Assembly: GCF_000143415.4 (NCBI RefSeq) | Contig: NW_003314261.1 | Location: 5,234,360-5,298,359, forward strand | Length of the DNA stretch: 64,000 bases | Direction: 5' to 3' | From: Selaginella moellendorffii | Lineage: Eukaryota > Plantae > Lycopodiophyta | Shown here: one piece after another, positions 1 through 64,000 of the stretch | Position numbering within the stretch: the stretch's first letter is position 1 | Layout of the letters: each line of letters begins with the position of its first letter | Program-made: the position numbers and the translations under genes | The notes under the pieces: generated by a model | What the model was told of the DNA's origin: nothing | The model's input: the letters and a program-made list of their open reading frames with translations, nothing else | Databases searched by the model: none

Positions 1-2400
1 TAGATGAAAACTTCACAAATCCACATTATTGTCAGCCAAGTGTGCAAGAAGGCCTTCCCACATTAAAGAGTGGGGAAGGAAGCTACTTGCAATCTATAAA
101 ACTTGGGAAATGTGTTAGGCTTGCAACACATTCTATAAGGGAATATCCTTGTGTGGTGGTGACATCCCATTAGGAAGATCGAAAAAGATGTCTATCTTCC
201 CATAATGTGTGAGTTAACCTAGGCTATGGATCCACCTATCAAGCATATAAAGCTCTTGACTAGTAGCATCTAAAAGTTGCATGTAATCCCTAATGAGAAC
301 AACAACTTCCCCAACATTAACTGTTGGGGATAGAGGGCAAACCTGAAAAATAATTATTAAAACTAGAAGTTAGAGATAAAATTCATGCATAGCTATCTAG
401 GTTGTTATCTATAGCATAAGGAGGGATGGGGAGAATGTCTTGGTCCACCAAAAAGACTGGTCACTACTCTCTACAACATCTTTGAGAAAAAAAAGTGAAG
501 TCAAGAATGATTAAAAAATATTCCAAATTTAAGTCCTTACTCATATGAAAGTGTAACCCACAAATTTTTATTTTCTAATTTGCCAACTTACCTCATCTAT
601 TCGACCACCATTGCTTTGGCTTTAGTTAAATTCCCTCACCAAGGTTTCTATCTATTATACTAACTTTTACTTGGTCTTACTTGGTTTCAACTACTCATTG
701 CACGAGTAACAGAGTGTTAGCCATCCATCCACAAATTCCTAATTTCTCTTTCAATACCCCTTCCCGAGTTACACTGGACTTAAGGTTTGGCTACACAAGC
801 AACTAAGCATACTAAGCCTCCAAGTTCCTAACATCTCTTGGTATAATAAAACTTGATCATGAGATCCTCTAAATCCCAAGCCTTAAGTGTATCACTTGTT
901 TCAGGACCTCGGGGGGAAACACCGTGACCTAACAACTCGGTATAGGTACCTCTACTCCCCCACCTCCATCTTGAAAGGAAGGCCCAAGCCCCTAAGAAGG
1001 AGAGAGGACCAATGAGTTATAAGGTACTCAAGTGGGGCACCACTCCACATGAGTCAAAAGCACCATAATTGATTTCCTTTCCAGAAGTGGGAGTTACTTT
1101 TGAGCACTTCTTTGGGTGGCCCCTTTAGCACCACCCGAGTCCATGCTCACTCAATTAAGGCTCCTAAGCCCCAATCTCAACCTCAAGTTGATTTGGAAGC
1201 ACCACTAAAGAGTTCTTTCAAAATTGGTTCTTAGACCTCACTATCCCTACTCTACTTTTGGAACCCCTTACAACCCCCTTTGTTGGAGGATTGCTTTGGG
1301 CTTTCACACCACAATTTGTAATAGTATTTGGACTCGGTCTTGGATTTGATTTTGGACTTGGTCTCAGGCCCAATCTAGGACTTGATCTCGGACTTGGTCT
1401 TGGACTCAATCTTGGACTTGGTCTCAGGCCCAATCTCAAATCTTAGACTTGGTTTCAAACTCGGTCTTAGACTTGATCTTGGACTCGGTTTCATCTGATG
1501 AACTCTTTATCATTCTGGTCATGGTTTCAAGGATTTTTTAGCCTATGACATCTCAAGGAGCTAGTTCCTCATAGAAAGGCTTCACAATAGCCCCTTCAGG
1601 GGTTGCGAGGAGCAAGTATTGGAATCTCTTATACAATTTCCTTTGGTTCAATGGTATTTGGATTTGGCACCTCTTGAATGGTTTCTTGAGTGTGGATTCT
1701 TATATTTTGTTGTTCAACTTCAACAACATTATTTTCATAGTCAGAAAAAACCTCTAGAAAACAAGAATATAACTCAAGGTTAATATTTCTTAGCTAAACA
1801 TTGAGATTCAAGTGAACTTGGATGACATTTGAGGTAAAGATCCAACTCAAAGTCCAATATCAACATTTCCTCCATGATTTCAAGATACCATGGGCATAGC
1901 TCTCTCTCATGTGTACAAGGACAGTAGGACTATGGCTCATACATCCCACTTCTTGCCTCTAGTCAGAAGTCTATACAAAACAACAATTGTGTATATAGGT
2001 GCACTGGAGCAATATTTTAAATATCTACAAAGTAAAACAAATATTTCACAGCCAAGTGTTGAGAAGTTTTAAGTAGAAGCTTTGTTTGCCAAAAGATATT
2101 TTACTCTTGCAGATGTTGTAAATGAGCTCCTTTAATGCTCTATTAGTTCCTACACACACAGAGAGTTATGAAGTGTTTTACAAGTTTTAGAAGAACTAGG
2201 CGAGAACAAATCTCGACAATGCTATCGAGCCATTTCTACTCGCATTATATGTTTACAATTAAGAGCAACTTTTTCACCTTTTTTTCTTTTTGTATTCAAA
2301 ATTTGCCACTCAATCACATGCCACTCCATCTTATTTTGCTTGTTGACCCCTTGGGCATTTTTAAAGAATGAGGCTCTTTCTCCCTTAATTATAGAGCGTA
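1..2400 (-). mobile_element. Heavily decayed LTR-retrotransposon-like remnant
   Basis: No intact ORF. Composition is retroelement-like and it contains a degenerate GAGACC/GAGTCC-type array. Boundaries are approximate. Confidence 0.35.
1325..1495. repeat. Degenerate tandem array (GGACTTGGTCTT-type units)
   Basis: Repeated ggactcggtctt/ggacttggtctc units. The reverse complement resembles the GAGACC/GAGTCC arrays in family C LTRs. Confidence 0.6.
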
Positions 2401-2961
2401 AAAAATATTATATAAATTAATGTATACTTCAACACTAATTTATTTTTACCTAGATAGCAACTAGAAAATCAAGTGGCAGTTGGTACCAAGCATGTAATTC
2501 TTGGCCTTTTCCTAGTTACAAGCTTCACTTGAATTGCTTCAAAAACCTCACAATTATACAATGTTTTAACCTTTAGTGAGAGCATGCTAATAAACTGATG
2601 TTCAATGTCATGTACCAATATATGAGTTTGAAATGCAAACTAATTTAGCCTGCAAAAACATGATATTGGCTAAGTTTACAAAAAATAAATTTTTACATAT
2701 TAATTTTATACCATGTTGAGCTTCATAGTGTTCTTTTAAGTCATTGGTTCGATAAGTGTGACTAGAATACTAATGTGTCATTCTTCATCATCTTAGAACT
2801 TCTTCTGAATGCACTTTTAAATGCTAGCTACCTATGGTTTTCATTAATCACTTATAACAGCTTTTCAATGAACCCTATTGTAGTGCATGTGATTTTGACC
2901 CTTTATCCTATGGTGATTTACCATAGGATAACACCACAAAGCAGAACCTAAACCCTCTTTG

Positions 2962-4021
2962 TGCCACGTGTCCATGCCATGTGTCACATGCCACGTGTCC
3001 ATAGGAATCCGAGGTTCAGGGCCTTGGGCTGCTGAACGAAGGAACAGTGCCAAACTCCCAAGCGTGGAGCCAAGGAGTGATGGAACCAGACCACGGAGTG
3101 ACTCCCGAGCATATAGCCCAAGGAGCGAAGGGACAGGAGCCCAAAGCGACTTGGAACAATCCTGGAGCAACCAGCATCCCAATGCCAGGACCAGCATGCA
3201 AAATGGAGCCAAACGGAGTCTGGCGCTATTTCGGCATACCGGTGGCCTAACGTGAGGACATGGGTACTCCACCAGCTAGCATGGAATGGAACTTGGGCTT
3301 AGACCCAAGCCAGATGCAGAACAAAGACAGGCACGCAAACGGGAGCTATACTATGCCTCAGGTTGGTCGGCCATGCCCAACCTACCCACTATCCCTACTA
3401 TACATTTGGAACCCCCCACAGCCCCCCCCCCCCTCCCCCCCCTTGAGGAACACACGCTTTAGGCTTTCACCCCAAGCCTCCCTTAGTATCAAGAGTTAGT
3501 CTCTGGGACAAGCTTAAAACTTACTAAATATGGAATGTCCCTAGATTATGAATTTGGACACGGGATGAACACCATTTTGTTCAGGCCGATCTCTACATTC
3601 TGTAGATATGCCAAATGAGCAAATCTAGACACTTTCCATAAATAGCATTTGGGACCGAAATGAGACTAACACAAAGGGCATGATAGCGAGGGTGTTTGGC
3701 AGACACGGTAAGCTATCATGTAGCGATATTAAGGGACCAATCTCAATACGCAAGGGTTCTTCTCAAGCTAGTGCAAGACAGAGCAAAAGAGAACTAAAAA
3801 GCCAGGCCAAGTATGCTTGGCTAAATAGACACTTAGGAATTCCGTCCTTATGCTCATCCGGCCAAGTACAGATGCAAAGTCCAGTTTACTAATACTTGAA
3901 CAAGAGGGACTAATAAAGGGTCCAGCAATACCGACCTTCTGCCATCGTGGCAGTAAGGTAAGAGTGTCCATAAGGACTAGCCGACAGGTAGCTTTCGATA
4001 CCTGAAGTCACATTCGCAACA
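2962..4021 (-). mobile_element. 3' LTR of old element A
   Basis: Ends ...TTCGCAACA at 4021, followed by ctctcccccc (minus-strand PPT). 3373-4021 aligns with 10217-10731 plus 18343-18476. The left end is tentative (CTTTG at 2957-2961 matches CTTTG at 18477-18481). Confidence 0.65.
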
Positions 4022-4032
4022 CTCTCCCCCCC
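4022..4032 (-). promoter_or_regulatory. Polypurine tract of element A
   Basis: GGGGGGGAGAG on the minus strand, directly before TGTTGCG (LTR start). Confidence 0.7.
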
Positions 4033-7000
4033 TAGGGAAGATCGACGTCCTTGTCGATGCATACTTGAGTCTAGAATACCGCCAAGGAAACAACTCCAGA
4101 AAAAGTTCACGGTATTCACACTATGTGAGAAATGCACCAACTTAAATGAGTTAGGGGTAACCTCTTTGTCTAACGCGGATGCGCTACCAGCTTAGACACC
4201 TTCCGGCCGTCGCCGACAAGGAAATGACTAACGAAGTCAGCCACCCTTGCTGCTCTGGGTGTCACCCAGCTACAAAAGTGTAATATGCCCTTGCTTGCAG
4301 GAACATAGAGAGAGAAGCCAGAGGCCCCAACCCTCCTAAACAAAGAAACCAAACCCGTCAGTAAGGTTTAGATAGACTACTGTAAACAGGCAGTTAGAGT
4401 TGTTTACATGGTCACGCCCTTTCAACGGAATAAGGAACAACGATTGAGAGGCGGGTTATATGACCAGTCGACAGTAGCTACCCCATGACTAGAGATTTCA
4501 ACATGCACACGAAGTGCCGAAGCCAGTCTGCCTATACTGGCCCAAACGCAAAGATCAATATATGGACTATATCAAAGTTGTAGACAATGATATCTTAGAG
4601 ATTTAATTATTAGTGAATATATCTTAGATTAGAATACAAAAGTATTCCAAGTAAGTTATCATCCGATAAACTAGTATTATAGTAGATAGGAACCACCAAG
4701 ATCATCAAAATTGGTAAACACAGGATTCACCATCCAACAAAATTCAAGAGCAAGTATATCATCAAGTAAACTCAATGATGAAACTTAACTACTGAAGATA
4801 GCAGACAGCATGCCAAACAACTCACAAAACACAACTCAAAGAACACAAAGTATCATTGATTAATAAGCACAATGCTCGCGAATGTATCACCTGAAGGAAA
4901 TAACATCCTAATCTATGAGAACGAACTCGAGCAATAATCAACAGAACAAAATGAATGTTGCAAAGCACACAAACGCTTGTTCATATCAACCATTGCACTA
5001 GCCAATCTGGATAGATCCCAGCCAATAACACCAAGGAACTCAAGTTGCCTAAGCAAGTGTCAGCAACATCCTACGGATGTCTCAAACCCAAGAGACCAAA
5101 CCAAAGCAAACCACAAACAACATGTGGTAGAGCAAAAAACCATAAGCCATCAAAGAGAACAACTAACCATCATGAAAGATCATCAATCATCCCATCAATA
5201 AAGAGATGCAAAATCATCGTCTAAGAAGGAATCCACCATCCCAAAGAATATCAAATCATTCTAGATCAACAATAATCAAGCAAAACCTTTGACAAGGATA
5301 ATTAACTATCCTAGATGACAGTCAATCATCATCAATGATTGCTAGATACAAATACTAGCTTTAACATTGAAGCTAGGAGCAAAAATACCTTCCCCCAACA
5401 ACTTCTAACAAATGGTCCACAAGCATTAAAACTCAAGGAACCAAAAGCTTGAAGAAGCTTATAGCTAAGTCTTGCTTAATAATGATCACAAGTCTCGTAA
5501 AAGCTAACTTCAATACTAAAGAAGAAATCATCGTATAACCCACAACATCTTCAACACCTCCATAAACTAAACTTCATAATGCCAAAGCTAATGAAAAGCA
5601 TATCTACATCAATCCAAAAGCTAAGTATATTGAAGTTATGCTCCACAAGTGATCACTAAACGATCCTCCATGAATCCATCTATAACAAGATGTAACTCAC
5701 TTTCATAACAAGCATAAGGAGAATCATCAATAATCGATATATCCCGAACTTAAATCCAATAAGTACTCAAACATTCTAATATTGATCACTAACTCTTCCC
5801 CTCGTAGAGTTACCATAGTCCACGATTAAATCACTTTTCAAGGAAAAGCTAAAGCTCAACCTCTACTAAATAATCTCATCTATAACACAACTAACTCAAA
5901 CTTGCCACTTAGCTCGTTAGAACGTCAATATAGTTGCTAACTAGAAAATGCACGAATGCCAACAACACAAAGCTAAAGCCAAATCATCAACACTATTTTC
6001 ATCGAGACTAATGAAACTCAATATCAATCCGACAGAGAGACATCTCATTTCACTTGAATCCCAATACTAACAATGTCAACGATAGGGCATCACTTCAATG
6101 TCATCAACACCATAACAAAGCTAGAAGAAAGCAAGAGTGAATCACCACTCAAAGCTCTCTAGCAACTAAGCTAACCAAAGTCAAAGATACTTTAGTCAGT
6201 ATCCGAGACCAATCCTCCAACAATACTCAGTTACAGATAACACATCATCAAGGAGTGATTCACCACGTCCAAGACTCAATGAAATCCAACACTACGGACT
6301 AAATGTAACCAAATGATATCAACAGAGGTAGAGTCGATATGCCAACATGAAAAACTCATGTAAGTCTAACGACACGATCCTCCGCAACACCATCAGTAAA
6401 GCAACCCCATCACTGCTAAATCATCATCGAGCAAAGCAAGTGTCAAACAGTCTTCGACAAAGTCTATGAGCAATCACTAGTTGCAGAGCAACCAACAATC
6501 ACTCCTCAACTTGCCTTCACAAGACCCAAACACCAACTCTTGTCATTAAGTTATATACTTGTCCAACATGAACATAATACCCCAAGTACGAGATAAAAGT
6601 TCATAGACAAACACAAACAAAATGACTACTCAAATCGAACTCAACCGCAATAAGCTCACTAAAACATTTAGCCACTAGCTCTAAGCATGCCTTGAAGAGG
6701 CTAGCCATGCATGGTCAACACTTAGTCGAAACTAAAGTGACCATAAGATGGACTCATATCGGTACACAACCTCCTCATAGACAAAGCTATAGTATGGGTA
6801 CCAACACTTTAACTCAAACAACTAAGTTGGATATCACCATCCTCAGCCAAGGCGCAGGGCCACCAAGACCAAGTCAAGATCAGTGAGAGCTCACTACTCT
6901 CATAGAGTCTAGCAAAATGCATAGTGCAACCTGCCATCAAGCATAACGCTATAAAAGAAAGGCACAAGAGTCACCCTTCTTAGAAAAGCGCATTGGCCAC

Positions 7001-8760
7001 TTTTCTACACCAACTCTAGACTCTATCCAACTCAATTGCCTTAGCCTCAAAAGTTAGCATCCCTTTTGGGTTGCATCATACAAATTACTTACCAAGGTCT
7101 AAGTTAACTGAAGTCAACTCCAACCCCTTCACTAGTTTGTACTGGCTTATGAAAACGGAATGGTTTTCGGCAAAGTGACCAACAGATCAGCCATTGGAGA
7201 AGTCTAAGAAAATTTGTGGAAAATTTCCATCCTAGAGAAAGAATGACTCTCAGTCCAAGATTGCAAACTTTCAAGACTCAGCCAACTTCCTCCTACCAAC
7301 AACTTCACATAGGCTCACCTCAACACATTCTCATGACCCATAATTTGCTTAAGCATCGAACATCTTTGCCTATATAACTGACATCCAGCAATGACATCCG
7401 CAAAGTGCAAAATGAACATCCAAGGCTTGATCACGAAGACCACATCTTCGGATATCCACATTGCACTAACACTTTTCTTCAATCACCTTCAAGATCCAAT
7501 GTGAAGCCAAAACACTAACAAGAAAAATGACATGGAAAATCAAGGTCCAATGAAAATTCCTTATCACTCGAATCAACAATGCCACTTCCACTAACACAAG
7601 TGCTAATGATGTCAATGCTTCAAGTACACATTTTCTCCATCCAACAATCTACTCCAAGTGCTAATGGATCAACTAACGAGTTATAATAAATAAATGCTAC
7701 AACCCTTTTCTAACACCACTATGGGCAAACCCTCGAAGAAATAAAGTACCAACTTAAGCTTAACTTAATGGATCACCATTGAGAATCTAGTCAAAGCTAC
7801 TACAATGCTACTTCGTGCAAGTAGACTAGCTTCACCATCAACCACTTTGGGGGTTGATCATTGTTTATCCAAGCAACTTCGTAAACACATTGCTCATTAT
7901 CACATGGATATGATATAAATCACAATGACTTGATCATCAATCAAGCAACACTATGAGCAATGCCCATGTCATTACTACAAAGGTTTATGTGAATATCAAG
8001 TGCCAACTCGATTCGACAAAATACAACATAAATGCCACACCCCATCAATAGAGATTTACAACACTTAACACCACTAACTTTTGTTCACAACACGGACAAG
8101 CCCATGCCACTCTCTTTCCGACAAAACTCAACACTAATCCAACACCAAGCTACTCAAGAGCAATAACAAGGTTCCCCGGAAAAGAATTGAGCATTGCAAC
8201 CCAAGTCTTTCAATAGCAAGCCTAAACAAAATGGTATAACACTTCACCGCTATCCATCCCACAACTCACCATTGTAAGACCACCATCTCTAACATGCATC
8301 AAGATAGGGACTCTTGATTGCATGATGTGAATACAAGCAATGAGTTAACACCTCGTTGCGAATCATCTCTCCGAGAAGAGAAAATGATTTACGTGTTTGA
8401 TCCTTCGTCCCTGACGACTCTCTTTTCGGTCTCATCTTTGACTAAACCTCTAGCTTGCTTTCGCACTACCTTCAGTTCAATCGAAGAAAAGTTTATGAGA
8501 GAGCACGGCCATGACTACTTGAACTAATAGACTAATCCCTATAGTCTTGATTGATCCACTTATAATCATGCCTAGGAAGGATCCACTAATGCCGTGCTAA
8601 ACAGCTACGGACCAGCCTATTTGCCACTCATAGCAAACCCAGGGAGTTTGCTTTCACCCATGGTACAAAGAACAACTCATAGAACCACCAATAGGCTAAC
8701 TTTAATCCTACCAACTCAAAGTGCAACCTTGAGTTGCTAATGTGCCTCATTCACAAGCCC
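4033..8760 (-). mobile_element. Non-coding internal domain of element A (LARD-like)
   Basis: About 4.7 kb, strongly strand-skewed (A/C-rich on +). No ORF >75 aa and no recognisable pol motifs. Lies next to the PPT/LTR. Confidence 0.5.
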
Positions 8761-8793
8761 AAGCGAAAACTCGTGCAAGATGGTAGATAGCTC

Positions 8794-9760
8794 CTACTCT
8801 GTTTGGACAGGGTCATTTCCCGACTGCAACAAAGGTGGACCTTGAGGCAGAGTGAACTTGAGCAGTCGGAGAGGCTTCTTGGGACACACAGCTGCTTTGT
8901 GATTAGGATCAGCACAATAGAGGCAAAGATTATGAGATACTCAACGTTGCTTCTCAACAGGACTTAACTTCCCTCTGATGAGTTAGGGAGTACCAAAGAT
9001 ATCCATCAAGACCGGAGCAGTAAGTTCAAGAGTATGCCCTGAAGACTCAAGTTGGGATTCCTGAGTTTGGGATGGGAAAATGGCGGCGCAGTGACTTTCC
9101 TGACAACGTTCAAAGAGACAATTGTCGCATCGAACAGCTTTGTTAATGGCGTTTGACAGGTCCGTGGGATCCTCCATGGTGAGCAACAAATCCTTGACAC
9201 CGTTATTGAGGCCGAAACGAAATTGATCAATCAGGACCCGCTCATCCCATTGAGTGTCTAAGGCAAGGAGTTGGAACTCCGCAACATAGATCAAGGCAAG
9301 ACGAGACCCTTGAGAGAGACGTCTCATCTTTGTGGTGGTAGCCCGAACTCGATCCATCTCACCAAAATATGCTTCGAGCTTTTCTTTGAACATCTGAAGA
9401 TCCATTAGCTTCGGAACCACGACCCCTTTCATGCTCTTCTCCAAAAGAGGAGAAAACCATGACAAAGCTGCACCTTCGAGCAGCGTCCCAATCGTGCCAA
9501 TTTGAGACTCAGGAGTGGGGTACTGCTAATGTTGAAGTGCAAAGATCAGCTCCATTTGGTTCAGGAATCCGCGAAGCTTCGAACGCTTGCCTGAGAACTT
9601 CGCCGGGAAACTCACCTTTGGTTCAAGAACTCTACTTGATTTTTGAGCCGAAAGTGAAGCAAGCTCCTGTTGCATATGAAGACACCTTCAACTCGGTATT
9701 CTCAGACTGGATTTTCGCAAAGACTTCGGCAAAGAAATCAGGATGGATTGGAGACTCCAT
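8794..9760 (-). pseudogene. gag: Ty3/gypsy gag pseudogene (element B)
   Basis: EPKVSFPAKFSGKRSKLRGFLNQ, LLEGAALSWF, LSQGSR...FRFGLN capsid motifs and a CCHC knuckle CLYCADPNHKAAVC. In-frame stops; no pol follows. Confidence 0.85.
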
Positions 9761-9955
9761 CGGCAAAGAAGAAAGAAAAGGGGGGAAAAAGGCAAAGGCA
9801 ATCAAACAATCAAAATAGGCTGAAGCAAAAGCAAAAAACACAATCTAAATCAAATTGTCAAGAGCCCCAACAAAATCAAGATTCGAAAATACAGAAGACA
9901 AAGAGAAAAGCTAGTTGAAACGAAGAAGAGACATTAGACTAGCTTTGATTTAGAT

Positions 9956-10216
9956 TGTGGAAAAATGGAATAAGGCTAAGCTATATATACTATAGGTTGA
10001 TGAAGCTCCACTACTCTTGGATCAAAGACGGCCTAAATATAGTTAAGGTCGAGGAGGTGCCACATCATCATCAAGAATGTGGTTTGAGACTTAGAAATCA
10101 TACCGGAAATCAAAGAGTTAGGAATAGGGAAGTGTCTCGAGAGTCAGGAATATGGTCTGCAGATTAGGAATCCAGCGAAAGTCAGGAATGTGGCAAGAAT
10201 TGAGGGATTCCTGACA
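9956..10216 (-). mobile_element. Putative 5' LTR of gag element B
   Basis: TG...TGACA-bounded block upstream of gag. It abuts the truncated A LTR exactly at 10216/10217. Confidence 0.45.
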
Positions 10217-10731
10217 ATGCCCAACTTACCCACTATCCCTACTATACATTTGGAACCGCACCCCCCCCCCCCCCCCCTCGCCCCCCTTTCAGGCACACAC
10301 GCTTTGGGCTTTCACCCCAAGCCTCCTTTAGTATCAGTAGTTAGTCTTTATAATAAGCTTAAAACTTATTAAATATAGAATGTGCTTGGATTGCGAATTT
10401 GGACACAGGACGAATACCATTATGTTCAGAACAATCTCTACATTTCGTAAGTATGTTAAATGAACACATTTAGACACTTTCCATGATTAGTATTTAAGAC
10501 CAAAATGAGACTAACACAAAGGGCATGATAACAAGGGTGTTTAGCAAACACAGTAAGCTATCATCTAGTAAATATTGAGGGACCAATCTCAATATTGCGG
10601 GGGTTCTTAATACTAATAAGTGCAAGTCAATAATATGAATTTTTCAAACCAAGCCAAGTATGCTCAGCAAAAAACACATAGAGTTCCTATCTTATGTTTA
10701 TCCGATTTAAGTGTATAGTCATTGACCAGTT
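10217..10731 (-). mobile_element. 5' LTR of element A, left fragment (split by element C)
   Basis: Colinear with 3373-3890 (atgcccaac.tacccactatccctactatacatttggaacc; gacc.aaatgagactaacacaaagggc). Confidence 0.8.
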
Positions 10732-12505
10732 TGTGAGACACAAAATCCCTAGGCCCCAAAGTGGAGCTGGAAGGGTGCCACGTGGTAGTGGCCAAAGCGA
10801 GAGCCAAACGAGCGTAACACGTTTGGACCAAAAGCTCCGACTTGAAAAGTCAAGAGCGGGAGTGGAACTCCCAACGAAGTGCTCGAGGAATGAGCACGAA
10901 GCGAGCAAAAGGCGAGGCTCCAAAAAGGGACCCAAAAGGACCAACACATGACACGTGGGAGTGTCCGAGATGGACTCGAGTTGGAGTCCGAAGTGGAGTC
11001 CGAGATGGACCCAAGTTGGAGTCCGAAATGGAGTCCGAGATGGACCCGAGATGGAGTCCGAGATGGAGTCCGAAGTGGAGTCCGAGGTGGACCCGAGATG
11101 GAACCGAGTTGGAGTCCGAAGTGGAGTCCGAGATGGAGTCCGAGATGGAGTCCGAGGTGGACCCGAGATGGACCCGAGTTGGAGTCCGAAGTGGAGTCCG
11201 AGATGGACCCGAGATGGAGTCCGAGATGGAGTCCGAGATGGAGTCCGAGGTGGACCCGAGATGGACCCGAAATAGAGTCCGAGATGGAGTCCGAGATGGA
11301 CCCGAGATGGAGTCCGAGATGGAGTCCGAGATGGAGTCCGAGATGGAGTCCGAGACCGGGACCGAGACCGAGACCGAGACCGAGATCGGGACCGAGACCG
11401 AGACCGAGGCCGAGGCCGAGACCGAGCCCGAGCCCGAGTCCGAGTCCGAATCCGAGTCCGAGTCCGAGTCCGAGTCCGAGTCCGAGTCCGAGTCCGAGTC
11501 CGGAGCCTGAGAGGGTGAAAGCCCAAAGCGTTCGTCTCCCAGACCCTGGGGGGTTTGGTGAGCTCCAAAAGTATAGTAGGGGGAGGACTGCAGTGGAGCC
11601 AGTTTGGCCAGGAAAGGCCAGTTTGGCCCAGGAAGGCCAGACCCAGTGTTGGGTGATGAACTGACCACTGGGAAGTCCAAGACTAGAGTGAATACGGACC
11701 GACAAGCGGGGTAGCTTGGTGAAGTGTTCAAGAGCCGGCTCTAGTTCCCCCGGGAGATCGACTGGCCGATGCTCCCAGTCCAAGTGTGGGTGGCACTACC
11801 TACTTGGATACCTGGTGTGGCTCAACGGAACCCGCTCTAAGCCCATGGCTAGAGCACCCAAGGGCAGAAGGTGAGGAGAGTACCCAGGTGGCTCGTGTAA
11901 GGCCACGGTGTTCCGAAATGTTGTCCCAAAGGCCCAGACTGTGGAAAGGAAGAGGAGCAGTCCTCTGGGGTAGTGACCAAGGACACAGTCACACAGTGAG
12001 GAAGTCCTAGAGGATAGTGGGACTTAGTGGTCGGGCCAGTGGGCCTCGATCCAGTGGCAATGTTGGCGAACACAGCCAAGGACAGAAAGGGACTTGGTGG
12101 GGACCGGAACAGAGATATTGGGGAAGGCTATTCCCCATGTCTGTAGGCATCCTAAGGATGTTAAGGAGTGGATCTGGGATGATCACTCATGGATGGATGA
12201 CCCAGTCTTTGAGGGACGGGATTGGAATGTAGGTGGTGTTGGACCACCAGTGTGACCGAGGTAAATGGGCATGGCCTTAGCGTAACGGGCCGATATGTCG
12301 GTGGTACCTTGGGGTGTCGATCATGGGATCGGACACGTGGAGCACTTGGACCAAGTGCTAAGGTTGAGTGGCATGGATGCCATTCTCGAGGCTAGCAAGC
12401 CCCAAGTCCTGAGTTGGGCTTATGGAGGTTGTGAATGAGACTCCTCCAAGTGGTCGGAGGTGTGGTTAAGTGACTGAAGTAGAATGGAAAAATTAGTCGC
12501 TTACA
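10732..12505 (+). repeat. 5' LTR of element C (1774 bp)
   Basis: TGTGAGAC...GTCGCTTACA; direct repeat of 16570-18337. Confidence 0.95.
10965..11501 (+). repeat. Compound minisatellite/microsatellite in the C LTR
   Basis: 12-mers GAGATGGAGTCC / GAAGTGGAGTCC and 11-mer GAGATGGACCC, grading into 6-mers GAGACC, GAGGCC, GAGCCC, GAGTCC. Confidence 0.95.
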
Positions 12506-12508
12506 ATT

Positions 12509-12520
12509 TGGTATCGGAGC
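12509..12520 (+). promoter_or_regulatory. Primer binding site (tRNA-iMet type)
   Basis: TGGTATCGGAGC, 3 nt after the LTR end; one mismatch to canonical TGGTATCAGAGC. Confidence 0.85.
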
Positions 12521-15009
12521 TGTTCCTTAGTCCGACTTTTATTGGTGCTCAAGTATATCACCACTAGTGTTGGCATCGGAAGGCCCGAGGAGTGGGCCTA
12601 TCCTTGAGGAGTAGCAAGTCGGGAAGACATGGCTCTCCATTACAGTTCATGTGTGAACTTGTAGACGAGGTGGTGGATAGAAAAGGGCCAATAATGGAAC
12701 GACTTTGGGATCTTGGGAACAGTGCAAGGTTTTCCTCATTGAGTTGAGGATGTGATCCGGATGAGCATTTGTCTCAGCAAATTGGCTAAGGTTGTTGTGG
12801 TAAACAACTAAAGTTGGGATCACGGGAAAGATAAAGACTCCAAAGCAATAAAGGAGTCACAAGATTTTCCTCATATAGTTGAGGTTGGTGCTCATGAAGG
12901 TGAGACCAGAAGTAATGACCGTGGGAGGTCAAATACGGAAGAGGACTCAAGTCCTTGAAAAGGTAGCCGGGGCTACCTCTAATAAATGCTGGAACAACCC
13001 CAGGAGTTGGGGGTGTATTAAGTGGATGAGTTGGTGTTCTCATCACATGGACAAGTAGTCCTAAGGGGCAAAGGTTGCCCCCAGAGAACAAAATCAAGTG
13101 TCAGAGTAACACTTGTGAAAATAGTCCTTTTGAGTAGGACAGGAATGCAAGAAGTGTATTCCAGTGAGCTAGTGCCTCACAAGTAGGACCTTACGGGTCT
13201 GTGGATTAACCAAGTCCAAAACTGCTGGATGACTCAAGTAAAGTCAACGGATGGTCCTAAAAGGACGGATGGAAGCATTTGGACTGAGGTGTGTTGTACC
13301 CCACAAAGGATGGGGGGGGATCATAGGATCCAAGGATGAGAACAGAGGGTATCTCATCAATGGCAGAATGTGCCATGCTAAAGTTATGGGAAAGGTGTTC
13401 CCAGAAGAAAACAACTTTGACATAAAGTTGTGTGTGACCTCTATGGTGCAGTGCTAACGGATGGTTGGCATAAGAAAGAGCGGTGTTGGTCTTGGCAAAG
13501 ACTTAGACACGAAGGGGAAACGTCATAGAGGTAGGCTCGTGGAGCCGATGGGGTGGAGACACCAAATGTGCCAAGGTGTGATACCTTGAGGCTATGTTGG
13601 TGGGTTCATGAGAACCCCTTGCCAAAGGAATCCCAGTGGAAATGGGGAAAGCATAGCCTAAGTTGCAGAGCATGCAGTTGGAGTGTGGTGACCCAGATAA
13701 TGATAGAGGTGTGAAAGCACCAAGCAATGAGTTGTAGGACTTGACAACTATGAGGCAACTAAGCAAGAGGTGCAAAATAACTGGTTAAACGGGTAGAAGG
13801 TAGCTACCCAAGACTTCTTAATAGCATAAGGAAGTTGGATATACCCTTACGGGGGATAAGTTGCTTGTGTTGCGATATAGTAAGTCAATGTCATAAAAGG
13901 AAATACTCATTGTCAAGAAAGCCATCATTGGGACACCCGGACACTCTAGAACACCAGAAGGTGGTGTTTGATGTCGCGAGGGCAATGGATAAAGCCCAAG
14001 GGACTAAGTCCCTAGCGAATGATGGATAGAAGGTGCTATCCAAATGTCCAAAGTTGCGGAGACAGGAGAGGACTGTCTACCCGAGTTGGACAAAGCCAAA
14101 AATGGAATTTTGGCAAGGCTAGTGATGGGCATGTAAAGGCCCACAAGCAACAATGTAATCCCAGTGTGTGGGATTATAAGCTGAGCATACCCGGATTGAG
14201 GAACCACTCCCTGGGCTATTGGGTAGGTTCATCCCTAAGAATACTTGCTAAGGCATGATAGAAAGTGCAAAGCTATCCTCCTGGTCTGGAGGAGAATGAC
14301 CGAAGGAAAGGTGTGAAGCCAAAGGCAAGTAGTATTGGGATGGAACTGAACCATAGAAATCAAAGGGCATATCCAACAGTGGTTATGGAAGTTGGGAGTG
14401 GAGAATCAAGAGGGTGCTCGAGGATGTTGTTGCTAGCAACCGTGATGCCATGGAGAGTCTAAAATATGGAATTGTCCATGTTAGACTATATGCCAACTAT
14501 AAAGCTTACGAAAGGGGAAGCCTTAGCAAGCTGAGGGACAGAGTTCCTTCAAGGTTCCCAAAGACGATTCTAGGTAGCGTAGTACCTAGAAAGGCCAAGT
14601 GTAAATGGTTCATGGAACGCGCGAAATCAGAGTGGCGCAGCAGAAGCGTGGTCTTGAAGCTTGCCATGAGGCAAGGTTATCAAGGTTAGGGAAGTAGTTC
14701 CCGAGTGTTCAAAGAGAGGGCTTTGAACGAAAGTCGATGGTCAAGGACTTTCACGCCTATGCAGGAACCATGTTACAATGGTCGGAGGACTTGCCAAGTG
14801 AGATTGGCACGTCGGGGGAACAAAGACCCTAGTTGAAGGTGATAACTTCAAAAAGGGTGGGCCATGGGGCCGAGCATGGAGGAGTCCATGCATGATCACA
14901 GACATGTCAAGTGAGAGGACTTGGCAGTGTGGAGGAACCAGGTTCCTAAGCTGTGATCTGTAGCACGCTTTAAAAATAGGTTGGTGCACCGGCGTGGGGA
15001 GTCAGGCCA

Positions 15010-15105
15010 GGCATCTAGTGTGATGCCGTCCGTAGATGCATATACGGAGGTTGGGTTCGAGACCCGACCCTCTAGTGCTTGGGTTCGAGTCCCAAATCAC
15101 TAGGG
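15010..15105 (+). other. Cluster of four adjacent RNA hairpins in the C internal domain
   Basis: Stems GGCATC/GATGCC, TCCGTA/TACGGA, GGTTGGG/CCCGACC and CTAGTG-TTGGG/CCCAA-CACTAG, read directly from the sequence. Confidence 0.6.
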
Positions 15106-16555
15106 CGTGGTGATGGTTTGGAATATGAGGACACTCATATTTCGGTGGTCATGGACTCTCAGTGGGGAGACTGGTTTGGGCACACCGCCAAGCGAGGGAT
15201 GCCTCGGAGTCGTGATGCACGGTTAGATTGCTTAGTGTGAAAGCTCAGCATATCTAACTTGAACACTTTGGTGCAAGTGGCACCAAGGTCGTGGTGAGTG
15301 AGATGGGGACACCTAATCTCAGTTGCTATGAACCCTTGGCCGTAAGGGCTAGCTTGGGTGCACCGCCAAGTGTGGGGGATGCCCCCGGGGTTATAGTCAA
15401 CAACTTGGAGGTCTAGAAAACCAAGTACCTCTTGGCAACTCTGTTAAGGTGCCAAAGTGAGATCACTAGGTGATCTTATGGCCAGAAAAGGACAAGGTCC
15501 TTGGTTGGCTAAGGAATGAAGTTCCTGGTTCAAAATGTTGAAATTGAACTGTTTAAGGTGGTGTGGCTTGGTCGTGATAACCAAGTGGGAAGAGCACCTA
15601 AGGGAAATAAACTATGTCCGTGCGATGGCATAGTGAGTCCGAGGAAAGTAGTCTCTATAAAAGACCCATGGGAGGGTCACGAAGTTGGGCCGTGGATAGA
15701 GCCCATAGTAGAAGATGCTAAAGAGACGTACTAGGGGTGAACATCCTCCGGACTTGGCAAAGAAGAGTCTTTGCTATGGAACCGAAACAATACCTCAAGG
15801 AGGGAGGTAGAGATTTGATGTTGCTTGGTGCAACAATCAATGGATAGGAGCAAAAGATGAGTGGCCAAGATAGGGCCGTGGAATCCCTTGGAAGGAATCC
15901 AAGTGACAAAGTTAGGCGAGGAACACTAATGTGTTAGACGCTAACAAGTTGCGGGAAAGGAAGTGTGTTTCCAAGGAGGGATTCCGAATTGCTCCGATTT
16001 GGCGAAAGTGGAAGCTCCAAGGGAGGGAGCGGTAAGGTAGCCAAATGATAGGGCGATGGACAACCCTAGCACAAAGTGTGATAAATGGAACTTAGTGCCC
16101 AAGGTGGCACGAAATAGAAGAGAGGATGATGGTGCCCTCAAGTAATGAACTTCCTAGGATAGGGAAGTGGAGTTGCACAAACTGTGCAATGCAAGGTGTT
16201 GGAGACACCTAGGAAATTGACTCCAAGAAGTCAAAAATTCAAAGTTCCAAAGTGCAAAGGTTATATCGATGGAAATTGAGACTACTCGAGAAGGAGTAGT
16301 GGGATTGACTTAGAGAAGGGTCTCTAAGAGGTTTAGCGAGAACTAAACCAATAAAAGGATGAACCATTACATGTGGTCCAATCAGTCTCTAAATTGGAAA
16401 GACTACGCTCCTTAAAGGATGGACAAGGCATGGTGAGCCTTTGATGTCAAACCATAGACAAAGATTGGCTAGGTGCCAAGGATGGAAATGGTAACACGTG
16501 TGGGTGTTACTTTATGAAAGGGTTTACCGTTCGATGAGGACATCGAACTTCGTCT

Positions 16556-16569
16556 ATGGGTGGTGGAGT
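16556..16569 (+). promoter_or_regulatory. Polypurine tract of element C
   Basis: ATGGGTGGTGGAGT directly before the 3' LTR TG. Confidence 0.65.
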
Positions 16570-18337
16570 TGTGAGACACAAAATCCCTAGGCCCCAAAGT
16601 GGAGCTGGAAGGGTGCCACGTGGTAGTGGCCAAAGCGAGAGCCAAACGAGCGTAACACGTTTGGACCAAAAGCTCCGACTTGAAAAGTCAAGAGCGGGAG
16701 TGGAACTCCCAACGAAGTGCTCGAGGAATGAGCACGAAGCGAGCAAAAGGCGAGGCTCCAAAAAGGGACCCAAAAGGACCAACACATGACACGTGGGAGT
16801 GTCCGAGGTGGACTCGAGTTGGAGTCCGAAGTGGAGTCCGAGATGGACCCAAGTTGGAGTCCAAAATGGAGTCCGAGATGGACCCGAGATGGAGTCCGAG
16901 ATGGAGTCCGAAGTGGAGTCCGAGGTGGACCCGAGATGGAACCGAGTTGGAGTCCGAAGTGGAGTCCGAGATGGAGTCCGAGATGGAGTCCGAGGTGGAC
17001 CCGAGATGGACCCGAGTTGGAGTCCGAAGTGGAGTCCGAGATGGACCCGAGATGGAGTCCGAGATGGAGTCCGAGATGGAGTCCGAGGTGGACCCGAGAT
17101 GGACCCGAAATAGAGTCCGAGATGGAGTCCGAGATGGACCCGAGATGGAGTCCGAGATGGAGTCCGAGATGGAGTCCGAGATGGAGTCCGAGACCGGGAC
17201 CGAGACCGAGACCGAGACCGAGATCGGGACCGAGACCGAGACCGAGGCCGAGGCCGAGACCGAGCCCGAGCCCGAGTCCGAGTCCGAATCCGAGTCCGAG
17301 TCCGAGTCCGAGTCCGAGTCCGAGTCCGAGTCCGGAGCCTGAGAGGGTGAAAGCCCAAAGCGTTCGTCTCCCAGACCCTGGGGGGTTTGGTGAGCTCCAA
17401 AAGTATAGTAGGGGGAGGACTGCAGTGGAGCCAGTTTGGCCAGGAAAGGCCAGTTTGGCCCAGGAAGGCCAGACCCAGTGTTGGGTGATGAACTGACCAC
17501 TGGGAAGTCCAAGACTAGAGTGAATACGGACCGACAAGCGGGGTAGCTTGGTGAAGTGTTCAAGAGCCGGCTCTAGTTCCCCCGGGAGATCGACTGGCCG
17601 ATGCTCCCAGTCCAAGTGTGGGTGGCACTACCTACTTGGATACCTGGTGTGGCTCAACGGAACCCGCTCTAAGCCCATGGCTAGAGCACCCAAGGGCAGA
17701 AGGTGAGGAGAGTACCCAGGTGGCTCGTGTAAGGCCACGGTGTTCCGAAATGTTGTCCCAAAGGCCCAGACTGTGGAAAGGAAGAGGAGCAGTCCTCTGG
17801 GGTAGTGACCAAGGACACAGTCACACAGTGAGGAAGTCCTAGAGGATAGTGGGACTTAGTGGTCGGGCCAGTGGGCCTCGATCCAGTGGCAATGTTGGCG
17901 AACACAGCCAAGGACAGAAAGGGACTTGGTGGGGACCGGAACAGAGATATTGGGGAAGGCTATTCCCCATGTCTGTAGGCATCCTAAGGATGTTAAGGAG
18001 TGGATCTGGGATGATCACTCATGGATGGATGACCCAATCTTTGAGGGACGGGATTGGAATGTAGGTGGTGTTGGACCACCAGTGTGACCGAGGTAAATGG
18101 GCATGGCCTTAGCGTAACGGGCCGATATGTCGATGGTACCTTGGGGTGTCGATCATGGGATCGGACACGTGGAGCACTTGGACCAAGTGCTAAGGTTGAG
18201 TGGCATGGATGCCATTCTCGGGGCTAGCAAGCCCCAAGTCCTGAGTTGGGCTTATGGAGGTTGTGAATGAGACTCCTCCAAGTGGTCGGAGGTGTGGTTA
18301 AGTGACTGAAGTAGAATGGAAAAATTAGTCGCTTACA
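16570..18337 (+). repeat. 3' LTR of element C (1768 bp)
   Basis: Differs from the 5' LTR by one GAGTCC unit and about five substitutions seen by eye. Confidence 0.95.
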
Positions 18338-18342
18338 CAGTT

Positions 18343-18476
18343 TCTCAACTAGCTCAAGTGGGAACAAATAACAAGCCTAGCAATACTGACTTTTTGCCGT
18401 TGTGGTAGTAAAGAAAGAATGTCTAAAAGGATTAGTCGACAGGTAACTTTGGATATCTAAAGTCACATTTGCGACA
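18343..18476 (-). mobile_element. 5' LTR of element A, right fragment
   Basis: Continues the alignment with 3890-4021 and ends ...AGTCACATTTGCGACA. Confidence 0.8.
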
Positions 18477-18599
18477 CTTTGGTTGTGTTGCCATATGCCT
18501 CATCATATTTTAATTGGCACTTAAATAATCAATTAGCTGCTTTGCATCAAATGTGCTTAAATATCACAAGGATAAATATATCTTGAGCTTCAAGTGACC

Positions 18600-19450
18600 A
18601 CATATTCAAAGATGTTAAAATGTTGCTTATCAAATATTTAAATTATTACTTTTCAAAAATTGTAATTGCCTACTACTTAAGAAGTAACATTTAAATTTTT
18701 ATCATGAACTTTTGCCATAGCTACATTAAAGTTTAACAATATGCAAGCATCATATATTTTCTAAAGCAATTGAATAAACTTTAGATTTTTAAACAAGTTA
18801 TAAGTAAAATGCCCCATATAAAATCTATAATACGTGTTATCAAATATTGATTGATAATCTTCTTATATATATTTTTGCTAATTAGAGAGGAAAGTGTAAT
18901 GTATACCATTATAATGCTAAATTCTAATTAATATTTATAAATACTTAATGAACCAAATTTAATTTTCATTATTTTCAGCATTAATCACACCAAATGCAAA
19001 AGGAAACAATGAGTCTATGTATCTAAAGTATTTTGACTTAAAATACATATTATCAAGGCTGATCAAAAGTTTACAATCCATAAAACCAATAAAGTGAATA
19101 TAAGTTTTATTAGCCTTGACATTAAAACAAAAAAAATTCATATACAAATAGTTTTGCATAAGTTATGTTATGATTTCCATGAATTTCTGTTGTAGTGTTT
19201 TCTTTTACTCTCTAAGCCTTGTATTAAAATATAAAAACACCACACTCGCAATGCATTTCAACCATTATATGCTTTTCAATGCCACATTTAATTCATCTTT
19301 CACTTATTGCTTGAAGTGATATATAATCTAAAAATCATGTGGAGGAATGTTTCTATTATGAATTTGATTTTCCACTTAACATCCCAAATACTTAATCCTA
19401 CCACATGAATGCTTATTCACAAATGTCTTGATTGAGTAAAATAAGCTTTT
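18600..19450 (-). mobile_element. Degenerate MuDR/MULE transposase remnant
   Basis: GFMDCKLLISLDNMYFKSKYF...LFPFAFGVINAENNEN resembles the MULE DDE region (GF..CRP.i.iDgtfl..kY...fPlAFavv..E). AT-rich and decayed. Confidence 0.5.
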
Positions 19451-19949
19451 ATAAAATAATAACTACATTTTTCACTATTATCCTTAAATTCTTGATTGAA
19501 TCATATACCCTTGAAATAAGTTTGTGAAAATCCATTTAGCCGTGGGCATTATTTTTTCTAAATTAAAACAGAATATTCCTTTGAAATGCTCTTAAACTTC
19601 AGACTTTATGGAAAAGCAATTTTCCCTTTATCTTAATTGGAATTCCAACCAGCCTAGAATTTATCCTCGTTCGTCTTCTTTCACCTCGAGAATGTCGCCA
19701 GCGCGAGTGCCAAATCCTTCTCGGTGGTTGCGAGCGCGAAGAGTTCTCTCTTTATTCCTCTTCTCCTTCTGGCTTCTCAAGCGATGAGCCCTAGCAGTTC
19801 ATCCCTCGCGGGTTGCTGCTCGATCCGCCAGCTGCAGCGTAGCGAGTGGGAAAGATAGTGGCTGGGGTGGAAATATTTCCTGACACCATAGCCGCGAGGG
19901 TTTTTAATTGTGTGCTATCTTGAAGTATTTTGATAGCGAGTGAGAGACG

Positions 19950-21265
19950 ATGGCAATGGCGATGGCGCCGCCGCACAAGAGGGATTCCAAGCTCCATCTC
20001 TATGTGGATTTCATGTCGCAGCCGTCACGAGCGATTCTCATCTTCTGCCAGTAAGTTCTATGGATTGATTTGCTCCTCTTGATCACTACAAAGGCGCATT
20101 TTCTTTGCGCCAGGATTTTTTCTTGGGATTTTTTTTCCTCCTGTTGTTTTTTGAGGATATTTGCCTGCGTTTCTTAGCATTTTCTAGCTTCGCCAGCATT
20201 CGATTCTATATTTTTTTGTTCTTTTTTCTAATCGATTGATCTTTGGCTGCGTTTCGTACCATTTTCTAGCTCGGTCGTTTTTGTTCTCTTAATGTATTCG
20301 TTTACTTCTATTCGTTTGTTGTTGTTGTGATCTTTGCTCCAGGATCAATAACATCGACGCCGAGATTCACGTTGTCAACGTAGCTAAAGGCCAGCAAAGG
20401 ACTCCCGAGTTTAAAGGTATGTATCCTCTTCGTCTCCTATGAATCCCAAGTTTTGTTTGATTGTAGCTATCAATCCGATGGGCCAGGTGCCTGCTATTGT
20501 CGACCATGGATTTAAACTGTTTGAAAGGTCTAGTTTGTGCTGTCACATCTTCCAGGTCCTTAAACAAAATCTCTTTGCAGCCATGCTATCCTCAGATACC
20601 TTGCAGCTACTTATCCTAAAGTCCCCGACCACTGGTATGTTTTAACTTGGCTTAATCATAAATAAGTGTCTCCTCGCTGTCCAGGTATCCCTCGGATTTA
20701 TCTCGACGAGCTCGTATTGACAGCATCCTCGATTGGCATCATGCGAACTTACGACGCGGCGCAGGTAAATTGACGGTGTCACTGAGTAGAAGTTTTTTGC
20801 TGATTCGTGTCAAGTTTCAGCTGGTTTGGTGATGGCTTTGGTTCTCGCACCAGTTCTTGGACTGTCAAAAGATCCAAGGCTGGCCAGTGACTCCGAGAAA
20901 CTGCTAAGATCTTCCCTGTCGAAGATAGAAGACGTGTGGCTGCAAGGTGGCACCAAGTTTCTCGGTGGCTCCTTCAAACCAAGTATTGCCGATCTCAGCT
21001 TGTGCTGTGAAATCACGCAGCTAGAGGTAATCTCTTTCCATTTCGAGACTCCTTCCGCGACCTCTCTTTTGGTACTCTCCAGCTTCTCAGTGCAGCAAAA
21101 CTCTCGGATCTTCTTAGTCCGTTTCCAAAGCTAAGACAGTGGCTAATCGACACGGAGGAAGCAACGTCGCCGCACTTCGGCGAAATCCACAAGCTCCTGC
21201 GAAAGGCAGCGTCAAACTACGAGGCCCAGAGGCACGAGAAACTGGGATTCAAGTCCAAGCTCTAA
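19950..21265 (+). CDS. GSTT: Glutathione S-transferase, theta class, peroxisomal (7 coding exons)
   Basis: Spliced product LYVDFMSQPSRAILIFC...INPMGQVPAI..FKLFESHAILRYL...DWHH.NLRRGA...PSIADLSL.CE. C-terminal SKL (PTS1). GT-AG introns. Confidence 0.93.
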
Positions 21266-23229
21266 GGAAGAGCCCGTGGTTTTCATTTTCATCTCGTACA
21301 CTCCTCACATAACTTGTTACACCCGGCATATCAGAATGGACCCGCCACAAAATTTGTCAGCTAGGACTCTATCAGCTGGCGTCCCAGATTTACCCGTCAT
21401 CTCCAAGAATAACATCGGAGTCTTTCTAAACTCGTCGACACGCGCTTTGTTTGAAGTCTTTCGGGTCTGGTGAAAAACTTGCAAGGCCAAAGTTTCACAT
21501 CGTCAGCAACAGTGCCTGGAACTTTCACTGGGTAAAATCGAGAAAGTTAAAATCGAGAAAGTTACCAGCTCCCGTTTGAATACCAACTTACCAGAACCCA
21601 CTCACAACAGCGCCTCTAAAAAGGCGACCCACGAGACAATGCCAGCGTTTTGGCCAGAAGTTTTTTTAGGTCAGCCAGCGGCCGCCAGCGATCTCTTACA
21701 TGATAAGCGACACCAGCGAAAGGTGACACCCCATTTCAAATTCCTTTTCGTCGAATACGCAGTAAAAGAATAAAGGTAAAAACGAAACCGCGCGGATTTA
21801 ACCGCCGCCCAGCCAGGTTTGGTAAGAAAGAAGAGTATAAATGTCCTGGCAACCATGTGATGATCGTGTAAAATAGAAATAAAGCATGTGATGTATTGGT
21901 AAAAAATTTCTTTTTGGGTTTGAAGTATCAAGCCAAGCCATGGAGTAGAAATTACGCGTACTTTTAGCCTTAAGTTTTACACCTGATCCTTGTCACGCCA
22001 TGATTCGAACCTGCAAAGCGGCCTTTCTCGTGGACGAATGGAATCATCAGACGGTGGGAGCTCACCTACCTCTACCATCCAACGGTCCGTAAACGGGCGT
22101 GTGATTTTTTCCACCCCGCGGTTTTAACTCCATATCATAACCGGCGCCCGAAAATAGTGGTGACCACGTAATAAAGGGCGACCCATTCAAAGGCCAAAAG
22201 CGCGGGGCATTGCCGCAGACGTGGCCGCGCATCCGGTGGTTACAACCGCACGGCTACGTCGATCGGCCAACGATGGCGCGCCACGTCAGCGGCAGCGGCA
22301 GATGCTGTCCAAATGGGGAGTGGGGGATTAATCCGGGGTTAAAATTTCAACTTGGATGAACACAACACGGACATAGCTCCTCCCTGTGGGTTTTTGGCGA
22401 CGGCACACACAGCGCTGGGTTTTCTAGGTCATCCCCTTTCTCGAAGCGCCAAGATTTCTTTCTCCAGCGACGACGCCTAGCTCCAGCTTCCTAGCTCACT
22501 CGCAAGCGAGCGATTCTTTTCTCCCCGCGCCGCCGCGCTATCGGGAATCGGTGGCATCGCAGCGAAATTTCGAGCGGCTTCTCCGGTGAGTGTCCATCTC
22601 TCGGTTCTAGCCGTTTCGTCCGTCCTCTGTCATGCAATTTGCGTGTGGTTGCTTGTGCGTGAGAGATATTTCGGCCGTTCTTGGCATTTCTAGGAGTGAG
22701 AGAGAGGTGAGAGGGGGGAGAGCGAGTGTAATATCGCCCGGCGTGGCGTAGCGGCGCGGTTCTTTTGGTTCGATCATCAAGAACAAGAAGAAGAACCGGC
22801 CGGCGTTGCTATTACTTTCTTCGTGTGGCAGCATGGCGTTCAGTGGATAATGGGTAACAGCATGTTTTGCGTGTGGGGCACCACTGCATGGTGGTGTTGG
22901 TGTCGTTGGTGTTGTTAAGGGAAAAGCAAAGAGAGAGCTGGAGAGGAGAAAAAAATTAGCTCGCTACTTACTTAGCTGGGAGGAGGAAGAAAAAAGAAAG
23001 AGGTTCGAGGACTGGGCGACGGCCGGGTGGGCAGAGAGATGGAGCGGAATTGCTTGTGCTTGGCATGTTGCATTTGCCTACTGTTGGGCATTTTGTTTCT
23101 TTGTGCGGCTGGCTTTTGTGGGTCGTGCTGAATCGGCATATCTTTTGACTCACTCCTCTTCCATTGTTGGTTTCTTCTTCCTGCAGCCACACGGCGCCTT
23201 GACAACGGGTTTCTTCTTGGGCGAGCTTA

Positions 23230-24409
23230 ATGGAGGAGGCCGATTGCTGCTTGGACTCGTTTGGAATCGAGGAGCTGCTGGATTTCTCGCAGGACGGCCT
23301 CGCGGGTCCGATATGCGATCTCGAGGACAGCAGCAAGAACAGCGATTCTAGCGGGCTGTCTTCGCTCATCGACAGCCGGAGTTTTTGCGCTCCGGTACGT
23401 TTCTTGTGTTTCTTGCTGCCTCTGTTTTTTCTTGGGTGTGGAGTTTCTCATGCGGATTGTGCTTGTGTGTTTCCAGGAGCTGGGATGGTTCGATTTCGGG
23501 AATGCAAAGGTGTTGCTGGGCTCGTCGGCCCGGGAGGAGGAAAAGAACCGGATACGAGCGCAGCAGCAGCAGCAGCAGGAGCAGGAAGAGCAGCTATACA
23601 TGATGAGCCCGGTGTCTGTGCTGGAGAGCTGCGCGACATCGGAGAGGTCAGCCATGGTTTCAATCTCCTCGGTCCACGCCGGCGGCGATGTGAAGAACGT
23701 GTTTTCGAGCACGGGGAGGAGCAAGAGGGGGCGGACCATAACGCCCACAAAGACCAGCTACACAGCGAGCACGGACGATGAAGAGCAGGAGGACGTAGAG
23801 GACGACGACGACGACGACGACGACGCAGATGTGGAGCTCGAGGAGGAGGAATATGAGGTGGACGAAGAGGAGGAAGATGAGGAAGAGGAAGAGGAGGAAG
23901 AAGAGGAGGACGAGCACTCAGAGACTCACGAGTCGGACTGTGCTCTGTCGACGGAGAGCGAGGTGGCGACGGAGGATCAGGACGACGATGGCCTGATCAG
24001 GCTCCCGGCCGCGAAGAGGCAATGCAAAGATGCCCAGCAGCGACAAAACCAGGGGGTGGCTCAACGTCATCAAAGCTATCACCACCAGCAGCAGCAGCAG
24101 TCCGGTGATGGCCTGCCAGAGATGCCATCGAGGAAGTGCAGCCACTGCCAGACGCAGAAAACTCCACAGTGGCGAGCCGGTCCGTTGGGACCCAAGACGC
24201 TGTGCAACGCGTGCGGTGTCCGGTTTAAGTCGGGCCGGCTGCTGCCCGAGTACCGGCCCGCGGGGAGCCCGAGCTTCGTGTCGGACAAGCACTCCAACTC
24301 GCACAGGAAGGTGCTAGAGATGCGGCGGCAGCGGGAGATGGTGGTGATGAAGCATCTCAAGGAGGAGGCCGAGGGGGAGATTGCCGAGGAGGAGGTGCTT
24401 ATCGCCTGA
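23230..24409 (+). CDS. GATA transcription factor, plant class A (intron 23395-23476)
   Basis: IEELLDFS N-terminal motif, long acidic tract, and zinc finger [42 protein letters not shown]. Confidence 0.93.
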
Positions 24410-26061
24410 ATCCCCATCGACCGATCGATCATCCATCATCCATCGATGGCGAGTCGAGGTTAGGCCTATTTAACTTCTTCTTTCCTTCCTTCGCTCCTTC
24501 CTTTCGTTTGATCCTTTCTTCTCCGGGAGGACTGAGAGATCAGGCAGAGAATTCGTATTCTTTACGGGAAGTTGCTAGAGTGGCGGTTCTCTACTTAATT
24601 CTTTTCTTCTTCGTCTTCGTTTCTTCTTCGTCGTTTCCATTCTACTGGTTTCGCTGCTTGTTCTTTGCTACATTTTCCAGAGAACGAGTCTTTAGCTAGA
24701 GTGATTAACAACGTCTTAGTTGTTTGGAGGGGGGGGGGGGATCAAATTCTTTCTTTGTTCTTCATTGGGGGGTCGGTTTTAAGTTTTGCTTTTAGGTAGT
24801 ACTACTTTGCTTTGCAATTTTTTCTGCTACTTTTTTGAGAGAGGGAGAAGAGTCTTGGTGGATCCATGCCTTCGATTCCAGCAGTTTGACGAAGCAAGAG
24901 GCTTGTATTTTGTGCCCATGTACTTAAGAATCACTTGTGGAGGGCCAAATCCACTTTAAAGAAGGAATTTACGCGAGAGATTGTTTGGTCTTCCACGAGA
25001 AGATCCGTGCGCGTAGCAGAGGAGGCCATGGGGTTTTCGTGAGCGGTACGGACGGGAATTCGAATTTGAATTCAAATTCAAACCGTCGGGGCGGGAAAAG
25101 CGTTGTCCATTCCGGGGGCCGCATCGTTTTGGGAGAGAGAGAGATGTGCAGCATATATATTCGTTGGGATGGGATTGGATTGATCCGTCAAAACAACAAG
25201 TGTGCTTTGATGTGTGAATGTGTGGTTTGTGGGTCCACTCCACTGCTGAAGAAAGAGTTTGTGGTTGATGCCTCTTCGACCTCTTTGCTTTTGTTTTGGT
25301 TTACTTGTTCGCCCGTACGCTGGTGGAAGAAAAATCAAGGAAATATCGCACTTGCCCATGATCCACTCCACATCCACTATATGTGTTTAGTGATTTGATT
25401 ACCGAACTCTAATTTACTAACCAGCCAGCATCGCAGAGAGAACAGATCAAAAGTCAAAATTGCCAGCTTATCTTTACTATTAGCATGAAACCAAACATCC
25501 ACAAACAATGTACATCATGTCCTCCACAAACAATGTTTGAAAGAGAAAACAAGCTCTCTTGGGTGATTATGTGCTCCAGAGTTGAGTAACTACCTACTGA
25601 GACACACAAAACTAAACAACAGAATCACATGAATCCACGCGACGCTGTACCAGCCAGCAGCAGCATCGGTTTCAACATAACATATTTTAGAAGCGAGGGG
25701 AGGAGGAGGGAAGGGATGCGATTTCTTTACTCCTCTCCGGCCACTCGAGCAGTACTGGATTGTTGCAGAGCAAACAGAACAGCAGCGCATATTTGTGCTT
25801 GTAAAAACCTTTTGGAGTTTGCCGACGCGATTCGAGCTGAATGCCCCGTCCTGGAAATCCGGCCAAGGATGCAGCGGTAACAGCAGCAGCCGCCGCCCGA
25901 TCGACGTCACGACCAGTTTCTTCACCTGGCATCCAAGCTTAAGTTACAAAAAAAAAAAAAAAACAAAGCAAAAGAACTGGAAAACTCCCTTTCTCACTCA
26001 CCTGGCGAGCACCAGCGCCAAAGTGTATCTTGTGTGTTGTGTCTGCTCGTCTCCACTTGTT

Positions 26062-27342
26062 TTAGAGCTCTAACGTGCAGCAGTGGCTGCAAAGCTCCTT
26101 CCCAGCCATGGACGACGTCTCCGTGCTGCGCCACTTCCCTTCCCTCGTATCGAAAACGCTCACGACTTCCAAGGCGACTCCTCGGTCGCTCATGGTGTAG
26201 CTTTCGCCAGATCCTTCGTCATCATGACCAGCTTTCCTGTAGCCACCAATGAAGTAGAGTGATGACTTCCCCACCTGTGCCATGGTGAGGTAGCACTGCT
26301 GCCACTTGCGTGATGATTCCCAGAACCTGCTGTTCTCGGCCCTCGACACGGGCTGGAGCCGCTGCGATCCATTCACAATCTTCCATATGTTGAGCCCACG
26401 ATCGTACTGCTCCACACGTCCCTTCCAGGCGCTCAGCACGTCCCCGGAGCTGTAGAGCACCCCCTCCACCGCGACGATCTGGTTGGGAGGCACGTCAACT
26501 TGCCACATCGCTCGAGACAGCCCCCAGCTTCCCATCGCCGGGTCGAACACGTCCACGGAGCTCCGGTCCACAGGCGAGCAGCAGTATCTCATCGTCTCCG
26601 CGTCGTCGTTCTCCAGAGAATCATCTTCCTCGTTGATGCCGGACGAGCTTCCCGCGAGCGCGAAGCCGCCAATGACGTAGACTTTTCTCTCCAGGGTAAC
26701 TCCCACGCACTTGTAGCGGGCGATGTTCATGGCCGGGAGAGGAATCCATGCGTTCTGCGCTGGGACGTAGGCCTCGGCGAGATCGATCCCTCTCTCGTGC
26801 CTGAGGCCCGTGCGCCCGCCGGCGACGTAGATGACCCCGTTGCACACCGTGCATGCAAAGTCGACACGAGGAACCGACATGCTCGCGCACTGGCTCCACT
26901 TTCCTGTGATGGTGTTCAAGGCCCGGACCTTCCGCGACGTGTAGAGGTCTCCACCATCTTTGCTGCTGATCTTGCCGCCGATGATGAAGAGCCGCTCCTT
27001 GATGTGCACCATCGCGAAGCATTTGAGAACTTCGCCCGGGTTTGTGCTTGGAATGGTGCCGATGTCGTGCCACACGTTCTCCACCGGATCGTAGGCTTCC
27101 AGCCAGCTGCTGCAGGTGGAGCTCGAGCTGAAAGGCACGTAGATCCATGGCTCCTGGAGGCCGAGGTCCTTGCGGAGCTTGAACAGCTGCCTGCCGAGAA
27201 GCGTGCCTTGCCACATCCGTGAGACTCGCCGCAGCGCTGGATAGTACGCCCGAGGCACTCGAGCCAAGCACTGCAACGCGAGCGAGTCCCTGAGGCCGGG
27301 GATGAGAGTGTCGGGATTGCTGGAGTAGTCCATCTTCATCAT
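26062..27342 (-). CDS. F-box/kelch-repeat protein
   Basis: F-box LIPGLRDSLALQCLARVPR plus kelch repeats (FIIGG, YVAGG, YVIGG). The first ATG follows a 5'UTR intron acceptor at ~27359. Confidence 0.9.
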   Translation of the reverse strand: MMKMDYSSNPDTLIPGLRDSLALQCLARVPRAYYPALRRVSRMWQGTLLGRQLFKLRKDLGLQEPWIYVPFSSSSTCSSWLEAYDPVENVWHDIGTIPSTNPGEVLKCFAMVHIKERLFIIGGKISSKDGGDLYTSRKVRALNTITGKWSQCASMSVPRVDFACTVCNGVIYVAGGRTGLRHERGIDLAEAYVPAQNAWIPLPAMNIARYKCVGVTLERKVYVIGGFALAGSSSGINEEDDSLENDDAETMRYCCSPVDRSSVDVFDPAMGSWGLSRAMWQVDVPPNQIVAVEGVLYSSGDVLSAWKGRVEQYDRGLNIWKIVNGSQRLQPVSRAENSRFWESSRKWQQCYLTMAQVGKSSLYFIGGYRKAGHDDEGSGESYTMSDRGVALEVVSVFDTREGKWRSTETSSMAGKELCSHCCTLEL

Positions 27343-28272
27343 CTTCTTCTCTTCCACCTGCGCAAGAACGTGAGTGAATAGCTAGGCAGAGGAACAGAAG
27401 CCACGAGATATATATAAAAAGACCGTGGAGAGATCGATCACCTCTCGTTCCGAACGAAAACAATGTTTGGGCATCGTTCTAGCGAGGTTTCTCGCCTCGG
27501 GCACGCCGATGATTGCCTTGGAGCTTTGCGGGACGAAGCATCGTTTGGACTGTTCCAAGACCGGCCGCATTGGCCTCGTTCTCCTTGGAAGAACTCAGCC
27601 ACTGCATATCTATTTCAGGTGGGCAATCACCTGAATATACATAGAGAAAGTAAACTCCAGCGTTTTTACCTCGACTGGTTGGTTTTTCACCCGGATTCCA
27701 AAGACGCAACCGCTGGTTATCGTCGAAATCGTGCGGAGGCAAATCGAAGTTTACAACGTACCGTGAGAGATCTTGTGAGCAAACTTCCAATCGCCATTTC
27801 CTTGACTGGCATGAGCTTCAAGTTTGTCAATCAATCATATGAAACAAAAAATAATAATGCAAGAGCAGTAAACCAATTCAAGGACACAACAAAGTTATAA
27901 CGTCCAAAGGAGATCGTGAAACCGTGCCTTGGGATGCATTGTTACTAGCTTATGATCGACGCTACGCCATGGATCCAATCGACTGCTAAGAAAATAGTCT
28001 CAAGCAAGCATTACCAAAACTAGACCGCTTGGAGCGGCAGTGGCTTTCTCTGCTTTAAAATCCGCTGCTCTTCCCAAGCTAGATCGCAAGAAAATCTTAC
28101 CAAAACACAACATCTAGAGAACAACACATTGGGCGCCAAAAGAGTAACTCTTTCTTTGTTCTTGCGATGGCCATGGAGGAAAACCCTCTAGAGCTCGGCT
28201 CACTTGGAAGTTTGCTCTTGGGCTGGAGTACCATTGCAGCGTTGCCCAGGAGATGGATGGAGATGGATGGTC

Positions 28273-31200
28273 TTACACTGCTTGCTTGGCGAGGATCTTC
28301 TCCTTTGGCCGCGCCTCCACGAGCATTTGGACCACTTCCTTCATGCCGGGCCTCTGGACGGGCAGCGCGCTGGTGCAAAGCAGCCCAACTCTGAGCATCA
28401 GCATCATGTCCTCGTGGAAGTACGATGGGATCCTCGAGTCGAAGATCTCCGCCAGCGAGTTGCGAGCTTGGATCTTGTCACAGACCCACCTCACGATGTC
28501 CACTCCATCGCCAAACTCCGCCTCGATCGGCCTCTTGCCCGTGACGAGCTCCAGCAGCACCACTCCAAAGCTGTAGATATCGCTCTTCTCGGTCACCTTG
28601 AGAGTGTAAGCATACTCTGCACCATGAACAAAAACGAGCTTAGAACACCTACCGAGAGCTCGAGAAACTTACCAGGAGCAATGTAGCCATAAGTTCCAGC
28701 GATGCTCGTCATGGAGACACCGTTCCCGTGCTGCTGGATGATCCTCGCCAGTCCANNNNNNNNNNNNNNNNNNNNNNNNNNNNNNNNNNNNNNNNNNNNN
28801 NNNNNNNNNNNNNNNNNNNNNNNNNNNNNNNNNNNNNNNNNNNNNNNNNNNNNNNGCTACGTGAGGCTCAAGCTCCGCGTCGAGTAGGATGTTGTTGGAT
28901 TTCACGTCGCAGTGGAGAACTTGCGGCTTGTAGTCGTGGTGGAGGTAAGCCAGCCCCTCGGCAGCTCCCAGCGCGATCCTGTGCCTCGCCGGCCAGTCGA
29001 GAGCCCGCCCGGCTTTCTTGCTGTGGAGCATGTCGCCGAGGCTGCCGTTCTCCATGTAGTCGTAGACGAGGAACTTATCGTCGTCGCAGGTGTAGCAAAA
29101 GAGGAGCTTGACGATATTCTTGTGCCGGAGCTTGCCCAGCGTCTCCACCTCCGCCTGGAAGCTCCGTTCGTACTTCTGGGACGCGGAGTCGTCACCTTTC
29201 TTGGCCGCGCTCCACAGCTTTTTCACTGCCACCGCCTGTCCGTTGCTCAGCTTGCCCAAGTAAACTTTGCCAGCTCCACCGCTTCCCAGGACGTTGTCTT
29301 CGTCCAGGCTCTCGATCACTCCCACGTGGTTGAACGGGAGCTTGTGGAACGAGGTCATGCTCCAGCTTCTACTGCTATCACCCGACTTCATCTGCCTGTA
29401 CTTCCGGACGAACAGCCAAGAGCCGACGATGAAGAGGAGAGCTGCTGCTGCAAACGTTCCACCGATCACGTATCCCAGTAGACCCACACGTCCATGTCTT
29501 GAACCCGAGCTCTCTCCTCCGTTTCTTCCACACGAGCTCAGGGACAGCAAGCTGCTACCGCTGCTGGCACACAGCTCGGGGTTGCCAATGAAGCTCGAGT
29601 CGAACGCACCGTTTGCCAGGCCATCGGGAACTCGTCCAGAGAGTCTGTTGTACGAGACGTTGAAGCTGGAGAACTTGATCTCACCGATGGACAGTGGTAT
29701 GTCTCCAGTAAGCATGTTTCTCGAGAGGTCGAGCAAGGTGAGCCCGCTGATATCACCCAGCGACTCTGGAATGCTTCCTGTGAGTTGGTTACCAGCCAAG
29801 TTAAGTTGCGCAAGGTCCTTGCACATTCCCAGCGCCTTGGGAATCTGGCCTTCCAGCTTGTTGTCGTGGACGAACAGGACGTTAAGTCTGGAAAGCTGGC
29901 CAAGCTGAGAAGGAAGCTCTCCCTCGAACATGTTGCCGTAGAGCTGCAGTCTTGTGAGGTCAGGAATGTAGCCGAGCTCTGGTGGCAGAGGACCCGATAG
30001 CTTGTTTCCATAGAGGTTGAGTGTGGTGAGATTGGAAGCCTTGGAGATTTCCGAGGAGATGGAACCGGAGAGCTCGTTCTCGGACAAGTCCACGATGTAG
30101 GCGTGCTCCGTGTTCCATATACCGGGTGGTATGCTACCGTTGAGCTTGTTGTTGTTCATCAGGATACGCTCTACACTCGGGCAGGAGCCATAGGAGTCCG
30201 GTATCCCGCCTGTGATGCCGTTGTTGAAGAGAATAAGTTCGACCAAGCGTTTGGACTTGCACAACTCGGGTGGAATCGGACCTTCGAGCATGTTGTTGGA
30301 GACGTCGAACACCTCCAACTTTCCATTTGAGCCGAGCTTCTGCGGTATCCGGCCGGTCAAGTTGTTCTTGAACAGCCTGAGCTCGAAAAAGTCCTCCAAG
30401 TCTTGGATCCCCTCGGGGATGAAACCCGTGAGCTCGTTCTGCCAGAGATGCAGCAGCCTCAAGCTCTTTAGCTGCGTGATGCCCGAAGGAATGCTCCCGG
30501 TAAGCCTGTTGTTCGATATGTCGATGTCGGTGATGGATGTCAAGTTGAAGATGTTGGCTGGAATCTCCCCCTCGAGCTGGTTGTCGTAAAGCTCGAGCAA
30601 CTTGAGCTTGTGGAGATTGAACAGCGACGCCGGTAAGCTGCCACTCAAGCCATTCCACGATAAGTCCAGTATCTCCTCCAGCTCCACGAGATTCCCAAGT
30701 GATTCCGGGATTTTTCCGACCAAGTTGATCTTGGTGAGGATGAGGTTCCTGAGCTTCGTCAATCTTCCCAGCTCCTCGGGAATAGGACCCTCGGCCATGG
30801 GGTTGTAAGCGAGATCCAACCTCTGCAAGTTGGAGAGCTGACCGAGAAATCCTGGCACGGTCCCGTTGAGCAGATTGTTGGTGAGATTGAGCTCCAGGAG
30901 ACTGGGCAGCCTTCCAAATCCTGGCGGAATCTCTCCGGTGAAGTTGTTCCCGCAGAGGTCCAGGTTCTCGAGCTTGGTGAGCGCCGAGATGTTGTTTGGA
31001 AGAAGCCCCACGAAGAGATTCATGCTGAGGTTGAGTGACTTCAAGCTGGAGCACTGGAAGAGGTGCTGTGGAAAGCCGCCGCCAATCTCATTGTTTCCAA
31101 GGTTGAGCGACTCTAAGCTCGGGAGCTCGCAAACCACCGGTGGAACCCCTTCTCCCGCGTCGATTTGCAAATCCGCCAGGTTGATCCCAGTGACGAGCCC

Positions 31201-31446
31201 GGATTTTGAGTCGCAGCTGATCCCCTCCCACTTGCATGGGCTCGAATCCGTGCTCTTCCAGCTCTGGAACAAATCCGGGAGCTCTCCCTGCGCCTGCTTC
31301 TCGAGATTTTGCTTGAACCGGATGAGAATGGCGACCTCCTGAGCAAATGCAGCGGGAGTGGAAATGTAGCTCACGGCAGCGAGCGCGAGCAGCAGCAGCT
31401 GGAATCGGCCAAATACCGGAGATTTCTCGCCCGGAAATCCCCCCAT
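28273..31446 (-). CDS. LRR receptor-like kinase, subfamily XI (HAESA/HSL1-like); intron 28617-28672; interrupted by assembly gap
   Basis: Signal peptide, LRRNT (SPCKWEGISC), about 20 LRRs with LAYNP, TM segment, WSMTSFHKL, and kinase motifs GSGGAGKVY, VAVKKLW, HCDVKSNNILLD, TEKSDIYSFG. Confidence 0.93.
28756..28855. other. Assembly gap (100 N)
   Basis: Run of N in the sequence. Confidence 0.99.
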
Positions 31447-32457
31447 TCTCGCAAGAACAGAGTGTCAACCAGACAAGTACCTGCGCGATGCTCCTCGTGC
31501 TAGCTGGAGCTAGCGCCCGATCGCTGATGATTCCATTGCTTGCTGGGAAGAACCCTAAGAATCCGGGTAGCGATTGCTAGTGATATTTTGCCCTCTTCTT
31601 TGGACAGGACCCGTCTCAAACCAAGAGAAGGGGGGACTTTTCTCACCCCCTCCCGGTAAAAGGTAAAAAGGAATCCAGTTTATTACTTTTCACAAAGCAT
31701 TGGTAGCTGGCTAGTGCCGTGTGTGTGTTGGGTTCTACGATATAACTTAGTGGATCACATTTTTATTTGGTGGAAGCCTCCATTTTCTCTAGAAGCCATC
31801 CATCCATGATTCTTAACGTGATCTACAAACACTAGAAGGAAAAGCTAAAGAAGTTGCCACGAAACAAGCGCTGGAGAAGATAATGGAAACAAAGGAGAAC
31901 TATTTAGCCATCTCTTTTGACCAGATTAAACAAGCTTTATCGTGCCAGACAGCCAAGTTAGGCCGGTTTACGAGATTGATGGAACAACACAGTTGGATCC
32001 TTCCATTGTTTACACATTTTCATCGATAAACTTGCAAGACTTTCAAAGCGCGTGCTTAAATCGATGGAGGGATTATAAAAACGACTATAAGTGGAGGGAT
32101 TATAGAAAGATTAGCGTAAAGCCTATAATTCCAAGCCAACAAAAGTGGGGGGTACTTTCACTGACCTTTACTAGTTGATGGCCCTGTCACTATAGCACCA
32201 AACCAATCCAACGCCTTTGGAAGGTCAAACAACACTAAAGGAGCGTCCAAAGAAGTTTGCCACTTTCTCTAGACAAAGCTGTGGCAGTGGCACATTCACA
32301 GCGCAATCTTAGACGAATCCCCGCAACACACCAAACAACGTAACTATGTATTGGGGTGGCCAAAATGATAGCGACGAGCACACTCCCTCCAATGGGCCCC
32401 AGTCAACGCCGGCCAGACTAGACTTGACCAGAAAAGTCTTGACTTCGACTGGCGTCA

Positions 32458-32509
32458 CGCCGCCCGGGGGATTCGAACCCCCGACCACAAGGTTAACAGC
32501 CTTAACTCT
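32458..32509 (-). tRNA. 5'-truncated tRNA pseudogene, GTT (Asn) anticodon
   Basis: AAGG-CTGTTAA-CCTT anticodon arm, GGGGG-TTCGAAT-CCCCC T arm and GGGCGGCG 3' acceptor strand. No 5' acceptor strand or D arm. Confidence 0.65.
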
Positions 32510-32867
32510 GTGGCCTTTAGGAAACATTTAATTTGAACCTTGGCGCTCAAAATCGATGTCACATTTTCACGCTATGAGTGTGAGCCGTTGGATGTCGCAG
32601 CGGCTGGTGAAATTTCAGCCCTTGATTCGGTGGTGTGGACCGCAGATTTGGATTCGCGCTAGGGCGCGATTCTTGTATGACAGGGAAAGAGAGCAATGTG
32701 TTGCGCCCGGGCGGGCATTGCCTGGGCAAGCGTCGGGATTCCACAGCTCACTCGCGGATTGCGTGGTGATTCCCTGTCTTTGGCAATGCGACTAGGTTCG
32801 ATCATCCTCTTCCCTCTTTAAAACTCCTCCGCTAGCACTTTCTTTGATTCTCTCTTGTCGATCACAG

Positions 32868-35226
<2,359 letters not shown>

Positions 35227-35393
35227 TAGCAGCACTCAGAATTATAGAGTTGAGAACCTTTGTACATTGAGACATTTATACACATGGTAACGTTTGATCA
35301 AAGAGCCTGTCTCCCTTACTACGTTGAAATGCGTTTCGGTAAGTTTTTTCTTTAAAATCCCTTTGTAACTCCTCGCTTTGCAGTATAGTCTAC

Positions 35394-36195
35394 CTAGTAC
35401 ATATCACGTATTGCTGGACAAGTGAAAACTTCTATTTCGACAACCGTGGCCTTCTTATCGTCACCGAAAATCGAATCCTTTCCATCAGGTCTGCATGCAT
35501 ACGAAAGTCCTAGTCTCGACTTTGCTTGGCTGAGATCGCCTTCACCTTTGTTTGGATCAGGTCCAGAAAGGCCACCCATAACAGGAACTAGTGGAGGCCC
35601 GATCAAAAGTCCATCAGCTCCAAACTGCGGCCCTCCTCGAGCATAGTCGAATATTGCAGCTCCCGAGCCTCCGATTTTGGGAAGAATAACAGGTGGTGAA
35701 TCTCCTTGAGGGCAGTAGAACAGGAAGGCTTTGAAGGTGTCGTAGTAGTCATCAGTGCTTCGGAATCCGAGAGGATTAAATCCACCGAAACGAAGTCCGC
35801 CTCGAGTGAGGCCTAGAACGACGCAGGGACCTTTGAAGTCAGTGCAGCCGTGGAACTTGTACGCACTGAAGCCGTCCAGAGATGCCTTGTAGCAGCACTT
35901 GAGCTCTTTATCTACACAAGAGAGTATGTTTCAACGTCAAGTTCGAATGCAACAGACCTGCAAGGAAGGTGTCTTGGACGAGCAGTGGCAGAAACGAAGG
36001 GAGCTCCAATTCGTGGTAGCCAGACTGTTTCGAAAATGAGATAGAATCCGTGGCCTCTTCTCTACCTCCGAAGAAGTTCCAGAGGCCACGAACAGGTCTG
36101 ACTTTCCAAGTTCTTCGCTTCTTTCTAGTTGTATTGAAGCACAGCTTACCTGACAGGCGCAATGGACCGAGTAACGCGAGCTCCGCTCCCCTCAT
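35394..36195 (-). CDS. TLDc-domain protein, probably plastid-targeted (intron 35912-35957)
   Basis: CCYKASLDGFSAYKFH...FKGPCVV...FGGFNPLGF...AFLF...GGPQFGADGL...VVEIEVF is the TLDc pattern. Basic N-terminal transit-like peptide. Confidence 0.85.
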
Positions 36196-36319
36196 CCCTC
36201 TCTATCCGATCCGACGGCCAGAAGCTCTTCAATTCGAGGTAGTCAAAAGTGTAAGTAATCGGTTCATTAGAAGACTGGGTGTTTTATATATGTTTACACG
36301 TTCCAAAAAATCTTTCAGT

Positions 36320-36535
36320 CAGTTGTGTGTGTATGATCCCTCTGTGCGTGTATGTGTTTGTGTGTGTGTTTCTTTCTTTCTTGTGTTGTTTGTGCTGTTC
36401 AGTAAAACCATATCGATCATGGCTGTCTGTGCGTTTGTGTGGTGTGTATGTGTTGGATTCGTTGTTCTCCTGTTCGAACTGTATAGTATAAGTAATGTAT
36501 ATGTATGTACCTGTGTGTTTTGTGTTGTTGTTGTC
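36320..36535. repeat. TG-rich low-complexity tract
   Basis: Imperfect (TG)n/(TTG)n runs between the TLDc and CCCH/KH genes. Confidence 0.6.
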
Positions 36536-36609
36536 TGGATGAAAAATCGCTGCTGCGAGTCGTGGTGGTAGCAGTAGCAGTCGAGTGATTTCACCCCAGG
36601 AACTGACGA

Positions 36610-38216
36610 TCATCTGATGATAGGCCGGAGCTCCTGCGTGCCGTGCGCAAAGTGACACCGCTCTGCAAACGTGCACGTCCCGGACGAGTAGTTCTCGCAC
36701 AGCTTGGTCTTGAAGTTGTGCGACCCCAGCGCTGGCCCCCGCGGCGGCGCCACCTCTCTCGTCTGGAGCAGCTGCCGCACCATCTCGCTCGCGCTCTCGA
36801 TCTGCTCCAGCGACCCCTCCATCTCGACGTTCCTCATGTTGGGGTCGGTCTCGTGGTCGCGGATGGACACCTTGCAGCCCGTCACCTTGCTGATCTGCTT
36901 CACGTTGGCGCCGGCCTTGCCGATGATGGCCCCCGCGTATGCCGCCTCGATGCTCATCCGGGTGACCGAGATGCTGCCAAAGGTGGTGGCGGCGGGGACG
37001 CCGGGTGGCGTCGGCTCGCCGTAGTACACCGAGGTGGCCACCGGGTTGCTGGAGAAGACGGTGGTGCCGTTGATGAGCGCGGCAGCGCCGCCTATTCCGG
37101 CGGTGGCACCGTTCTGGAGGTGGATGACAGTGGCGGGCGAGGGGCGGGGGTTGGAGGGGCGGAGGTCGGCCTCGCCATGCGCAAAGTGGCACTTCTCGCC
37201 AAACCGGCAGCCCTCTGGCGTGTTGTAGCGGTTGCACAGGCGGGTCTTGTAGCCATTGACGGTCTGGGAGGGGTCGGCGACCACCGCCGCCGCCGCTGTT
37301 ACCGCCGCTACTCCGCCGCCAGGCGTGGTGGATGCTGGGCTGGCGGCGGTCGATCCGGCTGTTCCTGGCGCGCCGCCCGGGGCGGCGGAGGAGAGCGCCG
37401 CGGTGCCGTTGGCTGCCTGGACCTGGAGGGAGTTGATGCCGCCGGGGACGTAGTGGAGGAAGTGGCACCCTTCGCCGTACGGGCATCCAGAGGTACTGCA
37501 CAAATGGAGGAAGAAATGCGTTGGATTCACGTTGGTTTTGTTCTTTCTGCAAGGGTGGTGCTTAGCAAAAGGAAGAAATCGCGAAGAGCAAAAGGAAAAA
37601 AAAAAGGTGGTGGATTGGAGGAGATCAGGAGATCTTAGCTCTAGGGTGAATTGACCTGAAGAATTTCGTACATGGTTTCGTCTTGCTCCCCAGTGCTGAG
37701 GTCTGCTGCGTCAAATCCCGGTCATCTGCATTTCCGTACACAGAGTTTTAGGGAATGCCAAGAGCCTCCGTTTGTGACAAGAATCACAGGAAGAACAGGG
37801 GAGTTTCACTTGGAAAAACAAAGGAAAATGGAAGAGAAGAGAATTGGAGGAGAAACTGTTGGACAAAAGCACTGTAGAGAAAAAACTCAAAGAGATGGAA
37901 GAAATTAGAGAGAATTAGACAAGGGAGGAGAGAATGGAGAGAAATTCCAACCAAGTGGCCCGTGCTTGAATCGGCATTTGCTGCCATAGGGGCATCCCTC
38001 TGGCGTTGTGTATCGCCGGCACTCGAAATCCCCGTTTTGCTGCTGGCATTGTTGTTGCTGCTGCTGTTGCTGGACGGTCTGCGCGATCGGCGAAGTTTGC
38101 TGCTGCTGCGCGATCGACGATGGCTGCGGCGGGGATTGATGGTGAATTTGGAAGGAGAGCGAGGAAAGATCCACATCCGAGCGCGCCTTCTTCTGGGCGG
38201 GCTCGAAAGAACCCAT
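36610..38216 (-). CDS. CCCH zinc finger + KH domain RNA-binding protein (KHZ-like), 3 exons
   Basis: KTKPCTKFFSTSGCPYGEGCHFLH, KTRLCNRY...CHFAH, KH AGAIIGKAGANVKQI, FKTKLCENY...CHFAH, plus an N-terminal poly-Q and an extra CCCH. Confidence 0.9.
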
Positions 38217-38447
38217 CCTTCCGTCCCCAGCCTCCCAATTGGCAAGATAGATGGGCGCAAAAAAAAGACCTAAAAAAACAAAACGGCCACTTCCACTGCC
38301 CGGGGACGGGGATTTTCGTTCCCCCTTCCCGGCCACATCGCCGCCGTCCATCTGGACCACCCAATCGCAACCGCTGGATTAAATGAGTTCACTTTTTTAA
38401 AAACCTTTTGTAGGGTTTGGCGCTCTCTCGTTTTAGGGCGAGATGAG

Positions 38448-39441
38448 ATGAGCTTGGGCGGGGCGGGCGCGCCGGCTGTGATCTCCAGGTCTGTGTGCTG
38501 CTGTAACGCCGATCTCTCTGCGCCGCGCCACTCGATGATCGCGAAGCTCGGGCAGAGGTTTAATGCGGCGGGGATTGGATCGGCTGCCCGCGTGCTGCTG
38601 CGCGACCGGAGCTTAATGCTGCCGCATGTTCATGTGCCGGATATCAGCTGGATTGACTGGAGGGCGCTCAAGGAGCGGGGATTTGCCGGTGTGGTGTTTG
38701 ACAAGGATAATACGCTCACGGCCCCGTATGTGGCGACCGTGTGGCCGACGCTGGGCGAGTCCTTGGAAGAATGTCGGAAGTGCTTTGGGGAGAATGTGGC
38801 ACTTCTCAGCAACAGCGCAGGTTAAGTGTCGAGCAAAGAGTTTTGTTTTCTTAAATCTGATTTAGTTTTGTTAAAAAACTTCTTGCAGAGCAGGACTGTA
38901 CCAGTTTGATCCCGCGGGAGTTGAGGCTGACGCACTAGAGAAGTCACTTGGAATTTCCGTGATCAGGCACGGTGAGCGTTTGGAAAACAAAACGAGTTTT
39001 CTTGGTTCACTTCCTAACGTTATTTTCCCAATGTAGGCTCTAAGAAACCGGCTGGAAATGCTGATGCTCTCAAGAAGAGATTTGGATGCGATGCGTCACT
39101 TCTCGTTATGGTAGGTACTCTTGTCTGTTATCCATTTCTTGTCCTTAGCTTTCTCTGTCACAGGTAGGAGATCGCCACCTTACCGACGTCGTGTATGGCA
39201 ACAAGAATGGACTGCTCACGATTTCTACAGAGCCTCTCACGCTCAAAGGCGAGCCTTTCATCGTGACCAGAGTGAGTCATACATTCGTCGTGAGTTTAGG
39301 CAAATTATGGCTTTGCTACCTTAGGTCCGGAGGTTCGAAGATGCGATGCTGCGAAGATGGAAGTCCAGCGGATTGAAGCCGCCGCCTCACTCGCTGCACA
39401 CTACGGAGTTTGACTTCATTAAAGATCCCGGCTGTTGGTAG
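38448..39441 (+). CDS. PGPP1: Phosphatidylglycerophosphate phosphatase (HAD IIIA, PGPP1/GEP4-like), 5 exons
   Basis: VVFDKDNTLTAPY, LSNSAG, KKP, VGDRHLTDVVYGN. Confidence 0.88.
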
Positions 39442-39725
39442 AGGTATCATAGGAAAAGCTTTGATCATTCTCCATCACTTTGAAACAGTTTTTCTTACTT
39501 TTGAGCTATTTCAGCTAATGTAGCAACACCGCTGCTTTCAAGGGTTTGTTAGTGCAACTTGAAGAAGAGTTTCTATCTTCAAGTTGCACTAACAAACCCT
39601 GCCACTTGTAGACCAAGAGGGTCCTCCGGTGTCATCCCTTCTGCGAGGTGGTACCTTGACACCATCGTTCATGTATGGATTCGAAATTCATGCACACTAT
39701 GCCTGAATGCCACGCGAGTTCCCGG

Positions 39726-39733
39726 TATAAAAG
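39726..39733 (+). promoter_or_regulatory. TATA box of ARD
   Basis: TATAAAAG about 45 nt upstream of ATG 39774, followed by a pyrimidine-rich leader. Confidence 0.55.
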
Positions 39734-39773
39734 ACGTCCAGCTCTCTACTTCTCCTTCACTCAACCTCAGTCC

Positions 39774-40770
39774 ATGGCAGCAGCAAGTGTTCACTCCGAG
39801 GTATGTGGGAGATGACGCAAGATGATTCCTTCTTAGTAGAGTTAGTATAGCTTGATTCTCCTTAGCCGAGACTGATCGTTGGCTGCCTGCCTTTTGCATG
39901 CTTGGCAGACAGGAGTGGAAGCATGGGAGTACAGTCCGAGCATGCTAGACGAGGGGGATGATCCGAGGCTTCCACACAGACGCGTTCCAAATTGCCCAGT
40001 CCCACTCGCGCACCTCCATGGTACCCGCTTGTTCTGCTCTCTATCTAGCTAGACTGTTTTTTGCTTAACGTGTAGCTCCAAATGCACTTGCAGAGCTTGG
40101 CGTCTTGACTTGGAAGCTCGACCTTGAAGCCACTTCTCTGCTGGAACAGATTCGAAGTGAACGCGGCTATCTCTACTCGGTGAGTGAGCTTGGAAGGGTG
40201 TGTTTAAAGTTGACAGGGAAACTTGCTTGTGGTCCAGGAGGTGCTCACTCTCTGTCGTGAAAGTACGCAAGATTTCGATGCTAAAGTCCAAGGCTTCTTC
40301 AAGGAACACACGCATTCGCAGGAGGAAGTGAGGTTCATCTTGGATGGGAGTGGTACAGTTTTCTCAATTTCTTTTCCTTCTAGATTCAAATTCTACCTAT
40401 TTTGTCTGCTTCTTCAGGTTATTGGGATATTCGAGACTTTGATGGCAAATGGATCCGGTTTGCTGTTGGCAAAGGGGATATGATCGTTCTTCCCGCGGGT
40501 ATGTCTCACAGGTTCACGCTAGACGCGAAAAACTACATCAAGGCAAGTCAATCAGAGTCGAGAAAATAAAAAACTCTTACGAATTTTTACGTTCTCTCTG
40601 TTTCCAGGCTTTACTACTTTACACCCAATATCCACATAGAACGCAGCATGACAAAGCGATCGTCCATAAACACAAGAACAATCTTGCGGACAATCCTGCT
40701 GCAAGGTAGCGTACTCGCTTCTCTTTTTCCTCGCCATTATAGCTGGATTCTTCCTCACAGGGACGAGTGA
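39774..40770 (+). CDS. ARD: Acireductone dioxygenase (methionine salvage); includes GC-AG intron 40543-40607
   Basis: VEAW...DPRLPH...LGV..WKL...RGY...[26 protein letters not shown]...[17 protein letters not shown] (cupin HxH-E-H metal ligands). Confidence 0.9.
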
Positions 40771-40896
40771 GACTGAGAAAATAGGAGTCAAAAGCGCAAT
40801 CTCTGTCAATCACGATCTTTGGCCGCTTCCTCTCTCTCTCTCTGACTACGGATCAGACGACGTCAATCAAAACGCTAGAAGAAAAATGGTATGTCA

Positions 40897-42159
40897 TCAA
40901 TTCGATCTCGGTCTCTTGTTCTCGGGCTCTTGCTGGTTTTGACTTTGGACACTTTGGTGAATTTGGTGGTGCTGCTGCTGCGGCTGGAGTGGAAAATTGA
41001 GAAGAGCTCGCGCGCCCCTCATCTTAAACGCCGCTCGATCGTAGGCCCGAGCAGCCTGCTCGGCGGTATCAAACGTCCCCAGCCAGATCCGCGCGCCCTG
41101 CCGCATCGAGTCTCTAATCTCCGCCGCAAACTTTCCCCACGGCCTCTGCCTCACCCCGCGGTAGTGCTGCCTTTTGAAAGAAGCCGCCGGCATTGCCGCA
41201 GTACCGCGCGTCTCGGACTGTGTCAGCAGCGGTATCGCGCAATGTGCCGGCTGTGCCGCGTAGTGTACCGTGGGTACCGCGCGGTTGGCAACGCACTGTG
41301 GTAGCTGTGCCGCGCGGTGTACTACCGCTACTGCCGGCGGCATGGGCGTCACGATCTCGGGCTTGACGGCGTCGGCGATCTCGGGCTCTTTCCTTTGCTT
41401 GGGCGTGAGCGGCTGCCATCCAGTCCGCGCGGCCTCCTTGAGCAGCCCGTAGAGAATCATGTCCTCGGAGTCGTTCTCGTTGAAATCCGAGAGGCCGCCG
41501 AGCACTGGGCTGGAAGCCATCGCCATGGCCGCGGCGATGGGGGCCGAGGTGGAGGAGCAAGAGGAAGTAGAAGGGGGCGGCGTGCTACACACTCTCTTGG
41601 AGATCCCCCAGGGGCTGTGGATGCTGCTGCTGGGATTGGAGGCAGCGGCGAAGGAGAGATCGAGCGGGAGGAGCGCAGGCCGCTTCTTCTTCCCGGGGAG
41701 GATATTGGTGGAATCGCTGGAAGAATCCGGGGAGAGGACCGCCGAGGATGGAGAAGAGGAAGGCGAGGAGGAAGAAATGTGTGTCATCAGCCGAAGAGCG
41801 CTCTTGTTGCCGCTGGCGGCCTCCTGGCTAAAGACGCCCCCAATCGCCTCGCGGAATCGATCCGAGCCGACACGATCGCGGAGCTTCTGCGCGATCCGGA
41901 TGCTCTTCCTGCCCGAATTGCTGGAGATCCCGCCCGATCTGGCCGACCCAATGGGGGAATCCGTGAGCTGGGATGTGGGCGATGGCTGGATGTGCGAATC
42001 CTCGGCCTGATCGGCCTCGCCCAGCACCAGAGACGATGACACGAAGCTGTCCACTTCCAGGAGCGTCTTCTCGTCCTGATCCTCGCAATCGATCGCTACC
42101 TCCTCCGAGTAGAAACAGAGCGACGGGCTTCCAAAAGGAACTAGCTCTTCCTCGTCCAT
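40897..42159 (-). CDS. AP2/ERF transcription factor, group IX-like
   Basis: AP2 domain [19 protein letters not shown]...[32 protein letters not shown], and [12 protein letters not shown] motif. Intronless. Confidence 0.92.
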
Positions 42160-43557
42160 GGAGTGGATCTCCTTTTCCTCTTGCAGCTAGCAGTCAAGCC
42201 CCACTATCAAATTCTATCTTCGCGTTGACACATTCGCTGCCGATTTCTCCAATTTCACTCTGGTCCTTCCTTCCACGCGACGGATCGATCGCACAAAGAG
42301 AAGAGAAGAAAATGGAAGAAGGAAGGGGAAGATGCAAAGCAAGTGGACTCAAAGCCTGGGCAATGACCTCTTCTTTTTCCTCTCCACGGCCATCATCGCG
42401 TGACGTGTCCTCATCCCGGGGCCGATGCCGGGCATATTCGCCACGCACACTCTCTCAGAAGCGCTGCCAGAAGCTGCCGCGAAGCTCGGGATGCTTCCAC
42501 AGAACCTTCCTCGGCCCGGGAGCATATGCTTGCTTTGCTCACGCGACGTAGAAGAATATGCTCTGGTAGAGGAGGAAATTTCAAAGGTCGTGTGTGTGGG
42601 CTCAATGCGAGACCTTTTACCATCTGCTAGCTTTTGTTTCGCAAGGCCACCATTTCCAGCGAAATTTCCTGTTTATCGAAACGTGCCAGGGTCCGTGGGG
42701 TCGATTTGGGTGGATGCTTCCTTGTCTTGCACGTGATTCCACGAAACATCACTCCAAAAACCATTGTCACGATTTGGTCCATCGATTGATCGATCTCGGC
42801 CAAAAAGCCTACGAGCTAAAGCTCCTACAGCAACAAAAAGACATGATTTTCCCAATGGCATCCGCCAAAACAACAGTGATCATGGAGAAATCCACTACAA
42901 ACTCAAGGGACATTGGGTTGGAGTTCCAATATCAAAGCAAAGTAAAGCTCCAAACTTTAGACACTTACCAACAGATTTGTTTTAATATTTCTTGGCCCGA
43001 TCGAAACGGCAGGTCGCTTTTATGTTTCCTTGTCTTCTTTTTTTTTTTTGTTCTTTCATTTTTGGCAGAACGAGCTCCCTGCCACGTACAGTCTCCGCCG
43101 TGTCGTCTCGGCTTGCTCTTCACACAATCTGCCGTTTCTGGAGCCGATCAGCTGATGATACGTTTCGTTGCGTGTTTGTGATTTATCCCAGGTTTTCATA
43201 GTGCAAAAGCAAACTTGCGCACTGTTTCCTGGAAGTGACAAAGTAGGAAAAGTCCACCTTTCACATTGGTGGACTCCAATGTAAATCGCTTTACTTATGA
43301 CTTCCACTCGCGAGTGGTCATTGATCCTCGCTTCAAGTTTAGGTTTCGTGTGTTATTCTGGGAGACGAATGGAACTGTACCTTCTCAAGGACACAAATTA
43401 ACAATTGCGCTAGACAGGGGTCGAACCTGTGACATTCTGCTCCGGAAACAGACGCTCTATCGACTGAGCTACAAGCGCTTTCCTTACAGTTTTATTTTAT
43501 ATTGGAATATGCGGCATCGAATCAATTTATTGACCCGGGAATTAGGATTCTTGAGGA

Positions 43558-45313
43558 ATGGTGGATCTGAGGCGATGGCGCCTCGAGGCGCTGCAGCAAA
43601 TGCGGCTTGCGCTGCCGATGATGGGTGTTAATCTCATGCAGTTCGCCATCCAGATCACGTCCGTGATGCTCGTCGGCCATCTCGGCGAGCTCCAGCTCTC
43701 GAGCGCCTCCATCGCGACATCGCTGTGCACGGTCACCGGCTACAGTCTCTTGGTGAGTCCCTGACGCAAGATTTCGAGGCAGAATTGAGCAGTGAAGCAT
43801 CCGGATCGTGGTCTCTTTGTAGCAAGGCCTTGCCACCGGCCTTGAGACCCTGTGCGGCCAGGCGTTTGGAGCCAAGCAATACCACAAGGTCGGCCTCTAC
43901 TTGTATCGAGCAGTGCTGGTTCTTCTCGCCGTCGCGATTCCAGTGGCAGTGCTATGGCTCAACATGGAACGTTTCCTCCTCGTCCTCCATCAGGCTCCAG
44001 ACATATCGTCCAGCGCTGGAATCTACGCGCGATGGCTCGTCCCGGGGCTCTTCGCATTTGGCTTCCTCCAGCCACTCATCAAGTTTCTCCAAGCGCAGAG
44101 CTTCGTGCTTCCGATGTTCTTGTGCTCGTCGGTGACTTTGGTGGTCCACGTTTCGATCTGCTGGGTGTTCATATACAAGGTTGGTATGGGAAACGCTGGA
44201 GCAGCACTGGCGACGAGTGTTTCCAACTGGATCAACGTCTTCTTCCTCGCCGGAGTGGCGCTGCTCACTCCCCGGTGTCGCAAGTGTTTGCCAGAGTTAT
44301 CCATGGAGGTTTTCGAGCATGTTTTCGAATTTTTGAAGTTGGCAGTGCCTTCTACGCTCATGTTCTGGTAAGTATTTTCTTGTTTCTTTTATTCGTTTAA
44401 CTCTGCATTGTTCCCAGCTTGGAGTGGTGGTCGTTTGAGTCCCTCGTTTTGCTCTCAGGCGTTCTTCCCAATCCCAAGCTTGAGACGTCTGTGTTCTCCA
44501 TCATGTCAGTAAAAAACTTTTCCTTCCTGTTAGCTCACTTTTCTTTTCCAGGCTAAACATCATCAACTTCTGCTACATGGTTCCTTATGGTATCAGTGCA
44601 GCAGCAAGGTATTCAGCGATTTGCTCAGTTACTCTCTTTGGCAAACTTTCGATCTCTGCAGTACTCGCATTTCCAACGAGCTCGGTGCCGGGCATCCATT
44701 TGAAGCTCGGCTCTCGCAGGGCGTTTCTTTCGGCCTGGCTGCCATTGACGCAGTGTTTGTGTCAACCCTCTTGTTTTGCCTCCGTGACGTTCTTGGCCGG
44801 GCTTTCAGCAATGAGGCAGAAGTGGTCGGCCATGTTTCGCGAATGATTCCAATTCTTGCTGCAATGACCGTCATGGATGCATTTGCCGGAGTTGTATCGG
44901 GTAACTCGAACTTTTTTTTTGTTTTGTTTTATGTTTCTAGCTAAACAATTGTTTTGCAAGGTTCTGCTAGAGGGTGTGGTTGGCAGATGCTTGCAACAAT
45001 TGCAAACTTGGGAGCCTTTTACGTTGTTGGTTTGCCTGTAGGATGTATCCTAGCATTTGTCGTTGGTCTCGGTGGGAAGGTAACTCAATCTTTGGCCTTG
45101 GGACTGATGCCTGTTGCATTACACAGGGACTTTTGATTGGAGTTCTCTCGGGAGTGTCAACGCAAGCTGCAGTTCTGTCTGTAATAGCCCTCTCCACAAA
45201 CTGGGCAAAGCAGGTGGACACTCTCACGAGTGGTTTGCTTACCAAATGTGATTATACAGGCACAAGCAGCGATGATTCGTGTGGACTCCGAGACAATCCC
45301 ACTCCTTTGCTAA
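43558..45313 (+). CDS. MATE (DTX) efflux transporter
   Basis: LALPM...[75 protein letters not shown] introns. Confidence 0.9.
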
Positions 45314-45319
45314 GTTTCT

Positions 45320-45566
45320 AGCTTTGTCTTTTGGCCATTTTGAAAAGTCGTCTTTGATAGCTTTGCCTTTGAGTTTGTCGCTTTGGCGCTGGGACTGTCG
45401 CTGCTGCCAGCTCTTCCACCACTGCCGCCAGCTCTTCCGCCTCCTCCCTGGCTGCCGCTGTGTCCAGCTTCTGCATTCCTTGCCATGATCTGCGCACAAA
45501 CTATAAGTGCATCACGAGCAGGGATGAACTTGGAAAAAATCTCAAGTCTCTTGACATGGATCCCAC
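45320..45566 (-). pseudogene. 3' fragment of family-A trypsin-fold/Gly-tail gene
   Basis: GIHVKRLEIFSKFIPARDALIVCAQIMARNAE...GGGGRAGG matches 55414-55600; the 5' part is missing. Confidence 0.75.
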
Positions 45567-45569
45567 CAT

Positions 45570-46740
45570 CCATTCTTGTTGCAGTCAAGGCGTTTGGCGT
45601 CAAAGCGACTGTCCAGGTTAGTAGTTTCGCCTTTTTCTCTCTCTCTCTTGAGCTTTCGTTCTTTCTTTACGACTTGCATTGCAAGCATTCGTCACCGCAC
45701 GCGTTACATTTTGACATGACACTCCTGCGTAGCTTTTGCGTTTGTCCAGGTTTGCAACAAAGGATCTTTACCTTTTTACGGACTCTTGTCAGGGCGACAG
45801 GCCTCAAGAAGAAAGAGCTCATGGGGAAGTCTGCCCATACTTGAGGCTGGTCCTCGGTGAAGGACCGTTTGCCAATCCAGAATGGAACGAAACCTTTCAT
45901 GTTCTGGATCCAGAATGTCTTACGAGGTACGTGGTTCTACTACAAGCATTTCAACGAACTTAAATGGGCTTCCACGCGGACCCATGCTTATGCAAGATCA
46001 TGGTGTCTCTAATGGAAAAGGTTTGTTTCTTTTTCTTTTCTCCCATTCATGTGGATTTTGGTTTGAAACTTCTCGGTGGCGACTTAATGGCAATTCCATG
46101 GCTTATGGATCTTTGTACTGACAAAGCTGACTTCGCAGGACCTGATCAAGGATTACTTGTGGCCCAGAACAATGGAACCAACGTCCTAGACGATCCGAGG
46201 TAAGACTTAACTCCTGGAAGTCATTCGTATACTCATGAATGCCTTTCAGCCACCTGTTGGAATGCTGGAAGTGAAGGCTGTCAGGGCGACTGGCCTCAGG
46301 GAAAAAGACTGACTCATATGCAAGGCTGGCCCGTGTTTGCCAAGAAGAAAACGACCGTGAAAATGAACAAGAAGAAGACAAGGTTCTATCTATAAGCACA
46401 ATAGCAACCTTAAATTGGCTTGAAGACAATTGAAGCCTCGTGACTCACACAGCGTCGAAAAAGCTCCCGAAGGACGTGGTTTGCCTGTCCATGGTGTCGA
46501 AGACTTGGAAAGCAAGCATCACAAGAAACCGTACGTGAGGCTCGCATTTAGCAAAGGAAACCAAGGTAAGTAGTGTCCCGTTGATTTGGTGTTTTATCCT
46601 TCTCTGGTTTGTTCGCGCGTTTCAGGCTATAAAGAAGATCCTGGAGTTCCAGTACCTTGTAGCGGAGCACCAGTGGGCGAGTGGAAAGCAATGGGAAATG
46701 GATACCACCTGCTTGTCTATATGCTGTTTTGATAGTGTTG
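45570..46740 (+). pseudogene. Synaptotagmin (plant SYT1-like) pseudogene fragments
   Basis: VAVKAFGVKATVQV, VSLMEK/HVDFGLKLLGGDLMAIP, VRATGLKKKELMGKS, NPEWNETF, VHGVEDLESKHH. Frameshifted and internally duplicated. Confidence 0.8.
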
Positions 46741-46769
46741 CGGAGCCCAACTTGAAGCATGAGACTGAT

Positions 46770-47420
46770 GTTCATTTTCATGGTCGTTTTCTTCTTGACA
46801 AACGGTCCTTCACGAATGACCAGCCTCGCGTATGGGTCAGACTTCCCCACGAGGTCCTCCTTCCCGTCGCTTTGACAACCTTGACTTCCTGCATTTCAAC
46901 AGCCCTCTGAGAGGAGTATATGTATGACTTTTGTCTGTCTTCCAGTAGTCTATGACGTTAATTTCCGGGCCACAAGTACATTTCTTATTCCTTGATCAGG
47001 TGAGCTGTGTCAGTCAGTGCAAAGGTGAAAGTTGTTCCATGTAAAACCTGGACAAACGCACAAGGCATTAAGTCGCCACCGGGAAGTCTCAAACCAAAAT
47101 CTAAAGCAAACCTTTTCCATTAAAGAGACTATGATCTAGAATGCGCCAACAACGGGCTCCAACGACGCGTGTGGTGGCAAATACTTGCAAGTCTACAACC
47201 TGAAGAAAAAACTAAAAAACCAGACGCTCGACGAGGAGAAAGAAAAAGCGCTGTAACTACCAACCTGGACAGTCGCTCTGAGACCAAACGCCTTGATAGC
47301 AGCAAGAATATTTCTGGATAATCATCTCCTTTGATGCCTGCGAGAAGAAGTTGTATACAAGAACAAAGAAAAAACGTTACCTACAAACGTCGGCGACAGC
47401 GCGCAATGTCAAGGCCTCGA
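46770..47420 (-). pseudogene. Synaptotagmin pseudogene fragment (inverted)
   Basis: GKSDPYARL...KKKTT C2A remnants and SMP-region remnants on the minus strand. Confidence 0.75.
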
Positions 47421-47572
47421 ACTGTAGCGAATGATCACGAATGATTTCCAAGTCAGCCACTCCACCTGGCATAGGAAAATGCGACCCAAGAATCGCAGAA
47501 AGCCCAGAGAGGAATCTCGCGAGCCAAGCGATCAGCGATGAGAAAATCTAGCTGGAGTTAACCCTAATCATA

Positions 47573-48642
47573 ATGGCTTCGAGCGGTGAGATAGCGAGGC
47601 GCTATGGAAGATTTGAGGCGGATGCCGATTTTCGTGATGCTCGAGCAGCGCTAGGGCGGCTGTTCATCCAGAATGGCTCGCTCTCTTCTGTTACAACCAT
47701 CGCTACCGTGGTTATGGTAGCACCAAGGTGAAAGATTCGTGTTTTGGTGTTGGAAGTTTCTCCTTTCTCGCTCTCGCTTCACGGTGTTGTGTCACTTGCT
47801 CCGCTCGAAGGCTACGACCTCCGTCGCTTGCAATGGCTGGTTCACTATCCCACTCAAAGGGAGATAAGGGAGGCGAGTTTCATCGACGTGGACCGTGCGT
47901 GCGAGGTAGCAATGCTCGAGATCGAGAAGAACTACACGGAGTTTCCGCTGGAGATACCCTTTCTACGGAGTAGCGGGGAGCTCTTACGCCTGGGGTCTCG
48001 TGTCCATTTCCTGGGCTATGTTGAGGGGGTGGACAGGGAGTATGATGCATGCAGAGGAGGAGGCTCGAAGAAGGCGGAGACTGAAAAGATCCCGGCTTTC
48101 CATGATGTTCTCACGGTGGGAACTACACTCCCAGGAGGGTTTTGTGTAGGTAAGAGTAGTTTGGGCTGTCATTGATAGTTCCTATCATTAACAGTTTCTT
48201 TCTAGCTTCTTATTGTGGAGACAATCGCGGAGGCGTCATTTTCACCATCGATCCCCTCATGAAGCCCACGCTCCAGCTGATTGGGTTTCATATCAACAAC
48301 ATTGGGATGTTATGTAAATTCATCCCCGAGCGCCTTGCGTTCAATGGAGGAGGAGGTGGTGGCAGCGGTGGAAGAGGAGGTGGTGGCGGCGGCGACCGCG
48401 GACGCGGTGGCCATAGGGGAGGCAAAGGTAGAGCCGTGCCGCTGCCGCGAGCGCTGCCGCGCGGAGGTGGTGGCACCGGTGGCAGCGGACGGGGTGGCCG
48501 TAGGGGTAGAGCTGTGCCGCTGCCGCAAGCGCTTCCGCGTGGAGGTGGTGGCAGCGGAGGTGGAGACCAAGGAAGCGGCAGTGGCACCGGCAGTGGCACC
48601 CGAGGAGGCAACAAAGCCAAAGGCAAAGAAAAAGTGGTGTGA
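47573..48642 (+). CDS. Orphan family A copy 1: trypsin-like fold (predicted inactive) + Gly/RGG tail; possibly pseudogene
   Basis: ASFIDVDRACEVAMLEI...PFLRSSGELLRLGSRVHFLGY...GDNRGGVIF...LIGFH echoes the HtrA/DegP peptidase pattern. Paralogue at 54712. The first-intron acceptor appears deleted. Confidence 0.55.
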
Positions 48643-48841
48643 AAACTGTGCGAAGGGAAACCATTGCGACTCTTGTGAAAAGAGCCAAGGCCTAATCCTA
48701 ATTCCCGCAAACTCCCTCGCTCTTGCTGCACAACGGGCCGCTTCTCGATATCCACCCTCGGCAGGCCATCACAGACTCGCAAGTTTTCAAGAAATCTACA
48801 AGTTTGCCACGGAGAATTTGAAAAAACAAAGAAAAATACGC

Positions 48842-50206
48842 TTATGCGTGCCTGCGCCAATGGATGACGTTTTGCTCGTTGGAGCTTGAAGGCTCAAACT
48901 CTGTCAAGAAAACAAAAGAAAAACTTAGAGAGTTCAATCCACTGATCTTCTTACCTTTTAGAGGATGAGCTTTCGTCCAATCGTACCAAACAGTCGTCAA
49001 ACCATCAATGTCCAAACACGCGACATAAACGACAGCCTTGCGGTGCACGAATCCAGCCTCGAGAGCTACAGTTAGACAGTTTCAGTTAGACAGTTTCAAT
49101 CGCCAAGCATCCAAACCTTTCCCAAAGTCGGGATCCTCCTTGACTCGGTTTTGGAACTGGTCGCGGATGGCAGTCTCGTCGAGCCTCCTCTCTCCATTCT
49201 TCTTCTTCTTCTTCGTCGGTCGAGTATCACGAGCCGGGATCTCCTCGAATTCCACCACCACTCCGCCAAGATGTCCTGCATCGTCAAGGACAGGAGCACC
49301 CACCTCCACCGTGCTCTCCACCGGAAGCATCACCATGTGGTAAGGCTCGAACTGATAAATTGGAAGGCTTGGGTCCTCGATGAAGATGCCCGCCACGCAC
49401 TTGACGTCCCCGGACTGTGGGTCGCGCTTCCAGCTGTAGGCATGATCCGACTTGCAAATCGAGTCATTCCAGTTGATGCAATAGTTGAAGCTGACAGGTT
49501 TGGCCGGCGTCAGGATGGCGATCTCGACCTCTTCCTCGTAAGTCACCACGCACTCGTACTCCAGTGGTGGATCCGAGAACACCAGCACGTACTTGCCAGA
49601 GGTGGAGCTACGGTTACAGCACACGGCGGCGGTGAAGCAAGAGCCATCGGGCTTCACCAAGGCGGCCAGGCCCTTGTAGTTGTCATCGCTCGGCTCGTCG
49701 TCACCCTCCACAAAGTGCAAGCGAGCCACCATCTTGGAGACCCGGGACTGCATCACGTTGCAAACTTGCTCTGGTTTCGTGACGGTGAGCTCCAGCTCCT
49801 TGACATACGACCACAGGCCCTCGACGTTGCTCCGGTACGCCTCCAACTGCCTCGACCTCGCAACCTCGGCTCTTTGCTTCTTGGCCACGAGATTCTCCTC
49901 GTCGCGCTGCCGGATGTGATCCTGGACGGCGGGGTGATCAGCAGAGCGGCGTCGGCCCGTGATGACGAGCGCTTGCTCGTGGCTGCTACCGTCACCCAGG
50001 TCGGGCTGGTCCTGGAGCAACGCGGCAATGGCGTCAAGGGAGAGCACCGAGTTGCCGTCGGCACCTGGGACTAGAGCGCAGTTGCCAATGCGGAGGGAGT
50101 CCGGGTCCAGGCCCCAGTGACGAGCGATGGAGCTTACCATGAGTTTGGAGCCTATGAGTGGGAAGCGCAGCGCCTCGTCACCCCGCTTCACCCACACCAC
50201 CGCCAT
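48842..50206 (-). CDS. Orphan family B copy 1: Ubl-like header + coiled coil + trypsin-like fold (predicted inactive); introns 49066-49116, 48901-48954
   Basis: 374-aa ORF conserved with copy 2. VVWVKRG...GSSHEQALVITG header; LVKPDGSCFTAA, EIAIL, VGAPVLDDAGHLGGVV. Spliced C-terminal exons are conserved in both copies. Confidence 0.75.
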
Positions 50207-51365
50207 AGCTCCGCTTGACCTAATACGGAATACGTAGAAAAAAGCGTTTCGACTCTCTTCCCATGAAGATTTTCCTTTTCAGATGCTATCAGTTATAAGT
50301 TTTTACACAACAATGGATGCTGCTCTACATCTACGTGCTCTACTCCCCGGACTGCAGCACAATGTCATCTTTGGTACCGTTCCGGCCCCAGTCGTCCGAC
50401 CGGAGTGGGGGGTGCTCACTCGTCGCACGGCATGCCGCTCGAAGGCGTGTTTGCGATTCTCAGTTTCGCTTCGTCCTCTGTTTGGATTCGAGCTCCACCA
50501 TTTGTTCCAGACGCTGCTCCAGACGCTGCTGTACAAGTAATAGCTCGCTGGTGCATCATCACAACTGATCACTGGTGGCAGCGTTTTGCCTGCGTTTTGC
50601 TGAAACTTTTGCGGCAGGCAGGGTCAGTGCTCTCCCGGTGAATCCTCAGTTCCACGCTGGTGGAGGCGTTGAGAGCGGCGCTCTTGTCGCCAAGTACTGA
50701 CAAGAGGCTGTGTGAGCACACGGGATGTGCGGTGGCTTCCAATCTCCCGCAAGAGGGCGGCCCTGTTAAGCGGCGCTGGCGAGCTTCCCCTGGAACAAGT
50801 GCCGCCTCCTTCCCCTCGTCCCGTGCAGCATCGCCAGGGATCTGGGCATCCGCTGGGCGATCCACGCTCGCGTCCTTCACACCACAGCGTGGTTCAATCC
50901 TCGCCTTCAATGCGGTTGTGCGCGGTCGTAGTGAGAAAGAGCGCGTTCAAAGATACAAGAGGAGTGGAGTTTTTATAAGTGGTGGGCGGGGCGCTTGATT
51001 GATGCTCGAGATCAAGATGCGTCGGAGTTGCAAGAGCCATAGAAACTTTACCTTGGGAATTTAGCTTGGGAAGAGAAAAAAAAAAAAGATGCAAGATGCG
51101 AGTTGCTATTCCTCTTCCTTCTCCCTCTCGAAATCTTTGCAAAAACGAAAGAACAAGCAAAGCATGAATATCCCAAAAACGATTCTTTGCAAGAAGATGC
51201 CGAATATTCCTTTTCGGCGCGAACAAAAACTTCCAGTTCTCCAAGCTTTGGATTCAGCTCCAAAACACTCCTATCTTATACTAGCTAAAGATTTTACGTA
51301 GCCTGAATGGAGGTCTTCCTCGTTGATAGATCTCCAAAAACCTTGACAGTGCTACACCTCTTACT

Positions 51366-52732
51366 TCAAGGCTCATCAATCTCAAATTCTGTGTCAAATA
51401 AAAACCACAACTTTCGGAGTCAAATTCACGTATTCCAGAATGAATCTTACCTTCGATGGGATGAGTTGTCATCCAATCCTTCCAAAGAGTCGTCAGACCA
51501 GTCTCGACACACGCCACATAAACGGCTGCTTTCCGGCGCTCAAGGGCAGCACCGAGCGCTGAGGACATCAAACAGTTACAGTTAAGTTAAAACTGCCAAG
51601 AAGAAGGGAGGCCGGAAACCAAACCTTTCGCGAAGTCAGGATCCCTGCTGACCACCTCGTTGCAGAAGTCACGGATGCTAATCATATCGAACTTCCTCTG
51701 CCCATTGTTCTTCTTGGACCGAGTATCGCGAGCCGGGATCTCCTCGAATTCCACCACAATTCCGCCAAGATTTCCCCGGCTATCAAGTACTGGAGCACCA
51801 ACCTCCACCATCTCGAACGGAAGCATCACCATGCGGTAAGGCTCGCACTCCCCACTGCTAAGGCTTCGATCCTCAAGGAAGATGCCCGACACGCACTTGA
51901 TGTCCCCGGACTCTGGGTCGCGCTTCCAGCTATAGGGACTACCCGACTTGCAGATCCAGCCATCCCAGTTGATGCAATAGTTGAAGCTGACGCCAGGTTC
52001 GATCGGCGTCAGGACAGCGATCGGATCCTTGAAAGACACCATGCACTCGTACTGCAGTGCTGGATCCGAGAACACCAGGATGTACCTGCCAGAGGTGGAG
52101 CTACAGTCGCAGCAAGCGGCGGCGGTGAAGCAAGATCCATCGGGTTTCACCAAGGCGGCCATCCCCCTGTAGTTGTCGTCGCTCGGCTCGTCATCGCCCT
52201 CCACAAAGTGCAAGCGCGCCACCATCTTGGAGACCCTGGACTGCAGCAGTTCGCGAGCTTGCTCTGGCCTCAAGCGCCTAAACGGGCCCCCGCCCTCGAG
52301 CTCCTTGACGTACGACCACAGGTTTTCGACACTGCTGTGGAATGCCTTGAGCTGCCTCGACTCTGCGGTCTCTCTCCTTTGCTTCTTCCTTGCCACCAGA
52401 TCCTCCTCGTCTCGCTGCCGGATGAGATCCTGGACGGCGGGGTGATCGCAAGCCGAGCACGCATTCCTGGTGGCAGAGCAGCGGCGGCCAGTGACGAGGA
52501 GTGCTTGGTCGTAGCTGCTACCATCGCCCAACTCGGGGAGCAAGGCTACCATGGCGTCAAGAGAGAGCACCGAGTTGCCGTCGGCGTCTGGGACTAGAGC
52601 GCAGTCGCCGATGCGGAGGGAGTCCGGGTCCAGGCCCCAGTGACGAGCGATGGAGCTCACCATCATCTTGGCGCCGTCCTGGAGTGGGAAGCACAGCGCC
52701 TCGTCCCCCCGCTTCACCCACACCACCGCCAT
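51366..52732 (-). CDS. Orphan family B copy 2; introns 51559-51624, 51389-51450
   Basis: Intact ORF paralogous to 48842-50206 with the same splice sites; ends ...THPIEEFEIDEP*. Confidence 0.75.
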
Positions 52733-52829
52733 AGCTCCGCTTTGACCTAATACGGTACAAAAATTAAAGTTTCTTAACAAAGTGTGCCGTTAATTAACCA
52801 CAAATCAGTTTGGCGTGTTGTCTCAATTT

Positions 52830-54330
52830 TGCGTCGATCAAGGCCAAACTGACACTCAGGTGGTGCATTTCCCATTGCTTTCCACTCGCAAGCGGTCCTC
52901 CACTGGTGGCTCCGCTAAAACTCTTGATCCCATCCAGGATCTTCTTTATAGCCTGAAACGCGCGAACAAACCAGAGAAAGATAAAACACCAAACCAACGG
53001 GACTCTACTGACCTTGGTTTCCTTTGCTAAATGCGAGCCTCACGTACGGGTTCGTGTGATGCTTGCTTTCCAAGTCTTCGACACCATGGACAGGCAAACC
53101 ATATCCTTCGGGAGCTTTATAAGCTTCGATTGAAGCGTCTTGATCCTCCTTGGACACTTTGTGGGTCACGAGGCTTCGATCATTGGGCAATCAGTCTTGT
53201 TGATCTGCAAGCCAATTTAAGTTCGCTACTGTGCTTATAGAACCACGTACCTTTTCAAACATAACAGCCTGTGAAAGGTTTCGTTCTTCTTGTTGATTTT
53301 CGCGGTCGTTTTCTTCTTGGCAAACACGAACCGGGTCAGTCATTTTTCTTGAGGCCAGTCGCCCTGACAACCTTCACTTCCAGCATTCCAACACCGCGCT
53401 GAGAGGCATTCATGAGTATGCTTATGACTTCCACGAGTTAAGTCTTACCTCGGATTGTCTATGACGTTGATGTCCATTGTTCTGGGCCACAAGTACAGCT
53501 GTGCCAGTATAAAGGGCCATACAAACCTGGACAAACGCATAAAGCCCTGGAATTGCCATTAAGTCGCCAGAAGTTTCAAACCAAAATCCACATGAATGAT
53601 AGGCTATGTCAAAAGAGGAAGCAAACCTTTCCATTATAGACACCATGATCTTGCAAAAGCATGGAAATTAAGTTCGTCAGAATGCTTGTAGTAGAGCCAC
53701 GTACCTTTTTCCAGTCAGAACATGAAAGGTTTCGTTCCATTCTGGATTGAGACTGTTCAATTTCACGGTCGTTTTCTTCTTGGCCAGACAAGACTTCCCC
53801 ATGAGGTCTTTCTTCTTGAGGCCCATCGCCCTGACAACCTTGACTTCCAGCATTCCAACAGGCTTCTTTACCGCTCTGAGAGGTATTTATATGTCTTGCA
53901 CGAGTTATGTCTCTATGACGTTGATTTCTGGGCCACAAGTACATTTGTGAAACTTTATCCTTGATCAGGTTGTGCGAAATCCTTGTCAGTAAAAACGTAA
54001 AGATCTTTTGTTGCAAACCTGGACAAACGCATAATCCCATTTAAGTCGCCAGCCACCGAGAAGTTTCGTGAGGATGGCAGGATGCTTGCAATGCAAGTCT
54101 ACAACATAAAGAGAGAATGATGGAAGAGATAAACAAAAAGGCGAAACTACTAACCTGGACAGTCGCTCCGCAACCAAACGCCTTGACAGCAACAAGAACT
54201 CTTTGGCACATTTCGGAGACAGCTCGCGTCTCCTTCTCACATCCTTGATGCCTGCCAAAAAAAGTCGTCAAAAACAGAGTACAAGAAAAAAGATAAAAAC
54301 ATTAGCTACACAGTGTCAAGGCCTTCGCCG
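52830..54330 (-). pseudogene. Synaptotagmin pseudogene (SMP-C2A-C2B remnants, internally duplicated)
   Basis: VAVKAFG, DLMAIPGLYAFVQ, IKDKVSQMYLWP, KAPEG, VHGVEDLESKHHTNPYVRL, DPGWDQEF. Many frameshifts. Confidence 0.8.
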
Positions 54331-54711
54331 CGGATTCATCGATACATGGTTTGGCAGTGTCACGAATGAAGCCTGCATTTGCAAGTAAGGCATAGAAAAA
54401 TGCGACCATGATCCCAGGAAAGGAATCACGGAAAGATTGGGACTTGAGGAAATCTCTGGCACAGCGACTTCATATGAAGCTCCTGCAAGGTCGGATTGTG
54501 CCAAGCGATCAGCGCATGAGAATACTCTAGCTACATTCCTGGCGAGAATCCCTACCTTGACATCCACGGGCGTGAAATGGAAGTAGGCGATCCCGACAAC
54601 CCAGCACGGTGCTGATCAGCCCCATCGCCGCGCGTAAATCACCTCTCCATAAAAAACCATTTCTTGTTCTATAAACCCTTAAACCCTAGCAACGGCCTTC
54701 AGCAAGCAACG

Positions 54712-55923
54712 ATGGCTTTGGAAGTCGCGGAGGTGGGCTTTGGAGCTGCGCGAGAAGTGCTCGGGCGCTTGTACGTCGACGACAGCTCCGGCGACAGCTC
54801 CGGCGACAGCTCCGACAACAGCTCCGGCGACAGCTCCGACAACAGCTCCGTCTCGCTCTCGTCTGTCAATACCATAGCCACCGTGGTTATGGTCTGGAAA
54901 AGGTGAAAGCTTTGTGCCTTTGTGCTAGAAAACTCTCTCCTCTTGTCGCTCTCGATGCAGCCACGGCATTGTGTCCCTCGCGCCGCTCAAAAACTACGAC
55001 CTTGGTGGCCTGGACTGGCTGGTTCTCTTCCCCACTCGGGGCGAGAAGAGGGCCGCGTCTTTCATGGCCGTGGACCATGAGCGCGACATAGCGATGCTCA
55101 AAATCGAGGGCGGGGCGTTACCTTTTCTCCGTTCAAGCAAGGAGCGCCTGTCACTAGGCCGCCAGTTTCATTTTCTTGGCTACGTTGAAGACGTGGACAA
55201 GGCTTCTTACAAAAAAGGGGATGGCAAAGACGAAACCAACCAGATCCCATCTTTCCAGGATCAAGTGACGGTGGCAACTACTTTACCGGGAGGCTTCTAT
55301 GCAGGTGTTTTGTTCTTGCCATTTCAGCCCCGTTTTGACATTTTTTTCTTTCAGGAGCTTATGCTAGCGATGATCGCGGGGGTGCGATCTTTTCGATCGC
55401 ACCCCTCGAGCTGGTGGGGATCCATGTCAAGAGACTTGGGATGTTTTCCAAGTTCATCCCTGCTCGTGATGCACTTACAGTTTGTGCGCTGATCATTAAA
55501 AGGAATGCAGAAGAAGGAAACAGCGACAGCCAAGGAGGAGGCGGTGGCAGCACCGGTGGTGGCGGAAGAGCTGGCGGCAGCGGCAGCGGAGGAGACGACC
55601 AGGGAGGAGGCGGAAGAGCTGGCGGCAGTGGTGGAAGAGCTGGCAGCAGGGACAGTGGAAGAGGAGGAGGCGCTAGCACCAGCGGTGGTAGAGCTGGTGG
55701 CGGAAGAGCTCGCAGCAGCGGAGGAGGCGCTGGCACCAGCGGTAGTAGAGCTGGAAGAGCTCGCGGCAGCGGAGGAGGCGCTGGCACCAGCGGTGGTAGA
55801 GCTGGTGGCAATGGCGGAAGAGGTCGCGGCAGCGGCAGTGGAGGAGGCGACCAAGGTGGCACCAGCGGTGGCAGCCGCCAAAGCGACAAAGTCAAAGGCA
55901 AAGCTATCAAAGAGGTGTGTTAA
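54712..55923 (+). CDS. Orphan family A copy 2: trypsin-like fold (predicted inactive) + long Gly/Arg/Ser repeat tail; 2 introns
   Basis: TATA (54670) and telo-box (AAACCCTA, 54681) upstream. ASFMAVDHERDIAMLKIEGGALPFLRSSKERLSLGRQFHFLGY...SDDRGGAIF...LVGIH. Intact GT-AG introns at ~54903-54960 and ~55305-55354. Confidence 0.7.
54778..54850 (+). repeat. 12-nt in-frame tandem repeat (GACAGCTCCGGC; DSSG/NSSG units)
   Basis: About six copies; absent from the paralogue at 47573. Confidence 0.85.
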
Positions 55924-56054
55924 GGAAAGCAAACTCTGTCTTTTTCTTTTACAAACTTGCCAAAACACAAAGCTAGATTTTCTCCACTGCTCACCCTGCA
56001 TCGCTGCGATGCCGATGGTGATACCCAGGCCGAGTCCAGGCCCCAGCTTGAAAC

Positions 56055-57760
56055 TTAGCAAAGGAGTGCGATTGTCTCGGAGTCCACACGAATCATCGCT
56101 GCTTGTGCCTGTATAATCACATTTGGTAAGCAAACCACTCGTGAGAGTGTCCACCTGCTTTGCCCAGTTTGTGGAGAGGGCTATTACAGACAGAACTGCA
56201 GCTTGTGTTGACACTCCTGAGAGAACTCCAATCAGAAGTCCCTGTGTAATGCAACAGACATCAATCCCAAGGCCAAAGATTGAGCTACCTTCCCACCGAG
56301 ACCAACGACAAATGCTAGGATACACCCTACAGGCAAACCAACAACGTAAAAGGCTCCCAAGTTTGCAATTGTTGCAAGCATCTGCCAACCACACCCTCTA
56401 GCAGAACCTTGCAAAACAATTGTTTAGCTAGAAACATAAAACAGAAGAAAAGAAAAGTTCGAGTTACCCGATACAACTCCGGCAAATGCATCCATGACGG
56501 TCATTGCAGCAAGAATTGGAATCATTCGCGAAACATGGCCAACCACTTCTGCCTCATTGCTGAAAGCCCGGCCAAGAACGTCACGGAGGCAAAACAGGAG
56601 GGTTGACACGAACACTGCGTCAATGACAGTCAGGCCGAAAGAAACGCCCTGCGAGAGCCGAGCTTCAAATGGATGCCCGGCACCGAGCTCGTTGGAAATC
56701 CGAGTACTGCAGAGATCGAAAGGTTGCCAAAGAGAGTAACTGAGAAAATCGCTGAATACCTTTCTGCTGCACTGATACCATAAGGAACCATGTAGCAGAA
56801 GTTGATGATGTTTAGCCTGGAAAAGGAAAGTGAGCTTACAGGAAGGAAAAGATTTTTACTGACATGATGGAGAACACGGACGTCTCAAGCTTGGGATTGG
56901 GAAGAACGCCTGAGAGCAAAACGAGGGACTCAAACGACCACCACTCCAAGCTGGGAACAATGCAGAGTTCAACGAATAAAAGAAACAAAAAAATACTTAC
57001 CAGAACATGAGCGTAGAAGGCACTGCCAATTCAAAAAGTCGAAAACATGCTCGAAAACCTCCATGGATAACTCTGGCAAACACTTGAGCAGCGCCACTCC
57101 GGCGAGGAAGAAGACGTTGATCCAGTTGGAAACACTCGTCGCCAGTGCTGCTCCAGCGTTTCCCATCCCAACCTTGTATATGAGCACCCAGCAGATCGAA
57201 AAGTGGACCACCAAAGTCACCGACGAGCACAAGAACATCAGAAGCACGAAGCTCCACGCTTGGAGAAACTTGATGAGTGGCTGGAGGAAGCAAAATGCGA
57301 AGAGCCCCTGGACGAGCCATCGCGCGTATATTCCAGCGCTGGACGATATATCTGGAGCCTGATGGAGCACGAGGAGGATGTTGAGCCATAGCACTGCCAC
57401 TGGAATAGCGACGGCGAGAAGAACCAGCACTGCTCGATACAAGTAGAGGCCGACCTTGTGGTACTCAACGCCTGGCCGCACAGGGTCTCAAGGCTGGTGG
57501 CAACAAAGAGACCACGATCCGGATGCTTTACTGCTCAATTCTGCGTCGAAATCTTGCGTCAGGGACTCACCAAGAGACTGTAGCCGGTGACCGTGCACAG
57601 CGATGTCGCGATGGAGGCGCTGGAGAGCTGGAGCTCGCCGAGATGGCCGACGAGCATAACGGACGTGATCTGGATGGCGAACTGCATGAGCTTGACGCCC
57701 ATCATCGGCAGCGCAAGCCGCATTTGCTGCAGCGCCTCGAGGCGCCATCGCCTCCTCAAG
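56055..57760 (-). pseudogene. MATE transporter pseudogene (inverted copy of 43558-45313)
   Basis: High identity to the intact gene, but the ATG is deleted, the intron-1 acceptor is deleted, there are several small deletions, and a frameshift near 57030. Confidence 0.88.
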
Positions 57761-58239
57761 AACCTTAATTCCCGGGTCAATAAAAAGATTCGATGCCGCA
57801 TATTCTAGTATAAAATAAAACTGTAAGTAAAGCGTTTGTAGCTCAGAGCAGGTCGCCATTGTTTCTTGATTTGAATTTGTGCCCTAAAACAAGGATCAAT
57901 TAAAGCGATTTGAAAGTTTGGTAGATACGAAAGAGATTGAGTGAGACGGGCAGGGAGCTTGTGCTGCCAATAACACAAAAGGAGCAAATCTGTTGATAAG
58001 AGTCTAAAGTTTGAAGCACTGCCAACTTTTTGGAACTCCAATCCAATGTCCTGTAAGTTTGTAAAGGATTTCTCCATTATCACTGTTGTTTTGTTAGATG
58101 CCATTGGGAAAGTCATGTCTTTTTGTTGTTGTAAGAGCTTTAGCTCGTAGGCTTTTTGGGTGAAATTGATTAATAAATCTAAGTGTAGCAAGGGATTTTG
58201 GACTGGAATCTCCTTTACCTATTCTTCAGAGCTGTTAGT

Positions 58240-58520
58240 GTAGTATTTTTATGGAATATAGAGGTAAAAAGAGCAATAATGGATCATTTAATGAAGTATG
58301 TATGGTTGTTAGCTCTCTAGAGGATTGTTATTGCTAGAAAAGATTTTTCATAATTTTGATTTACCGAAGGACATTGTTAGTAATTGAGATTCAAAATTCA
58401 CTAGTGGATTTTAAAAAAACTTTGCAAAAGCTATACAAATGACTTTGAAACTCTCAAGTGGAAATCATCCTCAAATAGATGGGTAAATCAAGTGTGAATT
58501 ATGTGGTGGAGACAAAGAAA
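58240..58520 (+). mobile_element. Decayed gypsy integrase remnant
   Basis: LPKDIVSN*DSKFTSGF...LKLSSGNHPQIDG corresponds to the integrase core (IVSDRD.kFts...HPQTDG). Confidence 0.6.
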
Positions 58521-59097
58521 CATCCACCTAAATTGACCCATGACCTTAACACATATTTTATAAATAGAAAATTTCATTAGAACTGGTGCTTTTGTGAAAT
58601 AAAAGCTAGTATTGATCTACTAGAGCATATTCTTCTCTGTCACTAGCAAAGAAAGCATATGCTCTCAAGCTAAGAAAAGTTCCCTTTGATCTTTATGGCA
58701 GCTTCCAACGGCACTTCTAAGAAGAGATGTGCATGCCTGGCACCAGCCCTAGGATAAGGATATGTCACACAATAATGAGATTTGTATAGTGTGTTAATTG
58801 CTATGTGGCATTTCCTTTTTCCCATTTAGATTCTAGGGAATATCCAGGAATCCTCTAGGAATATTCAATTTCATGGATTTCACATGTAAAATATTCTTCC
58901 AGACCAACCCTTGTTGTATAAAAAAGTTTTTATCAATTGGAATTAAAAGAAGGTTATGTTGTTTTTGCTATTAAATTCTAATGCCCTAATATAACAAGTA
59001 AGCTGATGAATTTGAGAAATTCTAGACTCTGGTCACAAAACTCAAACACAAATGAATTGCTATAGATGGTCATATAATGGACCATAAATAGTCCTAA

Positions 59098-59448
59098 CGT
59101 AATGACCCAAAATGGAGGAGCCCAACAGCACTTTGTGTTTTCACCCTAGTCTAAAGAGTTGGTCTTTGGGATAATTTTGAAAAACTTGCGTTTAAAAGTT
59201 TAGTAAAATTTCTATCTATCTAGACAATTTTTATAAATAATTAATAGGACCAAAATGAGACTAACACATGGTGTGAGTGCATGGAATATGGAAAGGGAAT
59301 ATAGAAAATATACATATTAATTAGCTTAAAAACCCTATTTTATATACAAGAGCGAGTAGTCTAGATTGAAACAAATCTAACAGCTACCAAAATCCCACTA
59401 TGCTAATATTAATATATGGCATCATAGCTGTACACTTGGAACCTTACA
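59098..59448 (-). mobile_element. 3' LTR (family A-related) of the decayed gypsy element
   Basis: Minus-strand PPT GAGAGGAAGGGATGA before TGTAAGG. Shares GACCAAAATGAGACTAACACA with the A LTRs. Left end is approximate. Confidence 0.5.
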
Positions 59449-59559
59449 TCATCCCTTCCTCTCAGAATAATAGAAAACCATCAGGGTTCTTTTGTAGATG
59501 GGCTGGGATTTGGTGGAACATTAGGAGGAGGCATCGGTGGATCTGTAGGTGGTATCAAT

Positions 59560-62500
59560 TGTTCTTAATCCTTTTGTACAAAGTGTTTCAACCACTACAC
59601 ATGCACAATTTTTGGAGGATTGGCTTGTTGGATGTTATGTTGAACCTCATAAACTTGTGGTCCAACTTGCCGTAACACTTAATATAGTCCTTTCCACTAA
59701 GAAAGGAGCCCCCTTAGGTACCATAAGATAGGGAAAACGGACTAACACTAAATTATCCATTTTGTACTCTGTAGGTGGATGATGATGGGAGTTGTAGTGC
59801 TATTGTTATCCCATTTGTATGTGGTTTAGGTGTTTGGTAGACTCTATTTGGACAAGTGGAAGAATGCTCGTCAAATATTGATCCCACGATTTAGCATCAG
59901 CAGATCGTGGCAATGTGAGACACAAAATCCCTAGGCCCCAAAGTGGAGCCGGAAAGGGTGCCACGTGGTAGTGGCCGAAGCAAAAGCCAAACAAGCATAA
60001 CACGTTTGGACTAAAAGCTCCAACTTGGAAGGTCGAGAGCGGGAGTGGAACTCTCAACAAAGTGCTCGAGGAGCGAGCACGAGGCAACCAATAAGCAAGG
60101 CTCCAAAAGGGGACCCAAAAAGGACCAACACATGACACATGGAAGTGTCCGAGATGGAGTTTGAGGTGGACCCGAGTTGGAGTCCGAGATGGACCTGAAG
60201 TGGAGTCCGAGATGGAGTCTGATATGGAGTCCAAGATGGAGTCCGAGATGGACCCGAGATGGAGTCTGATATGGAGTCCGAGATGGAGTCCGAGATGGAT
60301 CCGAGATGGAGTCCGAGATGGACCGAGATGGAGTCCGAGATGGACCCGAGATGGAGTCCGAGATGGACCCCAGATGGAGTCCGAGATGGACCTGAGATGA
60401 AGTCCGAGATGGACCCGAGATGGAGTCCGAGATGGAACCAAGACCGGGACTGAGACCAAGACCGAGATCGAGACCGAGTCCGAGTTTGAGTCCGAATCCG
60501 GGACCGAGACCGAGTCCGAGTCCGAGTCCGGATACCAAGACAGGGAGCCGGGACCGAGACCAAGGCCAAGGCCAAGACCGAGCCCGAGTCCGAGTCCGAG
60601 TCTGAGTCCGAGTCCGAGTCCGAGTCCGAGTCCGAGTCCGAGTTCAAGTTCAAGTCTAAGAGGGTGAAAGCCCAAAGCGTTCGTCTCCCAGACCCTTGGG
60701 GGTCGGGGGGGTTCCAAAAGTATAGTAGGGAGAGTGTGGGGGTTGGAGCCTAGTGGAGCCAGTTTGGCCAGGAAAGGCCAGTTTGGCCCAAGAAGGCCAG
60801 ACCCAGTGTTGAGTGATGAGCTGCCCACTGGGAAGTCCAAGACTAGAGTGAACACGGACCAACAAGTGGGGTAGCTTGGTGAAGTGTTCAAGAGCCGGCT
60901 CTAGTTCCCCCGGGAGATCGACTGGCCGATGCTCCTAGTCCAAGTGTGGGTGGCACTACCTACTTGGATACCAGGCGTGGCTCAACGGAACCTCGCTCTA
61001 AGCCCATGGCTAGAGCACCCAAGGGTGGAAGGAGGGGAGAGTACCTAGGTGGCTCGCGTAAGGCCACGGTGTTCCGAAATGTTGTCCCAAAGGCCCAGAC
61101 TGTGGAAAGGAAGAGGAGCAGTCCTCTGGGGTAGTGACCAAGGACACAGTCATGTGGTGAGGAAGTCCCAGAGGACCGTGGGACTTAGTGGTCGGGCCTG
61201 TGGGCCTTGATCCAGTGGTAGTGTTGGCAAACACGGCCAGGGGCAGAAAGGGACTTAATGGGGACTGACAGAGGGATATTGGGGAAGGCTATTCCCCTTG
61301 TCAGTGGGCATCCTAAGGATGCTAAGGAGTGGATCTGAGATGACCACTCACGGACAGTTTGCCTAGTCTTGGAGAGCCAAGACTGTGATGCAAGTGATAT
61401 TGGACTACCAGTGTGGCAAAGGTGATTGGGCATGGCCTTAGCGTAACAGGCTGCCATGTCGATGGTACCTTTGAGTGTCGGTCTTGGGATCGGACACGTG
61501 GAGCACTTGGACCAAGTGCAAATGTTGAGTGGCATGGATGCCATTCTCGGGGCTACCAAGTCCCAAGTCTTGAATTGGACTTATGGAGGTTGTGAATGAG
61601 ACTCCTCCAAGTGGTCGGAGGTGTGGTTAAGTGACTAAAGTAGAATGGAAAAATTAGTCGCTCACAGGCAATTGCGAAGGTAAACTAGGAGTTTATATAG
61701 TGAAGCACTAATAAAACTCTGCACCCCTGTAACATATGCATACTGAAGAGATGGCAAATAACCATCTCAATCCAAATGCTGAAAGCTTACGTATTTCGCG
61801 ATCATCTCTTTGAACTTCGAACGAGTTGTTTCACCAAACCGTCTGATTATAGATGATAAGCACTTGTGAAAGTGTGGTGTATCCCTAACCGAGATGTCAA
61901 AACATGAAATGCCTCAACTATAAATATGGGACTATTATCCAAAAGAATCTGCTCTGAACAAGAATGCTTGAACATCACTCGATTGAGGAGGAAATATCCA
62001 AAAGTAATTGTAAAGGCACTAGTAAGAGCACCAATTTCCACCCAACAAATCAAGTAGTCAGAAGCAATAATAACATACTCATTGCCAACAATTGATTGTG
62101 GAAAAGGTCCCATAAGATCAAACGCCACTAACTCAAATAGACGGGAAACTGTAATTGACTCCAACTGTCCTTTCGCAACACAAGGGGGAGTATTATGAGC
62201 TTGACACCAAATGCAGCTACGTACATGTTGGATAACATCACGTCCCATCTCCAGTCAATAGAAAGACCTGCGTAGTTACCTAGAACAGGAAAATCATAGT
62301 AGGCATGGAGAAACCATGGAATAAAGATTGAAGGCACCACTAGCTCTAAATGATCATCAAGATATGTCCCCACAAAATAAAGAAAGCCATATTCAAGGCA
62401 ATATCGTGAATGTAAATGCCTAAATGGCAAGTTATCAGTAAGTGATGCAAGATTCTCAAACCCTTCTCAAAGCCTTCGAATCCATGGCTCAATCTTTTGA

Positions 62501-62920
62501 GCCTCACAAACCTCATCAAAAGAAAGTAGATCTTTCTCTGTACCTTGTGGATACTGAATGTCAAGTATAGTAACCACCAATAGCACAAAATCCTCGTTTA
62601 AGAAATCCATAAATGCTGGAACAATAGGCTCTTCAGAAACATGATAAAAGAGTGAAGAAGGAAGAGGAGCCTGAGAAAGGGCATCAGCATCAGGCATAGA
62701 ACTCCCCGAGCAATGAATAATATCAAAATCATATATTTGAAGCTTCAAAGCCCACTGAGTAGTATAACCAATTAAGTTCTTCCGCTTCAAAATGAAGTAA
62801 CGGCAGCATAATCACCTTTTAGTAACATCCAAGAACCATGTAGATGTGCATGAAGGTTTTCGAAACCCCAAATTGTTGTTAAATACTCATTCTCTATCAT
62901 AGAGTAGTTCACCTCTGCTG
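59560..62920 (-). pseudogene. pol: Gypsy pol remnant (RNase H end, integrase, GPY/F tail), split by solo LTR
   Basis: AEVNYS..E.E, WALKLQIYDFDIIH...ADALS, HVRSCIWCQ, FELVAFDLMGPFP, FTSAYH, WKGLY.VLRQVGPQVYEV. Confidence 0.8.
59914..61666 (+). mobile_element. Solo LTR of family C
   Basis: TGTGAG...CTCACA with TSD GGCAA (59909-59913 and 61667-61671). Diverged copy of 10732-12505 including the repeat array. Confidence 0.93.
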
Positions 62921-64000
62921 GGGGGAGTCCTGTGATGAAGTCCATCGTAAGACATTTCTACGAATGATCTGGAATTGGGATACTTTGTAACAAACCCCCA
63001 CTAGCCTTAGTCACGGCTTTGACCTACTGACATGTTGTACATGTCTTTACATAGTCTTGGACGTCCTTAGCCATACCTGGCCAGTGATACTTCCTTTTGA
63101 GTAAGCCCATCGTCTTGGGCATTCCACCATATTTTGCAAGAGGTCTGTCATAATACTCTTCTAAGGCTACCTTCCTTAGTTCCCCTTCTAGAATATACAC
63201 CCTCGTTTATTTATAATAGATGAGTCCATTACGTTTTGCATAGCTTGTTTTCTCTTCCATTGGCAGCTCACCTCTTTGGTGAGCTTCCCGCGCCTCTAGA
63301 TTCCTCAGCAACACTTCTTGTGCTAGACCATCGTTCTCATATGCTGTCTGCACATTATCTCAAAAGGTTGCTATCACATTAGATATCGCCAACTTCAAGC
63401 TCACTTTTCGACTTAGAGCATCCGCCACGATATTGCTCTTCCCAGGCTTGTACAAAATCTCACAATTAAACTTGGCCAAAGCATTGGCCCACTGACCCTG
63501 TTTCCCTCTCAGGTCGAGCTGTGACAAGAAGTGTTTCGTTGCCACATTGTCTGTGTAAACCTTGCAATGTCTCCCAAGGTAGTGTCTCCACTCCTTGAGA
63601 GCCTTGACCTAAATGGTTGTTTTGCTTCAACACTACGCCCAATGCAAAATCTGAAGTATCCGTTTTTACCTCAAAGCCCTTACCAAAATTTGGTAACGCC
63701 AACACAGGAGCCTTCCTCAACTTCCCTTTGAGGTGGACAAATGTAGCCTTGCATTTCGCTGTCCATACCATCTTCCTTTTTCCCATTTGGTTCATTAAAG
63801 GTAGGGTTACTCTCAAATAGTGTTTGATAAACTTTCGGTAGTAGTTGCATAGCCCCAAAAATGCCCTTAACTCATGTATATTCGATGGTCATTCCCATTC
63901 CTGAATTGTTTGGACCTTTTCAAGGTCCACCTTGAGCCCATCTTTGCCCACCACAAAGAAACTTTACCTGTTGTTGAGCAAAGTCATATTTGCTTTTTTA
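62921..64000 (-). pseudogene. pol: Second gypsy pol remnant (RT end, RNase H, integrase start; chromovirus-like)
   Basis: FLGLCNYYRKFI, APVLALPNF...TDTSDFALGVVL, YKPGKSNIVADALSR, YHWPGM, MDFITGLP. Confidence 0.85.

Follow-up and report, generated by a model that had tools for sequence, protein, structure and literature searches.

Transcribed genes for predicted dead HtrA-like proteins beside a probably decaying second family at a duplication-prone locus of Selaginella moellendorffii

Do two gene families that lie interleaved in a plant genome, and that both recall trypsin-like proteases without their catalytic residues, work together, or do they merely adjoin? This question was raised by a window of 64,000 nucleotides, the whole stretch of DNA analysed here, from scaffold GL377565.1 of Selaginella moellendorffii. 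The initial annotation had described two families of pseudo-peptidases, A and B, in what it took for a non-seed plant, which this spikemoss indeed is. Inspection of the sequence and of its open reading frames confirmed both families where they had been placed, and all of the claimed motifs were found again (FTAAVCC/FTAAACC, VEVGAPVLD..G.LGG, ERDIAMLKI and DDRGG/DNRGG). Likewise, the genes A1 and B1 run towards each other, their stop codons lying 199 nt apart where about 200 bp had been given. Taken as a whole, the reading that we consider reasonably probable is that of a duplication-prone patch of the genome holding two separate, lineage-restricted families of dead chymotrypsin/HtrA-fold proteins, of which B is old in S. 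moellendorffii and A is, at this locus, mostly decaying, with one intact-looking copy without an RNA contig, one splice-broken copy and one fragment.

The features of family B in the window are the following:
48842 to 50206, minus strand: gene B1, 419 amino acids (P0001, SELMODRAFT_437614; the database protein is 99% identical)
50206-49117, 49065-48955 and 48900-48842, minus strand: exons of B1, with ends mapped from P0001
49952 to 50206, minus strand: N-terminal domain of B1, residues 1-85, beta-grasp-like
48980 to 49786, minus strand: predicted dead HtrA-like domain of B1, residues ~141-392, spanning intron 1
49622-49624, 49523-49525 and 49301-49303, minus strand: B1 codons at the triad positions of His (V195), Asp (E228) and Ser (V302)
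51366 to 52732, minus strand: gene B2, 412 amino acids (P0003, LOC9642648)
52732-51625, 51558-51451 and 51388-51366, minus strand: exons of B2

B1 and B2, the proteins of which are 70% identical, are real genes that are transcribed, spliced and under moderate purifying selection. Both genes are covered by RNA contigs in four studies. In the four runs, the contigs over positions 49714-50117 of B1 match with 0 mismatches, and in 4/4 runs the contigs skip both introns of B2 (51559-51624, 66 nt, and 51389-51450, 62 nt), which are bounded by GT..AG on the minus strand; the B1 introns, of 51 and 54 nt, have the same ends. The B frames run uninterrupted for more than 410 codons, with a dN/dS of about 0.5 overall and of about 0.3 in the header (residues 1-85).

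The AF2 model of B1 was built with 18 sequences, whereas 4 close paralogues alone gave a pLDDT of 30. The predicted protein starts with a beta-grasp-like domain, followed by a long helix, an HtrA-like double barrel of the chymotrypsin type and a basic loop; the C-terminus consists of helices and the last barrel strand, ahead of which the NLS-like basic loop (residues 326-340, TKKKKKNGERR) is inserted. Among the structure matches of B, cellular HtrA/Deg proteases were both the best and the most numerous. On this model and these matches, B is a chymotrypsin/HtrA double barrel of the PA clan fold without a catalytic triad, in agreement with the trypsin fold proposed for it. None of the 18 members of the B family has the triad: the His position is occupied by V/V/A/S/G/R/A/K/K and the Ser position by V/R/T/C/L/P. 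Since the His, Asp and Ser positions vary family-wide, the family is predicted to be non-catalytic. The family keeps G303-x-P305-V306 and G..C.T...C, and fold-defining residues are conserved between subfamilies that are just 25-33% identical. Pfam searches with pieces of B returned nothing at E up to 10, Trypsin_2 included. The PDB profile searches with B brought up chance matches only, namely a YEATS4 coiled coil and CBS domains matched on the motif PVxDxxGxLxGVV (E 0.07); the CBS reading was rejected because the structure model of B is a protease double barrel.

A HMMER search of 1.84 billion proteins found relatives of B in S. moellendorffii exclusively, a confinement that depends on the lycophyte genomes present in the databases. 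Within this genome the family comprises at least seven diverged subfamilies on other scaffolds and at least nine dispersed loci. The term 'orphan' applied to A and B by the initial annotation is therefore apt insofar as neither has relatives outside the species detectable by the searches run, but B is far from a two-copy family. All of its members are annotated merely as 'hypothetical protein'. The dispersal of the copies, together with viral 3C, NS3 and S39-type protease clusters among the ESM feature neighbours of B, would fit a descent from a viral or mobile-element protease, such as an endogenised polyprotein protease that lost its activity after capture. We regard this origin as extremely improbable, given that the cellular HtrA/Deg proteases match better and more often, that the B genes carry short spliceosomal introns at similar 3' positions, and that the annotated neighbours of the dispersed loci are ordinary plant genes and include none of viral or transposon origin. 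Scans with back-translated patterns, which covered A only, found nothing in bacterial or archaeal genomes or in viral contigs.

The header, residues 1-85, is conserved better than any other part of the B family (W5, GDG 71-73, G84), with 40-51% identity between subfamilies compared to 25-33% for the whole protein. An invariant Gly ends its last strand and is followed by basic residues (ITG-R/K-R). In the AF2 model this part reaches a pLDDT of 81-88, and its elements (strands 3-8 and 11-18, helix 24-31, helix 57-63 and strand 80-83 among them) follow the ubiquitin-like order beta-beta-alpha-beta-beta-alpha-beta. Structure searches with B1 were filled by the protease domain and barely probed residues 1-140. 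No relevant Pfam family, ubiquitin-like and Crinkler families included, was found for 10 B headers at E up to 10, and no solved ubiquitin-like (Ubl) structure matched the header at E up to 10. Of the claimed Ubl header, the order of elements was thus recovered in a well-scored model, but a match to a Ubl or Crinkler family or to a solved Ubl structure was not.

This header bears on the possibility that B proteins are plant-resident Crinkler-RHS-type (CR) proteins kept for inter-organismal conflict or immunity, which we judge unlikely. The CR class reportedly goes back to Zhang et al. 2016, whose account a review summarises. CR proteins, which are known also from land plants, combine a Ubl header with variable C-terminal domains, trypsin peptidases among them, and the architecture of B resembles this arrangement (PMC5289972; PMC12957317). 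The conserved header ahead of a more variable protease-like part, the multigene family and the NLS-like basic loop point in the same direction. However, besides the 10 headers without a Pfam match, motifs of the LxLFLAK or HVLVxxP type are absent from the header alignment, and HMMER finds no relative of B in oomycetes, fungi or other organisms. Moreover, the peptidase domain appears dead in every member, which argues against an enzymatic toxin.

Family A is represented in the window as follows:
54712 to 55923, plus strand: gene A2, exons 54712-54902, 54961-55304 and 55355-55923
54962-54964, 55085-55087 and 55375-55377, plus strand: A2 codons for the His, for the Asp and for the Arg at the Ser position
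47573 to 48642, plus strand: gene A1, probably disabled (exon-1-like segment 47573-47727, exon 2 47780-48149, exon 3 48206-48642)
45310 to 45603, minus strand: 3' fragment of A, an open reading frame with the end of the protease-like domain and a short Gly-rich tail

A2 is the sole A copy with an intact look. Its introns of 58 nt (54903-54960) and 50 nt are canonical (GT..AG), and the gene encodes a predicted dead trypsin-like domain with a Gly/Arg-rich tail of ~130 residues behind it; the annotated product has 381 amino acids. The intron at 54903-54960 joins exon 1 to '..WK-S-HGIVSLAP', the His of which sits 41 residues ahead of the RDIAML Asp, the usual His-Asp spacing for the fold, and A1 has HGVV in the corresponding place. 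The Ser nucleophile is replaced by Arg in A1, A2 and A3, a copy on another scaffold (locus L002), while the Asp position holds Asp in A2 and Glu in the other two; in A1 these residues are encoded at 47903 (Glu) and 48226 (Arg). The loss of His and Ser claimed for all copies therefore applies to B and, as regards Ser, to A, but the His of A may be retained in A1 and A2 (HGVV in A1, HGIV in A2).

With regard to the fold of A, Pfam Trypsin_2 (PF13365) matches exon 2 of A2 with E 0.004 (0.004-0.006) and 18.4 bits, below the gathering cut-off of 27.6 bits, whereas neither A1 nor exon 3 of A gave any match at E up to 10. In the PDB profile search, the top five matches are all DegP-like or MucD (E 0.04-0.16) and in register at the Asp motif, and the language-model (ESM) comparison gave a score of 0.95 with 177 shared features. 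The trypsin fold claimed for A is thus backed less strongly than that of B, by matches that, as far as sequences are concerned, all stay below threshold; together with the language-model score, they suggest that A probably shares this type of fold, its nucleophile position being taken by Arg. In line with the view that A and B cannot be aligned by eye, a profile-profile comparison of the A exon alignments with the B domain gave no signal (probability <1%), so that no homology between the two is detectable from sequence.

Most copies of A are damaged. A1, which is 54% identical to A2 in exon 2, lacks the acceptor AG of intron 1 and has an in-frame TGA (47729-47731) after exon 1, and its GenBank model, starting at an internal ATG, spans 190 amino acids only. 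A3 contains one stop and one frameshift, and the 3' fragment is 81% identical to A2 exon 3 over positions 45469-45564. For positions 54741-55540 of A2, no RNA contig was found in the four runs that cover B1 and B2, although low-level or condition-specific expression could escape contigs; the best word share in any run, 0.32, corresponds to the B1 and B2 transcripts alone. The dN/dS between A1 and A2 is 0.35-0.4, so that in both families the ratio is below 1 and A was constrained through most of its history; for this reason, A2 may still function.

These defects, the missing A2 contig and the richness of the region in duplicated fragments could also mean that the whole cluster is non-functional debris, i.e. 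pseudogenes with chance open frames. For the cluster as a whole we hold this to be highly unlikely, as four independent studies contain correctly spliced transcripts of B1 and B2, the long B frames are intact with a dN/dS of 0.3-0.5, and fold-defining residues have been kept between distant B subfamilies. Debris as an explanation is refuted for B and stands for A.

The proposed spread by segmental duplication was borne out, since tandem as well as inverted segmental duplications have enlarged the locus. A tandem repeat of ~2.5 kb holds B1 and B2, and an inverted duplication (inverted repeat I7) has the following arms:
42785 to 45564, unstranded: left arm, with a MATE gene at 43558-45313 (plus strand) and the A fragment
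55417 to 58174, unstranded: right arm, with the 3' part of A2 and a MATE gene at 56327-57748 (minus strand)

The arms are 88-99% complementary, with 96-97% in the main blocks, and the annotated MATE product has a MatE match in Pfam. The A fragment was carried along within the left arm. Duplicated fragments are abundant throughout the region.

This brings us back to the question of whether A and B co-evolve as a functional pair, be it a decoy/sensor pair, a protease-mimic defence or a toxin/antidote system, that spreads as a two-gene module. The interleaved copies, the convergent A1 and B1 only 199 nt apart and the predicted dead protease folds in both families would fit such a pair, as would a second locus, L002 on GL377577.1, where an A-like gene lies 1.5 kb upstream of a B-like gene. 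But L002 duplicates this very segment of the window: it too has the C2 gene as a neighbour, and over B the nucleotide sequences are 85% identical. At L002, the A and B genes are in tandem as opposed to convergent in the window, and the A copy there is the one with the stop and the frameshift. Furthermore, seven other B-family loci (L003-L009), among them the two closest B2-type genes, have nothing A-like up to a distance of 10 kb, so that among the B loci compared, co-location is limited to the window and its duplicate. The lost splice acceptor of A1 and the missing RNA contig of A2, where B1 and B2 have contigs, speak against the pair as well. We therefore consider the functional module very unlikely: A probably adjoins B as a result of the duplication of the segment in one block rather than through a joint function.

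As for the role of B, the fold, the basic loop and the conservation suggest intracellular, probably nuclear proteins with a non-catalytic binding or scaffold function, in which the protease cleft, having been retained, would accommodate a peptide ligand and a conserved interaction or oligomerisation would go through header and helix. A more specific reading is that B is a lycophyte-specific fusion of a Ubl-like header, via the helix, to a peptide-binding dead HtrA domain, which would serve as a nuclear adaptor or decoy in immunity or protein quality control and represent a non-enzymatic offshoot of the Crinkler-RHS class that resides in a plant; this we find distinctly unlikely. If it were true, B might deliver or sequester clients via the Ubl part, or bait pathogen effectors aimed at HtrA-type proteases. 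The reuse of dead proteases as binders is a recurrent theme, with few cases in plants, and we know of no protein in which a dead HtrA domain is joined to a long helix and a beta-grasp-like header. Being expressed and constrained, and belonging to a family of at least nine loci in one lycophyte, B1 and B2 offer a tractable way to learn how inactive HtrA folds benefit a plant. The finding against a pair is of interest too, in that the adjacency of two dead-protease families is probably explained by block duplication, with A decaying.

Among known systems, the HtrA/DegP/DegS/plant Deg proteases (MEROPS S1C, PA clan) have the three motif positions in the order and at the spacing seen in B. From V195 to E228 of B1 there are 33 and from E228 to V302 74 residues, compared to triad spacings of 30 and 75 in DegP. 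B also keeps the G-x-P-V and the G-x-L-x-G-V-V segment after the nucleophile position, and exon 2 of A aligns with DegP in register around the Asp motif. In contrast to HtrA proteins, no B has the His-Asp-Ser triad and A has Arg at the Ser position; both fall below the Pfam Trypsin_2 threshold and are without a PDZ domain (no Pfam match), signal or transit peptide, and B adds the beta-grasp-like header, the long helix and the basic helical insert, A the Gly/Arg-rich tail. With CR/CRN proteins, B shares a small beta-rich N-terminal header followed by a trypsin-fold domain, in a multigene family whose members vary more in the C-terminal part than in the conserved header. It differs from them in a header that shows no curated-family match and no LxLFLAK/HVLVxxP motif, in a peptidase domain that is predicted to be inactive and thus no enzymatic toxin, and in having relatives in one plant species only. 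The animal proteins FAM111A and FAM111B, which combine Ubl domains with an active trypsin-like protease and with PCNA- and DNA-binding elements, have no detectable sequence relation to B. Lineage-specific families of dead S1 paralogues include the SMIPPs of scabies mites, the HGF beta chain, protein Z and UmbA of the umbrella toxins; these are S1A-type proteins that animals or bacteria secrete, whereas B would be intracellular and HtrA-like, with a different domain architecture.

The 374-aa ORF at 49082-50206 (-) shares 99% identity with SELMODRAFT_437614 of Selaginella moellendorffii, and the window matches scaffold GL377565.1 base for base (window x = record 5234359 + x), so that its assignment to a non-seed plant in the initial annotation is right. 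Based on the existing annotation together with ORF and splice analysis, the genes of families A and B and their neighbours are laid out as follows:

43558-45313 (+), MATE gene
45310-45603 (-), fragment of an A copy
45981-47313, debris of a C2-domain gene
47573-48642 (+), A1
48842-50206 (-), B1
51366-52732 (-), B2
52846-54067, debris of a C2-domain gene
54712-55923 (+), A2
56327-57748 (-), MATE gene

The cluster has grown by tandem and inverted block duplication: the outer parts are the arms of an inverted duplication (42785-45564 versus 55417-58174; complementarity 88-99%, 96-97% in the main blocks), and B1 and B2 are the two units of a ~2.5-kb tandem repeat. A1 and B1 converge as proposed, with stop codons 199 nt apart. 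Each arm carries one MATE efflux gene; their annotated products are of unequal length, 460 and 352 aa, so that one of the two genes may be damaged. Both C2 debris segments show 67-74% nucleotide similarity to an SMP_LBD/C2 (synaptotagmin-like) gene at L002, a locus on GL377577.1. A dispersed ~0.8-kb repeat occurs three times in the window (10732-11558, 16570-17390 and 59914-60703; 83-85% identity to L008:1-779), which also contains a 1.4-kb stretch (8785-10216) with 87% identity to L008:6315-7781; these repeats are common to the window neighbourhood and L008, the locus of a B2-type gene 27 kb downstream.

B1 and B2 proteins are 70% identical. A word search with B matched four proteins, all from S. 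moellendorffii, and a HMMER search of 1.84 billion cluster representatives with the four-sequence profile yielded seven clusters (E 6e-252 to 5e-06), whose members are S. moellendorffii accessions without exception. A profile of 18 sequences, used in a second word search, contributed just one further S. moellendorffii fragment; thus, neither type of search detected a relative outside this species. B1 and B2 are therefore members of a family comprising at least seven subfamilies on various scaffolds, with 25-33% identity to B1. Pfam gave no match to B, entire or piecewise. Conserved family-wide are W5, G71-D72-G73 and G84 in the N-terminal part, and G179..L183..G188-x-C190-x-T192...C196 and G303-x-P305-V306...G311...G315 in the protease-like part. 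In P0002, the B-like gene of L002 (10001-11338), neither 3' intron shifts the frame or contains a stop, so that the unspliced gene is a single 445-aa ORF. Another member, P0009, lies immediately downstream of a multiple-C2-domain transmembrane (MCTP-like) gene (L007 6234-9800); the window and L002 likewise have C2-domain genes beside their B genes, a recurrent adjacency that is probably coincidental.

A language-model search on B pointed to Trypsin_2 (0.94). AF2 gave a pLDDT of 30 with four close paralogues, and of 77 (pTM 0.63) with 18 family members; in this model residues ~141-392 match an HtrA-type protease domain. The best 50 Foldseek matches in the PDB were all HtrA, DegS, AlgW, DegP, HtrA1 or Rv3671c (E 3.7e-9 to 1.6e-7, probability 1.00), and a shape search of the ESM Atlas led to S1C proteases. 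The trypsin-like fold anticipated for B was thus recovered in both databases, which favours real genes. Aligned by motif register, V195, E228 and V302 of B1 stand in place of His, Asp and Ser; among family members, V, V, A, S, G, R, A, K and K occur at the His position, and V, R, T, C, L and P at the Ser position. Judged by these residues, the family is non-catalytic throughout, and was so already before its subfamilies diverged. In B1, a loop rich in lysine and arginine (326-340, pLDDT <50) is inserted with three short helices before the last barrel strand; most subfamilies have a basic loop. The segment GAPVLDxxGxLGGVVV (B1 303-320, window ~49247-49300) resembles a CBS-domain signature and has weak CBS matches in the PDB (E 0.07), which could misguide motif-based annotation of the family.

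The header (residues 1-85) is the best conserved part of B (40-51% identity among subfamilies, dN/dS ~0.3) and was modelled with pLDDT 81-88. The whole-protein structure searches, their matches filled by residues 141-392, barely sampled the other parts. In the model, the order of header elements (strand 3-8, strand 11-18, helix 24-31, short strands ~39-56, helix 57-63, strand 80-83) is that of a beta-grasp. Ten headers compared with Pfam at E up to 10 gave no relevant family, and no solved Ubl structure matched at the sequence level. Oomycete CRN N-termini are defined by the motifs LxLFLAK and HVLVxxP (PMC5289972), both absent from the header alignment. A Ubl-like header is therefore plausible, but its attribution to the Crinkler/RHS type found no support.

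Compared with 49541-55540, Logan contigs from four runs (four studies) match the 5' part of B1 with no mismatch and span the whole of B2. In all four runs they splice out 51559-51624 (66 nt) and 51389-51450 (62 nt), both bounded by GT..AG on the minus strand. Since both B2 introns are skipped, the runs are RNA and the B2 model (P0003) is right; the homologous introns of B1 are 49066-49116 and 48901-48954. A GenBank 683-aa model (L001 5798-8841) joins B2 to the C2 debris at 52846-54067, but is probably wrong, as contigs of the four runs leave 52741 to 53740 uncovered. At 53741-53940, a contig of run X4 (depth 972) matches 150-200 nt only and then diverges into unlike sequence; its source is probably a highly expressed intact C2-domain paralogue elsewhere in the genome. 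Between pairs of B1, B2 and their L002 counterpart, dN/dS is ~0.5 overall at dS 0.2-0.34 (~0.3 in the header, 0.4-0.7 in the protease-like domain), and for A1 versus A2 it is 0.35-0.40 at dS ~0.9; both values favour real genes, and the latter indicates that family A was constrained for most of its history.

The A exons were searched individually. Exon 2 matched Pfam Trypsin_2 below the cut-off (E 0.004; 18.4 versus 27.6 bits), and its profile from A1, A2 and A3, the L002 copy, had DegP-like proteases and MucD as best five PDB matches (E 0.04-0.16), aligned in register on the Asp motif '..D-I/V-A-x-L-K-I-E..LP'. The language model again returned Trypsin_2 (0.95, 177 features in common). HGIV, 41 residues, RDIAMLKI, ~80 residues and DDRGGAIF...LVGIH fit the fold in order and spacing, and a Gly/Arg-rich tail of ~130 aa follows. 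The initial annotation had catalytic His and Ser absent from all copies. This holds for B, where both are replaced, and for the nucleophile of A, which is Arg (A1 DNRGG, A2 DDRGG, A3 EDRGG), but A1 and A2 have a His at the exon 2 start, via the splice junction (Ala in A3). The A2 introns are canonical (54903-54960 and 55305-55354). In A1, intron 1 is without its AG acceptor and exon 1 is followed by an in-frame TGA (the GenBank model of A1 spans only 190 aa), A3 carries an exon 1 stop and an exon 2 frameshift, and a further copy is reduced to the fragment at 45310-45603. No RNA contig of the four runs covers A2 at 54741-55540; the best share of words from 47573-55923 in any run is 0.32, for which B1 and B2 transcripts alone would account. 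Just upstream of A2, a low-depth contig of run X1 (54341-54740; minus-strand GT..AG intron 54482-54554) appears to be a minus-strand transcript, either unannotated or a remnant, that ends close to the start of A2. Profile comparison detected no relation between A and B. By its sequence, A appears to be a second dead trypsin-like family, unrelated to B in sequence and decaying at this locus.

At L002, A-like sequence lies upstream of P0002. This locus shares a C2/SMP gene neighbour with the window and 85% nucleotide identity over B, and is therefore a copy of the window segment; its arrangement is tandem, versus convergent in the window, and the A gene there is broken. A tBLASTn search for A (E up to 1) found nothing similar within 10 kb of two B2-type genes, P0021, on the window's scaffold 26.9 kb past the window end, and P0020 (L008, L009), or of the five distant subfamily genes (L003-L007); the neighbours at these seven loci are ordinary, unrelated plant genes. 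Over the family as a whole, the proposed genomic linkage of A and B thus fails.

B is an expressed, spliced, constrained and lineage-restricted family with an HtrA fold devoid of the triad. Its proteins may serve, without catalysis, as binders or scaffolds inside the cell, possibly in the nucleus in view of the basic loop; header and helix would mediate a conserved interaction or oligomerisation and the cleft region would diversify. Such a binder role would place B alongside other dead S1-fold families reused for binding; its architecture recalls CR (Crinkler-RHS-type) proteins and FAM111, but B is a member of neither.
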